From Macrostomum lignano (lineage: Eukaryota): a stretch of 64,000 nt of DNA. The notes beneath the pieces are model-generated. The model was given only the letters and a program-made list of their open reading frames with translations. It did not search any database and had not been told where the DNA came from. Within the stretch, counting starts at the first letter, position 1, and each line of letters starts with the position of its first letter. The translations under genes were made by a program, and so were the position numbers. The stretch is taken from the NCBI GenBank assembly GCA_002269645.1, contig NIVC01000738.1, positions 310,001-374,000 of the forward strand. Reading direction: 5' to 3'. This document shows, piece after piece, positions 1-64,000 of the stretch.

Positions 1-11
1 ACTAGCTTAGA

Positions 12-680
12 CACACCTGTGTCTCACACGGACACACCTGTGTCTCACACGGACACACCTGTCTCACACACTGACACACGTGTCTCACACAGACAAACCT
101 GTGTCTCACACGGACACCTGTCTCACACGGACACACCTGTGTCTCACACGGACACACCTGTCTCACACGGACACACCTGTCTCACACGGACACACCTGTC
201 TCACACGGACACACCTGTGTCTCACACGGACACACCTGTGTCTCACACGGACACACCTGTGTCTCACACTGACACACCTGTGTCTCACACGGACACACCT
301 GTGTCTCACACGGACACACCTGTCTCACACAGACACACCTGTCTCACACAGACACACCTGTCTCACACAGACACACCTGTCTCACACTGACACACCTGTC
401 TCACACGGACACACCTGTCTCATACAGACACACCTGTGTCTCACACGGACACACCTGTCTCACACTGACACAACTGTCTCACACGGACACACCTGTCTCA
501 CACAGACACACCTGTCTCACACGGACACACTTGTCTCACACTGACACACCTGTGTTCCACACGGACACACCTGTGTCTCACCTGGACACACCTGTCTCTG
601 ACACGGACACACCTGTGTCTCACACAGACACACCTGTGTCTCACATGGACACACCTGTCTCTGAAACGGACACACCTGTA
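12..680. repeat. Intronic minisatellite, ~19-21 bp unit (cacacctgtgtctcacacgga)
   Basis: Visible tandem repeat running up to the splice acceptor at 693-694. Confidence 0.95.
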
Positions 681-694
681 CGTCTTCTCCGCAG

Positions 695-3600
695 GTGGGC
701 GCCTCCCTGTTCGCCAGCAACATCGGCTCCGGCCACTTCATCGGGCTGGCCGGCTCGGGCGCGGCCGGAGGCATCGGCATTGCCGTTTTCGAGTTCAGCG
801 CAATGCTGGTCTTGGTTCTGCTCGGCTGGGTCTTTGTCCCGGTGTACATCTCCTCCGGGGTCAGCCTTGTTTGAATTTTTTAGTTCATTTCTTCGATGCT
901 TCACGTGAAACCACAGAATAGACACCTAGCCTAGCCTAGCCTAGAATGCAGAGATTTACCCCAAATTCTCAAACTTTTTAAGTCCCCAGCTGCCAATAAT
1001 ATCGCTGCATTTTCTTATCCCTAATTCACAGAGTTCCTAATCCCCACGCTTTCTCAACACCCTCAGCTCTTCAAAAACAATGCCTCCAGTTCGTAAAAAA
1101 TCCTCTTTCATCGCCGATGTTTGTTTTAGCTAATCGAAGTAATTTTTAATCGTCACAATGCCCCCAGGTGTTCACGATGCCCGAGTACCTGAAAAAGCGG
1201 TTCGGCGGCCAGCGGATCCGGATCTACCTGTCCTGCCTGACCCTCATTCTCTACATCTTCACGAAAGTCTCAGTGAGCAACAGAAGTACAAAGGATTCAA
1301 TTGGGCGGGAGTGGCTTATCTTGTGCTATCGTGGGGCGGACAGTTGGCCCTGTGCTGCGGTTGCTTAGCAACCATTAATTTCAGTTTGTTAAACCTTATA
1401 AGATTCTTTCGGGTACAGAGTGAGTCTCATGACTTTCTTTTCTCGGCCGTTGCCTGCACTCGAAATTAATTCTGATTTATGTAACTACCCACAGCTGCAT
1501 AACTGATAAACTGCCAATGCTTTGCATGCATAGCAACGAATGCCGCTTGCTATGCACGGAGGCCCGCGTGTGTCCTCCGCCTCTTGTCTTGTAAAGTGAA
1601 AGCAGCTTGATTTGCAAAGCATTGCTCAGCGAGCAGTGTTCGTTTGCATGGTTAATCAACTCAGTGCTAAACAATCTCTTTTCGAGCAGGGCAGATAAGA
1701 TAATGCGTGCTCTATGCTATCTCAGCACATGAGACAGAAGGTGACATTGACGGTGACAAGTTCATTTTGTAGCTCAGAGAGTTGCTGAGCGGGGTGTTCG
1801 AACCCTGGGTTGGACGGGAATTGTAAGGCTTGATCAGCTTTGCCGCAGTTCAAATCCGCGTCTGCTCACAATAATTTGGGCCTTAGGTTTGCAGCTCGAT
1901 TCAAGCAAGACCTGCCACCAAAGCCCGGAGTGCAAGCGTGTCTAAGGAAGAGAAATTGGGGCTGCTATTTGGGCCTTAGGTTTGCAGCTCGATTCAAGCA
2001 AGACCTGCCACCAAAGCCCGGAGTGCAAGCGTGTCTAAGGAAGAGAAATTGGGGCTGCTATTTGGGCCTTAGGTTTGCAGCTCGATTCAAGCAAGACCTG
2101 CCACCAAAGCCCGGAGTGCAAGCGTGTCTAAGGAAGAGAAATTGGGGCTGCTATTTGGGCCTTAGGTTTGCAGCTCGATTCAAGCAAGACCTGCCACCAA
2201 AGCCCGGAGTGTAAGCGTGTCTAAGGAAGAGAAATTGGGGCTGCTGTAGACTCAGTGCATCATTGCTTTGATTTGCCTGATTTATGCCACCATACAAACT
2301 GACTCAACAAACTGGTCACTAGTTAGAGCCATCGAGGAGAGCAATAGGCTGATGAGTCGCTGCTCCACCACCGCCTCTTCAGGCCGACCTGTACGCTGGC
2401 GCCGTCTTCATCGAGCAGTCGCTGCAGTTCGACCTGTACGTGGCCGTCATCATCCTGCTGGGCATTGCGGCGCTGTTCACCATTCTGGGCGGGCTTACGG
2501 CCGTGATCTGGACCGACTTCATCCAGACCATCATCATGGTGATTGGCGCGTTCTGGCTCATGATTGCAGGTGAGATCGGGCTTTATTCACCATAAATTAG
2601 CATTCGCAAGCAGTTTCACCGTGAGCTGAGCATTATCGCATTGTCATGCAGATTTATGCAGCTTTCTTGCCCACCCACCGAACTGCTCAGGCGCGACAAA
2701 CAGCCTTAGGCATGCGCGATTTCATTACTCATAAAAAATTGACTTATGCATGCATTATAAGTTATTCAAGTCAACCATATTTGCTTTTTGGTTAAAAGCA
2801 TAGCCTGAATCCCTCAATAGTGTCAGATATCTTACTGTTTAGAAATACTCAGGTCAGAGCTTATGAATTAGGCTAAAGTGCAAATGTGACTATCAGAAGC
2901 ATTCCGAAATAGCTCGTATATCAAAAACGCCGTATAAATACTTAAAGCCAAGTTATGCTCATCACACTTTGAACATTGTTTGCTACCGGTACATAGAGTG
3001 ACTGAGAACTGTGACTTCAAATTAAGCGTAGTTAAGCCAGCCAATGAGGGCCGGAGTCAATGTGCATATCAAGCCAGCCAATGAGGGCCGGAGTCAATGT
3101 GCATATCAAGCCAGCCAATGAGGGCCGGAGTCAATGTGCATATCAAGCCAGCCAATGAGGGCCGGAGTCAATGTGCATATTAAGCCAGCCAATGAGGGCC
3201 GGAGTCAATGTGCATATCAAGCCAGCCAATGAGGGCCGGAGTCAATGTGCATATCAAGCCAGCCAATGAGGGCCGGAGTCAATGTGCATATCAAGCCAGC
3301 CAATGAGGGCCGGAGTCAATGTGCATATCAAGCCAGCCAATGAGGGCCGGAGTCAATGTGCATATCAAGCCATGTAGCCAATTGAGGGCCGGAGTCAATG
3401 TGCATATCAAGCCATGTAGCCAATTGAGGGCCGGAGTCAATGTGCATATCAAGCCAGCCAATGAGGGCCGGAGTCAATGTGCATATCAAGCCATGTAGCC
3501 AATTGAGGGCCGGAGTCAATGTGCATATCAAGCCAGCCAATGAGGGCCGGAGTCAATGTGCATATCAAGCCATGTAGCCAATTGAGGGCCGGAGTCAATG

Positions 3601-6600
3601 TGCATATCAAGCCAGCCAATGAGGGCCGGAGTCAATGTGCATATCAAGCCATGTAGCCAATTGAGGGCCGGAGTCAATGTGCATATCAAGCCAGCCAATG
3701 AGGGTCGGAGTCAATGTGCATATCAAGCCAGCCAATGAGGGCCGGAGTCAATGTGCATATCAAGCCAGCCAATGAGGGCCGGAGTCAATGTGCATATCAA
3801 GCCATGTAGCCAATTGAGGGCCGGAGTCAATGTGCATATCAAGCCATGTAGCCAATTGAGGGCCGGAGTCAATGTGCATATCAAGCCAGCCAATGAGGGC
3901 CGGAGTCAATGTGCATATCAAGCCAGCCAATGAGGGCCGGAGTCAATGTGCATATCAAGCCAGCCAATGAGGGCCGGAGTCAATGTTCATACTGAAGCAG
4001 TTAATTTGAACCCGAGTCAATTTACACAATTTAGCCAATCCGTTGCAATATGAAATTAGTGTTACACTTGAACGGGAATTCATTCATTCTCTTTCATTCA
4101 TCCAGGCTTTATCGAGGTAGGCGGATACGAAGAAATGGTCCGCTTGTTTCCCATCCGCCTGGCCAAGGACATCCTCACTTCGAACACCTCCTGCGGTGTC
4201 ATACCAGAAACCTCCATGAACTTGATGAAGCCGATCGACGATGACCAGCTTCCGTGGCTCGGCGCCACTATGGGACTCGCCGTGAACGCCATCTGGTACT
4301 GGTGCAGCGACCAGGTACGGCTGGGACACCGGTTGCTAAAGCCTTTGAAAAGTTTAACTGGATCCCATAAGTCAACTAGCAAAAGCGCCAGGGATAAAGG
4401 GGAAAATGGGGATTTCACATCACACAACGTGAAAACAAACTGTGACCTCCCGCTGCTCGCGAGACTGCTGTGGCAATATTGAGAGTCGTCACAGCCAGCC
4501 CCTCCTACACCATGCACAGGTGATTGTCCAGCGCGCTCTTGCGGCGAAGAACTTCACCTACGCGAAGGCGGGCACTCTGCTGGCGGGCTACCTGAAGCTG
4601 CTGCCCATGTGGCTGCTGGTGTTCCCCGGCATGATCTCCCGAGTCCTGTTTCCCGGTGAGTGAGCTGCTAGATTGTGAGCTGCTGGGTGTGAGCTGCTAG
4701 ATTGTGAGCTGCTAGATTGTGAGCTGCTAGATTGTGAGCTGCTAGATTGTGAGCTGCTAGATTGTGAGCTGCCGGATTGTAAGCTGCTAGATTGTGAGCT
4801 GCTGGATTGTCAGCTCCTAGATTGTGAGCTGCTAGATTGTGAGCTGCTAGATTGTGAGCTGCTGGATTGTAAGCTGCTGGGTTGTGAGCTGCTGGGTTGT
4901 GAGCTGCCGGATTGTGAACTGCTGGATTGTGAGCTGCTGGGTGTGAGCTCCCTTCCAGCTGCTGGCTAATGTTCTCGCGTCACGCTCCTCAGACACCGTC
5001 GGCTGCTCGGACCCTGCGATCTGCAAGGACATGTGCGACAAGGAGAGCGGCTGCACCGACCTGGCCTACCCGACGCTCGTGCTGCAACTCCTCGGCGACG
5101 GACCGCGGGGCCTCATGATGGCCGTCATGATCTCATCTCTGGTGTCCTCGCTGACCTCGATCTTCAACTCGGCCTCGACCATTTTCACCATCGACATCTG
5201 GAAGCGAATCCGCAGCCACGCGCCGGATATGGAACTCATGATCGTTGGGCGGTGAGTGCCAGTGGTTTGAGTGCCAGCTTTCAGGTTGCTTGCGAAATCG
5301 AATCTCGCAGCAAACTTATAATGACTGGTATTGCAGAGTCTTTGTCCTGGGCATGGTCGCTGTCGGAGTCGCCTGGATACCAATTGTGAAGTCAGGTGCG
5401 GAGCTTTTCCACTACATCCAGGCTGTGACCAGCTACCTGTCGCCGCCGGTCTGCGCAGTGTACATGGCCGCCGTCCTGTGGAAACGCTGCAACGAGAAGG
5501 TGCGGCTTGCTCTGTTTTTAAACGGAGAAGAGAAGGAAAAGAGAAATGGAGATGAGGGGAAGAGGAGGAGAATAAGAGGTGGGGGAGGGGAATAAGTGGA
5601 AGAGGAGAATAAGAAGTGGAGGGGAGGAGGGGAAGAAGACGTGGGGGTGTAATGAGAGCTGGAGGAGGGGAATAAGAGGTGGAGGAGGGGAATTAAGAGG
5701 TGGGGGAGGGGAATTAAGAGGTGGGGGAGGGGAATAAGAAGTGGAGGAGGAGAATAAGAAGTGGAGGGGAGGAGGGGAATAAGAGGTGGGGGAGCGGAAT
5801 GAGAGGTGGAGGAGGGGAATAAGAAGTGGAGGGGAGGAGGGGAATAAGAGGTGGGGGAGGGGAATAAAAGGTGGGGGAGGGGAATAAGAGGTGGGGGAGG
5901 GGAATAAGAGGTGGGGGAGGGGAATAAGAGGTGGGGGAGGGGAATAAGAGGTGGGGAGGGGAATAAGAGGTGGGGGAGGGGAATAAGAGGTGGGGGAGGG
6001 GAATAAGAGGTGGGGGAGGGGAATAAGAGGTGGGGGAGGGGAATAAGAGGTGGAGGGGAGGAGGGGAATAAGAGGTGGGGGAGGGGAATAAGAGGTGGGG
6101 GAGGAATAAGAGGTGGGGGAGGGGAATAAGAGGTGGGGGAGGGGAATAAGAGGTGGGGGAGGGGAATAAGAGGTGGGGGAGGGGAATAAGAGGTGGGGGA
6201 GGGGAATAAGAGGTGGGGGAGGGGAATAAGAGGTGGGGGAGGGGAATAAGAGGTGGGGGAGGGGAATGAGACCTGTAACTTTGAGGAAATAGTTTTGTCC
6301 TCATGAAACACTCAAATTCCGAGTTTCAATGTAACGGACGGCTCTTGAGTTTCATTGTCGCACGTTCGCGGCTGCTCCCCACCACAGGGCGCATTCTGGG
6401 GCCTGATCGTTGGCTTCGTGGTCGGCATGATCCGCTTCATCGTGGAATACTCCTATGAAAAATTCTCCTGCCACGAGGCCTACAAGAGCACGCTGCCTGA
6501 CGTGATCGGCAAGATGCACTATCTGCACTTCGGCATTCTGCTGTTCGTCATCAGCCTGATTGTCATCGTTGTGGTGTCGCTGCTCACCGAGCCGATCCCG

Positions 6601-8863
6601 GATGTTCACGTGAGTAGCACAGGCAGGTGCCAGTGGGAATGGCAGGTGGCAAGAAGCAATGTCAGTGAGGACACTTCAATATCATGGAAAATTTTCCGAA
6701 TAAAGTACATGTCGATAAGTATTGTACTATTAAAGACTAGATCGAGCGAAACTGAAAATCAGGTTTTGCCGCCGGCAACCTTCAATACTCAGTGAGCAAA
6801 ACGGGAGCCCGTGCCAGCGGCCCAGGCTCGATTCCAAGTGCAGTCACATTAATTTGGGGCTGAATTGGAATCTCGGATTGGCTCTGATCTGGCAATTAAC
6901 GCCATTGAGGGCCAAACCCCAAGGCACGGTGAAGTGTACATGCCTTGAACGATAAATGAAGTTAGGGCCGCTGTACACTCCTGTGTGAGTGTGTGCCTGT
7001 GCGTATGACTGTATACGTATCCGCGCGCTTGTGTGCCTGCTCAGGAGAGTCGGCGGAATGGGCACTAATGTCTCTCGCCGGTTGTGGGACAATGTCGGGG
7101 TGCACACAGCCCCTGCCTCTAATAAGAAGAATCCGTGAACAAAACTTCAGAAAAACTTTGAGCTCTAAGAAGGTCTGTAGTTTCACTCGAACTATCTTTG
7201 ATGCCCGCGCACTGCAGCTGCACCGCCTGACCTTCTGGGACCGCTACTCGGAACTGGAGCGGGTGGACATGCCCGAGGATGAGGTCAGGTGCGCCTGCCG
7301 CGGCGAGGCGGAGGAGGCCGACACCGACAATGCGCCCGACAACAACGGCAAGGACAATCTGGGCTTCTATGGCTCCAAGAAGTCGCTGCAGAAGGAGGAG
7401 CAGCCGGGCACGGCTCGCGACGTTGAATTTGCTGCGACTGGTGAGGATGGCCGTGAGGGATTTCTCAACTCTTCGGGAAATTTGCTTTGAACTCAATTGG
7501 AAGCCTGCTATCGATTGCTTACGTAACATTATTAATATTTGTGCAGCCGTATAATCTCCTGGTCATTGTGCTCCCGAATGTGCAGTCTGGCTTTGATTGC
7601 GTGTTGGAAGAATTTTACAGGATGTAGAGGCGTGAATATTGACACCAGGGGTTGGCAACCTCTTTACTTCCGGACAGGTGGAGAATCTTCGCATGACTGC
7701 GTGCAACAGGAGGGGGAGAGGAGATGGAATAGAAAAGAGAAGAGAGGAGAGTAGATAAAGGATAGGAGAGAAGAAAGAGAAAAAAGGAAAGAGAGGAGAG
7801 GAGAAGAGAGGAGAGGAGAGGAGAGGAGAGGAGAGGAGAGGAGAGGAGAGGAGAGGAGAGGAGAGGAGAGGAGAGGAGAGGAGAGGAGAGGAGAGGAGAG
7901 GAGAGGAGAGAGAAAAGAAAATGAGAAAGAAGATAGAAAAAAACTTGAAAGATGGAAGAGAAGAAAGGAAGTAATATGAGAGAGAAGAGAGGAAAGAACA
8001 TGGGAGAGAAGAGAGAATAGGGGAGAGAGGAGAGGAGAGAGGAGAGTAGAAAGGAAAGGAGAGAGGAGGGGAGAGAGGAGGGGAGAGAGGAGGGGAGAGA
8101 GGAAAGGAGAGAGGAGGGGAGAGAGGAGGGGAGAGAGGAAAGGAGAGAGAAGGGGAGAGAGGAGAGGAGAGAGGAGAGAGAGGAGAGAACGTGGGAGAGA
8201 AGAGAGAATAGAGAGAGACACCAAACTTGAGCGGCTGGGTGGCTAATGTGGGGGTCAAGCAATCCGAGGCCCTGCATACGAGCGTAGAGAGGCTTGGCGG
8301 GCAGGAGTTTGCCGATCCCTGATTTACAGCTAAATTCGAATCGTTCCCTTGTTTGCCGGTTTCTTTAAAAGAGCATGCAATATGTCACAGTTTTCAACCA
8401 GATTTCGCTCAATTACGAGCTACATCTCTGAGCGCCTACATGCGACAGGCCAGGATCGGTTTCTGAGTCTTCACTCTTCGTCATCTGGACTTTCCCGAGC
8501 ACACTTTCGAAGTTCGATAAAAACTATTAGTGCATACACTAAGATTTTTGCACACACTAAGAGATCCGCTTTAAATTCTTCGCTTGCTACTCTTCAGTAG
8601 GCCCTCTCGAACCCTCACTGGCCGCCACCCGAACCCCCGCACCCGCAGCGCCCCCGCCCTGGTACGTGCGCGCCGGCAAGTGGGTCTGCGGCATCGAGGA
8701 CGAAGTGGAGGACCCCGCCGCTCACATCGATCCCGAAGAGCTCAAGCGCTTGGAGAAGGAGGCTGTATCGCTGGACGAGGACCCTAAGATGAAGCGAGTT
8801 GTCGACATCAACGCCTTCATTATCGTCACCGTCTGCCTGTTCGTCTGGGGCTTCTACGCCTAG
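695..8863 (+). CDS. SLC5/SGLT-family sodium:solute (glucose/inositol) symporter, 5' partial, 10 exons
   Basis: Exons 695-859, 1168-1272, 2383-2569, 4106-4314, 4520-4655, 4993-5251, 5337-5499, 6388-6609, 7218-7440 and 8598/8601-8863. All introns are GT-AG and phases are consistent. SSF motifs: [79 protein letters not shown]. Confidence 0.93.
1876..2245. repeat. 93-bp tandem repeat, 4 copies, intronic
   Basis: Unit ttgggccttaggtttgcagctcg...ggggctgcta repeats at a 93-nt period. Confidence 0.92.
3035..3990. repeat. 37/41-bp minisatellite with a CCAAT in every unit
   Basis: Unit agccagccaatgagggccggagtcaatgtgcatatca; a variant carries tgtagccaattgag. Confidence 0.95.
4665..4945. repeat. 15-bp minisatellite (gctagattgtgagct)
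   Basis: Visible tandem repeat filling the intron 4656-4992. Confidence 0.9.
5560..6268. repeat. 20-bp G-rich purine minisatellite (gaggtgggggaggggaataa)
   Basis: Visible tandem repeat. Confidence 0.92.
7720..8220. repeat. (GAGAG)n-type polypurine low-complexity tract
   Basis: Visible. Confidence 0.9.
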
Positions 8864-9575
8864 CGGGTCCCAACCGCTAAAACGCACTGCACAAGCGCCG
8901 TGTTTCCAACAGTAGCTATCAAAAAACTGATTATTGGCTCTCAGACTGCATATCGAAGCTAAAATGAGATGTATATACAATACTAATGTATTATGCTCAC
9001 TCAGCAACACAAAAAGCTCTCTAGTTGCTGGCCTAGCAGAGCTGGGCCTTCGTTGGAATTAAAACTTAGCAATTAAATCTTCGGATTTTCGGAAGTAAAG
9101 CTCAGATAACTGAAATGTTGCTGCAGAATGCGGCAGAGCTGTGCTCAGAATGTCACAAGTTTGAAAATTTGCTTATTGCTGAAAAGTTGAGATAACTGTT
9201 GTATTGCAAATTTTTCAACTTTAACAAATTCAAGCAGAACCGGTCCACATTGCTACTGAGAGTAGTGCTGTTGCATCACTGAAAATTTCCCCTGGAAGTG
9301 CCGAAAATAAAAAAAACAGCAAAATAAATCACAAACAAATTTCTCGCCGAGTCTTATCCCATGAACTTTTAAATAGGCAGGAATCGCTAACACAATTTTT
9401 ATTCGCATCATTCATTTAAAATTACTTATAACCGAAACTCAGATGAGTCACAATGCACCTGCACACCTCAACCACCAATCTCAGTTTGGAATGCAGCAAA
9501 TCGGGTGAAATGTCTGCAACCCATGTGCTTTACTGCAGTTTTTATTACGTGACAAGTGACTCTCACTCGTCAACT

Positions 9576-11743
9576 TTATTCGCTGCCACCCGCCATGGCC
9601 AGCAGCGAAGGCAGAGTGTCGGGATCCAGGTTGCCTCCGGTGAGGACAACTCCAATGTGGCGCAGATGATCGGGCAGGCAGTCCGCTGCGGCGAACACTG
9701 CGGCGTGCAGAGCCGCGGCGCTGGCTGGCTCGATGACCTGACGGCACGGAGCGTTTGGGGCGACAGTCAGGGAGATTTTTTAGCCTTTCTTCATCCCCTC
9801 TCCTACAGGTGACTTGCGCTGCCCTTCTGTCCTGCTCTACCTTAAACAGACTCCTGACGCACCTGCTTCAGGTAGCGGAAGGCCAGGCGACAGCCCAGCG
9901 CCATTTCGGCGTCCGAGACAGACAGCACGTCGGGCTGGACGAGGTCGCAAAGCACCGGGAAGGTGAGCTCCCCCGCCGACTGCAGCCGCAGGCCATCTGC
10001 GATGGTCGTCAAGAAGGCGTCGGGGTTTGGCCATAGAGGTTGGCGGGCCGCCAGGCATTTGGCGAGGCCTTTACCGGCTGGCTCCACGCAGTGAACGCGG
10101 AGCTCCGGCTTCAGGTGGCGGCAGGCCACCGCGATGCCGCTGCTGAGGCCGCCGCCGCTGATGGGCACCTGCAGGTCAGGAAGGTCGGTGGCGGTATGTA
10201 GCCATTAGGCGCACTCAAAATATTTTGTTTATGGTTTACATCCTCTGAGAATGTTCCGGTCCGATAATTTGGCCTTGGACACTTTGTTCTGTTTCGGTTT
10301 CATGCTCAAAATCTGAAGTTTCCAACGTTTCCTGCGAGCTAGACATTGAATTTCGACGATAATAGTAGAAAAACAAAAAACATGCTTGTGTGCACCGATG
10401 GTTGTACATGCGGTAGCTATTAAACGTTTAAAGAAAATTTATGTAACTTTATGAGAATTGTATGTAAATTTTTGAGTCGCATATGCTGCGTATGTAAGTT
10501 GTACTCGTATGATATCTTAAATTCGTACGAATTGTTTCATTTCTCCAGAACAGTTCCCAGTTAAGATGAAACTACAATACACGAGTTCGTTACACGTAGG
10601 TACACGAAAATACGCCACAAAACTTGACTCATGCTAGGCATCTTGCTAGACTTTCGGTTGTACGAGTAGCATGAGGGCTTGGAGACAAAGTGATTCGGGT
10701 TGCTTGCACAAACGCGAAACTTCACACCCGCTAAATGTAACTTTAGTTGGTGATTTAGCTATTACGAAGTTTCGCTGTTGCAAAAGTAGATAACATTTAG
10801 AGGTTATGAAATTTCGCGTTTATGAAATCCCCCGCGGATGAGAGGGGAAGTATCTGGCCAGTTTGATGTGGCCACGAACACGGATTGCAACCCGGGCTAT
10901 CATGGAGCAAGAGTCAGAAGCGTCAATTGCTGAGCTGCGCTGGCTCGAGCACGAGAATTCGCCTGGCAACTCTCGCCTGAAAACCATGAGAAAATCGGGG
11001 CCGCCGTTGCTTTGATTTGTGGGAGTGCCTGAAGCCCCACTGCAGGTACAAGCTAACAAACAGAGCACCAGGGTCTTACCAAGACAGCGTCCAGCTCGGG
11101 CACCTGCTCCAGCAGCTCCAGGGCCACGGTGCCCTGCCCAGCCATCACGCGGTAGTCGTCAAACGGCGGCACCACAACAAGGCCGCGCTCCTCGGCCAGC
11201 CGAGCGCAAGCCTGGCGCCGGGCGCGCATATTCGGCTCGCAGAGGACCATCTCTGCTCCGTAGGCTCGGATGGCTGCCGTCTTGGCTGGCGAGGTGCCCT
11301 CGGGCACCACCACGCAGCAGGTGAGGCCGCATTCTCGGGCTGCCCAGGCCAGGGCTTAGTTAGGGATAAAGTTGAAATTTGTACGAGGAAAAACTTCCGC
11401 TTTGTAAAAGCCATTGGCAAATGAGCCGCACCTGCCCGTGGTTGCCGCTGCTGTGCGTCGCCACTCCAGCAGGCGTGGCGCGGCCGTTCTCCCGCGCCTC
11501 TTCCAGCAGGCACAGGACGGCGTTCAGCGCTCCGCGCGCCTTGAAGCTGCCAGTCCGCTGCAGGTGTTCGCACTTGAAATACAGCTGGCGCGATGACATG
11601 GCGTCCAGAATTCTGCTGGTCATCACCGGCGTGCGGTGCAGCCGGTCGCGCAGACGCTGCGCTGCAGAGGCGATTTTATCGAATGATATTTGCTTAGAAT
11701 GGTGGGGCGCTGCGGCCGCGGCTGTTGGAGTCGAGACCGACAT
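9576..11743 (-). CDS. SRR: Serine racemase / serine-threonine dehydratase (PLP fold II), 4 exons
   Basis: Exons 11743-11432, 11354-11080, 10168-9863 and 9737-9576. Motifs: FKCEHLQRTGSFKARGA (PLP lysine), HSSGNHGQ, PFDD..VMAGQGT, VPISGGGL, IADGL, GVVLTGGNLD. The exon 1/2 junction is one nt short as assembled. AATAAA overlaps the TAA stop. Confidence 0.9.
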
Positions 11744-12282
11744 CTTTGCATTGGTTTTATTGAATTCAGTTATTCAATCAATCCTGAGGTTCGTGAAAAC
11801 TGCTAAAAATTGGCTTTCGAAATCTCGTATGCTTTGTTGTGGCCCTCGCCATGCAGTATTCAACCCTAATCTCTCCCTTGCGAATGCTTATCTGACATTT
11901 TAGCAAGACACAGATGAACAGTTCCAAGCATTTACTTAGCGAATAGTCGAAGTGTACATATACAATCGTGCAGTCTATGCATGCACTGTACATGTGCATG
12001 CAATACCAGTGCACACTCCCTCTAACGAATAGGTTAAATACATGTCAGACAAGCTGTACGCTGTTTCCTCTGGCTACGTGACTGGCGCTTTTTTCTCTCA
12101 TTCTATTGTTCGGAAGACGATATTTTGACAGCTGTGACCTTTCACCCTTATAAGTATATTCGTTTTAATCCTAGTCACCTCATAGATAATCCCATCTCAC
12201 TCTCCTCTTCATCAAAAATCTAATGTACGAGTATATTTTCAGGTTAATTTTGAACCTGGCATCGCTGAAACTCATAAATCAT

Positions 12283-12800
12283 AGTAGTAGGAAAGTGGTA
12301 CCCTCTACCGCCATCGCACCGGATTGGCCGGGGCACCCGGCCAATGAGGGGAGAGGGCGCCCCGAAGACGCCCACCCCGACGCCAAACCCACCCCGACCC
12401 CCAAACCCACCCCGACCCCAAACCCACCACCGCCACGCACCCAATCCCGACCCCAAACCCACGCACCCACCCCCGACCCCAAACCAGGCCCCCTCCTGTC
12501 CTACACCCCTCCTGTCCTGCACCCCGTGCATCCCATACCAAGACCCCCTCCTGTCCTGCACCCCGTGCATCCCATACCAAGACCCCCTCCTGTCCTGCAC
12601 CCCGTGCATCCCATACCAAGACCCCCTCCTGTCCTGCACCCCGTGCATCCCATACCAAGACCCCCTCCTGTCCTGCACCCCATGCATCCCATACCAAGAC
12701 CCCCTCCTGTCCTACACCCCTCCTGTCCTGCACCCCGTGCATCCCATACCAAGACCCCCTCCTGTCCTGCACCCCATGCATCCCATACCAAGGCCCCCTC
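12283..12800 (+). repeat. Left terminal inverted repeat, including an expanded 39-bp tandem array at ~12490-12790
   Basis: agtagtaggaaagtggtaccctctaccgccatcgcaccggattggcc... matches the reverse complement of the region ending at 23319. The 39-bp unit is ccccctcctgtcctgcaccccgtgcatcccataccaaga. Confidence 0.92.
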
Positions 12801-13362
12801 CTATCCTACGCCTTGCCCCATCCCATGTAGCAAGGTCCTTCTATCCTGTACCCTAACCAAAACCAATTCCCCCCTCCTAATTCCTAAACCCAAGTCTTAT
12901 TACCTGTCTCACTTACCGCCTTTAAAGCTAGCCAAGGCAAAACCCTCATTCCATGCTTTGGTTGTACTGTATCTTGCTGTGGCGGGTACAGCGTGAGGTC
13001 GTTAGACCTAGAACGCTACTTCTTGGCGGCCAGAGGGCCGCAAGAAGGTCCCGCCACCTCCTGTTACGTTGATGGCTGAGACTTTGTTAAGGCCCGAGTT
13101 CCTGCGAAAGGGCTGCTGTGTGGGGGTTGGATTTGGGGTTCGGATTAGTTATTGCTATGGAACAGGAGCTGGTTTCTAAATGGCTGAGTGGTCCCCGGAA
13201 GGGCTCCTGATTTGCCGAGAGTTCCTGCGAGAGGGCTGTTGTGTGGGGTTGGATTCGGGGTTCGGATTGGTTATTGCTATGGAGCGGGAGCTGGTGTTAC
13301 TTACCAACTCTCGTCGTATATAATCTCGCACACAGCCGGAAGGAAAGCTCACAGTGAACAAA

Positions 13363-13800
13363 ATGAACTTCAAGACATTATCGAACAGATTTCGAATCGG
13401 CGTCAGGTCGCACTCGAAGTGCATCAGCATCAGAAAGTGGTACAAATTTGATGAAGAGTATCGACCAGGTCTGCCTGGCATGGAGCTCACCGTCCACCAG
13501 TTTTGCCACTTGGGCAGCCTGAAGGAACGACTGGAAGAGTTTGCAAGAAAGTGTATCGATGCGCAATGCCTTCTGGGTGGCAACAGGCAAGTGGTTGTGC
13601 AAAATGGCGTAATCACACTCTGGCGCCTTCCAACTGTACTCGGACCGCCGGTGCACCTAAGGCACGCCTTACCGCTTCCTACTACACTTTGGCGCGAAGT
13701 CTGGGCTCAAAAGCAATGGGTCCTAGACAAAATGACAAGCGAGAGCCTCCGGTCGAGCCACCGATCGGCGATCCATGGGATACCACCCTACGGAATCTGA
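13363..13800 (+). CDS. PC4/Sub1-like ssDNA-binding / coactivator-domain protein (Polinton-encoded)
   Basis: RIGVRSHSKCISIRKWYKFDEEYRPGLPGMELTVHQFCHL matches the PC4 pattern (V.V..F.G...IDIR.YY....PG.KGISL..EQW..L). A second, weaker repeat begins LGGNRQVVV. TATATAA lies at 13317-13323. Confidence 0.7.
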   Translation: MNFKTLSNRFRIGVRSHSKCISIRKWYKFDEEYRPGLPGMELTVHQFCHLGSLKERLEEFARKCIDAQCLLGGNRQVVVQNGVITLWRLPTVLGPPVHLRHALPLPTTLWREVWAQKQWVLDKMTSESLRSSHRSAIHGIPPYGI

Positions 13801-14048
13801 AGTGTTCAGCATGGGCAGCAAGGCTTACGCTCGACCAACTGATGCAAGTACCTGACAGGCAGTCGGCAGATTGGGACGACCACTGGGGGGCCTTCCAAGC
13901 AGTTCAGGCTGAATTTAGAAAGAGATTTACATTCGAAACTCTGGAAGAGCCACCAACAGCTGAGAAGAACCAACAGCCTTCATTCCACCAGCCACCAATG
14001 AAGCGACGCGCAATGCATGAAGCGACAACTGGTCATTTCGTCAATTAA
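13716..14048 (+). CDS. Hypothetical ~110-aa Polinton protein
   Basis: ATG-initiated ORF (MGPRQNDK...) overlapping the PC4-like ORF, with an AATAAA near 14212. No recognisable motif. Confidence 0.4.
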   Translation: MGPRQNDKREPPVEPPIGDPWDTTLRNLKCSAWAARLTLDQLMQVPDRQSADWDDHWGAFQAVQAEFRKRFTFETLEEPPTAEKNQQPSFHQPPMKRRAMHEATTGHFVN

Positions 14049-14483
14049 CTTTTTTTTAATATAGTTTTGAACCATAGTACTGATCATGCACTGTTGTATA
14101 TATTGCTTTGTCAATACTGGCCATAATATTGCCCCATCATGCTTTGATTCCGGGCGATAATACTGTTTTGTAAATACAGGCGACGGGCCTTAATACTGCC
14201 CTTCCATTCTTAATAAACTTTTTTGTGCTAATACGAGCTTTTAACATGTAATTTTATGCTTTGCAATCCATGGACCTGCCAATAAAATAAACAAAAAAAA
14301 CATTTCATTTTCGTAAGCATTGTTGTACAAACACTATTGTCGCATTCGCGTTTATTTTTTCTTATCTTTTGTACACAAAAAAAATACAGAAGTAAAGTTA
14401 CAGCAAAAATATTATTATTATTATTATTATTATTACTCGGTGCATAGGCAGATCTCACTACTACTGTTATGCCGTAGAGGAGC

Positions 14484-15083
14484 TCAGTCAGAGTCCAGCA
14501 AAGTAGGTTCGGATGCTTGATCTGGTAGCAAAATGCGGGAGAGGGCATCAGCTGCAGTCTGAGCCTCAACCACGCTGCGAGCACCAGCTATTATACAACG
14601 ATACGAATGAAACAAAATCAACTTTACAGAGGCAGTAAACTCGAGCACAAGTCCGTTAAACATTTCCGGCTCATAGGTGGCCCGATGCGGCCATTTAGAC
14701 TTGACTTCCCCCAACCGGAGTGGATGCCGACCCGCGGGAAAGGCCGTCACAGAGGTAATAGTCTTGATGCGAATCTGGGGCAGACTGGTCAATCGCAAGA
14801 AGTCCGCACACAGCTTCACAATCTTCTCCGTCTCTGCGAGAGCTTCCTCCATGCTTTTGGCTCCACAGACAGACACTTGTCCGGTCGGATACACCAGCGC
14901 GGTTACTCGATGCTGCCCGCTCTTCATCACCACTGCCAGTGTTCGAGGATGAACCAGGCGATGGCGGATTGTGTGATACTGAGGCAGATGAAGAGTCAGG
15001 AAATTCACTAGTTGAGGCAGACCCACCCGGGTCGCCAGGTCGGCTCCTGTCACGATGTTTGTCACGCGAATTGTTGCGACCAT
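14484..15083 (-). CDS. TATA-binding protein (TBP)-like protein, 199 aa, intact, inside the Polinton
   Basis: Two TBP repeats: RVTNIVTGADL...TALVYPTGQVSVCGAKSMEEA and IRIKTITS...ATYEPEMFNGLV...KLILFHSYRCIIAGARSVVEA. Compare canonical QNIV...TALIFASGKMVVTGAKS and YEPELFPGL...LIFVSGKIVLTGAK. Confidence 0.88.
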   Translation of the reverse strand: MVATIRVTNIVTGADLATRVGLPQLVNFLTLHLPQYHTIRHRLVHPRTLAVVMKSGQHRVTALVYPTGQVSVCGAKSMEEALAETEKIVKLCADFLRLTSLPQIRIKTITSVTAFPAGRHPLRLGEVKSKWPHRATYEPEMFNGLVLEFTASVKLILFHSYRCIIAGARSVVEAQTAADALSRILLPDQASEPTLLDSD

Positions 15084-15576
15084 CTTTAGACAATCGAGAG
15101 AAACGCCAGTGCCTGCTGCAGATCGCTACTTTTATAGACCCGTAGCCGCGAGGCCGCAGCCAATCAGCGTACAGCGCCACTTTGGCCAGGGCGCAGGGTA
15201 GCACGTACTTTGAGGCACTCGGAAAGGCTAGGTGTGCGAGGTCGTAGACAGGCTGCAGCAGCAGACGCGACAGGAACTGGCACTTGACATCCCCCTTGCT
15301 AAATATCGGGCCTTGCAAGTGAGAGATATCGCTCCAGAGACAAGAGTAGGGTCGGAACCCACTCCTGTCCCAGTCTAGACCGTGCCGCTTATTGGTGAGC
15401 CAGTAGCAGGTTCGTCGCTGTCCTCTATCAAAGAGCTCAAAGCTGTGCGGCGGCTGGTAGCAATAGTAATGAGCCGTCGTTTGACCGCATGCAAACTCAA
15501 CCCATGCAATTTCCTTAATCACAAAGTCCTCTGTTTTGTAGAGGTGCGGAAATCCTTCAAAATCAATGACAATCAT
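14695..15576 (-). CDS. DnaQ/DEDD-like nuclease-fold protein of Polintons; the real protein is probably the N-terminal ~140-150 aa
   Basis: MIVIDFEGF...FVIKEIA...H...PP...WLTNKRHGLDWD...FSKG..KC.FL. The C-terminal ~130 codons overlap the TBP-like gene out of frame and look like read-through. Confidence 0.6.
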   Translation of the reverse strand: MIVIDFEGFPHLYKTEDFVIKEIAWVEFACGQTTAHYYCYQPPHSFELFDRGQRRTCYWLTNKRHGLDWDRSGFRPYSCLWSDISHLQGPIFSKGDVKCQFLSRLLLQPVYDLAHLAFPSASKYVLPCALAKVALYADWLRPRGYGSIKVAICSRHWRFSRLSKDGRNNSRDKHRDRSRPGDPGGSASTSEFPDSSSASVSHNPPSPGSSSNTGSGDEERAASSNRAGVSDRTSVCLWSQKHGGSSRRDGEDCEAVCGLLAIDQSAPDSHQDYYLCDGLSRGSASTPVGGSQV

Positions 15577-16487
15577 CTTGGCCACTTGATCCACTTGCCG
15601 TATCCTTTCTGAGACTGAGTCTTCTTATAGCCTTGCAGTCGAGGTTTTTTAGGACTGGACTTTTCTTCCCGAGGCTTTTCCAGCAATTTTGTAGTGTTCA
15701 GACCAACTGCAGACAGAGGCACGTGGTTTTCTTGAAGACACGTAACAAACTCATTAATCCCATTCGGTGGCTGAAGGTACTTAGAGTACGTATCTTTAAC
15801 TATGAAATGCAGCAGGTCCACGATATTTGAGTTGTACAACGGTTTACCATTGACAGAAACTTCATACGTATCATCTATGCTAATCGACTTGCACTTTACG
15901 GTTATGAAGCTAATCAATGCCTGCAGACGATGATGCCATTTCTGATTCACCGTCAGATATAAAACCTCCTTCCACTGCGGTTCTTTGTGAATTACTGGAG
16001 GCTGTTCTTGGGTCGCACTTGCCTGCAGCTGCTGCACGCAACGCTCGTCCCTAATCTTGCGCAACTGTTTTTCCGCCTCTAGCTCGGGTTCACAGACTGT
16101 CTCCATGCCCCTCTGATTCACAAGTGCCTCATACTGCAACCGGGTACCAGTATCATTTCCTTGTACATGTCTTTTTATACAGGTGAGAATCAGAGGAAGA
16201 CAACGAAGGATATGCGGGTGTGAGAGATTACGCCGAGCCTCTTTCACACTTTTGCTTTGTGCAACAAGCCGGAGAGTATTTCGATATCGCCTGAGTCTCC
16301 GCTTCAAGCTATCTTCACAGCCAACTTTTCCTGCTAGTAAGTTGATAATACACTCGACCAAAAAGCAAATGGTGCTTTTATTTGCATAGGTAAGTATGCA
16401 GCGACGCAAGGATATAGTGCCCTCACAAAAGACAGTTATTAGTGCAATGTGTTTATCATGTTTAACTCAGTGCAGAGACTGAGCCAT
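15573..16487 (-). pseudogene. Two conserved Polinton ORFs, apparently fused by a 1-nt lesion, with an in-frame TGA
   Basis: ORF A reads MAQSLH*VKH...FLVECIINLLAGKVG...KRRLRRYRNTLRLVA, with TGA at 16469-16467. ORF B starts MYKEMILVP in another frame near 16150 and continues ...NGKPLYNSNIVDLLHF...PPNGINEFVTCLQENHVPLSAVG...KWIKW. Confidence 0.6.
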
Positions 16488-16489
16488 TC

Positions 16490-17147
16490 TTATAGATAAA
16501 CTCGCTGCGGGGCCTCATCGGGGAGAAAATTGGCTCTCAGGCGCAGTTCATGGCGTGAAGCGGGTGAAAATCAAGCAGCAGATAGCGCTGATCTCCATCT
16601 CGCACCAATCGATCCATCAGTTCTACTAGCAGAGTGCGCCGTTTGGGAAAGCATTGCTGACTTAAAGCTTGGACCGCAGAGGCGTCTCTGGGGTTGTTGA
16701 ACAACACCATGTAGGTGCAATTTATGCTAATTGTGCGCCACTCTCTGCCTTTGAAAAATAGATTTTGCGTGATGAGAATGACAAAGCAGGGCTTGTGGTG
16801 GGCCTCACGGGTGAACAGATGTCGTAGCTCTCGACTTGCAGCTGCTTCATCCAGTAAATCGTCAATCACAATCAGGTCATGGGGCTGCAGATCCAAATTC
16901 GATAATCCTTCACATACTTGCACTCCTAGCCGCCGCAGAGTCGCGTGGAGTTCCGGCTGCGGGCATCCGTGATACCAAATCATCCGCTTGGGAGGTTGGT
17001 CGAACAAAGCAGTCGTTGGGACAGCAACCGCAAACAGAATGTTGATTTTCCCGCTCGAGAAGGGCCCGAAACCATCATGCAGCCTCCCATCCGCAGTCTG
17101 GAATCAAACACCTTGCAACTGATTTTTGAGTCTGAGTATGATTGCAT
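16490..17147 (-). pseudogene. A32/FtsK-HerA-like DNA-packaging ATPase, frameshifted as assembled
   Basis: Walker A GPSRAGKST, then a frameshift near 17010, Walker B LIVIDDL, HH and TQN motifs and LFNNPRD. A second shift near 16550 precedes ELRLRANFLP. Confidence 0.9.
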
Positions 17148-17577
17148 CGTTTTGAGCCACAGCTGCCGGGTGCAAAACCTTGATGAACAAGGCATTATAT
17201 GACATTCTCTTATGCAGTCGATGGATCAAGTAAAAAATGCAATACCAGCCGCAAAGAGTTGACGAACTGGGCTGAACAGGGACCGTATTCCATTGTAGCA
17301 CCATCCGCGTCGGTTTAGTTTTCTTTAACCAGCTCTTCATATTTTTACTCAAGCCTCCCAAAGAGTTGAAAATTTCACAATGCACTTTACTGGTTACTAC
17401 TCCAGCAATCCAGTGACCGCACTCATCATTCCATGGCTCATACAAAATGAAGCAGCAGGGTCGGCAGGTTGAATCGAAAAATGGTGTCACTGTTCCAACT
17501 GTAAAATTTCCGCAATAGGCATCCCGCACAGATGTGGGGCAGCGAGAAATGAACGCTTCCAACTCTTCGGAATTCAT
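17104..17577 (-). CDS. Adenain-like (clan CE) cysteine protease, 157 aa
   Basis: GHW (His), FNSLG (normally FDSxG), VQ (oxyanion Gln) and CGWYC (Cys). Confidence 0.88.
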   Translation of the reverse strand: MNSEELEAFISRCPTSVRDAYCGNFTVGTVTPFFDSTCRPCCFILYEPWNDECGHWIAGVVTSKVHCEIFNSLGGLSKNMKSWLKKTKPTRMVLQWNTVPVQPSSSTLCGWYCIFYLIHRLHKRMSYNALFIKVLHPAAVAQNDAIILRLKNQLQGV

Positions 17578-18844
17578 GCTCTGCGATAATCCAGCAGCAC
17601 ATCCCTCTCTTTAGTGATTTCCATGCATGAATCATACACGCACAAGCAGATGAGTGTGACTGGCTGTGCGAGAGCGTTGGAAAAGCGAATATCCAGTCGT
17701 AGTTGACCCTGCCTATGACCAAACCAGCTGCCTACTTCATCGCCACTTGGACTAAGGTCAAACGCAAGCAGATAGGCACTATTTCGAAATTCATCAAAGC
17801 TTATGCAATATTTTCCACTGAGACTGCGGGCAAACTGCAAAAATTCGGATGAGGGCTGCTGCTGTGGTTCTATGGGCTGCCCAGTAATTGGCTCTCCATT
17901 GACAAACAGGCTTAAACTATTCAACCAAATGCTTGGAACCAAAACGGGTTGTGGTGCAGAGATCCATTGAAAGCAGTCTGGCTGACCATTCCAAGGAGCA
18001 CAAATTTTGGCAGCTGACCATGCGTGATTGAATCGAGACTCTTGTTTCTTGTCCCAACAGAAAATGTGAATGTCTGAAGCTCTCTTCTATCAAAGTGGTA
18101 GAGAGCATTACGCTGTGAGAGCCCCTGTTCATGTGCGAGAGCCACTGTTGGGTTTACTCGGAGACGCCTCAAAAGCAGAATAGCATTGTCGACTTCAACA
18201 CGGTATTGAACTCCATTATTGGGTACCATCAACGAAAAAGCGCTGCAGTGCCGGGTCAATTTGACCTGCAGGCTGATTTGGTTTAGCAGATACTGCCGGA
18301 TTGAGAAAATGTCTGAAAACAACGGGCCGGCATATTGCACAACAGCAGAAGCCTCATGCAATCTCGCACGATTTGTGAATCCATGATTTTGCTCCCCAAT
18401 GGTGTCACTCTCTCCAGCGGTGTCTGGATAATAACCTGCGGCCGCCAGTTCTTGAAGCTGGTTGGCATTGCTGCTGGTCAGCACTTGAAGCATTGCTCGA
18501 TATGGGTAGAGCTGGTCCCCACCACTCACAACCCGCTGGTTGAGTTTTACAGTGACATCACGAAACAGGCTGGCAAGCGGGAGATTCGATAGTCCGACAT
18601 GGGCATCATCTTCATTAGTCAGCTCTGCATTGTTTATCACACGAGTTATCCGGCAAGTGACTTGCAGCACTGTGGCGTGCAGATCGGTGTAGTCCTCAGA
18701 GGAGGCGTGGCAGTCGAATTCAATCGGTGCATCAGGAGTCGTGAGACTGCCGATGGGATGAAAGTCCGTGAAGTGAGACCTATCCACTCCAATTTCATGC
18801 GTCATTGGCTCAAACAGATTGAGCCGTGGATTTGTCCGATACAT
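17574..18844 (-). CDS. Polinton major capsid protein (double jelly-roll, PY/hexon-like), one frameshift near 17925
   Basis: LNLF...PIEF....DYTDLHATVLQV...SLFRDVTVKLN...YPYRAML...NPFWFQAFG, then in the adjacent frame LNSLSLFVNG...AFDLSP...G.LRLDIRFSNAL...VTLI....YDS.MEITKERDVLLDY. Confidence 0.88.
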
Positions 18845-19107
18845 TATGAGAGTGAATCGAGCACTCGGTTGACTGTTTTTAACGGTATCTTGCGCTTTTT
18901 TGTGGGCACTGGCTTGCTCTTCTTTGGTTTGATTTTTGGCGTTTTCTTATGTTTTTTCTGCGATGGAGGTGGTATGCGGGAAAGGAGAACTGCATTTTCA
19001 TGAGTCTCAGGGGGCAGTCGAGATAGCAGCGATGTGGGATATCCGTGCCCATGAGGAAGTTTGAAGCAACTGCCTCGATAAAACTCGGTCACTTGTCGAA
19101 TGTCCAT
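18844..19107 (-). CDS. Small basic virion-core-like protein, 87 aa
   Basis: FYRG...HGHG N-terminus and a Lys/Pro-rich tail. It lies between the minor and major capsid genes, and its stop overlaps the MCP ATG (TAATG). Confidence 0.6.
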   Translation of the reverse strand: MDIRQVTEFYRGSCFKLPHGHGYPTSLLSRLPPETHENAVLLSRIPPPSQKKHKKTPKIKPKKSKPVPTKKRKIPLKTVNRVLDSLS

Positions 19108-19871
19108 GACTCACGCAGCTCAAAAGTCAAGACTGTGGGTCCAAAGAGTAATCGGATAGATTCGATACAGTTGATCGGTCGTAGCCGTATTTGCATGTGT
19201 GTTAAGCGGTGGTTTGCTGCTATTGGGAAGAATAGCTTATTCTTATAGATGAGTTCCGACCGGTGATCCTGCAAAAGACCACCAATATTCAAAGTCTGCA
19301 GTGCTGGAGTAAACTGATTTCCAATACAGCGCGGGCTAATCTGATCGCACTCAACAAGCAGCAAATCCGTATTCCAGGCCGGGTTCATGCCAGGTCGTTC
19401 AAAGCATCCTGCCTGCTCGCTATAGGTTGTCTGCGCAGCACCAAAGATTTTCCCCATCTGGCTGTTTTCTGGAAACATAAATCTCTCACAGATCCCAGCC
19501 ATTTGATAGTATACATAATGGCTAACTGAATCAAGGGTAAATTTAATTAGATGCACATTTATAGGTGTTTCGCCAATTCCAGACTCATCAAAATCTTTTA
19601 CAATCAGTAAAGCATTTACTGCATCAATCAGCTCATTCAAGTCATTGTAGCGCCCAGCTGGAATTTCAGCACATTGCATTGAACCCTCAAGCTGATAATA
19701 TAGCGACAATGGATGAGGGATCGTGTAGATGCAGTTGATAAAACTGATTCCAAGCAGACCCAACTCATAGTCCAAAGCAGAATCCAGCAGCACAGGATGC
19801 AGCAGCTCAGCAGTAAAGTTGGCCGGGTCATCATCGGGGCCGGACATTACCTGAAATCTTTGCCTTTTCAT
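19089..19871 (-). CDS. Polinton minor capsid protein (penton/PX-like), 260 aa
   Basis: N-terminal ..NFTAEL..PVLLD...YELGL.GISF pattern and C-terminal FFPI...LTHMQIRL...T.LTFELR. Its position after the integrase fits this call. Confidence 0.75.
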   Translation of the reverse strand: MKRQRFQVMSGPDDDPANFTAELLHPVLLDSALDYELGLLGISFINCIYTIPHPLSLYYQLEGSMQCAEIPAGRYNDLNELIDAVNALLIVKDFDESGIGETPINVHLIKFTLDSVSHYVYYQMAGICERFMFPENSQMGKIFGAAQTTYSEQAGCFERPGMNPAWNTDLLLVECDQISPRCIGNQFTPALQTLNIGGLLQDHRSELIYKNKLFFPIAANHRLTHMQIRLRPINCIESIRLLFGPTVLTFELRESWTFDK

Positions 19872-21086
19872 ATTTTTCTTAAGTCTTTTTCGTCAATCCA
19901 ACTGGGTTTTTCTGAATCGCGCCACTGAACCAAATACCGAATCTTTCCACTCTTCAGCTTCTTAATGTTGAGAACCTTGTCGATGATCCACAGCTTCTTG
20001 TTTCCTGTCACTTGCTGCATTTCCGGCTCGTAAAACTTGCCTTCCAACTCTTCACCTCGGGCATCGATCAGAGTGTACATGTATGGATAATGCTTGGGGT
20101 GGAGGGACTTGACTTCAAATACTTCCTCACTCCATCCCCTTGTGTATCCCTTGGTGAATGGGTTGGCCAGATTGCGAAGAGAGATTCGCACCATCATTCC
20201 TGCCTTGAACTTTGGTCTGGAGACCTTTTCACGAGTCTCAGGAAGCTTCCCATCGTAAAGCCGGTGCCAAATTTCCATCTCGTTTGACTTGTCGACATCA
20301 ACTGGTCGGCTTTGAATACTCCGATGAATACTCTGGTTGTATGCCTTTGCTAAGGGTTGAAGCACATCGGTCCAGGTTAATGTTGACTTGTGACGGAAGT
20401 ACCGCCACATTCGGGATTTCAGTGTGCGGTTCCATCTCTCAATGACTGCGCATTTCTGGTCACTACTTGATGTGAATGCATGAATTTTGTGGTTTACGCA
20501 GAAGGCTCGGAACTGGGTGTTACAAAACTCTTTTCCACGGTCGGTCCGAACTGCTCGTGGGCATCGAGGGTGAGCTCGATTTAGGATCGCTTCGAATCCG
20601 GCTGCAACCTCCTCGGCTGTCTTGCGGCGCACCGGCTGAGCCCAGGCAAACTTGCTGAGCACATCAATGCAGCATAAAATATATCGTACGCCGCCATTGT
20701 ACTTGGCAAACGGTAGCATTTCAACCAGGTCCAGTTCCCACTGGTCATCCATGCCCCGCACCACAATCGGTGCTCGACGAAAGTTTTTGCGTTTATCTCT
20801 ATGCAGTGTGTAGACATCTTGGTCTTGGAGCCACGTTTTTACCTTTAATTGTAAAAACTGGAAATTGCTAGCTAGTGGATAAAACTAAAAACCTAAGCTG
20901 GAATTTTCTAAAAAATCATTGGTTTAGAAGTATATCGTATATACATACCTGCCCTACACTAAACTTGGGTCCGTGCTGTTTGTGCAACTCTCGTTTTAAT
21001 GCCTGATAGCCGCCATAGCTGCCCGGTCTACTGCAGTCAAAATAAATACCTGGCAGAAGGTTTGAAATTGCCTTTTTCTTTTTCAT
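19868..21086 (-). CDS. Retroviral-like (rve) DDE integrase with C-terminal chromodomain-like region, 2 exons, 370 aa
   Basis: Exon 1 is 21086-20949 (MKKKK...YFDCSRPGSYGG...Q), the intron is 20948-20843 (GTATGT...TTAAAG), and exon 2 is 20842-19868. Exon 2 motifs: VKTWLQDQDVYTLH, WELDLVEM, IDVLSKFAW, RTDRGKEF, IERWNRTLK, YNQSIHRSI, YLVQW. Confidence 0.93.
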
Positions 21087-21197
21087 TTTACCAAATTTCT
21101 AGTACCTATCATTTTCTTATGCCAAACACCTGCTTGAAAAAAAAAATAACTGCCCACCCCCACCAGTTTCTGCGGATTTAGCGTTTCTAGCCTCTGT

Positions 21198-21510
21198 TGT
21201 GCACGAAAAAGCATGCATGTTTGCACAAAATACATACATTTCAATGGGAATTTTTACCCGAATGTGTGCACAAAAAACCTCAACACTTTGCATACTTTTT
21301 AACACTGTGCACGAAAACTTGCATACTTGTGCACAAAATACATGTATTTCAATAGGGATTTGTACCCGAACCTGTGCATGAAAATTGACGCATTTTGTCG
21401 AAAAATTCACGCCGTATTGCATACTTTTAATCACTGGACGAAAACTTGCATACTTGTGGATAAAATACATACATTTCAATGGGGATTTTACCCCAGAGCT
21501 GTGCACAAAA
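21198..21510. repeat. Three degenerate ~108-129 bp direct repeats upstream of the integrase
   Basis: Copies start at 21198, 21306 and 21435 and share tg(t)gcacgaaaa...aaaatacat..atttcaat.gg.attt.tacc. Confidence 0.7.
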
Positions 21511-21702
21511 AATGACTAATTATAGCAAAAATATTTTTGTGAAAGAGCATTTTTCTCTATTTCTGCGTATTAAATATCATAGAGTAAAGCTTGTATTTAT
21601 TATTATTCAAAATATAGTATGTTCGTATTAAATTTACATGCATATAGTTGTTTTAAATCAGATATTTACAAAGAAAAAAAAATTTGTGGGAAAAAGAGCT
21701 TG

Positions 21703-22472
21703 CTAGTGTCCTGACAGATCGCACTGGCCGATATACACTAGCCTGTCGAGCACAACATTCGTCTTGAGAATGTGCACTAGAGCTAAATCCCCGTTGAAAA
21801 TCATCTGATCGCGGAACGTCGGCTTGGCCACAGGCTTCCCTGCTGAATAAACCAGCACGTAGTCCACTTGCTTGCGAACATACTCGATGGTCTACAGGGA
21901 GTTGTTTAGCAGCTTGTTGCAGTCTTTCTTGAACTCATTCTTGGCCTTTTGCACGACGCTCTATGCGGTAGATAATAACTTACGGTTGACACGTCAACAC
22001 ACCGAGTGGTCCTGATTACCCAGCCACTGCCATTGCGTAGTTACTTCTCTATCCGGTTGATGATAGTCTGCATGTCGTCAGAGAAGTAGTACTCCTCCTC
22101 ACTCTGGAGAAGAGAGTGGACCTTGGCAGCAAACCAGGCAGTGTTCTCGGCGGCGCAGCTACCATTAATGATGCGCTGCATCAGGACCCCGAGGCGCAGC
22201 TGAACTTTGATGGCGGTTCCTGGCTCACGTTGATGCTGGGTGATCAAGTCAATGAAAGCTTGACGAGTGTTTTCCAAAACATTCATCGGGTCGCCGCATG
22301 CACTGGCCCGGTAAAGTTGGGACCTGCCATTAAACGCCTCCTTGATCAGTTGAAAATGAATCGCTGGGGAGTCATCTGACTCAAACAGTGCTGGTATCGC
22401 AGGACATACCGCATAGTGCTCCTCAATGCCCCCGATTACTGATGACTCGCAAAAGTCGCAAGTTATTTGCAT
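21703..22472 (-). pseudogene. Protein-primed DNA polymerase B remnant (internally deleted, with nonsense codons)
   Basis: The N-terminal region (CDFC...H...C; KVQLRL...IEK*LRNGSGW) is joined within about 100 nt to motif B (KDCNKLLNNSL*TIEYVRKQVD...AKPTF...IF...KTNVVLDRLVYIGQCDLS). Exonuclease, motif A and motif C are absent. Confidence 0.85.
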
Positions 22473-22532
22473 TTTCGTTGTATTTTTAATTTAATCTAAA
22501 ATAAATAAAAAATCTATGGGGCCGAGGTGCTT

Positions 22533-22700
22533 TATTTATAAAGGGTACTGGAGCCCTTCTCCCGCAGGGTCCAAACCAAATCGTTCATCAGGGACCTCTC
22601 GACCAATAGAATCCATTCTCCACATTTTACTCGGAAATCACTTCAAATGCTTGCTCGACCAATAGAATCCCTTCCCCTCTCTACTCGGAAATTCCAAGCA
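22533..22700 (-). promoter_or_regulatory. Putative PolB promoter: TATAAATA plus duplicated CCAAT-containing 56-bp repeat
   Basis: TATAAATA lies at 22540-22533, about 60 nt before the ATG at 22472. ctcgaccaatagaatcc...tactcggaaat occurs at 22598 and 22654. Confidence 0.45.
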
Positions 22701-22953
22701 ATCAGACCCTCTACCCGTTAAGATCACATTGAAACTCTGTCTTGCGTATCACCACATGCGGTAGAGGATACTCAACTATGGACACTCATTCACATCTCAA
22801 AACTCACCCTTGAACACTCACTTAACTCACCCTTGGACACTCACCCAGACACTCAGCTGCCCAACCCCTCATCTGGCCTGCTCGACCGGCTTGCCCGACC
22901 GGCTTGCCCGACCCCAACCTGGGCTTGCCCGACCCCCTTCTCCGGCCTCCGGT

Positions 22954-23319
22954 ATGGGATGGTGTGCTGGACAGGAAGGGGCCTTGGTATGGGATGGGGT
23001 GCAGGACAGGAGGGGGCCCGGTTTGGGGTCGGAGGTAGGTGCGGCGGTGGTGGGTTTGGGGTCGGGTGGGCGTCTTTGGGGGCCCGGTTTGGGGTCGGGG
23101 TGGGTGCGTGGCGGTGGTGGGTTTGGCCGGGGTCGGGGTGGGTTTGGGGGTCGGGATTGGGTGCGTGGCGGTGGTGGGTTTGGGTCGGGGTGGGTTTGGG
23201 GGTCGGGGTGGGTTTGGCGTCGGGGTGGGCGTTTTTTGGGGGCGCCGTCTCTCCTCATTGGCCGGGTGCCCCGGCCAATCCGGTGCGATGGCGGTAGAGG
23301 GTACCACTTTCCTACTACT
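22954..23319 (-). repeat. Right terminal inverted repeat
   Basis: Reverse complement of the left end, differing in the copy number of internal subrepeats. Confidence 0.92.
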
Positions 23320-23906
23320 AATCATATTTTATCAAAATGGGATGATTTATGGCCACACCTGTCACTTTTCGAGGGTTCTCCGGGGCTTTCAGGTTCAGGT
23401 AGCATCAGTCGATCAGCGAATCAGAAAAATCAGTTGGTGTAATCAGAATTGAAGTATTTCAAAAATCGCCGGGCCAGTTGGTTCCCAATTTGGACCGCTG
23501 ATTTTTCCTGCCTGGAACCAAACCTTTCACTCCGTTCGGCGGGGATCTCTGCTTTCCCCGCGACGCATTTCAGTTCGTTGAGCAACCCTGAGGGACCGTC
23601 TGAGTGAACATCCTCTCCAACTGCCGACTTTCTTTCCCCCGGTTTCAGCGCCGCCCCTCATCGAGCGAAATCGAGTCAGAAGACGCCATCTTCGATGTCA
23701 ACTGCCACAGCTTCATCGAGAGTCGGCCGTCCCTGAGCTACGACTCGGGTGAGAGGCTAATTGAACCTGCTTGGTTGAGAGGACTGTTTATATCTGGCCC
23801 CGTTTCAATAGTTTGATTGGGTGTTGCACTTTACTTGTTTGCTTTTCACGTGCTGAACTTTTCGAGGCAGAAATCCAGCGTTAAATGCTAAGAGCCTAAT
23901 AAAGCA

Positions 23907-24062
23907 TTTTGCAGTCTAGTTTAAGTAAATAATTTTGCAGTCTAGTTTAAGTAAATAATTTTTCAGTCTAGTTTAAGTAAATAATTTTGCAATCTAGTTT
24001 AAGTAAATAATTTTGCAGTCTAGTTTAAGTAAATAATTTTGCAATCTAGTTTAAGTAAATAA
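23907..24062. repeat. 26-bp tandem repeat, 6 copies
   Basis: Unit ttttgcagtctagtttaagtaaataa. Confidence 0.9.
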
Positions 24063-24124
24063 TAAACGCCGTTTAATTCACATTCTAACCATAGACTATG
24101 ATGAATTAAACGGCGTTTATCATA

Positions 24125-24874
24125 TATAGTATTTTGCAGCCCATTTGGGCTTATGCGCATTTAATTTAATCCAAGATACGTTTGCCAATGTAACAGAGCT
24201 TTTGTCTATGGTAGCAAGGCTGGCGCAGCGGCATTTAATTTGGTCCAAAAAGCATCCATTTGGTCCAAACACTCGTGAGCCATTGGACAAACTCTTGCCT
24301 TCTCTCAACCGTCTGCAGGTTGTTGCGCACCGCTAGAATGTCAGCGTCTCTACCAGCAGTTTTCAGTTGCTTTTCCAGAGCTCTGCTGATAGTCGAAATC
24401 TGATAACCAACTGGAGCTGTTCCCTCAATTTCTGCTGCATTTCGGCAACGTCAACAAAGGGTTCGTCTCCACTGCATCGAGTAGCAGTTGGACCTGAGGC
24501 TCTCGAGCAACTTTCCTTGGCGATTGCCACCCTTTCGCACGCAATCTCTGCCGGCAGAGTTTCAACGCGCTGCTGGATGCTGTAAACCACCTTTTCTTTT
24601 ACATTCAGCAACCTTGCAATGTCCTTTGGGTGTTCACCTCCGTCGAGTGCTTCGATCACAAGCCAATGACATTCGTTCAATAGCCTAGCATATGGTCCAC
24701 AATTCTGGGACTGAGCTGCAAATGAACTAAATGGACCAAATTGATGCTTGTCGGACCAAATCAAATGCCGCTGCGCCAGCCTTGCTACCATAGACAAAAG
24801 CTCCGTTACTTTGACAAACAAATCTTGGATTAAATTCGATGTGCGTAAGCCCAAATGGGCTGAAAAAAGCTATA
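24125..24874 (-). mobile_element. Tc1/mariner-type deletion derivative with ~140-bp TIRs
   Basis: Inverted repeats at ~24125-24266 and ~24727-24874. The interior encodes an HTH-like transposase N-terminus (GEHPKDIARLLNVKEKVVYSIQQR...DEPF...EMQQKL). Confidence 0.7.
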
Positions 24875-27041
24875 CTAAATTCGATTGCTCCTGATTTCGA
24901 GGAGATTATATGATATAATATCCAAGGACAACTTGATAACTCATTAAGTTGTCCTTGATAATATCCTAGTTATTGTTAAAATTTACCACAGACAACACAT
25001 TCCCGACTCGGAATAGTAAAATTTTTAACGATTAAATAAACAATCGTATTTTATACAGCGGGCACTCTACTCGTATTTAGACGCTTATATGAAACTTCGT
25101 TAGAAATCAAAAGCAGGCTATGGCCATAGAAAAAATTATGAGTAACACTGATTAGAAATTTGGGGCAGCCGAATCGGACAACTCAATATTTAAATAATTT
25201 TGCAATATTTAGGAGTGTTGCGTCCTGATACAACGGCAACTTCTAGTGGTTCTTGATTTTACAATGGAATTTAGTGCATTCCCCCGATCCTAATCATCGC
25301 CTTGCGGCTTGAATTGACTGCTCTTGCAAGAACTCAAATTTATCTTGCAGCTGTCTTCTCTTCAGCTACAGCTGAAGTTAACATAGAACCTGGCCATACC
25401 TGGGGAGTGAAAATGTGACAGGATAGGAGGCCCTAGCATTTGGTGATTAATTTCTAATGTTCTAATACCCAAGCCTCCAATTAAGACCAGGGACAACTAA
25501 AACAACTCAGGAAGCGAAAAGAGCCAAATCATTGTGAAAAAAAGTTGGAGGCCTGGCCTTGTTTTAGTCTATGGGCACCCAGTTTTTCATGCATTAAATG
25601 CATTACGATCAGCTTAGCTGCTGAAAAGATTTGTCTCTTTTCGCGTCCCGAATGTTTTAGTTGTCCCTGATTAAGGCTTAAAAAGGCGGAACTCATCACT
25701 ATATGGCTAGTTCGTTAAGTCTGAACTTACACTATTTATTTTCAAATAAAAAGAAATTATAACAATTTTCGTATGATGTTACATTTCTATTTAGCTTTCT
25801 TGTTTTCTTTTTCCCCTTTCAACTACATACATGTACAAGATTCAAAAAGGGTCCTTTTTGTCTCCTGGTGAACTTCCTTTGTTAAAAGGTGTTATCTGTT
25901 ATCAACAAAAAATTAACTTTATGCGAACATTAACGGCACGCGCGAGTGCGCTATAAAAACCGCCGCCGCGTTAGAATAATCGGACATAGAGAGTGAGTAG
26001 ACTTCGGCTACAGGCAGGCATATAGTAATAAAAGGCATAGAGTAACAATAAAGATCAGAAAATTACTACTCCTAAGTAGATCTCTTTGCATTAAAAATGT
26101 TGAAGTAAAATTGTAAATGCCCTTATAGGCCTATTATATTATATATCTATTAATTTAGTTCACTACATTGATAGCACCTCGTCCTCGACTTCTCGATGAT
26201 ATGCTAAGATTCTGCTTTTTGCTAGTGTTGAAGCGATTGAACTTGACTTAGTTTTTTAGCCCGCTACATTGTACTTATCTAGATGTAGGGGCCTAGGCTA
26301 GGCCTACTATACAAAGAAATTGTTTCTTTTTGAGCCCAACCAGCAGTAACTTTCTAAGTGTGGGCCTTTCCTAGGACGTAGGTCTAGTTCTAAGTTCGCA
26401 AATGAGAAAAAACATCTGACACTGACAGAGTCATATTATAAAGCCAATGCAAAAGAAGACTGTTGGAGCTACAAGCCTTAGCCTAGCCTATTTGTAATAA
26501 TAATAACATTAACAACAATGGACTTAAATAAAAAATTGCTTGGTTATCAAATGCAATTATCAGATGGCTATCCTAAAAACAAAGATATTGATTCAAGTCA
26601 TGTTCAACAAACAACAATGACTCTACCTATAAAATTAACAAGTCAAAAATTGCCTTTCTCAACACAAAATACTTTTGTGGCAACTGCTACATTAAACCGC
26701 ATGAGACATATCTCAATATCAAAATGTGAAAACACCAATTGGTCACAAGCAGATTCAACTATATATGCAACACTTACAAGGGATTCAAAGAAAAAACTTT
26801 CACTTGGGAAATTAAGTAAGTATAAAAGCATTAATAATTTGACTTAATATAAAAATTTTTATTGATAGTGATTAGTGATAAGTTATGATTAATGCCTATT
26901 TTAATATTGCATATTCTGTATTCAAATACTTATAAATATTTATTTATTATAGGCCTATATAAAATTTTAATTTATATCATTAGTCCTATCTAGACTTAAA
27001 TATGTAGTATCCTAGCTTTAGAGGCATAGCCTAGTTAGAAA

Positions 27042-28034
27042 TAGTGGCAGATCTAGAGTTTCATTTTAGGGGGCAGTCCAAGTTTGGGACACCAACATGA
27101 GTAAAAAGGGTGCCAATTTTTAAGCTAGGGGTGCAAAAATTTATATCAAAGGCAGAAATCAAGCTTAAAGGCGCAAAAATGCATGTAGAGAATAAAAAAT
27201 CAAGTTTAAAGATATTAAAAAAGTGTTAAAGGCAAAAATCAAATTTAAGGGGTGCAAATTTAGTTTTTGGGGGATATAATATGTTCTGCGCCATGACTAA
27301 GGACACGGCGGTTGTGCCTCTAACTCTATGTTTAAGGACACAGCTGCTGTGTCCCTAGCTACCACACTACTCTGTGCCTAAAGCCACGGCGGCCGTGTCT
27401 TTAGCTGTGTGGACTCGCGGCACGGCCGCTATGTCCCTAGCTCTGTGTATGGGGACACGGCGGCCGTGTTCCTAGTAATCTACCACTCACATGCCTGGGG
27501 GCACAGTGGTTATCTCTGAACAATGGGCTTTAAATGCAACATGGTAGCTCAAATGTCGCCGGTAGTGTCTGTAAAGATGGTCAAATATTGTGTCAATCCA
27601 ATATACTAAAACTCCTTTTAAATTATACTACTATATTGCACAAGTATACTGTGTCGTGCAAGGTGCAAACTTGTTTGTTTTTTGTTTTATTTATTATTGC
27701 TTTTTTCGATGCGTATATATCTCGAGCATTTTTGTTGAAATTGACTGTTTGCAAGTATATAATTTAAGAATTGAACTTCTTACCTACCATGCCTAGGGTA
27801 CCTTACAAAAATACATGTAGTGCCGTGTAATTAATTTATATACATGTATGTTAGCGCATCCAACATAGGCCATGGCTCTAGGCACAGAATAGCATGGTAG
27901 CTAGGGACACAGCAGCCGTGTCCTTAGACATAGAGTTAGAGGCATAGCCGCTGTGTCCTTAGTCATGGCGTATGTTCTGTCAAGCTATTTGGGGGGGGGG
28001 GCAGCTGCCCCCTGCCTTCCCAAATCTGCCCATG
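27042..28034. mobile_element. Possible outer MITE hosting the 9-bp-TSD element
   Basis: Weak terminal inverted match (tagtggcagatct / aaatctgcccatg) and a gggggcagctgccccc palindrome. Confidence 0.3.
27289..27970. mobile_element. MITE with ~100-bp TIRs and 9-bp TSD (Mutator-like)
   Basis: TIR cgccatgactaaggacac... / ...gtgtccttagtcatggcg. TSD TATGTTCTG at 27280-27288 and 27971-27979. Confidence 0.88.
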
Positions 28035-28799
28035 GTATAAATTAAAAATAAGACAAATATTTGTAATTAAATTAAATTGACTAAATATTAGGTTTGAATT
28101 GAAATTGGAAAATCGACAATCTAAATATCTAATAGTCACTTTGATACAAGATAAAGATTTGGAACAAATTGAGAATTAGGGCCTAGGCCTTATATATTGG
28201 TTTTGTGGCTTATAAATTAAGTGAATGATTTTTGGATAAATAGGAATTTAGGAATTAAAGACTGAGAAGTTTGTGTTTGAAAAGACAAGAATGTTAGCCT
28301 ATTAGGAGTTATAACCTAGGCTTATAAGTTATGGCTTATAAATATAATTAAGAGATGACAACATGTGGTAGGGCCTAGTCATTATCTTATATAATAAAAC
28401 AATGCATATTTTACTTTCTGATAGTCCTAAGTGCATATTTTTATTGGTAATGCTTATTTAGCTGGCATTAGTCAAATAAGCCTGCTATTACTTTGCATAT
28501 CCAGATAATCATGCAACTCAGTGAATAGTATAAGAACAAGTGATTCACTTCACTGACAGCAAAACTGTATCAGTTTATAACATAACATCCCCCAGTACCA
28601 ATTACAGTGCCATACATGTGCAACCTCCAAAACTTGGTCGGCCATGGGACTTAGTTTTAACAAAAATGTGATCCCATAGTTTTTGGCCAAAAATGCAACT
28701 TACATGTAAAAAAACCCTAAAGCAAAATTAATGCAACTTTGGGTAAATGGCAGGACTACTCGTAACTATGACTGTCTTATCAAGTCAAAATTCCTCATC

Positions 28800-29700
28800 A
28801 GCTACTTAGTACTACTCTGGTATTTTTTCTGGTGGGCATTTTTGCGACTTCCTTGGTTGGCCACCAAATCAGTCGGCCGGATCGGCCAACTCGACCAACT
28901 GTTGCACATGTATGGACAGTGCTGCAGTTCCAGAAGCTTATGCACTTCAGCAGCAAGGGCATATTTGTCTAGGCTCTTTGCCCAATGCAACGCAGCTGCC
29001 TCAACCTTGGAATAATTAGCAAACTGTCTCTGGCACAGGTCTCTCTTCATCTAGCTAAAGGAAGCGATTGCACAAGTTGAGGTCTAGACTGTATGGACTT
29101 TGAAACAGTGTTTGGATGCTTCTCATAGTCCCATACAGTCCTGCTTGCATGCAGTTGGACATTGTCCCACTGCCATAGAACTTCATTCAGGTGGATTGGC
29201 TTTGAATGCAAGCAGCGCCACAAATCAGCTGTCTCATGTAAGGCTGTGGCAGAGATGGAAAATTGCTTGTTTGGAGTGAATGCCATAAGCAGCATTGTTT
29301 TGCAAGCGCTGATCTGCTGTTGCACAACCTGAGGATAGTGATCACCACTTCCCAACTAGTAGCAATTCTTTTGCTTTGGCACCTGTCCATGGAATGGCAT
29401 CCACATCTCATTAGCTGTGACTAGTTTGTCCATCATTGCCTGGATTCTCTCCTGATAGAAGATGGAGCAAATTCTGCTTGCACATTGCACATGAGTAGCC
29501 TTTTGCTCTTTGCTCAGCTGGTGCACCACCCAGACAGCTACCACATTTCACAGGCCAAGATCCTTGGTGAGGATTTCATGTATGCTCATCTTACCAATTT
29601 CTAACCAGTCAGCCCACTCTTGCACACTTGTTTTGCTATCCTCCTGCATGAGTTCTTGCACTAGCTTAATCATCTCTGGCATTCTCATTGTTCTTACATT
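28800..29700 (-). pseudogene. Heavily decayed mariner transposase
   Basis: Fragments WVVHQLSKEQK..HV (WVPHEL-like), KLVTANEMW (VTGDE-like), WDNVQLH (HDNA.PH-like) and AAALHWAKSL...HKLL, in different frames. Confidence 0.6.
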
Positions 29701-29988
29701 TCCTTAGTTGCTCTTGCTGATATCTGTAAGAGATCTTGGGAATTGCTTTTTACTAATGGCAGATTGTTGCTTTATTGGATGCATATTCCCTGTGTGTAGC
29801 AAAAAGTTCTTGTTGACAGTCAGAGGCAATGATCTTCAGTTTAAAGCAAGTCAGTGTGTAGAATTTAACATTATCCATTGCTGCCAACAAAGCTGAGAAG
29901 AAGATTAATAATTATCATTAAGCTTTGTATTGTACTAAGGCTGATGCTCACTTGCAAAATTATGTCAATGCTGCTTTTAATGCATGTC

Positions 29989-30795
29989 CAGTGTTGGGCA
30001 CCAGTTTGTTAACAAGTGTTTATCTGTTAATAAGTTTTAATAAGCATTAAGATTTTTCATTAATGTTAATGGACTGTTGTTAAGAATTTTTGCACTAATG
30101 GATTAACACAATTGCATTTATAATTTTGTAAGTTAACGACAAATTCATTGTTAACATTAATGGCCATGTCAGTGACCAAAAGGCAAGGAAAGAACAAAAA
30201 TATAACTCTAACAAGAAGTTACAACATTACGAATATATTCAAATTTATCTAGATGCCTAATTAATCTCTTTGTTTATAATAATGATCATGCAAACATAAC
30301 AACTTACTAATGAACTTTAATAATGAATTAAAATTTTGAACTTTATTGCTTGCATGTGAGCATGGATCACTTTGATTCACTTCTTTCCCAATCTTTTGTA
30401 ACTTTCTGCTGCACCTACTAATGCTACTGAAACAACTTTCCTATTCATTAACTAATTAGCTTTCAAGTTTCAAATAAATAATTTACTTCTTTTACTGTAT
30501 GCTTACTTTTGGTAGTATTATATACATACAAGTTTTTAAAATTGTTTATTACTAATTTTAGCTTGTAAATCCCTTAGATGATCTCTATGTTTTACTAAAA
30601 AGGTGGAAAAGCAAAGACTGCATTATGGAAGCCTGTTTTGAAAAGAAGTGCAAGATATCTGTATTTTCTGTGGAAACTTTATTGGATTAATGCTTATTAA
30701 TGATTAAGAGTTAATAAGTTAATATTTTCCATTTTAATGCTAATGCTTTTGCCATTAATGAAAGTTAAGAATTTTATTAATGGTGCCCAACATTG
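29989..30795. mobile_element. hAT-type MITE, 807 bp
   Basis: TIR CAGTGTTGGGCACCA / TGGTGCCCAACATTG. 8-bp TSD TGCATGTC at 29981-29988 and 30796-30803. Confidence 0.88.
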
Positions 30796-31867
30796 TGCAT
30801 GTCTATGGCTGAAACTGCATAGTCTGGCAGCTGATGTTTTGTATTTTTATGCGCTGCATCAGTCATTTTGGATTCTAATTGCTTTTTGAGATATATCTCA
30901 AGTTGCATGATTACCTAGACGGACACCCAAAGTATTTAGCCAGCAATCTTGTCCTACTGCTAGGTGCCAGTCAAATAAGTTTAGGCCTATCATTATTTAG
31001 TATCCTACTAGCTAGTAGTCTTACCTCATTGCTGGGTATTATTAAAGCTAAAAAAGCTTGTAATTATTTAGCTAGTAGTAAGTCTTGCCATATTGCAAAT
31101 CAAATAGGCTTATTAATAATTAGCTAGAAGCCCTACCTTACTGCTAGTCAAATAAGATTGTCAATATCCAGCCAATAGTCTTGCCCATTGTTGGTGATAT
31201 AAGCTTGTCACTTCACTATGCTTAAAATATAAAATGTATATACTGCACATATTATAGAATTGTTGAAGTTAAAAGTGTTGAGCAAGGCAGAGTGATTAGC
31301 TAATTTCTAGAACATTTTGAAATCATACAATCAAAAAACTAAAGAAGCAAGTCATGTGATTATGCTAAATCAATGTATTACGATTTTATCTCATATGAAA
31401 ATTTAAATATTTAATAGTAATTTGATATCAATCCAAAAGAAATAAAATTTAACTTATATCTTTCTACCTAGCTACATGATTAATTTTAAAGAAATTTATT
31501 ATGAAATTGTGTTAATAGGACTTTTATGCTAGCTTAAGTTTATGCTAGAAACTTCTAGTGTATCAAGCATGAACTTCATCATAAAATATTAATTCAATAC
31601 ATTATAAATATATACACTAAGAATAGAATGAATATTTATAAATTTTCCATAGATAATTGTCTTAGATTGTTACTATTTGCCATTATATGATTTGCTTATT
31701 CAAATTTACCATTTTGCTTAAATATTGTAATTCTTTAAACATACAAGTGTTTAAGATCTGAAATGCAGTAATTCTTAAAATGAACTTGCACCACAATTTT
31801 CACCTGTAGCTCTGCCTCTGCGGACAGGTTCTGAGCCTCCAGTTAGGAGAAAAGCTTCTATGTAAGT

Positions 31868-31942
31868 TACTACTACTACTACTACTACTATTACTACTAC
31901 TACTACTACTACTATTACTACTACTACTACTACTACTACTAT

Positions 31943-31983
<41 letters not shown>

Positions 31984-32009
31984 TTACTACTACTACTACT
32001 ACTACTACT
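31868..32009. repeat. (TAC)n microsatellite just upstream of the MAP2K7 acceptor
   Basis: Visible. Confidence 0.95.
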
Positions 32010-32024
32010 ACACACGTCCCTCAG

Positions 32025-35000
32025 CTCGGCCACCAATTCCGCTGTGTCGTCCGCCTCATCAGCGTCAGCGGCATCCTCAGCGTCCAGCTCGGCAGCGCCG
32101 GGAGCTGCAATGTCTCCGGCTGGCCACCTCCAGGACAGCCAAGCTCAGCTGGCTCATCTCAGCGGCCGCCTGAACTTCGAAGACGGTCTGGACCTCGCCT
32201 GCCAGGCCTCTGATCTGCGCGTCGACCGCGAACTCGGCCAGGGCGTCTGCGGCGTCGTCTCCATGGCGACGCATCTGCCGACCGGCCGGCGCCTGGCCAT
32301 CAAGGCGATGCGGCTGCACCTGGCCGTCGGCGCGGACTGCAGCAGCGGGGAGGAGCGCCGGCGCGTCCTGAACGACCTGGAGGTGGCCGGAAAGTGCCGC
32401 GACTGCCCGCACATCGTGCAGTTCTACGGCGCCGTGCTGTGCCAGTCGGAGGTGTGGGTCTGCATGGAGCTCATGGCCACCTGTCTGGACCGTCTGCTGC
32501 GCTGCTGCGGCAACCGCGGCCTGTCCGAGCCCGTGCTGGGCAAGCTGGTGGTGCCGGTGCTGCGGGCGCTGCACTATCTCAAGGAGCGGCACAACCTCAT
32601 CCACCGCGATGTGAAGCCGTCCAATGTGCTGCTCAGCTGGCGGGGACAGGTGCGCTGCTAGTCTCAATAGTCTCATTCTCAATCCCAGCTCTCAGATTCT
32701 AAATCCCATCTCTCAGATTCTAAATCCCAGCTCTCAGATTCTAAATCCCAGCTCTCAGATTCTAAATCCCATCTCTCAGGTTCTAAATCCCAGCTCTCAG
32801 ATTCTAAATCCCAGCTCTCAGATTCTAAATCCCAGCTCTCAGATTCTAAATCCCATCTCTCAGATTCTAAATCCCAGCTCTCAGATTCTAAATCCCAGCT
32901 CTCAGATTCTAAATCCCATCTCTCAGGTTCTAAATCCCAGCTCTCAGATTCTAAATCCCAGCTCTCAGATTCTAAATCCCATCTCTCAGGTTCTAAATCC
33001 CAGCTCTCAGATTCTAAATCCCATCTCTCAGATTCTAAATCCCAGCTCTCAGATTCTAAATCCCATCTCTCAGGTTCTAAATCCCAGCTCTCAGATTCTA
33101 AATCCCAGCTCTCAGATTCTAAATCCCATCTCTCAGGTTCTAAATCCCAGCTCTCAGATTCTAAATCCCAGCTCTCAGATTCTAAATCCCATCTCTCAGA
33201 TTCTAAATCCCAGCTCTCAGATTCTAAATCCCAGCTCTCAGATTCTAAATCCCATCTCTCAGGTTCTAAATCCCAGCTCTCAGATTCTAAATCCCAGCTC
33301 TCAGATTCTAAATCCCATCTCTCAGGTTCTAAATCCCAGCTCTCAGATTCTAAATCCCATCTCTCAGATTCTAAATCCCAGCTCTCAGATTCTAAATCCC
33401 ATCTCTCAGGTTCTAAATCCCAGCTCTCAGATTCTAAATCCCAGCTCTCAGATTCTAAATCCCATCTCTCAGGTTCTAAATCCCAGCTCTCAGATTCTAA
33501 ATCCCATCTCTCAGATTCTAAATCCCAGCTCTCAGATTCTAAATCCCAGCTCTCATATTCTAAATCCCATCTCTTAGATTCTAAATCCCAGCTCTCAGAT
33601 AATAAATCCCAGCTCTCAGGTTCTAAATCCCATATTTTAGATCCTGAGTCTCAGATCCCAAATTAAAGCTGTCATTCTCTTGATTTTCAAAATCCTTGTC
33701 CACGTATACCAAATCCCAGTTCTGTTGTCTCTGCTCCCAGCAGCACGATATCAAGCAGACTAGAAATGCTCAGAGTTCAACTCCATCGCCTGCTAACCGC
33801 CTCCAGGTGAAGCTGTGCGACTTCGGCATCAGCGGCCAGCTGGTGAACTCGAAGGCGCACACCCGCACAGCCGGCTGCATCGCCTACTTGGCGCCCGAGC
33901 GCATCACCCTCAGCTCAGCCTACGACATCCGCTCCGACGTTTGGTCGCTTGGCGTGACCCTGGTGGAGCTGGCGACCGGCCGCCACCCGCTGGCTGGCTG
34001 CTCCTGCGAGATGGAGCTGCTGACCCGCATTGTGGACGACCCGCCGCCTCAGCTGCCCCGCCTGGCCGCCGGCTGCACTTTTAGCGACCACTTCCGCGAC
34101 TTTGTCACTAAGTGGTGCGTTCGAGACCGCCGGCTTAGGGGAGGGGAGGTGGCTCGGTAGGAGTGTCTGTTACAGTGGCTGGAAGTGTCTGTTACAGTGG
34201 CTGGGAGTGTCTGTTGCAGTGGCTGGGAGTGTCTGTTACAGTGGCTGGGAGTGTCTGTTGCAGTGGCTGGGAGTGTCTGTTACAGTGGCTGGAAGTGTCT
34301 GTTACAGTGGCTGGGAGTGTCTGTTGCAGTGGCTGGAAGTGTCTGTTACAGTGGCTGGGAGTGTCTGTTGCAGTGGCTGGGAGTGTCTGTTGCAGTGGCT
34401 GGGAGTGTCTGTTACAGTGGCTGGGAGTGTCTGTTGCAGTGGCTGGGAGTGTCTGTTGCAGTGGCTGGGAGTGTCTGTTGCAGTGGCTGGGAGTGTCTGT
34501 TACAGTGGCTGGGAGTGTCTGTTGCAGTGGCTGGGAGTGTCTGTTGCAGTGGCTGGGAGTGTCTGTTACAGTGGCTGGGAGTGTCTGTTGCAGTGGCTGG
34601 GAGTGTCTGTTGCAGTGGCTGGGAGTGTCTGTTGCAGTGGCTGGGAGTGTCTGTTGCAGTGGCTGGGAGTGTCTGTTACAGTGGCTGGGAGTGTCTGTTA
34701 CAGTGGCTGGGAGTGTCTGTTACAGTGGCTGGGAGTGTCTGTTACAGTGGCTGGGAGTGTCTGTTGCAGTGGCTGGGAGTGTCTGTTGCAGTGGCTGGGA
34801 GTGTCTGTTGCAGTGGCTGGGAGTGTCTGTTGCAGTGGCTGGGAGTGTCTGTTGCAGTGGCTGGGAGTGTCTGTTACAGTGGCTGGGAGTGTCTGTTGCA
34901 GTGGCTGGGAGTGTCTGTTGCAGTGGCTGGGAGTGTCTGTTACAGTGGCTGGGAGTGTCTGTTACAGTGGCTGGGAGTGTCTGTTACAGTGGCTGGGAGT

Positions 35001-36516
35001 GTCTGTTACAGTGGCTGGGAGTGTCTGTTACAGTGGCTGGGAGTGTCTGTTGCAGTGGCTGGGAGTGTCTGTTGCAGTGGCTGGGAGTGTCTGTTGCAGT
35101 GGCTGGGAGTGTCTGTTGCAGTGGCTGGGAGTGTCTGTTACAGTGGCTGGGAGTGTCTGTTACAGTGGCTGGGAGTGTCTGTTACAGTGGCTGGGAGTGT
35201 CTGTTACAGTGGCTGGGAGTGTCTGTTGCAGTGGCTGGGAGTGTCTGTTGCAGTGGCTGGGAGTGTCTGTTGCAGTGGCTGGGAGTGTCTGTTGCAGTGG
35301 CTGGGAGTGTCTGTTGCAGTGGCTGGGAGTGTCTGTTGCAGTGGCTGGGAGTGTCTGTTGCAGTGGCTGGGAGTGTCTGTTACACTAGTTTAGAGTGTGT
35401 TGTTACAGTAGCTGTAATGTAAGTTGTTTGCATTCTTGTATTTCAAGTCTAAGTCTTGTGGCGCAGACAATTGTGCGTGTATGACAGCAGTGTCTTCTAC
35501 TCACTACTTAATATTAGTAGCTTAATAGTGCATTACCATTGGGCATTAGCTCAGTTAGTATTGGGAGTATTGGGAGTTTACGAAATGCTCTCGTATTTTC
35601 CACGGAAAGTCCGCGGCATTTCTTGCGCATAAGAATAAAATGGTCCAATTCTCTCAGTCGCGTTAGCGGCCCCGGTGGCACAATCGGTTAGCGCGCCGTA
35701 CTTATAATGCGGAGGTTGTGAGTTCGATCCTCACCCGGGGCAGATAATTTTTTGTGATTTTTCACGGAAATCCCGCGGAACAGTCGAGGGTTTCCCTTGG
35801 ATTTATTTTCTTGCTGGAAATCCCACGGAAAAAAGAAAGCTGTGTGTCATGGCAATTTATTGTTTTTAATGCATTATAAATACAGTTTTGAGGGATCTGA
35901 GAGCCGTAGCCCAAGCAAGGCCAGCTGGTTAAATTTCGATTTAACGATGAAATCGTTTTCCAATCACGCTTGTCTCACTCGTACGAGACGTAGAAATAAA
36001 GCGCCAAAATAATTTCTATAAACGCAGCACGGAAATTTCTGTTTTATTGCATCCAAGGGAAAAACGGACCTGTTTTATTTTGCCGATATGTATCGAAAAT
36101 TACTTCATAAATAGGAAAAATACGTTGAATTTTTCATTCCTTTCTAAACGAATTTAACAGCAAGAAACTGCAAAAATAGTTGATGTGGTAGCGCAGAAAT
36201 ATTTAATTGCCAATCTGTGTTGAAAAGATCTTTATAGACTGACAAAATGCTCTTGTGTTTTTTCAGCTTGATGAAGGACGTCAACCTTAGACCCAAGTAT
36301 CAACGTCTGCTGTGCCACGACTTTGTCAAGTATCACGAGCAGACTCAGACGGATCTGTCCGAATGGCTGGCCGAGTTAATGAGCCGCTACCCCGAGCTCA
36401 ATGTGAACTCCATGGCCGCCGCCAGGCGCAGGAAGCTGTCCGCCGCATCGTCGCAGGGATCCAGCTCTGGCTACGGCTCCGCTGATACAAATTCGCCTTC
36501 ATCTCTGCAAAGCTGA
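32025..36516 (+). CDS. MAP2K7: MAP kinase kinase 7 (MKK7/hemipterous-like), 5' partial
   Basis: Exons 32025-32649, 33807-34114 and 36267-36516, phases consistent. Motifs: LGQGVCGVV, LAIKAM, CMELM, HRDVKPSN, CDFGISGQLVNSKAHTRTAGC (MKK7-type loop), RPKY..LL.H.F. Confidence 0.88.
32660..33650. repeat. 21-bp minisatellite in MAP2K7 intron
   Basis: Unit ctcagattctaaatcccagct. Confidence 0.95.
34160..35385. repeat. 22-bp minisatellite in MAP2K7 intron
   Basis: Unit gagtgtctgtt(a/g)cagtggctgg. Confidence 0.95.
35669..35742 (+). tRNA. trnI-UAU: tRNA-Ile(UAU), intronless, inside a MAP2K7 intron
   Basis: GCCCCGG/CCGGGGC acceptor stem, A box TGGCACAATCGG, anticodon arm CCGTA-CTTATAA-TGCGG, B box GTTCGATCC and a downstream oligo-T. 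Confidence 0.93.
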
Positions 36517-39500
36517 CGGCCGGGAGCCTCTCTGTGTCCGGCACCCGATCCAACGAATTTGCTTTGTCCTGTAGTACTTATTGTCAGTGTCGGGGTGCAC
36601 GAACGGATTTCGTTTTTATGTTATAGCAGGCAGGCTCTAAATTTCAGACTTTATTTGTTGCAGGGAGTCACTGAACCAGTTTTACAACTCCAGCCGCCTC
36701 TTACTGCGACGGCGCCGAATTCGTCATGCAGGACAATTTCGTCGAAATGTCACCTTTAACATGTTCGCTATTTTATTTTCCTCAGCTTTATACGCATTCT
36801 TCCTACTCACTATAGTAGAGTGTTGCAAATTTATCCTTATTTTTTGTGCAACGACAAAAATTTAGCTTGCATTATTACTGCACTGAAGAGTATTTACATG
36901 ATGAGGCAATTCTAGTCACCGAGTTTTTTACCGATTTTAGCAGCGAGGCCATGATTTTATGCGATGGGCAATCGCTGCACTGAATCTTATAATCACTGTG
37001 TGAAGTTTTGAGACTTTAATCTTTTTGCTGCTTCACCGCGTTACATGTTACAATTTTTCACCTTTTTTCTTTCTTCCTCTGCTTTTTGGCTTTCACTTTG
37101 CCTGCTCTGCTAGCGCAGCGGGCCAGTCATTATTAGCATAGAATTTGCCTTACCGCCCACATATGCTTCCCTGCTGGTGAATCCTGCAGCAGCTCTGCTT
37201 TTATTAAATCTATGCGCTTAGTCTCGGCTTGACCGTGAACCACTACCTGTAAAGTGGGTAATTAATGTGAAAGAATTATAAAATTGGAATTCGAGACTTC
37301 AACTTCACTTTAAATTTAAAATTTTCTTTTTTATTTTCTATTCTATTTCTATTTAGATAGACAGCTGTCTCACCTTGAAATTCTAAAAATGCAAATTACG
37401 CGGAAAATCCAGCTGCTTGATCTGATTAGTTAGACTCAAATTTTATCGCAAGTTTCGTCTGTTAACGCTCGAATACCTGCTCTTTTGCTATCTGTGAAAA
37501 ACAGACTGTCGACACCCTATTTAGGCCGGTGCCATAATACCTGTAGATAATAGATAGATAGATCTGGGGACAAACAGTGATTGACAGGTGCATATAGTAC
37601 TGGCACTTGGCGGAGCAGCTGAGCATTTGACAAATGCACAGAATCTTTTTGATAACTTTGAAGAATTGGCAATTTGCAATTTTATTTGGGTTGTTTTGCC
37701 ACTACCATTCTTTTAGTATAGCATGCACAGCAGCTGCATGTTACAATGTTGTATTTTATATTGCCGTCCTGTTATACTACATGATGGTCCTTGACTTGAA
37801 CAAGTCTCACTTGAACTGAGTTAATTGCACTTGAGATGGCTATTTCGCTATTTGACCGAATAAAATTATAAACTTTTCGAAAATTCGCCGGTTTTCGTCT
37901 TCTATGTACTACTAGTGCTGCTTCACAAGTATTTTTGCAGTAGAATGTCCAAGCACCAAGCCGCGCACCGAATGTCAGTTTAGACACCGTTCGGGCCAAA
38001 GCAAAGGCTTTTGTCCACTGTGCGCCAGTGCCGGAAGGGCAGCCCTCCAAGGCTCTTTCTCTACAATGATACCAGGGTTGCCAGCGTAGAGTAGCTACGT
38101 TTTTTCTAAGCGTTACTCCGCTCATACACGTCTTGAATACAGTGAGTAGTTGCATGTACATGTAATCTGTGCGGGAACAATCGGTAGAGCTAGCGCTATA
38201 GGTTTGGAATCGAGCGAGTGTAATTGCGCACAACTAGCTTATTGTACTGAATTTTTAATTGGCAGTGCAAAGAATTTGGCTGCGCCGCTACTTGAGCAAA
38301 GAATGAGTCCAGCTCAGGTAGCTGAGCTGGGCCAACCGCAGGCTCGAACATGCGACATCAAATAGAACAGCAACGTATGCAGGGCGGCCCGTGAACAATG
38401 GCGTGCAATGTACAGTGCAAACCTACACGTAAATACCACACTGTGACCGAAAATTCGAATGTATTATCGCTACGCTTGACTACTTGATTTTTAGTTTGTG
38501 AAATTTTGGTGGACTCGCATGTACTCTTAACTGTGTTACTCGTACTCGTTGCTAGTGTGTGTAGCTCCTGAATAATTGTGTCGGTGTGGAATTCGAGAAG
38601 TTTTCCATTTTGCAAGCCTGCTTACTGCATGCACTCTTGTTCGAAAATTCCATATAAATAAGAAATTTAGGAGGGACGTCGAGGACGTTGAGACTCAAGT
38701 GGTTTCATATTTTTTCTCTTAGTGCGTTTGCTTGGGTGCAGCATGGACTTTGCGTTTTATGAGAACTTTGCCCTGTCCATCTTGCATCCGGGTTGAGCCG
38801 AAACTTCAAAATACAGTCGTGCACATGAGCCTCAAGCCATGAGAATATTTGACTCGGACAAAGCAACAATTAAAGCACTTGCCCCTATTATTCACTTCGA
38901 ATCTAAATAAAGCATTGAAGTAAATGAATAATTTTCTGTTGTCAAGGTGTCCCCTTAAAATATTCGCACAGTTCAACGGTACGCACTGCTTCTCACCGCT
39001 CACTAGGGAGTCTGCGTTGAAAAAAGGGCCTACCTTAAATGACAGCTGCGGACCCGCTTTCAAAACCCCTGCAACATCAACGTGGTCCTCCAGAGGCCTG
39101 TGCAGGGGAGCAGCTTAACTCACGGAGAGAAGGATTGGGTGGGGTTAGCAGACGAGGGAGCTTTCCCGACCAACCAATGGCTTGAGTCATGCCTGTCTTA
39201 CTCCCCTAAAGGTTTTTTTCAGTAGCGTACACTTGAGTACGCAATACCAGTTTGAGGCAGGTGCTCAGCAAGATACCCTACCTCTGCTTAACTGAACTCT
39301 TCAGTAGAATACCCTACCTCTGCATTCCCCAGCTCTTCACCTACCAATCCCAACTATTGATTCTGCCCGGCCAGCCTTCCTTGCTATAACCAGGCATGAT
39401 GCACAGCTAAACACAGCCCACCCAGATGTCCATAACAGAAACTCCTACTATCTTTTCTGCTCTTATCCCAGCAGAACTTTTTGTCACATTCTCCCAAAAC

Positions 39501-39597
39501 AAGTCCGGTTCAGTCCCGTAGGTGAATTCCCGAGCTCTCGCCTCAGTCAGGCTAAGCTCAGGACAGAGCTATAGAGTCTCAGTTGGTGAAGCAGCCG

Positions 39598-41058
39598 ATG
39601 TGGCCTGTGCGAAGGCGGCCGATGGCGGGCTGGAGCCTGGCCTCCTCTATCAAGCTGCGCAGCAGGCTGAGCTGGTCGCTGCTGCTGGCTGCGCTGCTGT
39701 GTCTGTCCACGGTCACGTTTCTCAGCTGGATAAATGGGATCCGTCTGCTGCCGGAGCCGAGGCTCACCCTGGCAGAGGCGCGCGACATCGCCCTGAGCTA
39801 CCCGCTGCCTTCCCGGGATCGGGTAGAAGTAGTGAAGAAAATTCATCTCATGTACAAGGGATTTTTGTTGAACCTGCAGTTTAGGGAGCTGCTGATGTCG
39901 TGGCGGTGAGCACTCCTTCGGTTTATACTCGTACATCTCCTTCCTTAACTTCCTCTCTTTCCAGCTGTGATGGCCTGCCAATAAAAGGCCTCCAATGCAC
40001 CTGAAAAATACCTTCACTACAAATCGCCCATTAATTGAAACTTTCTCTCCCAAACAAGCTCTCAAAATCTGACCATTGTATAATAGATTCTGCGCATGTT
40101 TTGGTGAACCTTTTCATAATCACGTGCTCTATGTTCCAGAAAGGTGTACCCAGACTATCAAATGTACTTCTGGACGGACGCAGAGATCGACCTGCTGATC
40201 GAACGCGTCTACCCAGCCTGGCAGGACATGTACAAGCGACAGCTCTCCAACTACATGGAGCGATCGGATACTGCAAGAGCCTTCGTACTGGACGCCATGG
40301 GCGGGTGGTACGCCGACGTCGACACTGGTTGTCTGAGCCGCGCTGATGCGCTGGCGTCTACTCACGCTTTAATCTTGCCGCTCGAGCCCTACCTGCACGC
40401 AGTGAACAATTTCCGAATGCGTCGGCTAGTGAGCAACGCTATCATGTACAGCGCTCCGAAACACCCGTTCTGGATGTTCTACCTGCACCACCTGCGGCAG
40501 TCCTTGATCGGCTTGAAGCCCAGGGAGAGCACAATGCAGGCCACGTTGGTCACCGGGCCCGTGCAGCTCACCGAGGCTGCTCTGTTGTTTCAGCAGGTGC
40601 GCCATGATAGCCTTCGTCTGAGCTTTTTTGTTCCCGACTTGAAAAGACGGTGAAAGACGCAATGCCCAGCACGCACTCCGCAATTCACCCCGCAGGCTCA
40701 TAATAAATCGGGCTGTCCCGGGCTCTGGTGTCCCTACCTGGCGCCACCCGTTCAATTCTTGCCCATGTACGACAACAGTACGGAGGAAATGCTGCTGTCG
40801 TTTCGCCAGCTGTGCCGCAACCCCGACACCCTGCGGAGCGTCGAGTTTGCTGACGAGTGCCGCCGGTTCGAGCCGCACGGCTTCAGGAACTACCCGCTGG
40901 CCGCCTCTCAGTCTCACAGCTTCCATGCCTTTCGGCACCTGAACCAGCGCGCTAGGGACTCCGAGACTCTGGCCAACGTGACGCACTGGGGAATCAACTT
41001 GACAATCGGGTCGCAAATAGCCACTGATATTAAACTGCTCAGAGCTGGAACTGATTAG
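39598..41058 (+). CDS. GT32 (DXD sugar-binding, Och1/Sur1/A4GALT-like) type II membrane glycosyltransferase, 3 exons
   Basis: Exons 39598-39905, 40140-40596 and 40696-41058. N-terminal TM helix, then KKIHLMYK, SW..VYPDYQMYFWTD, RSDTAR..VL..MGGWYADVD, NAIM.S.PKHPFW, TGP. Confidence 0.85.
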
Positions 41059-41810
41059 CATAGGCTTCTGTCTGTGTCACCTACTGCGAATTGCTAGTCA
41101 AATGTTGCTTGAAGTTTCACATGTACATGTAGCAATATGGAAACAGAAATGCTAAAATCGATTGCACAAAATCAGCGAATTTTGTTAATACATACAACCC
41201 AAATTGCACTGACGCAGTGCCGATCAATAATACAGAGGGGCAAGTAAGTCGGTTGACTTAGCGGAAGTGTGATGGGGAGAGTTTTGCGAGAGAAGTGACG
41301 GCGATAAACTGTGGGTTGGCCAGTGAGGGATTTGGGTAGCGCCGTTAGGATACTCACAGCATGCCAAGAAGCTACATGTATGGGTTGCGTGTCGTGAAGC
41401 TGTCCTGTAGTCATGAGGCCTGACAGTCAACTGAATAGGGGTGTCTTACCGCCATTGTATTTACGTACTTCTATCCAGGGCAGGGCGGAGTGTGCGCCTA
41501 CTACGCACGTATCGAAGATGTGAATAATATGCTATATTTTTAGCATATCAGTCAGTCAGTTATTACGACTAGCTACTTAGTAAATTACGATTGTTGGCAT
41601 TGAGCAGGCTTCGATTGTGGGTGGGAAGATTGGAAAGTATTTTCTAAATTAGGGTCGTTCGGGAGGGTAAGAGTTTTCTGCTCTGAGCTCCTGCGCACAG
41701 GTAAACTGCCTGGAACACAATTTCAACAGTTAGCCTAAAGAACCGAACGCTTATTTTAACCCAAAAGTCAAAGTTTCTAGAAAACGGAAAGACAGAAGGC
41801 CCGTCTCCCA

Positions 41811-41884
41811 GCCCCGGTGGCACAATCGGTTAGCGCGCCGTACTTATAATGCGGAGGTTGTGAGTTCGATCCTCACTCGGGGCA
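41811..41884 (+). tRNA. trnI-UAU: tRNA-Ile(UAU), intronless, second copy
   Basis: Identical to 35669-35742 except one C>T in the 3' acceptor strand (G-U pair); oligo-T terminator follows. Confidence 0.92.
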
Positions 41885-42104
41885 ATATTTTTGTGCTGTC
41901 AGTTAGTTTCGTCAACTTCAATTCATTTTTATTTGATATTCTCTATTCAAAAGTAGCAAATTTCTTTTAGAGGCTAAAAATTGCTAGTTGGTATAGTTTT
42001 CATTCATAGACGAAGTATTGGTATTTTTGATTTTATCCATCTCAATTCTTTTGAGCTTGTTTCTTTCTGTAGCTTAGGAATGGGAGACCTGACTTACTTG
42101 ACTT

Positions 42105-43000
42105 AACTGCAGGGGGCATCGTCCGGCGGCTGCAGCATGGAAGCGGATTAGGCCGCTAAGACCTTGGCGACCAAAGACTTCCATGGAAGTGATGTCGCTT
42201 ACGTGGACCCGTCGGTCTCGTCTACAATGCGGTCTTCTTCACGGGTGGTGGGGAATAAATCAGCTCGTCTCGAGTCCGTGAGGTACCGGACAGGCAGCGG
42301 TATGCTCTCGGCCCGGAAAACATCGGAGTGGACCGGGTTTAGCCCGAGGTGAGTGAGCCTGGCTCTGGTGAAAACCGGCCAGTGGCACTCAGCGACTGAG
42401 CGACAAAAGTGGCTCTGCTCTTCAGGGACTCCTCGGGGAGGAAACGGTGGCGGAGAGGGAGAGGGCCAATGATCCGATGTCCCCGCGGTTGAGATGTCTA
42501 TGCAGGAGGGGAGAGGAGCAAAGGACGGCAGCACTGCAATCGCCTGAAATTCCAAGTGTCGTGCCACCTGCGGAGCGGTGCTCGGATTCTGCCCATGCTT
42601 GACGCGGGAGTTGATCACCAAGACGGGAATGGGCCCCTGGGCCCAGCCCTAGAAGCGCGCCGGAGGAGCGTCCTGAAGCCAGCAGGTCAGCGCACTCGTT
42701 GCCGAGGAAACCAACGTGGCCCGGGATTCATTTGAGCTCTACCGTTGCAGACCAGGACAGATTTGGTCTTGGAGCTGCTGGTGCTACGACAGAGGGCCCG
42801 AAAAGCTTCCTGGCTGTCGGAGAAAAAAAAGTTTCCGATCGCTGAGCTGCCTTCGGCGCAGCTCTGCCACTTAGGAGCTGATGGCAAGCACCTCGCTCTG
42901 AAGAACACTGAAGTTACGTCCCGTGCGCTGGGAATAGCTCCACACCGCTTCTCCTTTAATGAGAACACAAGCTCTGAAACTTAAAAGACCATGCTTCATT
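42105..43000 (-). mobile_element. Decayed 3' fragment of an RNase H-bearing non-LTR retrotransposon (I-group-like)
   Basis: FSDSQEAFRAL and VELK*IPGHVGFLGNECADLLA RNase H motifs, plus a short taagtc-type tail near 42100. Confidence 0.6.
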
Positions 43001-43077
43001 GAGTCGGCAGTTTAACAGTGGACTTGGAGCCGCTCCAGCTGTCACTAACCTCCACTGTCCAGGTGTCACTAGCCGCC

Positions 43078-43420
43078 TAGACTGGGAAGCTTCCGCTGCC
43101 GCCCTAGACTGGGAAGCTTCCGCTGCCGCCCTAGCCTGGGAAGCTTCCGCTGCCGCCCTAGACTGGGAAGCTTCCGCTGCCACCCTAGACTGGAAAGCTT
43201 CCGCTGCCGCCCTAGACTGGGAAGCTTCCCCTGCTGCACTAGACTGAAAAGCTTCCGCTGCCGCCCTAGACTGGGAAGCTTCCGCTGCCGCCCTAGACTG
43301 AAAAGCTTCCGCTGCCACCCTAGACTGGAAAGCTTCCGCTGCCGCCCTAGACTGGGAAGCTTCCCCTGCTGCACTAGACTGAAAAGCTTCCGCTGCCGCC
43401 CTAGCTGGGAAGCTTCCGCC
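43078..43420. repeat. 27-bp minisatellite
   Basis: Unit gactgggaagcttccgctgccgcccta. Confidence 0.93.
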
Positions 43421-43829
43421 GCCATGGGCCGTTGGCAGGCGTGAAGCATCGCAGACCTTAGCCCAAAGGCCTGGTCTGTCTCATACTTCACTGGCATGCT
43501 GAATACGCCTTCGCGTGCAGGCTGCGTCGCATAATGCTTTGTGCTATTTAAGAAACAGCTGAGCTGTACGAGGTTCTTATCAGATATGAGAGTAGCTGCA
43601 GACTGTCGTACTTGTACAATGCTTAAAATGGAAATCTACTGAGGCCACACTGCGTTAACATCATTGATTCTGGCTCGTAGAATTCCAGATTTACCTGTTA
43701 GTACAGCTGGGCTTAGGGCCTATCTTATACACAGGTTAGATAGTACCTAGTAACTCAACATGATTAATACGCACAAACATCAGTTTCTCCAGTATAGCCA
43801 GCCTAAACCCAAATCCTAAAGTCTTTCTG

Positions 43830-44705
43830 ATGGCTGGCGCAGAGCAGCTGAGTTTGCCGACAGTCGGGCAGGAGGAGGAGTTTGAGGACCGCCTGCATTT
43901 CCTCGCAAAGCACAGCGTCAAGTCGAAAAATCCGGCTGAGATTCAAGCTTTAATGTCGCATATTGTAAAGCAGCACAATATTTCCAGCATCAAGGAACTT
44001 CTTGTTCAGGAAAAGCAAGTACTAACTGATGCTGGGGAGAAAGTGATTCAGTTCCCAAGGAACAGCCTAATACTGCTTCTAAAGGTGGCCTTCGTTTACG
44101 ACACTCTACAGCAGCGCTGCGCCTCCCCGGCCTTGATTGAGGTTGCGGTGAAGCAGGTTGTCCTGCTCTACAGAAATTCAACGGAACTGCACGCTGCCGA
44201 CCTGCTGATGAAAATTGATCAGATTGTGCTCGAGGCGAGAAGGCAGAAGATTGACATCGGGAACTACGATTACAAAGAAGTGACGCTGAGGTCCCCCAAT
44301 GCTGCATGCAGGCCAGCTGCTGACAGCGGACTTGAGTCAATGCTGCACTACTCTGTGCTGTCCAACTCTGAGTTCGCGCAGCCCGGAAGCTCAGGCAGCG
44401 GTCAAGTCAGTCAGGTTCTTCTTGGCAACGATATCCAGGACCCCAACCAAGCTGCACCGTCCGCTCAGCCCCCGCCAACGCCGCAGATTCCTTCGTCTCG
44501 TCGAAACTCCACAGGAGGTAGTAGTGGCGGAGGAGGCGGGAATGGAAGTAGAAGGGGTGCCGGTGGCGGTGGTGGCGGTGATCGTGGTGGTGCAGAAAGT
44601 GCCACAGGTGGAAGGCGCGTCTCGCTCGACGTCAGCTTCCGGATCAAAGTTTCGATCAAGGAGGAAGCAGAGGCGGACGGAAGCGCCGACTGGACGCATC
44701 TGTGA
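43830..44705 (+). CDS. Hypothetical intronless protein, 291 aa (helical N-terminal domain plus Gly/Ser-rich tail)
   Basis: Long non-repetitive ATG ORF, homologous by eye to 45803-46501. Confidence 0.7.
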   Translation: MAGAEQLSLPTVGQEEEFEDRLHFLAKHSVKSKNPAEIQALMSHIVKQHNISSIKELLVQEKQVLTDAGEKVIQFPRNSLILLLKVAFVYDTLQQRCASPALIEVAVKQVVLLYRNSTELHAADLLMKIDQIVLEARRQKIDIGNYDYKEVTLRSPNAACRPAADSGLESMLHYSVLSNSEFAQPGSSGSGQVSQVLLGNDIQDPNQAAPSAQPPPTPQIPSSRRNSTGGSSGGGGGNGSRRGAGGGGGGDRGGAESATGGRRVSLDVSFRIKVSIKEEAEADGSADWTHL

Positions 44706-45802
44706 GATGAGACGTTGAAGACGTTGATCGCCTCTCGAGAAGGCAGTTTTTTGACGAAAAGAAAATCAGGGCCGCTGTAACCCGTGTGTGAGTGCGTGCT
44801 CATGGATGACATGCTTAATCCCCTGCTCTGCAATCAGTCTCGGCAGTACCACAGATCCTTTCCAAACTAACATATCAACTAGCTTGTGCCTTGTCCGTCC
44901 ACAAATTTTGATTTCATGGAGTATTGCTAACTATCTTATTTATTTTGCATATTTTTCAGCCTTATACTGAATGTGTTTTTGCGACTGCCATCTGTACTAT
45001 TTGCATATCATGTTCTATCGCCAGCGTACGTAGTCTGCACGCTATACTCATTTAACGGCGGTTATGGAGGTACAGTGCGATAATACAGCGCACTCATTTT
45101 ATTTTTATCCTTTAGCCTACAGGAAGTAAGGCACAAAAATCTTGCTTTCGAGCTAGTTTTGCATACTTAATTATCCATTTTGCGTCCGCAAAATCTCTCC
45201 TCGTCTCTCTTCTCGCCCCACCCCACTGAGGCTACTGCCAAAATATACGAGTGTACATGACTGAGTGACCATCTCTATGCTAAGAGTAACTAACTGAGAT
45301 AGGGGATGTGCGAAATTATCGTGAAACAATTGCGAGTGTTTTATTTTTAACTTATGTTTTACACTTCGGCTGCTGTAATTGCTTTTGTTTTGGTCTCAGC
45401 ATGTCGTTGATGCTGGGCGCTTACAAGCAGCACATCTGAGCGCTATCTTTGCGTTTGTAGAGGAAATTTTTATCATTCCAAGAGCTCAAACTCTTCCGGA
45501 TGTTGCAATGGACAGTCGAGTAAGGTGAAGAAAAGAAATTAGCTTCCTGCGCCCTTGTCTGCGCACTGCTGTACGCATCTACAGCAAATTCTCGCAGAAA
45601 GCAGTAGCGAGACTCCATTGTGGCGGAAACTGCATGGCAACACAAACGAAACGCTTACTTTCTTTCGACCGTAATTTAAATGCTATGTGACTAGCAGCTC
45701 CTCAATCCTAGCAAGCTTCTGTATTGCCCCATACTCTAGTATAAGTAATGCTTTATCGAAATAGCACTTGAGCAGGCTAAGCTTCCTACGAGCTCAGACA
45801 CA

Positions 45803-46501
45803 ATGTCGGCCGCTCGGCTGTTCGACGATGACCTTCGACTGGCAGTGGACTTCTGCGCGCCGACGGATAGTCTGGACTCCTGCGTCACCGCAATGTACGA
45901 GCTCCTCACCAGCCAGGGTATTAGAAGCCTCGACGAACTAATGGAACGGAGGGTGGACATCAGGGAGTTCAGCGTCAGGCAGACCAACCCGTATCCGCAC
46001 GTCTGCCTGCGCATGCTGTTCATGCTGGCTCGGCTGGGGATCGGCCTGCGGGGTCGCGGCGCTGCAATTGAGGTCGTGGAGTTCTGCATGCGGCGCTTTG
46101 CTGATCTCTCCGGTGGAAAGAAGATCGAGCCGATGGAGAGACTGGAAGAGATTCTTGTGGAGGCAGAGCAAGCGGGCGTGTATGTGAGCGACGTTCAGCT
46201 GCGGCGACAGAACCTGGGGCGTGCGATCGACAGCGGACTGGGCCGGTCGACCTGGCTGCAGCAGACGCCGCGCCAGACGACCGTCGACAGACTTCACTCG
46301 ACACTCATCGACGGTCAGGAAGGCGACACGCTGGGCTTGAGAGCCTCAGTCGAAGATGGAGCCTGCGGATCCTCTGGCGAAGAAGAAACCTCAGCAAGTT
46401 CAGTGGCATCGGATTCTTCCTCAGCTGCCGATACTGATGTAGGCGATGGAACTGCTGCAGCCAGTGAATCCAGAGTGGAGAACGAGTCAACTGCTCTTTG
46501 A
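45803..46501 (+). CDS. Hypothetical intronless protein, 232 aa, paralog of 43830-44705
   Basis: GC-rich coding-like ORF with motifs colinear to the upstream ORF and an acidic Ser-rich tail. Confidence 0.7.
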   Translation: MSAARLFDDDLRLAVDFCAPTDSLDSCVTAMYELLTSQGIRSLDELMERRVDIREFSVRQTNPYPHVCLRMLFMLARLGIGLRGRGAAIEVVEFCMRRFADLSGGKKIEPMERLEEILVEAEQAGVYVSDVQLRRQNLGRAIDSGLGRSTWLQQTPRQTTVDRLHSTLIDGQEGDTLGLRASVEDGACGSSGEEETSASSVASDSSSAADTDVGDGTAAASESRVENESTAL

Positions 46502-46845
46502 GGGCCGGCTCTTGCACGCGTACTCTCGCTCGACTATGATAATCGGGCGCTGCTGTGAACTTCATCGTCAAAAAGCACTCGCTCATCTTGTTGTAGACAG
46601 TAATTACCGTTTCTCAGCTTGCATTGCAAGCATTGCACTTACTTTCATGAATTCTCTCTACTTTTAGCTCGTAATATTGGCATCTGATCGTTCGCGTGTT
46701 CGATTTATATTCGAAATTATTGGGGATTATTGGGGGTCTATTTTAGGCACAGGTCAGATAAAGAGTGTTTTCGTTCTACTGGAGTTGAAGTTCGTGAATA
46801 CTTTGCGATCCAACTTTCACGCTGGCCAACATAATAGAATCCCCT

Positions 46846-48238
46846 TCAGTGGAATCCCAGTCAGTGGAATCCCATTCAGTGGAATCCCATTCAGTGGAAT
46901 CCCATTCAGTAGAATCCCAGTCAGTAGAATCCCAGTCAGTAGAATCCCAGTCAGTAGAATCCCAGTCAGTAGAATCCCAGTCAGTAGAATCCCAGTCAGT
47001 AGAATCCCAGTCAGTAGAATCCCAGTCAGTAGAATCCCAGTCAGTAGAATCCCAATCAGTAGAATCCCATTCAGTAGAATCCCAGTCAGTAGAATCCCAA
47101 TCAGTAGAATCCCAGTCAGTGGAATCCCAGTCAGTGGAATCCCATTCAGTGGAATCCCATTCAGTGGAATCCCATTCAGTAGAATCCCAGTCAGTAGAAT
47201 CCCAGTCAGTAGAATCCCAGTCAGTAGAATCCCAGTCAGTAGAATCTCAGTCAGTAGAATCCCAGTCAGTAGAATCCCATTCAGTGGAATCCCAGTCAGT
47301 AGAATCCCAGTCAGTAGAATCCCAGTCAGTAGAATCCCAGTCAGTAGAATCCCAGTCAGTAGAATCCCAGTCAGTAGAATCCCAGTCAGTAGAATCCCAT
47401 TCAGTGGAATCCCATTCAGTGGAATCCCATTCAGTAGAATCCCAGTCAGTAGAATCCCAGTCAGTAGAATCCCAGTCAGTAGAATCCCAGTCAGTAGAAT
47501 CCCAGTCAGTAGAATCCCAGTCAGTAGAATCCCAGTCAGTAGAATCCCAGTCAGTAGAATCCCAGTCAGTAGAATCCCAGTCAGTAGAATCCCAGTCAGT
47601 AGAATCCCAGTCAGTAGAATCCCAGTCAGTAGAATCCCAGTCAGTAGAATCCCAGTCAGTAGAATCCCAGTCAGTAGAATCCCAGTCAGTGGAATCCCAG
47701 TCAGTGGAATCCCATTCAGTGGAATCCCATTCAGTGGAATCCCATTCAGTAGAATCCCAGTCAGTAGAATCCCAGTCAGTAGAATCCCAGTCAGTAGAAT
47801 CCCAGTCAGTAGAATCCCAGTCAGTAGAATCCCAGTCAGTAGAATCCCAGTCAGTAGAATCCCAGTCAGTAGAATCCCAGTCAGTGGAATCCCAGTCAGT
47901 GGAATCCCATTCAGTGGAATCCCATTCAGTGGAATCCCATTCAGTAGAATCCCAGTCAGTAGAATCCCAGTCAGTAGAATCCCAGTCAGTAGAATCCCAG
48001 TCAGTAGAATCCCAGTCAGTAGAATCCCAGTCAGTAGAATCCCAGTCAGTAGAATCCCAGTCAGTAGAATCCCATTCAGTGGAATCCCAGTCAGTAGAAT
48101 CCCAGTCAGTAGAATCCCAGTCAGTAGAATCCCAGTCAGTAGAATCCCAGTCAGTAGAATCCCAGTCAGTAGAATCCCAGTCAGTAGAATCCCAGTCAGT
48201 AGAATCCCAGTCAGTAGAATCCCAGTCAGTAGAATCCC
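46846..48238. repeat. 15-bp minisatellite, ~1.4 kb
   Basis: Unit agt(a/g)gaatccca(g/t)tc. Confidence 0.96.
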
Positions 48239-49925
48239 TATAAAATTATTCCTTGTATGAGAAATATGAGAAACCCAGAGTGTAGAGAGCGAAGCCGAGA
48301 GAGAGAAAGTTGTATTGTGTGTAGCGGATAAAGCCTCAATCTATTGTAGGCTCTGTGCGATCTATTTATATATTTAGCAGCGACCCTGCAGTTGAGACCG
48401 CGTACATTAAAAACAGAAAGCCAAGAATATTGGATGTACATCGGAAATGCACACCAGCACTAAAATCACTTATTATGCAAGCACTGCGCAGCAGGTGCCT
48501 ACACAGAGTAAACCCCAGTCACTGGAAAACGGGGCGTTCCTCTCGAAATAGCCATTTTGAGTAATTTTGAGTGAAGTGCACTTTTTATTGAAATCCTTAC
48601 AGCAAATTAAAATTCCACACAATTCAGTCAGGTTGGTTATTATGAAATTAGGTTGCAATATTTTCTCGACTAATACTCGAGCTACGCCTTCAGTAACTAG
48701 GGGATAGTACTCGGCAGAGTCTTCTCATTTCAGTGGTTTATTTTATATTTATTCCCATGCATAGCCCACAACGATCCTTTCCCAGCGCATCGCCGTGGCG
48801 CTAATCGATGAAATAAACATATTCTAAAAAAATTGTATATTACGGATGTGGTATTTCCAGCTTTTAGTTTTTATACATTGTTATATATTGAATTTTTATA
48901 TAGTGCAGTAGACAGCGGTATGTGTACTTAAGAGAGCTATTTATAGCCCATGTAACATCAATAATGCTTTTGTATTTTATCTCAAACAGCAAGACAATTT
49001 CGGGGATGCTTTCATAAGCGCGCGCAGGCAGTACGCAGTGGCAGAGGTGCGCGCAGGCAGAGGCGTCCACTTTTAACAGCGTCTGCCATAAGCGCGCATT
49101 GTCCACAAGACACAGCCTGACGTAATGACAAACTCAACTGGCCATTATTTCAGCTTCAGCAGGCGTTTGAACCATAGACGATTAGTTAACTATTCATTTA
49201 GTAACTGAAATAAGGGAATAATGTTCGCAAACAGTCTACAAGGCATTCTGGAATACATTGAGAAGAAAAAAGGATTGTCAATACATTTTAGCCACCAAAC
49301 AATGGATAAATAATCAGCGGTCCCAGTGCGTGACAACGATTGTCTGGCGAGCGACCGCTGATTCTTTGCATTGTTTTTCTGTTTGACGATCCTACAGACA
49401 ATGCATTGTTTGTAGTAATGGATTGTTCTGCATTAAAAATGTGAATAATGATCGTCAAATTGCTAAACAATGGAAAACGCGCACATTAGGTACAAAAACA
49501 ACACAGTAATCATAAACTGTTCATCAGAAGCTGCTCATTAAAACGAAACGTGCAATCCTTGAAGTGGCAGTTCTCGAAGATGCGAACTGCGCGTTCCGAA
49601 TCCATCCGACCTGCAGATTAATGGACATTGTAAAAAATTCAGTTTTCATATAGCCATTAGTATAGCCACTAATTTACTTACAATGTTGACATATTATGCT
49701 TACCATGCTTCACCCGCATCTCCTGTGTCACCTCCACTGAAGCATAGGTCGCACGGTTCGTTCAGTCGTCGACAGGAAGATTTTTCCAATTAATAAGCGG
49801 GGCTGTTTGACGATACGCACCAGCCATGGTTGTTTGACAAGACAAAAAGCTTTTAATCGTACTACCCGCTTTCCTGATTTCTTACAAGACTACGCTACGC
49901 TGAAATAATGGCCTCTATGTGTCTT

Positions 49926-51364
49926 CTCTAGAGTGATGAACCGCGTGCTTTCCGGTGAGGTGGCGCCAAACGAATGGACCACGGCGCACATCGTCGCCAT
50001 TCCAAAGAAGCCGGGCACCACCAAGCTCGAGGAGCATCGAGGCATCTGCCTACAGTCCTGCGCCGCGAAGCTGTTCAACCGCATGCTGCTATCGCGGCTA
50101 CAGCCTGTGCTGGACCCGTACCTGCGGCCTGAGCAGAACGGATTCCGGCCCCATCGCGGCACAGTGACGCAGATCCTGGCTCTTCGGCGAGTCATCGAGG
50201 AGGCGCGCATCCGCCAGTTGACCCTGATCCTGATCTTCGTCGATTTCAGGAAGGCCTTCGACTCGGTCGTGAGGGACGCGCTCCCAGAGGTGCTCCGTGC
50301 GTACAACGTGCCAGAGCTGCTGATTTCTGCTGTCATGGCGCTGTACATGTACCACGGCACGACGGCTGCTGTCTCAACACCGGACGGCCTATCGGATTTC
50401 TTCGAGACATCCTCCGGGGTGCTCCAGGGAGATACGCTAGCGCCGTTCCTATTTATTCTGGTGCTTGACTGGGTGCTACGGACTGCTCTGCCTTCCAACG
50501 ACGACGGCTTCCTGCTGCGGCGACGCGTGGGTCGACGCCAACCGGAGAGACGGCTCAGCGTGCTTGGCTACGCCGATGACCTCGCCCTGCTGTCCTCGAC
50601 CGTCGAGGGCGCCCAAAGACAGCTGGATAGGCTGGTTGCCGTTGCGGCGAGCGTCGGCCTGGTGGTCAACACGCAGAAGACCGTCGTGCTCTGCGTGCCG
50701 GACGACACCGAGGCTGCAATCTTCTGCCGAGGCGCTGACGGACAGGCGAGTGAGCTTCCAAGATGTCAGCAGTTCGTCTACCTCGGCGGTCTGGTTCCCG
50801 ACGTCCGCGAGGATCTGCGGCGTCGCCGAGGACTTGCCTGGGCTGCCTTTCGTTCTATAAGGTCAGTCCTGCAGTCCGAGGCCCTACCGGACCGCCAGAG
50901 GGCGGCGCTGTTCCAGGCGGTGATCGAGACCGTCCTGTTATACAACGCCGAGACCTGGACGCTGACAGACTCGCTCGAGGCTCAAGTCGACGCGGCGCAC
51001 GTTGGCCTGCTGCGCGCCGCCTTCAAGATCGGCAACGAGCGAGTCACCAACACGGCGCTCTATCATCGCGCCGGCCTGGCCCGTCCTAGCGATCTGCTGC
51101 GCCGTCGGCGACTCCAGCTGGCAGGCCACGTTATCCGCGCCGAGGCCTACTGTCCGGAGCCGGTGCAGGAGGTGCTGCTACTTACGTTGCAGGCACCCTA
51201 CCGGCGGGGACAGGCGAGGACTCGGCGCTACGTCGACTGTCTGCTGGCTGACGCCGGCGCCCCGGACTCTGCCGGCGGTGCGGCCTTTGTTCGCGTCCAA
51301 GCTTCGAAGCGCGCCATCTGACGCTGCTTTTGCGAACTGACAGCGTACTCTGTTGTTGTTGTTG
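49926..51364 (+). mobile_element. 5'-truncated RTE-clade LINE with an open reverse transcriptase ORF (49933-51321)
   Basis: QNGFRPHRGT, FVDFRKAFDSV, GVLQGDTLAPFLF, YADD and RRLQLAGHVIR. (TTG)n tail. 10-bp TSD TATGTGTCTT at 49916-49925 and 51365-51374. Confidence 0.93.
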
Positions 51365-52291
51365 TATGTGTCTTATAGACAATGGATAAATAATCAGCGG
51401 TCCCAGTGCGTGACAACGATTGGCGAGCGCCGGCAGGCGCGAGCCATAGACAAATCGTTGTCACGTGCTGCGACCGCTGATTCTTTGCTTTGTTTTTCTG
51501 TTTGACGATCCTAAAAACAATGCATTGTTTGCAGTCATGTATTGTTCTGCAATAATGATGCGAATAATGATCGTCAAATTGCTAAACAATGACGTTGCGT
51601 TGTAGGCAAGGGACTGAAATAATGGCTATAGACATTACTAGTGTACATGGTGCACTCGTGTTTGGCCATTATTTCAGTCCCTTACCTACTACGCAATCTA
51701 CCATTGTCTGTATGGTGCTACTAATGATAGATTGTGTATATGGTTTTGGAGGTAGACAATGATAAATTTTTCACGAGTGGCGAAGCCACGAGTGACTAAA
51801 ATTTATCATTGTCTATGACAAAACCATATACACAAACACATTGTCTCATGAATGTATTTTTAGAAGCCTAAAATAATGATTCCTAAGCGTGGAATAATGA
51901 GCGTACAGCATGACACAATGACAAGTGGAGAATGTCTATGTCCCTCAGCTACTGAACTTAAACTTTCAGCGACTGTGGTCGGCTTAAATACGCTCGTATT
52001 CATGCGCTATATTGACTACTGCGTATAAGCCGCACGTTGATTTTCATTAATTTATTTTGTGCTATGCGTTAGTGCTAATATCTAGCTATGTGCTTGACTT
52101 CAGCGCTCTTAATAATCCGCGGCTAAAAGAGAAAGAAAGAACAAGTCACGGCTGCAGGATACTGTAACTCGTAACTCACTTCAATCAAACATTGCGGACT
52201 TCTACTTTGATGTCGACGATCTAGAGGAGTCTATCAAGACTGGAATCATAGTCTGCAAAGCAGAATATATAGAAAGATGGAACTTCTAGAA

Positions 52292-52825
52292 CCTGTAGTT
52301 GAGGCACTCCCAGCCTGTAGTTGAGGCACTCCCAGTCCTGTAGTTGAGGCACTCCCAGCCTGTAGTTGAGGCACTCCCAGTCCTGTAGTTGAGGCATTCT
52401 CAGTCCTGTAGTTGAGGCACTCTCAGTCCTGTAGTTGAGGCACTCTCAGTCCCGTAGTTGAGGCACTCTCAGTCCCGTAGTTGAGGCACTCTCAGTCCCG
52501 TAGTTGAGGCACTCTCAGTCCCGTAGTTGAGGCACTCTCAGTCCCGTAGTTGAGGCACTCTCAGTCCTGTAGTTGAGGCACTCTCAGTCCCGTAGTTGAG
52601 GCACTCCCAGTCCTGTAGTTGAGGCACTCCCATCCTGTAGTTGAGGCACTCCCAGTCCTGTAGTTGAGGCACTCCCAGCCTGTAGTTGAGGCACTCCCAG
52701 CCTGTAGTTGAGGCACTCTCAGTCCCGTAGTTGAGGCACTCCCAGTCCTGTAGTTGAGGCACTCTCAGTTCTGTAGTTGAAGCACTCCCATTCCTGTAGT
52801 TGAGGCACTCCCAGTCCTGTAGTCA
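52292..52825. repeat. 22/23-bp minisatellite
   Basis: Unit cctgtagttgaggcactc(c/t)cag(t). Confidence 0.93.
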
Positions 52826-53159
52826 ACCACTTCCAATTCTGTTGTCTGCTCCTCCAGTCTCCGTAAGTAGGCGGCCCTCCATCAGCCCTTGCTTCACCAT
52901 CCAAAGCCAAAGCTTAACCAATACCAACAACTCCATCAGTTTTCTTATGCCTGATTTCCCGTCTCCAGCGAGCTCAAAGCAGACAAATGGCCGGCAGTAC
53001 CAGGACGAATTTGAAGGCGATGAACGTAGGTAGCTGGTGAGTAAGTATTTTGTATGTACCAAGTATTTGGAGGTTGATAGTCCGTAGGGCGGGGCGAAGA
53101 CCAATAGGCAGAAAACAAATATTAATTGAATGAGCACTGGTTACAACAAGGTCAGTGCT

Positions 53160-54085
53160 CTCTCACTCAAAATACACGGAGAACATGGCCTGCACCACTG
53201 TGTTGGAGTTGCGTATTAAGGGTGGGCGACTGGTTTTTTTTATGTACAAGGCTTCTAAGATCTTGAGCTTGTGATCAGATGGGCATTGATCGATGATTTT
53301 AAAACGTTCTTCAGGTGTACAATTAGAGCAGCTGTTACATTCCAAAAGGTGGGTTTGGATGGCCGACGGTTTGAGCCAGTGCTCCCTGGTTCTAGTGTGC
53401 AGGTATCTTTTGGTCTTCCCCACGTAGGAGACGCTCTGGTCAACAGAGCAGTTGAAACAATAGACAACACCTACACGCAGAGCACAGGGAACACGTGACT
53501 TTAACCAACCGACAAAACTGCCAACTTTGGAAGAGCGGAAAATAACACAAATTTGGCTGTTGAAAGAGTTGTGGAATAATTTGCAAATCCTGTTTTTGAA
53601 GGTGAGGGAAGGATGGCCAAAGAAAGGGAGAATGAGGGTTGGTTCACTGAGTTCAATGTGGTCAGGTTTGGAAACTTTTTGGTGATTCACTCTTTCAGAA
53701 ATGAATTTGTGGATGTTGTGGTGGATGAAGGCTGATGGGTAACCGTGTTGTTGGAGAATTTTGGTCAGGAACCTGATTTATTGGTCAAAGTTGATCCAGG
53801 AGTTGCAGACGGTGTAGGCTCTGTGAAGCAAGCATCTGATCAGACCAGATTTCCACTGTCTGAGACACACGGCATGAAAGTTGAGAGTGAGATTGGCGAA
53901 GGTTTTTTGCGGAAAACTTTGGTGGAAAGGTTCCCACCGCTGAGATCGATGCCAAGGTCCAGGAACGGAAGTTTATGGTCAGTAGCAATCTCATTGGAGA
54001 ACTTAATATTGTCGTGGGTGGAATTGATAGCCTGGAAGAAATGGTCAAGTTTGTTCTTGCTTTCATGCGATGAGTACTGACCCGG
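53160..54085 (-). mobile_element. Penelope-like retroelement 3' fragment (RT thumb plus GIY-YIG endonuclease), frameshifted
   Basis: LPFLDL, VFRK, KILQQHGYPSAFI, LPFFG, GVVYCFNC...YVGKTKRYLHTRTREH and LKILEALYI. Confidence 0.88.
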
Positions 54086-54471
54086 CTGTCTCTAGCTGGT
54101 CACTTTCTGAATTAATTTTCATTCAAGCCATCACAGCTCCTAGTCAAGAGAAAATTTATTTTCCCAATGCATATGTTTTCGTTTTTTTAAGCAGTGATAG
54201 CGTGGTTACGAATGCACAAGAGTTTTATTTATGACTTCGACTAAGTTTTTAATATTTTGCATAGATTTTTTATAAGTCTGCTCACTTTCAAGCGTCCCTA
54301 GCAACCACGCTTCTTCTTGGCATACCTAGTAGCCAGGTTACCCACTCGCATCCCTAGCAACATTGGGCAAAATTTTACATTACACTCGTCACCATTATTA
54401 TAATCTCTGCTATCGACCACTTGCACACTAGAATTCGTAATTATTGATTTTATTCTCCCTGATTCACAGTA

Positions 54472-55770
54472 GAACTACCAAGAGAGAGGGGAATATCCCC
54501 CCCTCCCCCAGAAAATGTTTTTGCTGCGCCGGAACGGAGCAACGCAGGCACACGAAATTCAAGAACACGGGCTGACTTTTTGTTGCGCACCTTCTCAAAC
54601 AAGGATCAAGTCGCCAGCCCTCCGGACCGTCGAGATATTTGACGATTCTGCCAGAAGGTCGGATTTTTCCCATAAGCGTCAGTGTATTCAGTACACCCCT
54701 GTGCGCCAATCAGCACTGCGCCTCAGTGCAGCCTTGCCAAGTCTCCAAATTTCATCAGCACGTCGAACACATGTGTCTGCATCAGCTCTGACTTCGTTGG
54801 TCACTGGCCTTCACCCAAGTGGAGCTTCTGGACCCTCAACAGGTGGCACCAGGTGACTATGGACACCCTGAGGCGGATTTCTCTAGTTTCGCCGATCAAG
54901 CCTCGACAGTGGGCAAGAATCAACCGCCGGACATCCTCAGCTAGTCAGTCAAGCATTCAGCCATCACCCCGACGCCGTCGGCACCTTCAACAGGTGGCAC
55001 CAGGAGAGTAAGGACACCTGAGCGTGATTTTTCATCATGCTCTTAACATTTCTGAAGCTCTCAAATTTTTAAGCACGGACATTGCTATAGTTAAGCTTGA
55101 ACTCATGTTGCTGTATATTTATATTATTATTACACATACTTTTATGCATACGAGCTACATACATATTTTATTCGACAAGCTGTTTAGTTTATTCAACTAT
55201 AATATTGAACCAAATTTTTAAGCAGAAAGGGTTATGCTTTAAAAAATGAAAAACCGATTGAATTTACTGGCTTCTTAAAAGCCGACGGCGTTGGGATGAT
55301 GACGGAATGCTTGAGAGACTAGCTGAGGATGTCCGGCGGTTGATTCTTGCCCACTGTCGAGGCTTGATCGGCGAAACTAGAGAAATCCGCCTCAGGGTGT
55401 CCATAGTCACCTGGTGCCACAGCTGTTGAGGGTCCAGAAGCTCCACTTGGGTGAAGGCCAGTGACCAACGAAGTCAGAGCTGATGCAGACACATGTGTTC
55501 GACGTGCTGATGAAATTTGGAGACTTGGCAAGGCTGCACTGAGGCGCAGTGCTGATTGGCGCACAGGGGTGTACTGAATACACTGACGCTTATGGGAAAA
55601 ATCCGACCTTCTGGCAGAATCGTCAAATATCTCGACGGTCCGGAGGGCTGGCGACTTGATCCTTGTTTGAGAAGGTGCGCAACAAAAAGTTAGCCTGTGT
55701 TCTTGAATTTCGTGTGCCTGCGTTGCTCCGTTCCGGCGCAGCAAAAAATCCCCCCCTCTCTTGGTAGTTC
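54472..55770. mobile_element. Fold-back-like element with ~500-bp inverted arms
   Basis: 54472-~54980 is the reverse complement of ~55281-55770, with an AT-rich spacer. No TSD was found. Confidence 0.75.
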
Positions 55771-56077
55771 GACGGGCGGAAAAATAGCTTGGCATTCCTG
55801 CTGTTAAATACTCGCTTGTTTAATGTAAAGCGTTCTGACTTTTATTCTCTGTTTCATGTGAATTTTTATTCACCTGGGGAAGGATGTAGACCGTACGCTA
55901 CACTGACTGCCTCACATTATTCATGACTTACCCTGTCGCCTAAACTTTTTTACCGATTCTCGACCAATCACGCATCGCTTCACCCCCAACCCCCAATATT
56001 GACTAGTAAATATATTGAGCAAACAAAGCCCACACAGAGGCCACCTTTTTCGGCACGCAAACCCAGACTTCAACCTA

Positions 56078-56831
56078 GAGTGGGAATAGAGAGGCTAATA
56101 GGAAGAGTGGGAATAGAGAGGCTAATAGGAAGAGTGGGAATAGAGGCTAATAGGAAGAGTGGGAACAGAGAGGCTAATTGGAAGAGTGGGAATAGAGGCT
56201 AATAGGAAGAGTGGGAACAGAGAGGCTAATTGGAAGAGTGGGAATAGAGAGGCTAATAGGAAGAGTGGGAACAGAGAGGCTAATTGGAAGAGTGGGAATA
56301 GAGGCTAATAGGAAGAGTGGGAATATAGAGGCTAATAGGAAGAGTGGGAATAGAGGCTAATAGGAAGAGTGGGAATAGAGAGGCTAGTAGGAAGAGTGGG
56401 AATAGAGAGGCTATAGGAAGAGTGGGAATATAGAGGCTAGTAGGAAGAGTGGGAACAGAGAGGCTATAGGAAGAGTGGGAATATAGAGGCTAGTAGGAAG
56501 AGTGGGAATAGAGAGGCTATAGGAAGAGTGGGAATAGAGAGGCTATAGGAAGAGTGGGAATAGAGAGGCTGATAGGAAGAGTGGGAATATAGAGGCTAGT
56601 AGGAAGAGTGGGAATAGAGAGGCTGATAGGAAGAGTGGGAATAGAGAGGCTGATAGGAAGAGTGGGAATATAGAGGCTAGTAGGAAGAGTGGGAATAGAG
56701 AGGCTGATAGGAAGAGTGGGAATAGAGAGGCTGATAGGAAGAGTGGGAATATAGAGGCTAGTAGGAAGAGTGGGAATAGAGAGGCTGATAGGAAGAGTGG
56801 GAATAGAGAGGCTAATAGGAAGAGTGGGAAT
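56078..56831. repeat. ~25-28 bp purine-rich minisatellite
   Basis: Unit gggaatagagaggctaataggaagagt. Confidence 0.92.
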
Positions 56832-57795
56832 GTGAAAAGCTGAAAAGAATGTTATGTGAAGAGAAGGAAGAAGGGGAAGAGAGCTTGCCCGATAATTTTA
56901 TTCGAAATTTCAATTTTCTGGATTGTATTATGAAAGGCCAAAGCATAAATTTAGTATTATTTGAACTTGATTAAAACTTAATTCTACGAGTTAGCATTAA
57001 CCTAATCAAGAGGCTGAGCAAAGCTAGTGGCTCCATTTTGTTTCACCGGCCCCGCGCGGAGCGAGCGGTGGCGGGGTGTGCGAGACTGCAACAATGAGTC
57101 AGCCCCACCACCCCCATACTTAGCGCGTCTTTTTCTTCTCCTTTCTCTTCATTCATGGTGCTCTCAATATATGGTTAGGGTTTAGAATTTAAGGTGAATG
57201 CATAATAATTTGCAAGGCTAAGTGAATTACAAGTCTCATATAAGTTGAACATCTTTCTTGACCAAGGAGAACCAGGAGTTTTCAGACAACTTCAGGCTGA
57301 CTACAGTTTAGATAGGAGAGTTTCTGTGTCGTATTTTACTAAATTTATTCCAGCTTCGGCTTGGCTAAACCGGTTTTTACAGACTTGGTCTCATTTTAAA
57401 GCTGAATAAGCTCACCTTATTTAAGCCCTCTGAGCGTGTCTTTGAGCTATGAGCCAGCGCTGACAGACGTTTTGAAACACCGATATTCGAGCGTTGTCGG
57501 ACAAGACAAATAAGCTTGTGATGTAGAAAATATTTTTATTCCTGGCACAGGCTACGGAGCTATTTCTTGTCAATAGTAGATTTTTAGCCATTTTTAATTA
57601 CGAAATCCACTGTGCTGACTTATCCCGAACAGGCGGGATTTCAGTGTCAGGATTCATGACAGAATCCCGTTCGAACGCTGAGGTGAAGAAATAAAAAAAA
57701 TTTGCTGCATCACGTTTAAAAGAGAAATAGGATAAAGGAGAGGCGAGGGAATAAAGGAGAAGAGAGGAGACGAGGGGAGAGGAAAGATGAAATAG

Positions 57796-57846
<51 letters not shown>

Positions 57847-58692
57847 AGGGAGAGGAGATTATTGAGAAGGGAACTGAGAAGAGGCACAAACCTTGAGCGG
57901 GCCGGGTTGCTTTTGTAAAGTCAGCCTGCAGCTGTAACTGTCTGGAAATGGGGGTCTGAGCAAGATTTGTTTCTGAGACTCCTTCACCCTACCTGCCTAA
58001 GAATCAAATGCTCTGCGTCCAGCTCCAGCTCGCCAGTCACAGCCTCTCCCCGCCTCTTCATCCAGCGCGGGCTGCAGCTTGTCCGGGCACGCTTTGTGAG
58101 CTCTGCTCAATCATAGCGCCCACCTCAGCTCTTTTTTGTAAATGCAGAACAGCAGCTGAGGCGCGGAGAATCGCATATAAGCAGAAGTATTTCTTTCTAG
58201 CCACGTCTTTCCGAGAGTTCTGTTTTTCAACGCTTTCTTGCCCACTAGAAAGCTCTGAGCTTGCTTAAACGTCCACATTTTCCGGCCTATCTCGATACGC
58301 ATTCAGTAGGTCTAAATTTTTCTTCAGTAAAAAAGGCATTAAGGTGAGTCGCATCCAAAGCTATTTTTATCTGTTCATTTATTATTTGTTATCTGCCAAA
58401 ATTGTTTGACTTTGGCTCGCTTTCGAGCGAGTCAGTTTCGAGTCGTAACAATAATGTTTTTGTTATTATTTAGCTAGCTATATTGCCATTTGTCAATCAA
58501 ATATATGCCAATCGTATTAGCTTGATTCTAGACGGACATATTCTATAAATTGATCTAGGTAAATTACGTAGCGCGAATAATAACTATGTTAGGTGGCTTG
58601 TCTTAGTACTACCAGTACTACCAGTACTATTAGTAACCACAGTAGTTATTGTGCTATGCCCATAGCGTCTATATCCAACTAGCCGTTATCAT

Positions 58693-58959
<267 letters not shown>

Positions 58960-61427
58960 AGGGGGGGGAGGTAAAGCCAAAATATTTTTGATTTCAATTT
59001 ATCAATTCGCACCCAGCAATACTCAGTCTGCAAGAGGTTGTTCTGTCAGTGCAACCGATAACTCTATTGATTGGGTAGGGAAGCCAACAAAGAGTCTTAT
59101 TTCCTCCTTATGCGTTTGTTTCCAGTATTCGTGTAGTTTTGAAGCGAAAATAAATATTAATGCGTTTCGTCTACCGTCTATGGTATCTTTCCGTGGCCTA
59201 ATGACTTTATATACAGTAATTTTCTAGACCATAGGCAGCCTACGCTCGTTATGGGGAAACACTAGCCAATGACTCATCTGCAGTCGGGATGAGCGCCTTA
59301 GGCGCGAGTCGTGTTGTGTATACCATCATGCACCCTGATTGCACAAGAATATATCATTGCTAGGCCATACGATCGTATAGCAATGATTTTCAGTGTATAT
59401 GTATTTTTAGCAGGAGTGATGATACGAGCGTAGTGATAGCCAAATCCTATTTAATTACACAGAGGACAAATACACTGTAGTCTATAGTAAAAAGTTCCGT
59501 TTTTTCACCCCAGGCGAGAAATAAGTATAAGTATAAGAACCGAGTGCTCAGCCGGGGGGTTGGACCAGAGAAGTGAAGAAACGGAAAGAATTTATTTCTT
59601 AATCGTTTGGTTGGTCGGTTGGTCGACTTTGACTGCGCCAATCAGATATCAAAGGTCAATTGGAAGTTGTTGGTAGGCCAAGCCAAAGGCAGATCAAATG
59701 GAGAGTCAGGGTTAAGCCATTGCTTAAAGGGAGGTTTCGATACCAAGGTTCCCCGGAGATGATGGTATCTTAGGCCAGATAGCTGGCTTTCAGGGATGAT
59801 GCTTTTTTCTTAGGATTTCTTTAGAAAATACGAGTACATGCATAATTTTCCTTAGGATACTAGCAATGCAGGGTGAAAACCACTTGAACTTTTTAAAGTT
59901 TTTCAGCTAAAAACTTCTTTTGTAGCCCAGAAGGCATCATAAGGCCATTTTAACTCTCATTGGAGTTCAACTGCCACAGCCCAGCCCAGAACCGCCCAGG
60001 CCGTATGGAAACAGGCTGCGCGAACTGAAAAACTGGACAATCTCTCGGGCTTTCGGGCTGGTACTCATGACGATCCGTTTCATCATGACTACCGAAACTT
60101 TAAAGCGCTTAAAGATTCCTGCGCTAATGTCCTTGATTAGCTTCGTTCATTATTTCGTCTAGAATAGCAGTTCGCACATCAATGGAATCGGAAATCATGG
60201 TGGATCCTTTTCTCTGTGGTGGTCCACCTCCAACGTCGTAGGTGCTCGTCAGAAATATGGTCATCTAGAGCGTTCCAGTATATATAGAAATGCGGCATTG
60301 GTGGGCTTCGGATTCGGTGCGCAGATCATATACGAGTATTTATTTTAAGCGGTAAAACAGTGGGCGCAATTTTCATCCGTATTACTGTGGTGCAACATAA
60401 AAGATCAAGGAGGTACTCATCATCTCCTACGTAAATGTCACTTTAAAACATTTCTTCTTTTCACTTTCTGCCTTGGCTTTTGCCTCTCCTGCGCTAAACG
60501 TACTGTGGAAAGCTGAAGAGGCACTCTTTAGTTCCCAACATTTGTATGAACGTTTTGGACTCATTCCTAGATGAGTCAGAGTGCTCAAAGCCTGATTTAC
60601 GACTGTAGATATATGCTCCCAGGAGAGCAACAGTAAAGGCAACAAGGACATTCGGCAAAGCGTCTGTTGGTTTTTCACCATCTGAAACGTTGAGTGTTCG
60701 TTTTATTTGAGTTTGAGTCATTTGAGTTAAATTTTTTTTAAGAGCAAACTTTATAGCACAGACGGACGGACGGACGGACAGATGAGGGGACAAAGTGCGG
60801 CTTCGTCATCCGAGCTCTAAATACGAGCTAAGATGAATAAAGTGGAGCAGCGCTATGAAGGATTTTGTGAAAAAATCGCATTTTTAGCAGCTTTTGCGCT
60901 GTAGGTAAGAAGACTTGAATTTAGGAAATTTTAAGGTAGCTTAAAGCGTTCTCTGTAGTGAGTTTAGAGTGGTTGAGCGCTGTGGGACTGTGCTGAGTCC
61001 TTGGGTAATGAGTTAGTAATCTTCAAGCTTTTGAACCTCAAAGATGTCATGTAAAATATTCATAAAAATTAAATCTTTTTTGAGCGTAGTTCACCACACC
61101 ACTTGTAAGCATTTTCTGTGTTAGTTTAAAAAATTTAGCTAATTGCTTCAGAACCACTTTTAGCTGAGTCTCTGTGAAACCAAAGAATGTCGATCATGTC
61201 TCCGCACACGTCTTCCACTGCGAAGAAACAAGACGCTGAACATTTGGGCTTTTCCATGCGGTGTAACCTCTTGAAGAAATTCAAAATCTTCATCCTATTT
61301 CGCTCTGTTGACAAGTTACTCTGCCACTCCATTTGTACCGCCCAGATTTTGAAATCGTTAAACAGTGAAGAGTTCGCTGTAGCACACTAGAGAGAGAGAG
61401 AGAGGGAAAGAGAGAGGGAAAGAGAGA

Positions 61428-61490
<63 letters not shown>

Positions 61491-61499
61491 AGATCTAGT

Positions 61500-62152
61500 G
61501 TCTAAATGCACAAACTCCCACTTCTAGACCGCAAGTCTGGGAATAGAATTTAATGATCACTTACTATTGCGGGTTCCTTGTCTTATCGGGCAGATTCTTC
61601 GAGCTCATCTTCTCACAGTATTCTTCCTCCGGAGTTGTCTTCTTGAATTCTGAAGTCGGCCGAGTATGAGAGCTTAACAATTTAATCCCTCGGCGTCAAT
61701 GTATTCCTCTCTTTGTTATTATTAGAGATGCGCTCTAATAACAAAGTCAAGTCTGTAACAATAACGAAATCCTCCAGAAGGGTGTCTTCTTCTAGAAATA
61801 ACAGAATCAGTCTTGTGCCCTTATCTGTTACCCTAGGGTACCTAATCAATCAATCGATAATCGTCTAAGAGCACCGGAATCGTTACGCAGATCCTATCCA
61901 ATCCCTTAGGAATAGGGAGGCCTCAAATTCAATAACTTCATAGAAATCAACTGATCAGTAACGGACGGCAATAACATAGCTCTTAATCATCAAATAGCAA
62001 AGACTCCAACAAAGGTTTACCGATTGGTTTACTTCTCCCTCGGAGATATAGCCTCTTTTGGCTGCTCTACCAAAGCTCAAGATCTCTTGAGGCTGCTCCG
62101 GAGTCTGAGATTTCAGCTAGGATTTTGGCTTGTATTTATAGGCAAATTTTGC
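61500..62152 (-). repeat. Diverged ~650-bp direct repeat, copy 1
   Basis: Colinear blocks shared with 63245-63897, for example cgcagatcctatccaatcccttaggaa and gtctgagatttcagct. Confidence 0.85.
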
Positions 62153-62578
62153 GAAGCCAAGGTCATTTCGATGAGGTAACGAGTTCACGAAATGGGAATT
62201 GGACCCTTTAAAAGTTGAATAGGATTTTAGCGAATAAATCAATTTTGGATATCATTTACCATATTTGGTAGTTCAAAATTAAATGTTGCGAAATAGCCAT
62301 TCACTGTTTTCGTGATGTTACTAAAATAGTGTGACCACGCGGAATTTAAATTTTTGGGTTTTGTGCATTTTTATCTTACTACTTCTAGTAGTGTGCTTGT
62401 ACTGTATTTTGGAGATTCTCTGCAATATCTTCCTTTTTACAAGAGGTAATTTCTCAATTACAAATTTAAACAATTTGTCGGAAGGTAATGTAGTGAGTAG
62501 TATAATAAGGTTCATATAACAAGTGTATTTTTTATGCAGTCAGCTTTTAGTGTTAAAATGGATAAATAAAGATTTTCA

Positions 62579-63205
62579 TTAAAAAACCGCTGGAACAGTC
62601 GTTGCACGCTTGTCATTTTTAGGTGTTGCAGAGGCATGAAGCTTGTGTCTTTCGTTGCCTCTAAGAGGTGGTAGTACACCTCCTCCGGTGTCATTTGATG
62701 GTCGGCCAGGGTGCACCGTCGTCCGACGGCCAGGAGCTGTCGCCGCGCCTCGTGCAGACTGGTAGATATCAAATGGGATCTCGGGGTTGTGAAATTTCGG
62801 TATTATGCAATAGGTCGCGTGGATTTTTGAAAATATGAAATTTCGGGTTTGTGAAATTTTGGTTTCTGAAAGCGCCGGCCAGTCTTGCACGTTGGAGGCT
62901 ATCTCTTGCACCGTCAGGTCCTCCAATTTCTTGAGGCACAGTTCCGGCTGTTCCAGCATCAGTCGGTTTAGATCGGCCGTCGCTTGTTCCAGTGGCTCCA
63001 AGCAGGTGGGGCAGTGGTGGATGCTCCGTCGTGCGAGCCTCTGCAGGCAGGTGAAGCAACCCCAGTGTCGGGAGCTGCACAGCTTCACCTGCGGGTCGTC
63101 TCCGCAGAGGCTGCAGCTTATTAACGGGTCCCTGCAAAGTGATAACTTTTTTATAAGGCCCGTGTCATTGCATGGGAAGCACACCCTATGCCCATACTGG
63201 CACAT
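62579..63205 (-). CDS. RING-finger (C3HC4-like) protein, probably spliced or frameshifted into the ORF ending at 62512
   Basis: CSLC-x9-CSSRH-x2-CFTC-x11-CPTC at ~63115-63002, preceded by a half-RING CQYGHRVCFPC. A possible acceptor (taccag) lies near 62761. Confidence 0.65.
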   Translation of the reverse strand: MCQYGHRVCFPCNDTGLIKKLSLCRDPLISCSLCGDDPQVKLCSSRHWGCFTCLQRLARRSIHHCPTCLEPLEQATADLNRLMLEQPELCLKKLEDLTVQEIASNVQDWPALSETKISQTRNFIFSKIHATYCIIPKFHNPEIPFDIYQSARGAATAPGRRTTVHPGRPSNDTGGGVLPPLRGNERHKLHASATPKNDKRATTVPAVF

Positions 63206-63244
63206 GGGCCTTTGGTATGAAGAGTTTTATCGGGTGGTGATCAG

Positions 63245-63897
63245 TCACCCAAAAACTTCCACTTCCAGACGGTAAGCCTGGGAACAAAATTCAGTGATCA
63301 CTTACTGTTTCGGGCTCCTCTTCTTTGTTGGGCAGGTTCTCCGAGCTTGTTTCTTCAAGGCGCCTTCCTCCGGAGTAGTCTTCTTGGGTTCTAGAATCGG
63401 CCGAAAGTGAAAGACAATTTAATCCGTAGACGTCGCAGTCTTCCTCGAGTGCGGAAATCAAGATCAAGATGCGACCTAACACAAAATCAACCCTATAACA
63501 ATATCGAAGTCCTCCAGAAAGGGCGTCTTCTTCTAGAAATAACGGAATCGGAGTCGTGTGCTCCTATCGGTTAATCTAGGGAAACAAAATCAATCAATCA
63601 ATAATCCTCTAAGGGTATCGGAATCGGTCCGCAGATCCTATCCAATCCCTTAGGAAACGGAAGGCCTCAAACTCAATAGACTCAGTAACTCAACTGATTA
63701 GTAACGGCCGGCAATAACAAAGCTCTCTCAATAATCAAACAACGAAGACTTGAACAAAGGCTTACCAATTGGTATTTATCTCCCTCAGAGATATAGCCTC
63801 GCTCTGCTGCTTTAGCAAAGCTCGAGATGTTTTGAGGCTGCTCCGAGTCTGAGATTTCAGCTCGGATTTTGATTTGTATTTATCGGCAAGTTTTCGG
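63245..63897 (-). repeat. Diverged ~650-bp direct repeat, copy 2
   Basis: See copy 1. Confidence 0.85.
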
Positions 63898-64000
63898 TAT
63901 ATTAATAGTAAAATGATTTCTCTTTCATCATAAGTCGCAACATGATTCATATTTTGATGTGTTTCTTATTACCAGTCCTCAACTGTAATCAAGGAACAGT

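What the first reader, a model, noticed from the sequence alone, without database searches (positions are those of the whole stretch)
12277..23325. Fully bounded Polinton/adintovirus-like provirus with perfect TSD
Seen in sequence: AATCAT-AGTAGTAG...CTACTACT-AATCAT, 11,037 bp long. Gene order on the minus strand is PolB remnant, INT, mCP, small basic protein, MCP, PRO, ATPase, ORF A/B, DEDD-like, TBP-like; the plus-strand PC4 block lies at the left end. Established: 6-bp TSDs and AG(T)-repeat termini are Polinton hallmarks. It provides a complete reference for a possibly undescribed family, shorter than typical 15-20 kb elements.
Basis: partly seen in the sequence, partly recalled or inferred. 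Interest (0 to 1): 0.7.

Follow-up and report, generated by a model that had tools for sequence, protein, structure and literature searches.

The report
Decayed Polinton carrying a TBP-like gene
This is a real but broken copy of a known kind of virus-like jumping gene (a Polinton), and its one unusual feature is an intact gene for its own divergent TATA-binding protein, shared with distant relatives, which may help it switch on its genes using the host's machinery.

Summary
The boundaries are as reported: AATCAT target-site duplication, (AGT)2 ends, 11,037 bp, inverted repeats exact for 67 bp. The gene order is confirmed.

It is not a complete reference. The PolB locus is a 767-bp remnant with no room for a polymerase. 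MCP, ATPase and ORF A are broken, and probably ORF B. The short length reflects deletion.

The notable part is an intact 199-aa TBP-like gene (TBP fold, Z 18.9). It is about 23% identical to a canonical TBP and falls in a divergent seven-sequence clade. One distant member keeps the same overlap with the DEDD/MAEL-like gene in the same reading phase, so the gene is inherited cargo, not a one-off capture.

All seven keep both TFIIB-contacting glutamates, while several TATA-contact positions are changed. TATA boxes precede non-structural genes but not the capsid module. The most likely role (about 45%) is a viral promoter factor working with host TFIIB, as herpesviral TBP mimics work with host Pol II. 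A decoy role is the main rival.

The integrase has an apparent spliceosomal intron, unusual for Mavericks. TBP was noted before in non-animal MELD viruses, but I found no report for animal-type Polintons. Repbase and Dfam were not searchable.

The parts
12277..12282 (+). Left target-site duplication AATCAT
12283..12656 (+). Left terminal inverted repeat, (AGT)2 end; minisatellite arrays continue to about 12809
13096..13295 (+). Two direct repeats about 122 nt apart, upstream of the PC4-like gene (possible regulatory repeats; inferred)
13317..13323 (+). TATA-box match 46 nt upstream of the PC4-like ATG
13363..13800 (+). PC4/Sub1-like gene, 145 aa, open frame
   Evidence: Pfam PC4 E 3e-5; MoSub1 structure E 0.0085; the label MOSUB appears on published adintovirus maps
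13716..14048 (+). ORF of 110 aa, unknown, overlapping the PC4-like 3' end
   Evidence: no PHROG or NCBIfam hit
14049..14483 (.). AT-rich convergent terminator region with AATAAA on both strands (+14212, +14281, -14356)
14484..15083 (-). Intact, intronless TBP-like gene, 199 aa, two-lobed saddle
15130..15136 (-). TATAAAA box 53 nt upstream of the TBP-like ATG, inside the DEDD-like ORF
14695..15576 (-). DEDD/MAEL-like ORF, 293 aa. The folded domain is about 15100-15576; the tail overlaps the TBP-like gene in another frame
   Evidence: 30% identity to P0044 N-terminus, E 4e-24; no library hit; nuclease-family label recalled; MAEL label on published maps
15573..16168 (-). ORF B (conserved Polinton ORF, recalled); probable frameshift near 16130-16140
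   Evidence: residues identical in P0014
16168..16487 (-). ORF A (PW-like, recalled); in-frame stop at 16467-16469
16500..17090 (-). FtsK/A32-type packaging ATPase pseudogene. Walker A and Walker B lie in different frames; breaks near 17000-17030 and probably near 16540
17104..17577 (-). Adenain-like cysteine protease, 157 aa, open frame. His and Cys align with adenain; Asn stands at the acidic triad position
   Evidence: E 0.16, weak
17574..18844 (-). Double jelly-roll major capsid protein gene, frameshifted near 17925
18844..19107 (-). Small basic protein, 87 aa (cupiennin/core-protein position; label recalled)
   Evidence: no library hit
19089..19871 (-). Putative minor capsid protein (penton), 260 aa, open frame; identity from position and recalled motif
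   Evidence: no library hit
19868..21086 (-). rve integrase with chromodomain, DDE motifs present. Exon 1 is 21086-20949 (46 aa); exon 2 is 20842-19868
20843..20948 (-). Apparent 106-nt phase-0 GT-AG spliceosomal intron in INT (GTATGT donor, pyrimidine tract, stops in all three frames, AG|GT at both junctions)
   Evidence: splicing inferred, no RNA data
21200..21531 (.). Three direct repeats of about 100 nt between the PolB remnant and INT
21706..22472 (-). PolB remnant: 143-aa N-terminal piece, stop at 22041-22043, then a short piece resembling motif B with a stop at 21892-21894; most of the polymerase is absent
   Evidence: identity from recalled motifs only, all searches empty
22534..22540 (-). 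TATA-box match 68 nt upstream of the PolB-remnant ATG
22951..23319 (-). Right terminal inverted repeat, (ACT)2 end
23320..23325 (+). Right target-site duplication AATCAT

Best explanation
An integrated Polinton/Maverick (polintovirus) with a Beta-adintovirus-like virion module. Its rve integrase inserted it with a 6-bp staggered cut (duplication shown; enzymology from established knowledge). This copy is non-autonomous and decaying: most of PolB is gone and MCP, ATPase, ORF A and probably ORF B are broken (shown). It could only have been copied by a polymerase supplied in trans, or it lost PolB after insertion (inferred; about 50:50). The lineage carries a conserved accessory cassette of a DEDD/MAEL-like gene overlapping a TBP-like gene (shown for two distant elements). 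Most likely role of the TBP-like protein (inferred, about 45%): host TBP transcribes the TATA-containing early genes (PolB, PC4-like, DEDD-like, TBP-like), and the viral TBP-like protein then binds a non-canonical promoter sequence and recruits host TFIIB and Pol II through its two conserved glutamates to express the TATA-less integrase/capsid module. The confidence below is for the identity and state of the element and for the TBP-like gene being inherited cargo, not for that last step.
For: TSD, TIR and end motifs match the Maverick definition. rve INT. The ten best of 48,161 chains for the MCP-fragment model are all double jelly-roll capsid or scaffold proteins, Z 7.2-9.9, rmsd 3.7-4.9. 11 MCP homologs, 5 of them full-length at 41-82% identity. 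No room for PolB. TBP model pLDDT 86, Z 18.9, rmsd 2.7 over 174 residues to TBP. Seven-sequence clade: FastTree 0.98 among 150 sequences; SH-aLRT/UFBoot 86.8/98 among 50. P0044 carries the DEDD-like domain (E 4e-24); its linker fits the TBP-like 5' end read in the same overlap phase as in the window (score 24; maximum 9 in 300 shuffles; other phase 4). Glu138 and Glu140 in 7 of 7. N-lobe L5.1 position is Tyr in 6 of 6 (Phe in 118 of 143 others). C-lobe Asn is Thr in 7 of 7 (Thr in 3 of 143 others). PMC7221094 ties these glutamates to TFIIB binding and reports about 40% conservation in viral TBPs, which have their own TFIIB. 3 of 7 TATAWAW sites lie 46-68 nt upstream of PolB, TBP-like and PC4-like ATGs, and none upstream of INT, mCP, small basic, MCP, PRO or ATPase (post hoc p 0.0003).
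Against: PolB identity was not confirmed by any of six searches. The MCP model is of low confidence (mean pLDDT 51). Genomic context is known for only one other clade member (P0044, indirectly); the other five have none, and long-branch attraction may inflate the seven-sequence clade. The two glutamates are also the common state in ordinary TBPs (124 and 134 of 143), so their presence shows retention, not novelty. No shared 6-mer occurs upstream of more than 3 of 7 structural genes, so no late-promoter motif was found. Those genes are tightly coupled and could be read from one spliced transcript. ORF A and ORF B have TATA-like sequences only 7-11 nt before their ATG, which the model does not explain. 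The TATA window was chosen after seeing the data. There is no expression or binding data.
Confidence: 0.8

Rival explanations
1. The TBP-like protein is a decoy or antagonist, not a promoter factor. With a degraded DNA-binding face and an intact TFIIB surface, it sequesters host TFIIB or competes with host TBP and so damps host transcription or silencing, possibly together with the MAEL-like neighbour.
For: Several DNA-contact positions are changed: first N-lobe Phe absent in 6 of 6, both Thr positions changed, C-lobe Asn changed, and the otherwise invariant C-lobe Gly (143 of 143) replaced by an aromatic residue in the window's 4-member subclade. The TFIIB glutamates are kept. No late motif was found.
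Against: Both C-lobe Phe are invariant (7 of 7), the N-lobe L5.1 position stays aromatic, and the first Asn is kept in 5 of 6. The whole saddle is retained. TBPL1 also changes N.L5.1 and is proposed to recognise other DNA motifs.
Confidence: 0.3
2. The element is a recently active, naturally compact helper-dependent family, and the frameshifts are long-read assembly errors.
For: The outer 67 bp of the TIRs and the TSD are perfect. 8 of 13 frames are open. A gene model 99-100% identical to the left half, joined to ABC-transporter exons absent from this window, suggests a second near-identical copy (P0014).
Against: Three in-frame stops (two in PolB, one in ORF A) are not indel errors. The neighbouring PALP-enzyme exons and a 470-aa RT ORF show no frameshift (a small, partly selected control). 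The TIRs already differ at 4 of about 170 positions.
Confidence: 0.15
3. The TBP-like gene is a recent, functionless capture of a host TBP or TRF2 paralogue by this one copy.
For: Its origin is unresolved: deep nodes have weak support, and no named TBPL1/TRF2 sequences could be identified among the hits. Polintons are known to pick up host cargo.
Against: About 23% identity to a canonical TBP. Intact relatives at 60-62%. The same overlap with the DEDD-like gene in a relative at about 30% identity. Its own TATA box and an open frame in a copy where core genes have decayed.
Confidence: 0.05

Closest known systems
Polintons/Mavericks of animals (PMC8097293; PMC10748475)
   Same: 6-bp TSD, (AGT)2//(ACT)2 ends, TIRs of about 370 bp, rve integrase, double jelly-roll MCP, protease, ATPase, two convergent gene blocks, degraded state.
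   Different: 11.0 kb against 12.7-24.6 kb for intact vertebrate elements, because PolB is mostly deleted. Apparent intron in INT, where intact vertebrate elements are intronless. TBP-like gene not mentioned in the passages searched.
Beta adintoviruses (PMC8502044)
   Same: Order integrase - penton - small protein - hexon - adenain resembles the Beta map labels. MAEL and MOSUB (PC4) accessory genes occur on adintovirus maps.
   Different: PolB class cannot be tested. No GasderminX recognised. No TBP label in the animal maps of Suppl. Fig. S2; TBP appears only in the legend for MELD viruses from non-animal datasets (figure not seen).
Beta/gamma-herpesvirus TBP mimics (KSHV ORF24, EBV BcRF1; PMC7498053)
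   Same: Working analogy: a nuclear dsDNA virus without its own RNA polymerase uses a TBP mimic for late genes.
   Different: This protein is a bare 199-aa saddle with no Pol II CTD-binding N-terminal domain, and no five-protein partner complex is evident. It keeps the TFIIB glutamates.
TBP-like proteins of Nucleocytoviricota and mirusviruses (PMC7221094)
   Same: Virus-encoded two-lobed TBP fold. BFVD matches to giant-virus TBPs at 10-18% identity.
   Different: Those usually pair with a virus-encoded TFIIB and conserve the first glutamate in only about 40%. No TFIIB-like ORF was detected here, and the model is closer to cellular TBP structures.
Cellular TBP and TBPL1/TRF2
   Same: Fold (Z 18.9), TFIIB glutamates, C-lobe Phe pair. 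A non-Phe aromatic at N.L5.1, as in TBPL1 (Trp there).
   Different: About 23% identity, changed DNA-contact residues, partly neutralised N-lobe basic patch in the window's subclade, intronless, carried on a mobile element.

Membership tests
Polinton/Maverick lineage (degraded copies included) | 6-bp target-site duplication | tested here: met
   definition
Polinton/Maverick lineage (degraded copies included) | TIRs with (AG)3 or (AGT)2 end motifs | tested here: met
   definition
Polinton/Maverick lineage (degraded copies included) | Retroviral-type rve integrase | tested here: met
   Pfam rve E 7.5e-14; DDE motifs
Polinton/Maverick lineage (degraded copies included) | Double jelly-roll major capsid protein | tested here: met
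   Top 10 rows all DJR capsid/scaffold proteins, Z 7.2-9.9; the model is low-confidence and covers the N-terminal part only
Polinton/Maverick lineage (degraded copies included) | Packaging ATPase, cysteine protease and minor capsid protein | tested here: inconclusive
   Weak hits for ATPase and protease; none for mCP; motifs and position fit (recalled)
Polinton/Maverick lineage (degraded copies included) | Protein-primed PolB gene or its remnant | tested here: inconclusive
   Remnant recognised by recalled motifs; searches empty
Intact autonomous Polinton ('complete reference') | Full-length pPolB with exonuclease and polymerase motifs | tested here: not met
   767-bp locus; largest internal gap 619 bp
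Intact autonomous Polinton ('complete reference') | Uninterrupted core ORFs | tested here: not met
   MCP, ATPase and ORF A broken, ORF B probably
Beta adintovirus | OTU-bearing Beta-class PolB | not testable with these tools
   Gene mostly deleted; no reference sequences in session
Beta adintovirus | Hexon and penton cluster with Terrapene cognates | not testable with these tools
   MCP homologs are unnamed; reference set not available
Beta adintovirus | Cupiennin and GasderminX accessory genes | tested here: inconclusive
   A small basic ORF occupies the cupiennin position; no profile hit; GasderminX not recognised
TBP fold family (PF00352) | Two-lobed pseudo-symmetric saddle | tested here: met
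Canonical TATA-binding TBP | Phe at L5.1 in both lobes and the other conserved DNA-contact residues | tested here: not met
   N-lobe Tyr65, first N-lobe Phe absent, C-lobe Asn is Thr108; mapping of L5.1 to the alignment column is my inference
Canonical TATA-binding TBP | C-lobe glutamates C.L3.2 and C.L3.4 that contact TFIIB | tested here: met
   Glu138 and Glu140, 7 of 7 in the clade; role
Herpesviral TBP mimics (ORF24/BcRF1/UL87) | N-terminal Pol II CTD-binding domain | tested here: not met
   The TBP fold spans residues 1-187 of 199; feature
NCLDV-type viral TBP systems | Cognate virus-encoded TFIIB | tested here: inconclusive
   No TFIIB Pfam hit in 18 ORF segments; several ORFs are unannotated and the copy has deletions

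The most novel reading that the evidence does not exclude
A lineage of animal-type polintoviruses encodes its own TBP paralogue. It has reprogrammed DNA specificity but uses host TFIIB, forming a minimal one-protein late-transcription switch, distinct from the herpesvirus (Pol II CTD-binding) and giant-virus (own TFIIB) solutions. That would give Polintons an early/late programme, direct evidence of a viral cycle, and a handle to test it.
Probability: 0.3. Interest if true: 0.75.

Novelty: new variant of a known kind. Interest (0 to 1): 0.5.

Why it matters
The insertion itself is ordinary: degraded Polintons are common. The conserved TBP-like cassette bears on an open question, how Polintons control their genes and whether they run a true viral programme. 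A 199-aa protein with a predicted TFIIB surface and an altered DNA-binding face can be tested on its own. It would also add a class of TBP variants missing from the survey passages read (no mention of Polintons or transposons in PMC7221094). The apparent INT intron departs from the reported rule that intact Mavericks are intronless.

Tried and rejected
PolB confirmation. Pfam, PHROGs (only an unknown family at E 0.017), phage tblastn, PDB, the Atlas (best score 0.82, a lead at most) and a search for longer homologs (74 candidates, none at E <= 0.01, weak evidence) all gave nothing.

Genomic context from prokaryotic genomes. One candidate locus, L001, matched only 21 residues of the MCP and showed no other element gene; rejected as chance.

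P0044 as a natural DEDD-TBP fusion. Rejected: it lacks the TBP N-terminus in frame, and its linker matches the overlapping frame.

Complex of the TBP-like and DEDD-like proteins. No verdict (score 0.31, mark 0.34, alignments not used). It is not used as evidence either way.

Late-promoter motif. None found.

Other checks. Rfam found no family in 12000-24000. An in-window empty site or second copy was not found. Source names and accessions of the homologs could not be obtained, so their hosts are unknown.

Host genus. A recalled guess (a free-living flatworm) was used as a search term; nothing confirmed it, and the host remains undetermined.

Rows left out of the trees: P0021 (spurious Ig-repeat hit) and P0014 (chimeric, near-identical to the query). 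Only the best 150 of 454 hits were returned, so further clade members may be unseen.

Not checked: Repbase, Dfam, eukaryotic genome assemblies, viral and metagenome contig collections, and the sequence file in the adintovirus paper's supplement (the text searched was cut at 4.0 million characters, mostly a network file). The supplements of PMC7221094 listing viral TBPs were not read.

Full report
1. Observation. Two random 6-mers of this window match with probability 3.9e-4, and the flanks are not complementary. The TIRs are exact for 67 bp, have 165 identities, 4 mismatches and 3 gap columns over the first 170 bp, and are 79.7% identical over 385 columns where minisatellites differ. No other copy lies in the window. 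PMC8097293 (passages) gives 6-bp TSDs and (AGT)2//(ACT)2 as Maverick hallmarks, intact sizes of 12.7-24.6 kb, no introns in intact elements, and 96% of loci degraded. PMC10748475 (passages) gives 13-25 kb and used 900 aa as its minimum pPolB length.

2. Anatomy. On the minus strand, from right to left: PolB remnant, INT, mCP, small basic protein, MCP, protease, ATPase, ORF A, ORF B, DEDD-like, TBP-like. On the plus strand: a PC4-like gene and a 110-aa ORF. The two blocks converge on an AT-rich region with AATAAA on both strands. Pfam supports INT, TBP and PC4, and weakly the protease and the P-loop, among 18 segments scanned. The MCP has 11 homologs, five full-length at 41-82% identity. A low-confidence model of its first 306 residues (pLDDT 51) has double jelly-roll capsid or scaffold proteins as its ten best matches among 48,161 chains (Z 7.2-9.9); the viral library is likewise dominated by capsid proteins. 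The protease aligns its His and Cys with adenain, weakly (E 0.16). The PC4-like protein matches MoSub1. The text layer of Suppl. Fig. S2 of PMC8502044 shows MAEL and MOSUB as known adintovirus accessory genes and a Beta-type order of integrase, penton, cupiennin, hexon, adenain (order read from page layout). The mCP, small basic, ORF A/B, DEDD-like and PolB labels rest on position and recalled motifs; no library confirmed them.

3. The copy is broken. The PolB locus is 767 bp: a 143-aa N-terminal piece, a stop, a frame change, and a short piece resembling motif B with another stop. The largest unassigned internal gap is 619 bp. At least about 1.9 kb of polymerase is therefore missing, which accounts for the short length. 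MCP changes frame near 17925 relative to intact relatives. The ATPase Walker A and B motifs lie in different frames, ORF A has an in-frame stop, and ORF B probably has a frameshift (these inferred without homologs). Eight of 13 frames are open. Assembly error cannot be excluded for the frameshifts but does not explain three stops or the deletion; nearby host exons look clean. P0014 is an automatic gene model identical to the left half at all but one internal residue of about 300 aligned, joined to ABC-transporter exons with no hit in this window. It suggests a second, very similar copy, though it could be this locus in another assembly with a long false intron.

4. INT intron. A 46-codon first exon starting at 21086 is separated from the rve ORF by 106 nt with GTATGT at the donor, a pyrimidine tract and AG at the acceptor, in phase 0, with stops in all three frames and AG|GT at both junctions. 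Splicing is inferred. PMC11957031 (passages) reports introner-bearing Polinton-like proviruses in dinoflagellates, so introns in such elements have a precedent outside animals.

5. The TBP-like gene. It is intact and intronless, 199 aa. The model has pLDDT 86 and matches TBP at Z 18.9, rmsd 2.7 over 174 residues; identity to a canonical TBP is about 23%. Two intact relatives are 60-62% identical. The exhaustive search gave 454 hits, of which the best 150 were listed. After dropping P0021 and P0014 and adding P0002 and the query, a 150-sequence tree puts the window protein with P0001, P0002, P0015, P0016, P0044 and P0123 (0.98). A 50-sequence IQ-TREE run (the 7, 19 divergent neighbours and 24 random others) gives 99.5/100 for the inner four and 86.8/98 for the seven; deeper nodes are weak, so the donor is unknown. 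P0044 begins with a homolog of the window's DEDD-like ORF (30%, E 4e-24). Its linker is compatible with the 5' end of a P0016-like TBP read one base out of phase (score 24, maximum 9 in 300 shuffles; the other phase scores 4), the same phase as the overlap in the window. The two-gene cassette is thus conserved across about 30% protein identity. The other five members have no known context.

6. Residues. Against 143 other TBPs in the alignment: Glu138 and Glu140 in 7 of 7 (124 and 134 of 143); both C-lobe Phe in 7 of 7; N-lobe L5.1 Tyr in 6 of 6 (Phe in 118); first N-lobe Phe absent in 6 of 6 (Phe in 113); C-lobe Asn is Thr in 7 of 7 (Asn in 127); both Thr positions changed; the C-lobe Gly (143 of 143) is aromatic in the inner four. 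PMC7221094 (passages and part 2 of its main section) states that these glutamates contact TFIIB, that L5.1 Phe is key to TATA binding and is Trp in TBPL1, and that viral TBPs conserve the first glutamate in about 40% and mostly come with a viral TFIIB. Mapping L5.1 to my alignment column is my inference.

7. Promoters. Of 7 TATAWAW sites in the element, 3 lie 46-68 nt upstream of the PC4-like, TBP-like and PolB ATGs (post hoc p 0.0003), and a TATAAG lies 53 nt upstream of the DEDD-like ATG. INT, mCP, small basic, MCP, protease and ATPase have none within 130 nt. ORF A and ORF B have TATA-like sequences 7-11 nt from the ATG. No common motif was found for the structural genes.

8. Mechanism. Shown: the insertion hallmarks, the loss of autonomy, and a conserved TBP-like cassette with an intact fold, retained TFIIB residues and altered DNA-contact residues. 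Inferred: early genes are read by host TBP; the viral TBP-like protein recognises a non-TATA sequence and brings host TFIIB and Pol II to the capsid module (about 45%). This works like the herpesviral TBP mimics (PMC7498053, abstract), but it is not a member of that family because it lacks their N-terminal domain. Rivals: a decoy of host TFIIB (about 30%), a functionless passenger (about 5%), other roles the remainder.

9. Novelty. Searches for Polinton with TATA-binding protein (5 papers), Polinton with TBP (8 papers, 7 listed), Maverick with TATA box binding (0) and polintovirus/adintovirus with TATA, PC4 or Maelstrom (1) found no report of TBP in animal Polintons. In-text searches were empty or irrelevant for PMC10748475, PMC11161782, PMC11131425, 10.64898/2026.10.13.758929, PMC12220804 and PMC7221094. 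Against novelty: PMC8502044 (parts 1-3 of 6 read) and its preprint 10.1101/697771 (passages) list TBP in the legends for MELD viruses from non-animal datasets; I could not see the figures. PMC10675990 (passages) notes TBP in putative mirusvirus elements. PMC11131425 (section 8) notes VLTF3 in coral polintoviruses, so transcription-factor cargo is known. Repbase, Dfam, subscription papers and the adintovirus sequence supplement were not checked. The host was not determined.

10. Verdict. A real, fully bounded but non-autonomous and decaying Polinton; not a complete reference. Its value lies in the conserved TBP-like cassette: a new variant of a known kind, interest 0.5.

Noticed in passing
window 20843-20948 (-): Apparent spliceosomal intron in the integrase gene, with AG|GT at both junctions as in proto-splice-site or introner-type gain; intact vertebrate Mavericks are reported intronless.
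   Followed up: partly
P0014 (matches window 16133-15951, 15300-15139, 15074-14625, 13538-13377): Chimeric public gene model joining near-identical element sequence to ABC-transporter exons; probable second copy and a likely annotation artefact.
   Followed up: partly
window 14695-15083 (-): The DEDD-like ORF has no stop before the TBP-like start and overlaps it by about 390 nt; the same phase is seen in P0044. The TBP-like TATA box lies inside DEDD-like coding sequence.
   Followed up: partly
window 9700-11773 (-): Host PALP-family gene (serine racemase/threonine dehydratase-like; subfamily recalled) starting about 540 bp from the element's left end, so the insertion sits in its upstream region.
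   Followed up: no
window 54518-55747: Non-coding element of about 1.2 kb with arms of at least 328 nt, 99% complementary, and further inverted sequence inside; MITE- or foldback-like.
   Followed up: partly
window 49909-51318 (+): Open 470-aa reverse transcriptase ORF (RVT_1, E 2.2e-29), non-LTR-like.
   Followed up: no
window 53166-53777 (-): GIY-YIG fragment, possibly from a Penelope-like element (recalled).
   Followed up: no
window 24056-24964: Inverted-duplicated fragment (143 nt at 89%) with a weak HTH_29 hit, probably a transposase relic, next to a 26-nt tandem array from 23906.
   Followed up: no
window 21200-21531 and 13096-13295: Three repeats of about 100 nt upstream of INT and two repeats about 122 nt apart upstream of the PC4-like gene; possible regulatory sites and candidate targets for the TBP-like protein.
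   Followed up: no
window 17104-17577 (-): The protease has Asn where adenain has an acidic triad residue; it is unknown whether this is decay or a family trait.
   Followed up: no
BFVD entry R9XLG5: The best structural match of the MCP fragment is an 'uncharacterized' Cotesia sesamiae bracovirus protein at 26% identity, probably a Polinton capsid gene in a bracovirus segment.
   Followed up: no
window 32500-35400 and 46700-48300: Long, homogeneous minisatellite arrays with units of 21, 22 and 15 nt.
   Followed up: no

Follow-up and report, generated by a model that had tools for sequence, protein, structure and literature searches.

A Maverick/Polinton in the window (the whole 64,000-nucleotide stretch of Macrostomum lignano DNA analysed here) carries an intact gene for a TBP-like protein, and 7 of the 10 cassette genes of its family (family A; integrase, capsid and packaging functions) stand behind a variant box, YWTAAGA, which the first-pass annotation of this DNA had missed. 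From these sequence features we favour, on balance, a two-step pattern of transcription, in which canonical boxes would be used early through host TBP and the viral TBP would read the variant boxes late. Host TBP and Pol II would act on the canonical TATA boxes, two of them in terminal repeats, yielding as early products the polymerase, a tandem-PC4 ssDNA-binding protein for strand-displacement replication and, in the window family, the viral TBP. The latter, with its altered DNA-contact positions and retained acidic stirrup, would then read YWTAAGA, in preference to TATAAAAG, where it stands upstream of integrase, capsid, packaging and core genes, and so switch on the late cassette. Mavericks have capsids but no RNA polymerase; a viral TBP with a box of its own would be a concrete, testable answer to the questions of how the particle genes are activated and whether a helper virus is required, and would account for capsid genes staying quiet in the germline.

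Structure of the element

The element, of which full-length sisters are known, has AGT termini, inverted repeats and a flanking 6-bp target site duplication (TSD). The genes and canonical boxes are as follows.

12277-12282 (+): TSD AATCAT, with the second copy at 23320-23325
12283-23319: Maverick/Polinton, 11,037 bp
12283-13355 (+): left terminal inverted repeat (TIR), about 1.07 kb, whose inner end contains the promoter of PC4
13317-13323 (+): canonical TATATAA box, within the TIR (ATG at 13363)
13363-14048 (+): PC4-like gene, frameshifted (a 145-aa ORF stops at 13800, and the tail is read in a frame that runs to 14048)
14049-14483: AT-rich spacer with poly(A) signals serving both convergent units
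14484-15083 (-): TBP-like gene, intact, 199 aa, a bare two-repeat core
14695-15576 (-): ORF upstream of TBP, conserved in families A and B, with a nuclease-like motif by eye only
15130-15136 (-): canonical box TATAAAA(G), 53 nt from the TBP start codon at 15083
15573-16466 (-): PM and PZ, fused in the window copy, named by position
16537-17147 (-): packaging ATPase, split in the window copy
17104-17577 (-): cysteine protease (weak match, Peptidase_C48, E 0.0097)
17574-18844 (-): major capsid protein, split in the window copy, assigned by gene order and Maverick homologues
ATG at 19107 (-): PW
19089-19871 (-): minor capsid protein, by position
19868-21086 (-): rve integrase with chromodomain, split in the window copy (PF00665, 52.3 bits)
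22041-22472 (-): protein-primed polymerase, N-terminal 143-aa remnant
22533-22540 (-): canonical TATAAATA box of the polymerase remnant (ATG at 22472)

The termini read AGTAGTAGG and CCTACTACT in the window sequence. TIRs with AGT-type ends, the 6-bp TSD and genes for an rve integrase, a packaging ATPase, a cysteine protease and capsid proteins place the element among the Mavericks/Polintons, and the protein-primed family B polymerase is present in its family as complete genes in sisters; in a second element family, here called family B, PF03175 scores 80.5 bits. The left TIR aligns with the right ends of the full-length sisters C114, C110 and C291. The window copy itself is non-autonomous, its polymerase being mostly deleted: the ORF annotated at first pass as PolB is indeed polymerase-derived (46% identity to residues 1-139 of a sister polymerase), but has only 143 aa and lacks the catalytic part. 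The region of its box is homologous to the sequence preceding PC4 in the sister subfamily copy C874. Pfam searches gave no match for the nuclease-like or major capsid ORFs, and in element family B the ATPase matched Pox_A32 weakly. The names PM and PZ presumably apply, judging by the gene order in the text of PMC8097293. All comparison elements come from one host genome; one stretch with no classifiable matches (C925) was excluded from the counts.

The TBP-like and PC4-like proteins

The TBP homology proposed at first pass is borne out by PF00352 (68.2 bits over two repeats, cut-off 22.9) and by a predicted saddle fold (pLDDT 86.6), whose fold matches agree with the TBP family. The protein is 26% identical to host TBP and 23% to host TRF2. 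In an alignment matched by eye, F142, F158 and N9 are retained, and H45, Y65, S71, C73, T108, T110, N143 and K154 replace host F, F, V, T, N, V, P and V; we take these to be intercalating, central and contact positions. The four intercalating Phe, two central Asn and conserved Thr/Val/Pro contacts of a canonical TATA-binding TBP are not all present: an intercalating Phe has been lost, as has the second of the central Asn residues. The acidic stirrup, a predicted TFIIB contact, is retained as E138-P-E140 in families A and B, and families F and the PLA2X group also have an acidic pair. In 5 of 6 TBP pairs dN/dS is 0.09-0.28, the value for family A against subfamily A2 being 0.74. In a quick tree all Maverick TBPs have long branches and stand separate from the host's TBP and TRF2, with unstarred support of 81-87, too low to establish a single origin.

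A TBP-like ORF is present in 12 of 14 further capsid-bearing Mavericks and was not found in the other two stretches (C1390 and C4948). Two capsidless polymerase elements have no TBP, and a PLV-like element has neither a TBP nor such a box. Viral-contig scans with TBP, capsid and integrase alignments gave no match. A metagenome scan gave six distant TBPs, of which the only one examined, L081, was AT-rich and giant-virus-like and was rejected as a Maverick. The canonical box of the TBP gene, kept in 23 of 24 close sisters, would be its early promoter.

For the PC4-like ORF (13363-13800), a profile search with PF02229 gave E 2.6e-5 with a score of 24.1 bits, just below the cut-off of 25, and 3 of 6 relatives score above it (29.7-32.6 bits). 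The window ORF departs from the family frame at about codon 125, its C-terminal part continuing in an overlapping frame to 14048; the gene is open throughout in 11 of 30 family loci. Sister proteins have 231 aa and combine a tandem PC4/Pur fold with an acidic tail, in which a D-x2-W motif is conserved. Structure comparison of the model matched human PC4 (Z 6.4, rmsd 1.4 over 63 residues) and a phage T5 replication homologue of PC4 (Z 4.8), the best match being Pur-alpha (Z 10.7, rmsd 3.8, 117 aligned residues spanning both repeats). The TATATAA box is kept in all 19 sisters having a findable anchor and also precedes the polymerase ATG in full-length sisters, which suggests an early TIR promoter common to the PC4 and polymerase genes. 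Because of the tandem single-strand-binding fold and this promoter shared with the polymerase, the PC4-like protein is most likely a replication SSB, which makes its gene a candidate for the SSB required by protein-primed replication; of the two roles offered at first pass, this one fits better than that of a coactivator. C491, an element without capsid genes, also has a PC4-like gene (97% probability). In family F one ORF resembled PC4 on visual inspection, but its probability was 0.6% and the gene was scored absent. In the atlas, a family-F SSB-like ORF had no match, and for a PLA2X-group ORF (G276) the leads, all below 0.9, pointed to clusters of giant viruses, 12% Pox_I3 appearing in one of them.

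The first-pass annotation had also proposed the two genes as a single transcription module, in which PC4 would coactivate the viral TBP. Its coordinates hold for the ORFs and boxes (TATATAA at 13317-13323, TATAAAA at 15136-15130 and TATAAATA at 22540-22533, with ATGs at 13363, 15083 and 22472), as does the convergence on an AT-rich spacer (32% GC; AATAAA at 14212 and 14281 on the plus strand and at 14351 on the minus strand). PC4 is known to coactivate Pol II, its viral counterpart bears the acidic tail with the D-x2-W motif, and both genes occur together in 29 of 29 family-A sisters and 6 of 9 family-B stretches. A single module is nevertheless improbable, since the two genes have separate distributions in other elements (of 14 further capsid-bearing Mavericks, 12 have a TBP but no PC4, and C491 has a PC4 but no TBP), PC4 is co-promoted with the polymerase, and convergence is restricted to family A, orientation and spacing varying elsewhere (in family B the genes lie 7.4 kb apart on one strand). 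Synonymous sites of PC4 are saturated where the TBP genes are close (pS 0.79 against 0.25, C114/C906), so PC4 and TBP were not inherited as a unit. A complex prediction for the two proteins scored 0.01 and was not counted as evidence.

Promoter boxes and their candidate readers

Canonical TATAWAW occurs 7 times in the element against 3.1 +/- 2.0 in 200 shuffles, a modest excess. The variant boxes of the window copy are these.

15623-15629 (-): TATAAGA, 53 nt before the nuclease-like ORF
16488-16494 (-): TATAAGA, before PM
17208-17214 (-): CATAAGA, 67 nt before the ATPase
18945-18951 (-): CATAAGA, 107 nt before the major capsid gene
19241-19247 (-): TATAAGA, 140 nt before PW (ATG 19107)
19877-19883 (-): CTTAAGA, 12 nt and 36 nt before the first and second minor capsid ATG
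21115-21121 (-): CATAAGA, 35 nt before the integrase

In the family-A cassette YWTAAGA occurs seven times, each time 10-160 nt upstream of a start and never on the opposite strand (p 2.6e-5); the protease and PZ have no box upstream in families A and B. YWTAAGA stands at homologous places in family B (8/9 and 7/7 before starts), although proteins shared by the two families are only about 27-57% identical. The boxes were picked after inspection except in a reciprocal test, in which TAAGA/TAAGAA, top-ranked per family in a blind k-mer scan, held in both directions (p 5e-5 to 1e-3). Other TBP-bearing lineages have boxes of their own, TATAAAT (6/6 and 6/6) or TATAAG (7/10, 5/7, 4/5, 5/6 and 2/4); enrichment in C362 was not significant (p 0.098). 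The box lies 35-64 nt before the ATG in 32 of 57 cases, the position expected for a TATA-type element, where transcription would presumably start a short way downstream. Contigs of four runs, whose RNA origin is a guess, span genes and spacers equally and give no starts.

That the motif arises incidentally from the close packing of genes (stop codons, lysine-rich protein ends), with the TBP gene as a passenger, seems to us scarcely tenable. An upstream frame or its stop overlaps 43 of the 57 boxes, 33 lying within upstream reading frames and 10 containing a stop codon, so some may owe their sequence to constraint on the protein or to termination; yet 14 are intergenic, including the integrase box, whose flanking sequences are unrelated across family A and four subfamilies of family B, the strand bias is 7:0, 9:0 and 7:1, and the TBP is under purifying selection. 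The boxes of A, B and the PLA2X group all contain WTAAG, which agrees with the late motif of baculoviruses, and two boxes are only 12 and 21 nt before an ATG, as would suit a baculovirus/nudivirus-type late initiator used by a helper-virus RNA polymerase, with the element as its satellite. We regard this as a long shot: family F has TATAAAT, the distances are mostly 35-64 nt, and the elements encode a TBP themselves.

Because all comparison elements come from one host genome, a host factor has to be considered as the reader of the boxes. They could be weak ordinary core promoters for host TBP or another host factor, while the viral TBP would have a different task, such as sequestering TFIIB, NC2 or Mot1 as a decoy or lowering the host's own transcription; the single host common to all lineages, the family-F TATAAAT (a canonical TATA, readable by host TBP), the several boxes that read TATATAAG and the viral TBP's lack of an intercalating Phe and of its second central Asn are consistent with this. 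We consider it unlikely, though worth keeping in view, as lineages in one host differ in box sequence, CTTAAGA and CATAAGA deviate at two places from the canonical consensus TATAWAWR, and canonical boxes serve early genes in the same elements.

That the element TBP drives the element's own promoters, as proposed at first pass, is the best reading for the variant boxes, but the three boxes then cited are canonical, two of them TIR promoters, and host TBP is their likelier reader. In family B the TBP gene itself stands behind a variant box, so that it may be autoregulated; for family A, with its canonical box, autoregulation is not indicated. A further YWTAAGA of family B is found 48-70 nt upstream of PC4. 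A pattern of canonical boxes at predicted early genes and variant boxes at predicted late genes is seen in A, B and the PLA2X group, and is not clean in B and F. More tentatively, and with doubts prevailing, a fast-evolving near-core TBP in invertebrate Mavericks, overlooked as divergent and often spliced, might co-evolve with its box in each lineage (YATAAGA, YTTAAGA, TATAAG, TATAAAT) as a late switch akin to a sigma factor, in which one protein would act on host Pol II; Mavericks would then be autonomous nuclear viruses whose co-resident families do not cross-activate. Several lineages in one genome would offer natural TBP-box pairs with changed specificity, informative on TATA recognition and possibly usable as orthogonal promoter parts.

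Comparison with known systems

The viral TBP shares with cellular TBP/TRF2 and giant-virus TBPs the two-repeat saddle, the first Asn, the C-terminal Phe pair and the acidic stirrup, and differs from cellular TBP/TRF2 in its altered DNA-contact positions. Giant viruses pair TBP with a polymerase of their own. The PC4-like protein has the fold of PC4/Sub1, Pur-alpha, Whirly and the phage T5 PC4 homologue, with the sequence signature in the first repeat, but carries two repeats in one chain, as does Pur-alpha, followed by an acidic tail, and has no N-terminal regulatory tail.

With the group-I type Mavericks/Polintons (adintoviruses) described by Barreat and Katzourakis (2021; PMC8097293), whose text does not contain 'TBP', 'TATA' or 'PC4', the element shares (AGT)2//(ACT)2 ends, a 6-bp TSD, integrase, polymerase, ATPase, protease and two capsid genes, and ORFs at the PW, PM and PZ positions. 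As far as that text describes them, it differs in having all cassette genes on a single strand and additional PC4-like, TBP-like and nuclease-like genes, and the window copy has lost most of the polymerase. TBP and PC4 labels already appear on the adintovirus/MELD virus maps of Starrett et al. (2021; PMC8502044), where the labels of Suppl. Fig. S2 include MOSUB, SSDBP and MAEL; MOSUB presumably stands for MoSub1, a PC4 protein by its PDB names. The maps give labels only, the text of that paper naming no function, promoter box or distribution. The literature outside subscription papers and the figures and slide supplements of PMC8502044 yielded no account of a Maverick TBP function or late box.

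A parallel for the proposed late switch is the late transcription of beta- and gamma-herpesviruses, which combines a TBP mimic (KSHV ORF24, EBV BcRF1) with a TATT box (PMC7498053). Both systems encode a TBP-like protein and no RNA polymerase of their own, and the Maverick boxes partly resemble the herpesviral pattern of a variant TATA at late genes and a canonical one at early genes, the timing in Mavericks being predicted only. According to the text of PMC7498053, the herpesviral mimics are large, carry an extra Pol II CTD-binding domain and require five further viral proteins; no counterpart of these partners was identified in the Maverick elements, whose TBP is a bare core of 190-200 aa (199 aa in the window), recognisable by sequence, with lineage-specific boxes. 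The Maverick TBP is thus not a member of a herpesvirus-type late complex, but, by analogy, it may work in a similar way.

The element and its relatives

A Maverick/Polinton spanning 12283-23319 contains both the PC4-like and the TBP-like gene; its ends read AGTAGT/ACTACT, and AATCAT stands at either flank. The feature described by the first-pass annotation is real but was partly misread. Its box and ATG coordinates were confirmed in the sequence, as was the AT-rich spacer between the two ORFs (32% GC, AATAAA on both strands).

TATA boxes of the window element
13317-13323, + strand: TATATAA, upstream of the PC4-like ATG at 13363
15136-15130, - strand: TATAAAA, upstream of the TBP-like ATG at 15083
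22540-22533, - strand: TATAAATA, upstream of the ATG at 22472 (ORF annotated as PolB)

The element also carries integrase, minor and major capsid, protease and ATPase genes, several cassette genes being split in this copy, and ORFs provisionally named PW, PM and PZ from their gene position, after PMC8097293. The ORF annotated as PolB is indeed polymerase-related, but is only an N-terminal remnant of 143 aa, with 46% identity to the start of a sister's polymerase. The host genome holds at least about 30 close loci of this family (family A; TBP identity 83-100%) and at least about 100 matches at 35-40%, which make up a second PC4- and TBP-bearing Maverick family (family B). Some family-A copies have a full polymerase, the window's deletion being common to others. 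The polymerase-deleted copies (window 22041-22472; stretches L064, L065, L070, L071, L078, L050) keep an open N-terminal frame of 143-187 aa, preceded by a TATA box; this frame may be a terminal-protein domain that a non-autonomous subfamily has kept. Since the element's arms 12283-13355 and 22525-23319 are only ~80% alike, tips excepted, and the right arm resembles the subfamily copy C874, this subfamily looks chimeric.

Surroundings of the element and other elements of the same genome
9842-11773, - strand: serine racemase/threonine dehydratase-like exons, host flank (by eye)
6349-8863, + strand: sodium/solute symporter-like exons, host flank (by eye)
32675-33632, 34160-35381, 46835-48238, 54518-55747: minisatellite arrays (21, 22, 15 nt) and inverted repeat
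Family F (C181, C384, C594, C251; L093-L094, L097-L098, L103-L106): TIR-bounded Mavericks, 9.5-10.5 kb
C491 (L123-L124, 1032-11130): ~10 kb, 0.9-kb terminal repeats, family B polymerase of another type
C566 (L125-L126): ~10 kb, 0.9-kb terminal repeats, family B polymerase of another type
C506 (L119-L120, about 3600-19500): AT-rich PLV-like element, unlike Mavericks

The Maverick insertion and the serine racemase/threonine dehydratase-like gene are ~500 nt apart, with the Maverick on the gene's upstream side; the inverted repeat is MITE-like (328 nt, 99%, around 574 nt). The 1196-aa database protein P0003, joining pieces of window-element ORFs to an ABC transporter, is an artefact of gene prediction and could lead searches astray. 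Family F carries an integrase, the capsid cassette and a TBP-like gene, with no polymerase match inside the element, and may be a polymerase-less satellite lineage; its C181 copy contains a gene for a Fic-domain protein (PF02661, 52.9 bits). Neither an integrase nor a capsid match was found in C491 or C566. C506 encodes a 493-aa capsid candidate, A32 ATPase, fibre-like gene, polymerase and integrase.

The TBP-like and PC4-like genes

The proposed TBP homology holds, the 199-aa ORF (- strand) scoring 68.2 bits against Pfam TBP, over two repeats. Its model is a saddle (pLDDT 86.6), the closest structures in the viral library being giant-virus TBPs (11-18% identity). Host TBP and a TRF2-like gene occupy distinct loci, and the viral protein is 26% and 23% identical to them, respectively; both host genes (for TBP, the core) are intronless, each on three contigs (L051-L053, L057-L059). 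Matched by eye to host TBP, at positions compared for what we take to be their functional roles, the protein retains N9, F142, F158 and the acidic E138-P-E140, with H45, Y65, S71, C73, T108, T110, N143 and K154 as substitutions elsewhere. TBP dN/dS is 0.09-0.28 in 5/6 pairs and 0.74 in the remaining pair. Metagenome proteins include relatives at 61-63%, and a quick tree does not settle the origin of the viral TBP. In PLA2X-bearing Mavericks, the TBP frame starts after splice-acceptor-like sequence, its own ATG being absent in 4/5, and the conserved pyrimidine-rich AG acceptor (L096:8231-8785, L107, L114, L117, L109) implies a putative spliced gene. Vertebrate Mavericks have been reported as intronless, in contrast to such a gene. 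PLA2X-bearing Mavericks also encode a dUTPase; in C1680, a deoxynucleoside kinase gene lies downstream of TBP.

The 145-aa ORF (+ strand) matches Pfam PC4 at 24.1 bits, slightly below cut-off. The annotated ORF is a frameshifted copy, departing from the family frame near codon 125 with its tail in an overlapping frame ending at 14048. The gene is uninterrupted at 11/30 family loci, typically with 231 aa. The predicted fold of a natural uninterrupted sister comprises two PC4-type repeats, spanning residues 1-126, and behind them an acidic tail modelled at low confidence. Its structure matches are led by Pur-alpha (Z 10.7, rmsd 3.8, 117 aligned), with Whirly-type proteins next; they include human PC4 (Z 6.4, rmsd 1.4, 63 aligned), MoSub1 and a phage T5 homologue (Z 4.8) linked to replication by its PDB title, and the family's sequence profile retrieves PC4 and MoSub1. 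The box at 13317 falls within the 1.07-kb terminal repeat, and in full-length sisters the same repeat box lies at the opposite end, ~96 nt upstream of the ATG of the polymerase gene, suggesting that PC4 and polymerase are co-promoted, which fits a role of the PC4-like protein as SSB for strand-displacement replication. In the PLA2X group, which is without PC4, one ORF gives a weak lead to giant-virus SSB-like clusters.

The two genes are adjacent in 29/29 family-A sisters, themselves picked via TBP. Family B also has both (PC4 in 6/9 fetched stretches), but on one strand with ~7.4 kb between them, PC4 adjoining the terminal repeat. Among 14 capsid-bearing elements of other lineages of the same genome, a TBP-like ORF is present in 12 (none was found in C1390 and C4948) and a PC4 hit below E 0.01 in none. 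A tandem-PC4 gene (97% probability) is present in the capsidless C491, as is an uncharacterised 376-aa ORF, and no TBP was found there; neither gene was found in C566 or C506. The expected co-occurrence extends to families A and B and fails in the other elements compared, and a single PC4-TBP module is not supported. Copies with still-close TBP genes show saturation at the synonymous sites of PC4 (pS 0.79 versus 0.25), and together with the separate distributions this indicates that TBP goes with the capsid cassette and PC4 with replication. Coactivation of the viral TBP by PC4, to be weighed between the two families with both genes and the twelve elements with TBP alone, is quite unlikely.

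Boxes upstream of the cassette genes

In family A, 7/7 cassette-strand YWTAAGA boxes fall 10-160 nt upstream of a start (p 2.6e-5; such intervals make up 22% of the cassette), at 35 nt for integrase, 12 for minor capsid, 140 for PW, 107 for major capsid, 67 for ATPase, 35 for PM and 53 for the nuclease-like gene, with none on the opposite cassette strand and 1.5 +/- 1.2 in shuffles. In family B, 8/9 and 7/7 precede starts in homologous places. A blind k-mer scan ranks TAAGA/TAAGAA first in both families, and each family's motif is borne out in the other (p 5e-5 to 1e-3), this reciprocal test being the exception among box motifs otherwise picked after looking. The box is TATAAAT in family F (6/6, 6/6) and TATAAG in the PLA2X group (7/10, 5/7, 4/5, 5/6; 2/4 in C362, not significant), all elements compared belonging to one host genome. 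No enrichment of such boxes was found in the PLV-like TBP-less element. That TAAG is the initiator of a helper virus, a reading that concerns this shared core and has the lineage-specific boxes to account for, is very improbable. The 10 elements scored have 57 boxes, of which 32 are 35-64 nt upstream of the ATG (median 54; one misplaced family-F start included); 14 of the 57 are intergenic, 10 contain the stop codon of an upstream frame and 33 lie inside such a frame. An origin as a by-product of gene packing, to be set beside both these 33 and the 14 intergenic boxes, is scarcely credible.

From anatomy, folds, distribution and box statistics, we infer a two-step scheme, which we believe by a slight balance. 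Host TBP would act first at canonical boxes, yielding polymerase and the PC4-type SSB, as well as viral TBP in family A; viral TBP would then recognise the variant box and direct integrase and particle genes through host Pol II. Against a clean early/late division count the canonical TATAAAT of family F, YWTAAGA upstream of both PC4 and TBP in family B, and its absence upstream of protease and PZ in families A and B. A host factor reading the boxes, with viral TBP as a decoy, is a reading on which the canonical family-F box and the lineage-specific variants both bear, and is unlikely.

Relation to known systems

The PC4-like and TBP-like genes belong to the accessory set of an element class already known, and were labelled previously: the accessible text of PMC8502044 lists TBP for MELD viruses, and text labels of its Suppl. 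Fig. S2 place MOSUB/SSDBP on adintovirus maps, in both cases giving no function, with the same content in the accessible text of its preprint (10.1101/697771). The accessible parts of PMC8097293, PMC10748475 and 10.64898/2026.06.19.733378 mention neither TBP nor PC4, and the open literature searched returned no description of a TBP-box system in Mavericks. New here are the near-ubiquity of TBP among Maverick lineages of this genome, the lineage-specific boxes upstream of particle genes, and the dissociation between a PC4 linked to replication and a TBP linked to the late cassette. Although not a member of the herpesviral TBP-mimic system, the Maverick TBP and its box have a working analogue in the herpesviral TBP mimic and TATT late box, as presented in the accessible text of PMC7498053.

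Follow-up and report, generated by a model that had tools for sequence, protein, structure and literature searches.

A TATA-binding protein-like gene and a candidate promoter box shared by two Polinton families of Macrostomum lignano

How animal Polintons express their virion genes, and whether they are still viruses, are questions for which a Polinton that encodes a TATA-binding protein (TBP) and carries a matching promoter box gives a direct test. The locus considered here lies in a 64,000-nucleotide stretch of M. lignano DNA (contig NIVC01000738.1, positions 310,001 to 374,000), referred to as the window. The original prediction was that an intact TBP-like gene inside a Polinton of this window might encode an element-specific promoter factor with altered specificity or a decoy that binds TFIIB. 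New here is the observation that a box, YWTAAGAR, stands upstream of the same seven genes in both Polinton families, designated A (the family of the window) and B, and is absent from two PolB frames.

The element and its genes

Polintons, or Mavericks, have terminal repeats with AG-type starts and are flanked by a 6-bp target-site duplication. The window element has both. It spans 12283-23319 (11,037 bp), starts with AGTAGT and ends with ACTACT, and its terminal 90 nt are complementary at 83 of 90 positions. Its boundaries are as follows.

12277-12282: left target-site duplication, AATCAT, 6 bp
12283-12825, plus strand: left terminal inverted repeat, imperfect, with internal tandem repeats, AGTAGT first
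22959-23319, minus strand: right terminal inverted repeat
23320-23325: right target-site duplication, AATCAT, 6 bp

Four contig sets presumed to be RNA cover the element; they include host junctions, may therefore represent DNA, and give no information on expression or start sites. On the minus strand the gene order is PolB remnant, integrase, putative minor capsid protein, small basic ORF, major capsid protein, protease, ATPase, small ORF, ORF177, an ORF designated exo, and TBP; at the opposite end lies a PC4-like gene that points towards TBP.

13317, plus strand: TATATAA box, 46 nt upstream of the PC4-like gene
13363-13800, plus strand: PC4-like gene (ssDNA-binding/coactivator fold), convergent with TBP; Pfam PC4 E 2.6e-5, slightly under the cut-off
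14484-15083, minus strand: TBP-like gene, 199 aa, intact, with two TBP repeats, ATG to TGA without an internal stop
14695-15576, minus strand: exo ORF, 293 aa, its first 149 aa conserved between families A and B
15573-16106, minus strand: ORF177, with a canonical TATAAAAA at 16179; 33% identity to family B ORF233
35 nt after the box at 16487-16494, minus strand: broken small ORF, equated with family B ORF112/116 from its position and by visual comparison
16537-17147, minus strand: packaging ATPase with a Walker A motif; frame interrupted near 17000 and near the 3' end
17104-17577, minus strand: adenain-like cysteine protease; Peptidase_C48 E 0.0085, under the cut-off
17590-18844, minus strand: major capsid protein, its frame broken by a stop at about 17921; 41% identity to family B
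18844-19107, minus strand: small basic ORF, core-protein-like to judge from its composition
19089-19871, minus strand: putative minor capsid protein; 24% identity to family B
19868-21086, minus strand: rve integrase with a chromo-like tail; Pfam rve E 6.4e-14; 5' part interrupted
22041-22472, minus strand: N-terminal pPolB remnant, 143 aa, with a canonical TATAAATA at 22540

The packaging ATPase and the cysteine protease were recognized from the Walker A motif and from weak, sub-threshold Pfam matches. Their family B counterparts match Pox_A32 weakly (ATPase, E 0.018, 43% identical to the window ATPase) and Peptidase_C5 under the cut-off (protease, E 0.0026). The major capsid protein has Atlas feature matches of 0.94-0.98 to DJR-like, Capsid_N, and Sputnik MCP clusters, the double jelly-roll class, and the family B orthologue of the PC4-like protein matches Pfam PC4 with an E of 6.6e-10. 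The ORF at 19089-19871, for which Pfam and the other protein libraries searched gave no match, is presumed from its position and pattern to encode the minor capsid protein, which in Polintons has a single jelly-roll. The exo ORF, which had no match in Pfam, PHROGs, or the PDB, may be exonuclease-like, a name suggested by its N-terminal motif. No TFIIB was found among the element proteins scanned.

The window copy is defective, with interrupted integrase, ATPase, and major capsid frames and with PolB reduced to its 143-aa N-terminal remnant. Long DNA_pol_B_2 frames are present in other copies of families A and B. The remnant is 47% identical to the beginning of long PolB frames at other places in the genome, one of which is a DNA_pol_B_2 match with an E of 5.6e-12. 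In 17 of 57 PolB rows the match covers the whole remnant at 87-100% and the frame is only 149-194 aa long, a pattern indicating that a PolB-deleted, nonautonomous subfamily that retained TBP has spread.

Several other features were noted in and around the element. The terminal arm and TATATAA box before PC4 in the window (12283-13355) are 96% identical to the arm and box before PolB in another family A copy (L041:788-1820), which indicates that terminal arms have been exchanged between element ends. Three repeats of about 97 nt, spaced 108-127 nt, occupy the interval between the integrase and the PolB remnant (21200-21531) and also occur in other family A copies. A separate small element at 24125-24874 has 143-nt inverted repeats flanking a 142-aa helix-turn-helix ORF, and a host exon for a pyridoxal-phosphate enzyme (PALP, E 2.7e-15) lies at 11360-11743, about 540 nt from the left end of the Polinton. 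Elsewhere in the window, a 461-aa ORF (49936-51321) resembles a LINE reverse transcriptase by eye, and a pair of 328-nt inverted repeats with 574 nt between the arms spans 54518-55747.

The TBP-like protein

The intact 199-aa ORF that had been predicted within the AATCAT-bounded element does encode a TBP: it matches Pfam PF00352 in two stretches, with an E of 5.6e-19 and 68 bits (cut-off, 22.9). All 35 PDB sequences that match it are TBP-containing chains. A fold comparison had been proposed as the check on this assignment, and its outcome agrees. The AlphaFold model has a pLDDT of 87 and, among the Foldseek PDB matches listed, the 39 with E<1e-9 are all TBP chains or TBP-containing complexes, with TMq values of 0.62-0.72 at 19-24% identity. 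These results confirm that window positions 14484-15083 (minus strand) encode a TBP-fold protein with a two-repeat saddle that belongs to PF00352.

Residues are numbered as in yeast TBP, anchored on the alignment with 1tbp and with an offset that we take to be 60. The intercalating phenylalanines F190 and F207 of the C-terminal repeat and the TFIIB stirrup glutamates E186 and E188 are retained in the window protein (F142, F158, E138, and E140), just as had been claimed. The reading of the N-terminal repeat held in part. Tyrosine stands at F116, as stated; the leucine proposed at F99 appears in the MAFFT register, whereas the phmmer register places threonine there, and neither register has phenylalanine. 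The replacement of the second asparagine was also correct, with threonine at N159. Thus, the window protein lacks the full set of four intercalating phenylalanines (F99, F116, F190, and F207) of canonical TBP, and its DNA face keeps N69 but carries N159T, P191N, and V203K.

These features extend beyond the window copy. All 10 element TBPs that were compared retain N69, V71, T112, L114, E186, P187, E188, F190, and F207, and all 10 have Y116, C124, K158, T159, K203, and H208 in common. None has P191, which is replaced by Asn or Ser. R196 is lost in all ten and R98 in most. The F99 intercalator position is Leu in the window TBP and Trp-Pro in family B, and in family A TBP the basic patch on helix H2 is partly lost. 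The proteins are basic (pI 9.5-11.1).

Age and origin of the TBP gene

A genome search for TBP relatives, in which 150 of 202 candidates were scored, yielded at least 46 rows for family A, fragments included, 17 of which span residues 1-192 or more without a stop, and at least 104 rows for family B, at 35-40% identity. Whether homologs lie inside Polintons had been proposed as a check, and among the loci fetched from this genome element genes adjoin TBP at 30 of 30 family A and 6 of 6 family B loci; a search of viral and metagenome contigs for related loci found none. In family B, exo is within 1 kb upstream of TBP in 101 of 104 rows, the misses being one contig end and two others, and the gene order from integrase to TBP is identical in the two families. 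TBP identity between families A and B (37%) resembles that of the major capsid protein (41%), ATPase (43%), exo (36%), and PolB (45%), and TBP was therefore already present in their common ancestor.

Substitution patterns differ between parts of the gene. Across 10 family B pairs, dN is 0.01-0.16 versus a dS of 0.06-0.76 in the N half (dN/dS, about 0.1-0.25), and pN is 0.22-0.40 versus a pS of 0.69-0.95 in the C half. For 26 close family A copies a dN/dS-type ratio is 0.47 overall, 0.18 in the nonoverlapped part, and 0.80 in the part overlapped by exo, which suggests that the exo-overlapped N half is under little constraint among close copies.

The overlap arises because exo, past its first 149 aa, overprints the first 128 codons of TBP. 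In both families the exo frame stays open, in the same phase, over the first 106-128 TBP codons (window 14695-15083; L031-L035), where 3-4 stops would be expected; the probability of such an open frame under synonymous recoding is 0.002-0.03 per gene. The extension may be a real, overprinted, low-complexity tail. One locus carries a natural in-frame exo-TBP fusion of 359 aa that is missing the first part of TBP (L036:1422-2498), and frames of 358-363 aa occur at four places. Eighteen family B exo matches are 100% identical across 150 aa, which would reflect either recent expansion or assembly redundancy, as host TBP likewise appears three times. Family B TBPs can also be mosaic: in L031, L032, and L034, DNA identity stands at 90-100% upstream of the N-terminal repeat and across it, drops to 61-73% over the C-terminal repeat, and is under 50% farther on towards PolB, with the switch at TBP codons 100-120. 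Recombination thus seems to cross inside family B TBP and to leave the frame open.

The host genome has a canonical TBP (L037) and a TRF2-like gene (L038), each matched three times. In two trees, made by quick searches of 66 and 37 rows chosen from the search matches, the element TBPs and the metagenome relatives included with them form one clade on a long branch (SH-aLRT, 99). A clade of element TBPs with host TBP was rejected (AU p 0.003). The proposed phylogenetic comparison did not reject a grouping with TRF2 (AU p 0.22); the element TBPs are apart from TRF2 in both trees and have a residue pattern unlike that of TRF2.

One explanation for the gene is that it is a passenger, a captured host TBP or a TRF2 retrocopy that is decaying and is copied along with the element. 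The TRF2 result would allow this, many family A copies are broken, and the close metagenome relatives P0001 and P0002 are 26-27% identical to host TBP. However, synteny in two families, purifying selection, chimeric frames that have stayed open, and the rejection of the host TBP clade already largely refute a passenger origin, and we regard it as very improbable. The earlier conclusion that the gene is not a recent host capture is thereby upheld by the tree test and by synteny and selection in two families. Its lack of introns, which had been offered as an argument, is of no help here: the host TBP core, too, is a single open frame, and the absence of introns cannot separate capture from noncapture. 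Together these comparisons indicate that the TBP gene is an old accessory gene of a Polinton (Maverick/adintovirus) lineage rather than a retrocopy.

Six metagenome relatives of the element TBP were found (P0001, P0002, P0152, P0014, P0003, and P0008), all except P0003 known to sit on contigs of 0.9-2 kb. A further set of short, divergent TBP-like proteins (P0020, P0052, P0059, P0068, P0071, P0088, P0091, P0103, P0105, P0120, and P0011), several of which have H208 and K203 like the element TBPs and two of which are on 25-26 kb contigs, possibly come from other Polintons.

A box upstream of the same seven genes

The sites in the window element, together with the TATA box of the TBP gene, are as follows.

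15129-15136, minus strand: canonical TATA box TATAAAAG, 53 nt before the TBP start, within the upstream ORF
15622-15629, minus strand: box TATAAGAA, 53 nt before exo
16487-16494, minus strand: box TATAAGAA, 35 nt before the broken ORF112/116-like ORF
17207-17214, minus strand: box CATAAGAG, 67 nt upstream of the ATPase
18944-18951, minus strand: box CATAAGAA, 107 nt upstream of the major capsid gene
19240-19247, minus strand: box TATAAGAA, 140 nt upstream of the small basic (core-like) ORF
19876-19883, minus strand: box CTTAAGAA, 12 nt before the first ATG of the minor capsid gene and 36 nt before the second
21114-21121, minus strand: box CATAAGAA, 35 nt upstream of the integrase

YWTAAGAR, a pattern set after the sites had been seen (first as CTTAAGAA in family B, then widened), occurs at these 7 coding-strand sites in the whole window element and at none on the other strand, compared with 0.93 expected and with 1 of 500 shuffles. 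The box precedes 7 of the 12 gene starts. The family B contig C878 has 8 coding-strand sites and 1 opposite match, the latter being the palindromic integrase site (1.4 expected; 0 of 500 shuffles), and there the box precedes 8 of 11 starts: those of the seven genes boxed in the window, and TBP itself (83 nt). CTTAAGAA is the commonest form in family B (6 of 8 sites). Five coding-strand CTTAAGAA sites are found in each of L035 and L034 (0.2 expected; 0 of 200 shuffles), with none on the other strand and none in 53 kb of host flank, and in C878 all 6 lie 30-115 nt before one of the 11 starts, within windows that make up 11% of the region and were chosen after the data were seen. Box sites recur in loci L031-L034 and L036.

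The seven orthologous genes are boxed at like distances in families A and B: integrase, 35 and 47 nt; minor capsid, 36 and 35; core, 140 and 149; major capsid, 107 and 108; ATPase, 67 and 42; ORF112-like, 35 and 43; and exo, 53 and 51. The exo box TATAAGAA is unchanged in 26 of 26 family A loci in which the exo start was matched. No YWTAAGAR site was found in two PolB frames (7.2 kb), and the protease and ORF177/ORF233 have no box upstream in either family. The box is not unique to the element, since host flanks have 7 and 3 matches in 53 kb, both strands counted.

Some sites are intergenic, one type of placement spans a stop codon, and the codon phase varies from site to site, and therefore the box appears to be kept as DNA. 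Three sites (in the integrase, minor capsid, and ORF177/233) also keep similar residues, but conservation of protein does not explain all of the sites because codon phases differ and some sites are intergenic or cross a stop codon. Fourteen of the 15 sites in the two families are at least 35 nt from the first ATG, one window site being at 12 nt, which fits the expectation for a box 30 nt before a start site. No initiator consensus was visible downstream of the 15 boxes. In family A, canonical TATA boxes stand before PC4, the PolB remnant, ORF177, and TBP, and in family B one stands before PC4. TATAAAA precedes TBP in 21 of 21 family A loci with a matched TBP start, and at the same position, where exo ends, family A has TATAAAAG and family B has CTTAAGAA.

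The box might instead be an RNA-processing signal, for 3'-end formation or as a trans-splicing cue between tightly packed genes, with an unrelated role for TBP. Its strict strand specificity, the location of many sites near the 3' end of the upstream gene, and the presence of only 4 AATAAA signals on the coding strand of the element would all suit such a signal. Yet in both families the integrase site lies between genes, with no gene ending close by, no box follows the last genes of the run, the PolB frames contain none, and the exchange of TATAAAAG for CTTAAGAA before TBP is not what such a signal would predict. We therefore consider RNA processing improbable.

It has also to be considered that the TAAG core is a late initiator of the baculovirus type, used by the RNA polymerase of a helper virus in the way that virophages use giant-virus promoters, in which case TBP would be early or host directed only. 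All 15 sites contain WTAAG, one lies 12 nt from an ATG, and the available text of PMC4893493 describes recognition of TAAG by the baculovirus polymerase. But the constraint reaches the YW before and the AR after the core, the other 14 sites lie 35 nt or more from the ATG, and no helper virus is known here. This possibility seems to us slight.

Proposed role of the element TBP

The residues that distinguish the element TBPs can be compared with the bases that distinguish the box. The C-terminal repeat of TBP contacts the TATA box's 5' half, P191 is believed to bar any base except T from position 1, the residues I194/V203/L205 face base pair 2, where I194F/V203T/L205V alter specificity, and G can be accommodated at position 6, as set out in the available text of PMC1636458. 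YWTAAGAR has C or T at base 1, T or A at base 2, and G at base 6. The box thus departs from TATAAAAG at the bases tied to P191 and V203 and at base 6, and the element TBP residues therefore fit the box. The loss of P191 and the gain of K203 match box bases 1-2, a correspondence from which binding is predicted.

We propose that the element TBP is probably an altered-specificity late-promoter factor that uses host TFIIB, by analogy with the herpesvirus TBP-like proteins (vTBPs) and their TATT box. Host TBP/TFIID would read the canonical TATA boxes of PolB, PC4, and family A TBP, and the element TBP would bind YWTAAGAR before the genes for the integrase, the two capsid proteins, the core protein, and the ATPase, and before ORF112 and exo. 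It would then use its intact EPE stirrup to bring in host TFIIB and polymerase II (Pol II), since the element supplies neither a TFIIB nor an RNA polymerase; the invariance of the TFIIB glutamates and the lack of a TFIIB among the element proteins scanned make host TFIIB the likely partner. Such an arrangement would amount to a minimal early-to-late switch under the control of a single small gene. The original suggestion of a promoter factor with altered specificity thus gains support, and a candidate target is now at hand.

Some observations run counter to a late-promoter factor. TATAAGAA, at 3 of the 7 window sites, may be read by host TBP because G at base 6 is accommodated. The protease and ORF177/ORF233 are unboxed, and exo, which matched no known family, is boxed. 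The pattern was fitted after the fact, host flanks also contain matches, and one window site is only 12 nt from the first ATG. The F99 intercalator, R196, and in most proteins R98 are lost. Family B TBP is itself behind a box, so its first expression needs another route. Furthermore, a box and a viral TBP are no proof of discrimination, because EBV BcRF1 binds TATA and TATT alike in vitro according to the available text of PMC4893493.

These points bear on an alternative in which host TBP/TFIID reads the box as a weak TATA variant and the element TBP acts as a decoy or modulator, binding TFIIB or regulators of TBP and thereby dampening host transcription or shielding the element. TATAAGAA is near canonical, E186/E188 are invariant in proteins that have lost F99 and several phosphate contacts, and family A has lost part of the H2 basic patch. 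However, CTTAAGAA, at 6 of 8 family B sites, breaks bases 1, 2, and 6 together, and a decoy would need neither the same substituted DNA-facing residues in both families nor a pI of 9.5-11. The TFIIB decoy that had been suggested is compatible with the retained glutamates and is weakened by a DNA-facing surface that is altered but conserved and by the basic character of the proteins. We consider a decoy or modulator, in either form, unlikely.

Returning to the late-promoter factor, a broader proposal is that animal Polintons direct an early-to-late programme of their own by means of one minimal TBP, an orthogonal CTTAAGAA-type box, and host TFIIB, the box and TBP coevolving in each lineage. We offer this tentatively, as somewhat less than an even prospect. 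From the box one can predict start sites and a class of late genes, and from the residue changes the bases that the element TBP reads. If the late-factor proposal is true, the herpesvirus vTBP/TATT strategy would have an independent origin in an element of 11-17 kb, and the protein would be a natural altered-specificity TBP and a marker for cells with active Polintons. If animal Polintons do run their own programme, no smaller viral late-gene switch would be known, there would be direct evidence that these elements are autonomous nuclear viruses, and recombination inside TBP would exchange its two DNA-reading halves between the replication and the capsid modules.

Comparison with known systems

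The element resembles the Polintons, Mavericks, and adintoviruses described in the available text of Starrett 2021 (PMC8502044) in its terminal inverted repeats, 6-bp target-site duplication, rve integrase, ATPase, protease, and double jelly-roll capsid, and in a PolB of which the window copy keeps only the 143-aa remnant. The novelty of its TBP gene is less than had been assumed: the Fig. 5 legend of that paper, in the section on non-animal datasets, already names 'TBP' in polinton-like viruses with adintovirus-like PolB. TBP is not among the adintovirus genes in the available main text or in the text of Fig. S2, and the available text gives no Polinton promoter box or mechanism. The literature searched described no function for a Polinton TBP and no promoter box; a listing of the gene may yet be found in subscription papers, RepBase, or further parts of the Starrett supplement.

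The element TBP shares with cellular TBP the two-repeat saddle fold, N69, F190, F207, the EPE stirrup, and a basic surface. Unlike cellular TBP, it has no N-terminal extension, has lost F99, carries F116Y, N159T, P191N/S, V203K, and T124C, and lies on a long separate branch. TRF2 differs from it in having lost F190 and F116 in other ways. Among nucleocytoplasmic large DNA virus (NCLDV) proteins in BFVD, the best fold match is the Heterosigma akashiwo virus TBP (E 8e-12, 17% identity), weaker than the matches to solved TBPs. Divergence at the TFIIB glutamates, together with a viral TFIIB, marks most viral TBPs, according to the available text of PMC7221094; in contrast, the element TBPs keep both glutamates, with no TFIIB among the element proteins scanned.

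The TBP-like proteins of beta- and gammaherpesviruses, such as EBV BcRF1 and KSHV ORF24, read a TATT box on late promoters (available text of PMC4893493 and PMC12529657). Like the proposed element system, they combine a virus-type TBP-like protein and a variant TATA box before structural genes with host Pol II. As portrayed there, they differ in being large multidomain proteins within a six-member viral complex, whereas the element TBP is a minimal protein of 190-200 aa, with 199 aa in the window copy, consists of the core only, and has another box and no partner complex. The model of KSHV ORF24 in the available text of PMC12529657 is described as not compatible with the direct binding of TFIIB, and the element TBP keeps the TFIIB glutamates. 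With these differences, the herpesvirus vTBP is most likely what the element TBP works like, as an analogy and not as membership in that group.

Follow-up and report, generated by a model that had tools for sequence, protein, structure and literature searches.

The window, a stretch of 64,000 nucleotides from Macrostomum lignano, carries a PolB-deleted Polinton of 11,037 bp at 12283-23319 (Table 1). The element begins and ends with AGTAGT...ACTACT (12283 and 23319), which includes the AG...CT termini of Polintons/Mavericks, and it is flanked on both sides by AATCAT, a 6-bp target site duplication (TSD) as in that group. An empty site is found on contigs C4952 and C716, where AATCAT occurs once, the element is absent and the host locus is 92% alike. 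The initial annotation, which was made from the letters of the window, was thus correct in calling the termini and TSD perfect. Within the terminal inverted repeats (TIRs), the outer ~190 bp alone match well (94%). The element lies ~540 bp upstream of the start of a host PLP-dependent enzyme gene (first exon at 11360-11743 on the minus strand; Pfam PALP), which we take to be serine racemase/dehydratase-like, and is absent from two other contigs of the locus.

Table 1. Features of the PolB-deleted Polinton and its insertion site (window coordinates)
Feature	Coordinates	Strand	Remarks
Left TSD AATCAT	12277..12282		single copy at empty site (C4952 / C716)
Whole PolB-deleted Polinton	12283..23319		11,037 bp
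Left TIR, outer part	12283..12473	+	94% to 23129-23319; terminus exactly that of PolB-bearing sisters (type B)
PC4-like ORF	13363..13800	+	145 aa (most sisters: 213-236 aa); Pfam PC4 E 2.6e-5, narrowly below cut-off
TBP-like ORF, two TBP repeats	14484..15083	-	199 aa, open; Pfam TBP E 5.6e-19
293-aa ORF	14695..15576	-	~390 nt overlap with TBP-like gene in another frame; Pfam: no match
ORF without assigned role	15573..16106	-	177 aa here, 198 aa in most sisters
Putative packaging-type ATPase	16537..17195	-	two pieces here; Walker A in sequence; weak AAA Pfam matches below cut-off in a sister
Putative cysteine protease (PRO)	17104..17577	-	157 aa, open; Pfam Peptidase_C48 E 0.0085, below cut-off
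Putative major capsid gene	17577..18844	-	one frame change here; ORF stops at 307 aa
Small basic ORF	18844..19107	-	87 aa; Pfam: no match
Putative minor capsid (mCP)	19089..19871	-	260 aa, open; named by position only; Pfam: no match
Retroviral-like integrase (INT)	19868..20752	-	294 aa, open; Pfam rve E 6.4e-14; weak C-terminal Chromo E 0.024
GT-AG intron candidate in integrase gene	20843..20948	-	106 nt; 95-112 nt in other copies
Type-A cassette	21490..22940		left edge ~21489, where sisters turn to their own PolB arm; right edge ~22900-22951
Second deletion junction	21676..21696		removed PolB C-terminus with motif C
Motif-B remnant	21715..21957	-	aa 950-1032 of sister PolB; frame differs from TP ORF; stop 21894-21892
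First deletion junction	21958..21961		4-nt microhomology; TP/vOTU boundary
TP domain of PolB	21962..22472	-	143-aa ORF here, stop 22043-22041; 187-aa ORF in older copies
Type-B right terminal region with right TIR	22951..23319	-	type-B sequence outward from 22951
Right TSD AATCAT	23320..23325		equals left TSD

The integrase, minor capsid, protease and TBP-like ORFs are open, as had been annotated; the PC4-like ORF, which had also been listed as intact, is shorter here than in most sisters. In the virion module that was described as kept, the major capsid and ATPase genes are frameshifted in this copy, a point that the initial annotation had not mentioned. Compared with an open sister, they differ by one and two single-base gaps, respectively, which may be assembly errors. 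Private single-base gaps are common in all copies and many of them are probably errors of this kind. Among the 18 sister stretches listed, the ATPase is open (235 aa) in eight and the major capsid ORF reaches 423 aa in three. The major capsid gave no match in Pfam and PDB sequence searches, and scored 0.98 in the Atlas to clusters in which 15-30% of members carry PF21738 (DJR-like). The sequence motifs of the ATPase and protease presumably fit a packaging ATPase and a cysteine protease, and the 293-aa ORF begins with what we take to be a DEDD-exonuclease-like motif. TBP-like and PC4-like genes also occur in an old type-A relic (85% and 42-61%, respectively); a literature search for TBP in Polintons gave no paper. 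The integrase gene probably has an upstream 5' exon, and the segment 20843-20948 is probably a spliceosomal intron, judging from its GT-AG boundaries, both of which are conserved at 14 of the 16 loci compared. At this position an unrelated Polinton (locus L058) apparently reads through without an intron, and vertebrate Mavericks are described as intronless (PMC8097293).

PolB itself survives as two pieces. The remnant ORF (22472-22041, minus strand) encodes 143 aa and ends in IEK followed by a stop (22043-22041), and a further stop lies at 21894-21892. When compared with the PolB of a reference sister on contig C254, which is open (1236 aa) and matches Pfam DNA_pol_B_2, window positions 22460-21963 correspond to aa 4-166 and 21948-21715 to aa 950-1032. 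No other part of the sister PolB is matched in the window, which means that the vOTU domain and the exonuclease are missing, as are motif A (aa ~788) and motif C (aa ~1063). The initial annotation had reported the lack of a full PolB ORF, an N-terminus fused to motif B and the same two stops, all of which are confirmed in the sequence. It had placed the junction at ~21960-21990; the first junction lies at the low edge of that range (21958-21961), and a second deletion (21676-21696), which it had not included, removed the C-terminus too. Between the termini there is no ORF for a substitute replicase (helicase or other polymerase), and the longest ORFs are structural genes. With PolB reduced to two pieces, the element lacks the protein-primed family B polymerase with exonuclease and motifs A, B and C that characterizes Polintons/Mavericks, and is therefore a Polinton derivative and not an autonomous member.

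A search of the genome with the remnant returned 36 matches, which is a lower bound, comprising 27 unsplit (deleted) matches, eight halves and one rearranged deleted copy. The eight halves lie on four contigs, with ~1.74 kb extra between the halves, and represent one relic site. The first junction is the same in the 17 of the 21 closest loci at which its letters were read (one has a single-base change) and occurs also in older relics, and the other four of the closest loci align to the remnant without a split. Deleted copies with type-B termini account for 21 contigs' worth of matches at 17 sites. In this count, C2126 and C5126 are one site; C1769 shares a flank with C1131, with five of six TSD bases matching; C3493 and C2079 show one end each and carry an identical hexamer; and for C3259 only the near end was read. 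An exact 6-bp TSD is present on 13 of the 16 other deleted contigs with both ends and, together with the window, this gives 14 exact TSDs, all different. Fourteen different TSDs around one common deletion indicate that the family inserted many times after PolB was lost, and we consider it very probable that it spread in this state. The TP part of the remnant is 0.4-0.8% distant from the window at five other young sites and up to 5.7% distant elsewhere, so that these insertions are spread over a long span. It had been proposed that the element integrated after losing PolB and that other copies should carry the same junction at different sites with different TSDs. The copies bear this out: the deletion is not unique to the locus and was inherited at 17 sites.

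The terminal 24-mer of the element has 56 exact matches in the genome (none for the reversed control) and also ends nine PolB-bearing contigs. Exact or nearly exact type-B ends bound PolB-bearing elements on 11 contigs, representing eight sites. From the left end to ~21489 these sisters share 96-99% identity with the window; there they turn to a PolB arm of their own, and most have a TIR of ~1.05 kb. Their PolB, for which the nearest named protein is a UniRef entry labelled Macrostomum lignano, is full length at five of the eight sites and fully open at one; its shared variants (N21:S54, omega 0.15) reveal purifying selection. The whole element measures 14.3 kb when PolB-bearing and 11.0 kb when deleted, and there are 17 deleted sites compared with five with a full-length PolB. 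The earlier suggestion of a satellite that depends on a helper's polymerase gains support from these sisters, which carry the same termini in the same genome, and we regard them as the likely source of the polymerase, which the deleted copies would borrow.

No PolB-bearing copy with every ORF open was found in the assembly. The copy with the fully open PolB (C254:490287-506966, the same site as C1157:94458-106155) lacks the minor capsid, major capsid and protease genes and is a mirror of the PolB-less copies; three other PolB-bearing copies have the whole gene set and one to nine small gaps in PolB. The idea that all PolB-bearing sisters are autonomous was rejected: C110 has an internal PolB deletion, C291/C2385 and C1330/C414 lack the C-terminus, and autonomy is also ruled out for C254/C1157 and C1863 by missing structural genes. 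The deletion on C110 (295700-308567) is a second, independent type-B PolB deletion at one site, in frame, and it begins immediately past the GSGW motif. The genome also has over ten further Polinton PolB groups with open frames (1200-1415 aa, some with more than 20 identical matches), indicating recent, large expansions, and these groups could help in principle. Isolated type-B termini of ~55-70 bp with no element behind them occur at C3:403017, C236:500659, C2213:40130 and C84:306353, with flanks common to three.

Deleted and PolB-bearing copies exchange sequence. In trees of the backbone, deleted copies do not form one clade in the left, middle or right block (AU p = 2e-79, 1.6e-4 and 6e-9, respectively), and the deleted/PolB label changes as many times as with shuffled labels. 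The trees held one contig per recognised site (C5126, C1157, C2385, C414 and C2079 were omitted) and rows lacking a segment were left out of that block, giving 15 deleted versus six PolB-bearing rows on the left, ten versus six in the middle and 11 versus five on the right. The interleaving of the two kinds of copies in these trees implies recombination between them. Across 94 informative sites in 14 copies, 31% of neighboring pairs are incompatible compared with 44% overall (permutation p = 0.001). In six young copies the arms are within 0.8% of each other and the left blocks are up to 4.4% apart, and for each of them the nearest PolB-bearing copy or group is a different one. Where one site was assembled as separate contigs, these differ at 7-14 positions in 4-6 kb in four of five pairs, compared with 1-4% between sites, which speaks against polishing noise as the source of the mosaics; the fifth pair has 53 differences in 3.6 kb.

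Selection was gauged from 17 deleted and eight PolB-bearing rows (kappa 3.0, multi-hit codons omitted). In the virion/integrase module, variants found in both deleted and PolB-bearing copies show purifying selection (N33:S62, omega 0.21), those confined to deleted copies have N18:S11 (omega 0.66, p = 0.18; difference from shared, p = 0.01), and private variants are neutral (N96:S40, omega 0.96). Purification of the module is thus seen only in variants shared with PolB-bearing copies. Selection for the capsid and integrase genes within the deleted lineage is unsupported; at these small counts there may be weak selection on the module.

The module is also not needed in cis. Contig C460, which has an exact TSD, and C1131/C1769 have a further deletion in common (19121-20506) that took the integrase core and the minor capsid gene. 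Three deleted insertions with exact TSDs (C1016, C592 and C862) are inverted duplications, each with a pair of like arms; in C1016, of 4.3 kb, two deleted arms stand head to head without integrase core, capsid or polymerase. Exact TSDs in copies lacking the integrase core and minor capsid, or every gene, indicate that the module can be supplied in trans. That the virion/integration module was kept, as the initial annotation said, is therefore no sign of a need for it in cis. The module is probably renewed by recombination, and keeping it may bring a benefit of size or expression.

The arm that stands in place of the type-B PolB stems from another family. The remnant terminal protein (TP-A) is 46% identical to the TP of the candidate helpers (TP-B) at the protein level, and its TP part is ~9% apart in DNA from the relic with the split matches, so the helpers' PolB belongs to another lineage and is not the remnant's parent. 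The four split matches were rejected as a full-length parent: all come from a single decayed site, present on four contigs, which has different termini (type A), TE insertions and an internal loss of about aa 220-430 in its own PolB. At a second relic site (four contigs) both deletions occur together with a type-A end, and at a third (two contigs, C317/C16) the first deletion is present alone, with the C-terminus kept and no end seen. Type-A ends adjoin relics of the remnant lineage at two relic sites only, and the other type-A ends (37 matches, 30 loci read) have only relics within 1.5 kb. The window arm agrees with type-A relics between ~21490 and 22936, and beyond 22951, towards the terminus, with type-B sequence. 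AT-rich imperfect repeats of ~128 bp occupy 21180-21520, between the 3' ends of integrase and PolB, and the arm switch falls inside them. An intact PolB-A was not found in the assembly by searches that are lower bounds (next best matches: 66-73% for the middle part, 48-52% for TP), nor was an intermediate combining ends of both types; we therefore infer the order of events, and the TP-part tree cannot be rooted reliably. In the simplest order, the first deletion would be followed by the second and then by entry of the cassette into the type-B family.

We hypothesize the following mechanism. In an older family with type-A termini and PolB-A, a microhomology deletion would have run from the TP end to just before motif B, and a second deletion would have taken the PolB C-terminus. 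A 1.4-kb cassette would then have recombined into a related type-B family in place of the PolB arm, by which the deleted lineage gained type-B termini. Protein-primed polymerases work from their own terminal origins, and a deleted genome would consequently need the ends of its helper. Separate protein-primed replication systems are described in PMC13348850. That the lineage changed helper in this manner seems somewhat more credible to us than the contrary. In a cell where a PolB-bearing sister is active, the sister's TP-polymerase would prime on the shared termini and copy the deleted linear DNA, and an integrase, its own or the helper's, would insert the product with a 6-bp TSD. Copying in the same cell would also mix backbones, so that the deleted copies would hold fresh capsid and integrase genes without being selected for them. 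Taken as a whole, the element is likely a copy of a non-autonomous Polinton subfamily that acts as a defective, helper-dependent genome.

The retained TP piece could suggest another cause of this success, namely that the deletion made a working TP mini-gene, serving as a cis primer or as an inhibitor of the helper. Polinton pPolB has the order TP-vOTU-exonuclease-palm, with a Ser or Tyr between TP helix 2 and strand 4, and the best structural matches of the TP domain are Y-family little fingers (PMC11161782). The predicted fold of the 187-aa ORF of an older copy (18 aligned rows, pLDDT 81.8) is that of a whole TP, with a PRD1-like topology of a four-stranded sheet and two helices. Its top matches are Pol eta (Z 8.9, rmsd 3.0 over 107) and Pol IV (4IR1; Z 8.2, rmsd 2.8 over 97), and ten of the first 12 rows are Y-family polymerases, the same top class as in PMC11161782. 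At the sequence level the piece matches an adintovirus protein (E 2.7e-9); Pfam and Atlas gave no match and a profile search gave eight weak matches. The last TP strand ends four residues before the junction, and the vOTU Cys and His lie beyond it (sister aa 197 and 297). Shared variants in TP-A (N17:S13, omega 0.50, one-sided p = 0.045 uncorrected) come with no shared indel in 495 nt, compared with N13:S3 and four shared gaps in 249 nt of the motif-B scrap.

These contrasts are nevertheless weak (TP versus motif-B scrap, p = 0.12; shared versus private, p = 0.16; neither significant), and selection on the TP-A piece would be weak at best, going by substitution counts. The helper TP has an omega of 0.17. 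Ser149, which is invariant in the 18 aligned rows and falls, in the model, within the loop joining helix 2 to strand 4, is the predicted priming residue in older copies; the window ORF stops five codons before it. Such a stop precedes the Ser in six of 16 copies, the youngest and closest group, which includes the window; the motif surrounding the Ser is altered in three further copies, and another copy stops earlier. TP-A is, moreover, just 46% identical to TP-B, and the linker after TP is a place where a chance deletion also spares a domain. The mini-gene may once have been functional and is now dispensable and decaying. Both a working mini-gene in older copies and its role as the cause of the lineage's success seem rather doubtful to us; this reading adds to the helper explanation without excluding it. 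A broader scenario is offered tentatively, as possible but speculative: the satellite, a TP-only defective genome with a selected mini-gene, outlived its first helper, acquired its present backbone and termini from another family and has come to outnumber that second helper as a defective interfering partner within one recombining pool, with capsid-less PolB copies and PolB-less capsid copies complementing each other like the segments of a bipartite virus.

A simpler proposal dispenses with the helper's polymerase. The integrase would move the elements by cut and paste, host repair or replication would raise the copy number, and the sisters would only donate DNA by recombination. The integrase ORF is open in most copies, and TIRs with 6-bp TSDs are sufficient for an integrase. 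Against this, the exact TSDs of copies without an integrase core show that help in trans occurs anyway, the inverted duplications C1016, C592 and C862 would be expected from template switching in a replicating linear molecule, and the thorough mixing of backbones fits side-by-side copying. We consider movement by integrase alone improbable.

The recombination between copies, which is real, might instead have spread the deletion itself: full-length elements would have inserted first and the deleted cassette would then have passed among integrated copies by ectopic gene conversion through the shared flanks, which are 95-99% (near 21489) and 77-94% (terminus) homologous. Of the 16 deleted-site TSDs that were read, however, none equals any of the eight PolB-site TSDs, and all five pairs of contigs from the same site agree in their state. 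About 17 one-way conversions would be required and the second-order deletion is common to two unrelated sites, which makes conversion very improbable as compared with copying by a helper. Decay after insertion at this locus, segmental duplication of one decayed copy or collapse of the assembly, for which the many private single-base gaps and the presence of some sites on two or four contigs might speak, has a negligible chance of accounting for 14 different exact TSDs with unrelated flanks and an empty site, and a contig from an independent public run covers 20715-22088 with both deletion junctions (seven differing letters, no gap), while one contig of a second run bridges the first junction.

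The element shares with Polintons/Mavericks, of which the animal group is the adintoviruses, the AG...CT ends, TIRs, 6-bp TSD and rve integrase, has a putative ATPase, cysteine protease and double-jelly-roll-like capsid as further points of likeness, and differs from the usual members in its TBP-like and PC4-like genes and its probable integrase intron. Non-autonomous Polintons are reportedly listed in the founding 2006 Polinton paper and in Repbase, so the class is not new. The sisters' PolB, with Pfam DNA_pol_B_2, has the domain order given in PMC11161782. The usual size is stated as 15-25 kb (PMC6431247), compared with 11 kb here, and a working pPolB, a defining gene, is missing. Polintons of Pieris mannii lacking polB, and polintons with polB replaced by a Gypsy element, are described as apparently mobile in the Pannagram preprint (10.1101/2025.02.07.637071), whose authors ask how polB-less polintons are mobilised; in the openly accessible papers and preprint main texts searched, this was the one prior report of polB-less mobile polintons found. 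As here, polB was lost, the other genes and TIRs were kept and close polB-bearing sisters are present in the species. Section 13 of that preprint deals with two copies and one further group, with TE cargo, and has no TSD series, helper analysis or recombination test. In M. lignano, by comparison, there are 17 sites and one dated junction, the remnant comprises TP only, the candidate helpers belong to another PolB lineage and there is a change of termini. Within the same scope of literature, no TSD-proven series with an other-lineage helper, changed termini, a TP-only remnant or such recombination was found.

Nematode Polintons swap the pPolB arm as a module, with the remainder >90% alike (Jeong et al., 10.1101/2023.08.22.554363). 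In that description a working polymerase replaces another, whereas the cassette that took the place of a working one here is dead and has spread nonetheless. Tlr1/PLVs with TP-vOTU-palm-helicase fusions also have capsid and integrase without a canonical pPolB (PMC11161782, PMC4028283) but are described as encoding a substitute replication protein, of which this element has none; the opposite loss, that of capsid genes, is noted in PMC4028283. A stand-alone TP ORF likewise occurs in Stylophora Polintons, where TP is split off as its own gene (PMC11161782), and in adenovirus pTP; in both accounts the polymerase gene remains beside TP, whereas here it is gone and the TP ORF is decaying. Helper-dependent linear plasmids of yeast, as described in PMC13348850, are also linear DNA with terminal origins that needs a helper. 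Like defective genomes, the element is shorter than its candidate helper (11.0 versus 14.3 kb) and more numerous (17 versus five full-PolB sites); unlike yeast plasmids and defective interfering genomes, it integrates and keeps most structural genes. Defective interfering virus genomes offer a further analogue of helper dependence in linear DNA with terminal origins.

The self-copying of Polintons is not known to have been watched directly, and the mobilization of polB-less polintons was left open in the butterfly report. The genetics of the M. lignano family support trans action of the polymerase, the integrase and the capsid, a cis requirement for the termini, and encounters between copies that lead to recombination. 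There is a warning in this family as well. Open capsid genes with low dN/dS are often read as proof of particle formation (PMC8097293), and they can sit in copies that merely borrow them by recombination. As M. lignano is a free-living flatworm, young insertions, episomes and expression are observable in it.

Elsewhere in the window, inverted repeats of 328 bp (99% complementary, 574 bp apart) at 54518-55747 are probably a young non-autonomous DNA transposon, and a 142-aa ORF with weak helix-turn-helix matches (24363-24791, minus strand) is probably a transposase fragment. A protein kinase exon at 32110-32661 (plus strand), which we take to be MAP2K-like, is followed by long minisatellites of 21, 22 and 15 bp (32528-33580, 34028-35500 and 46700-48400).
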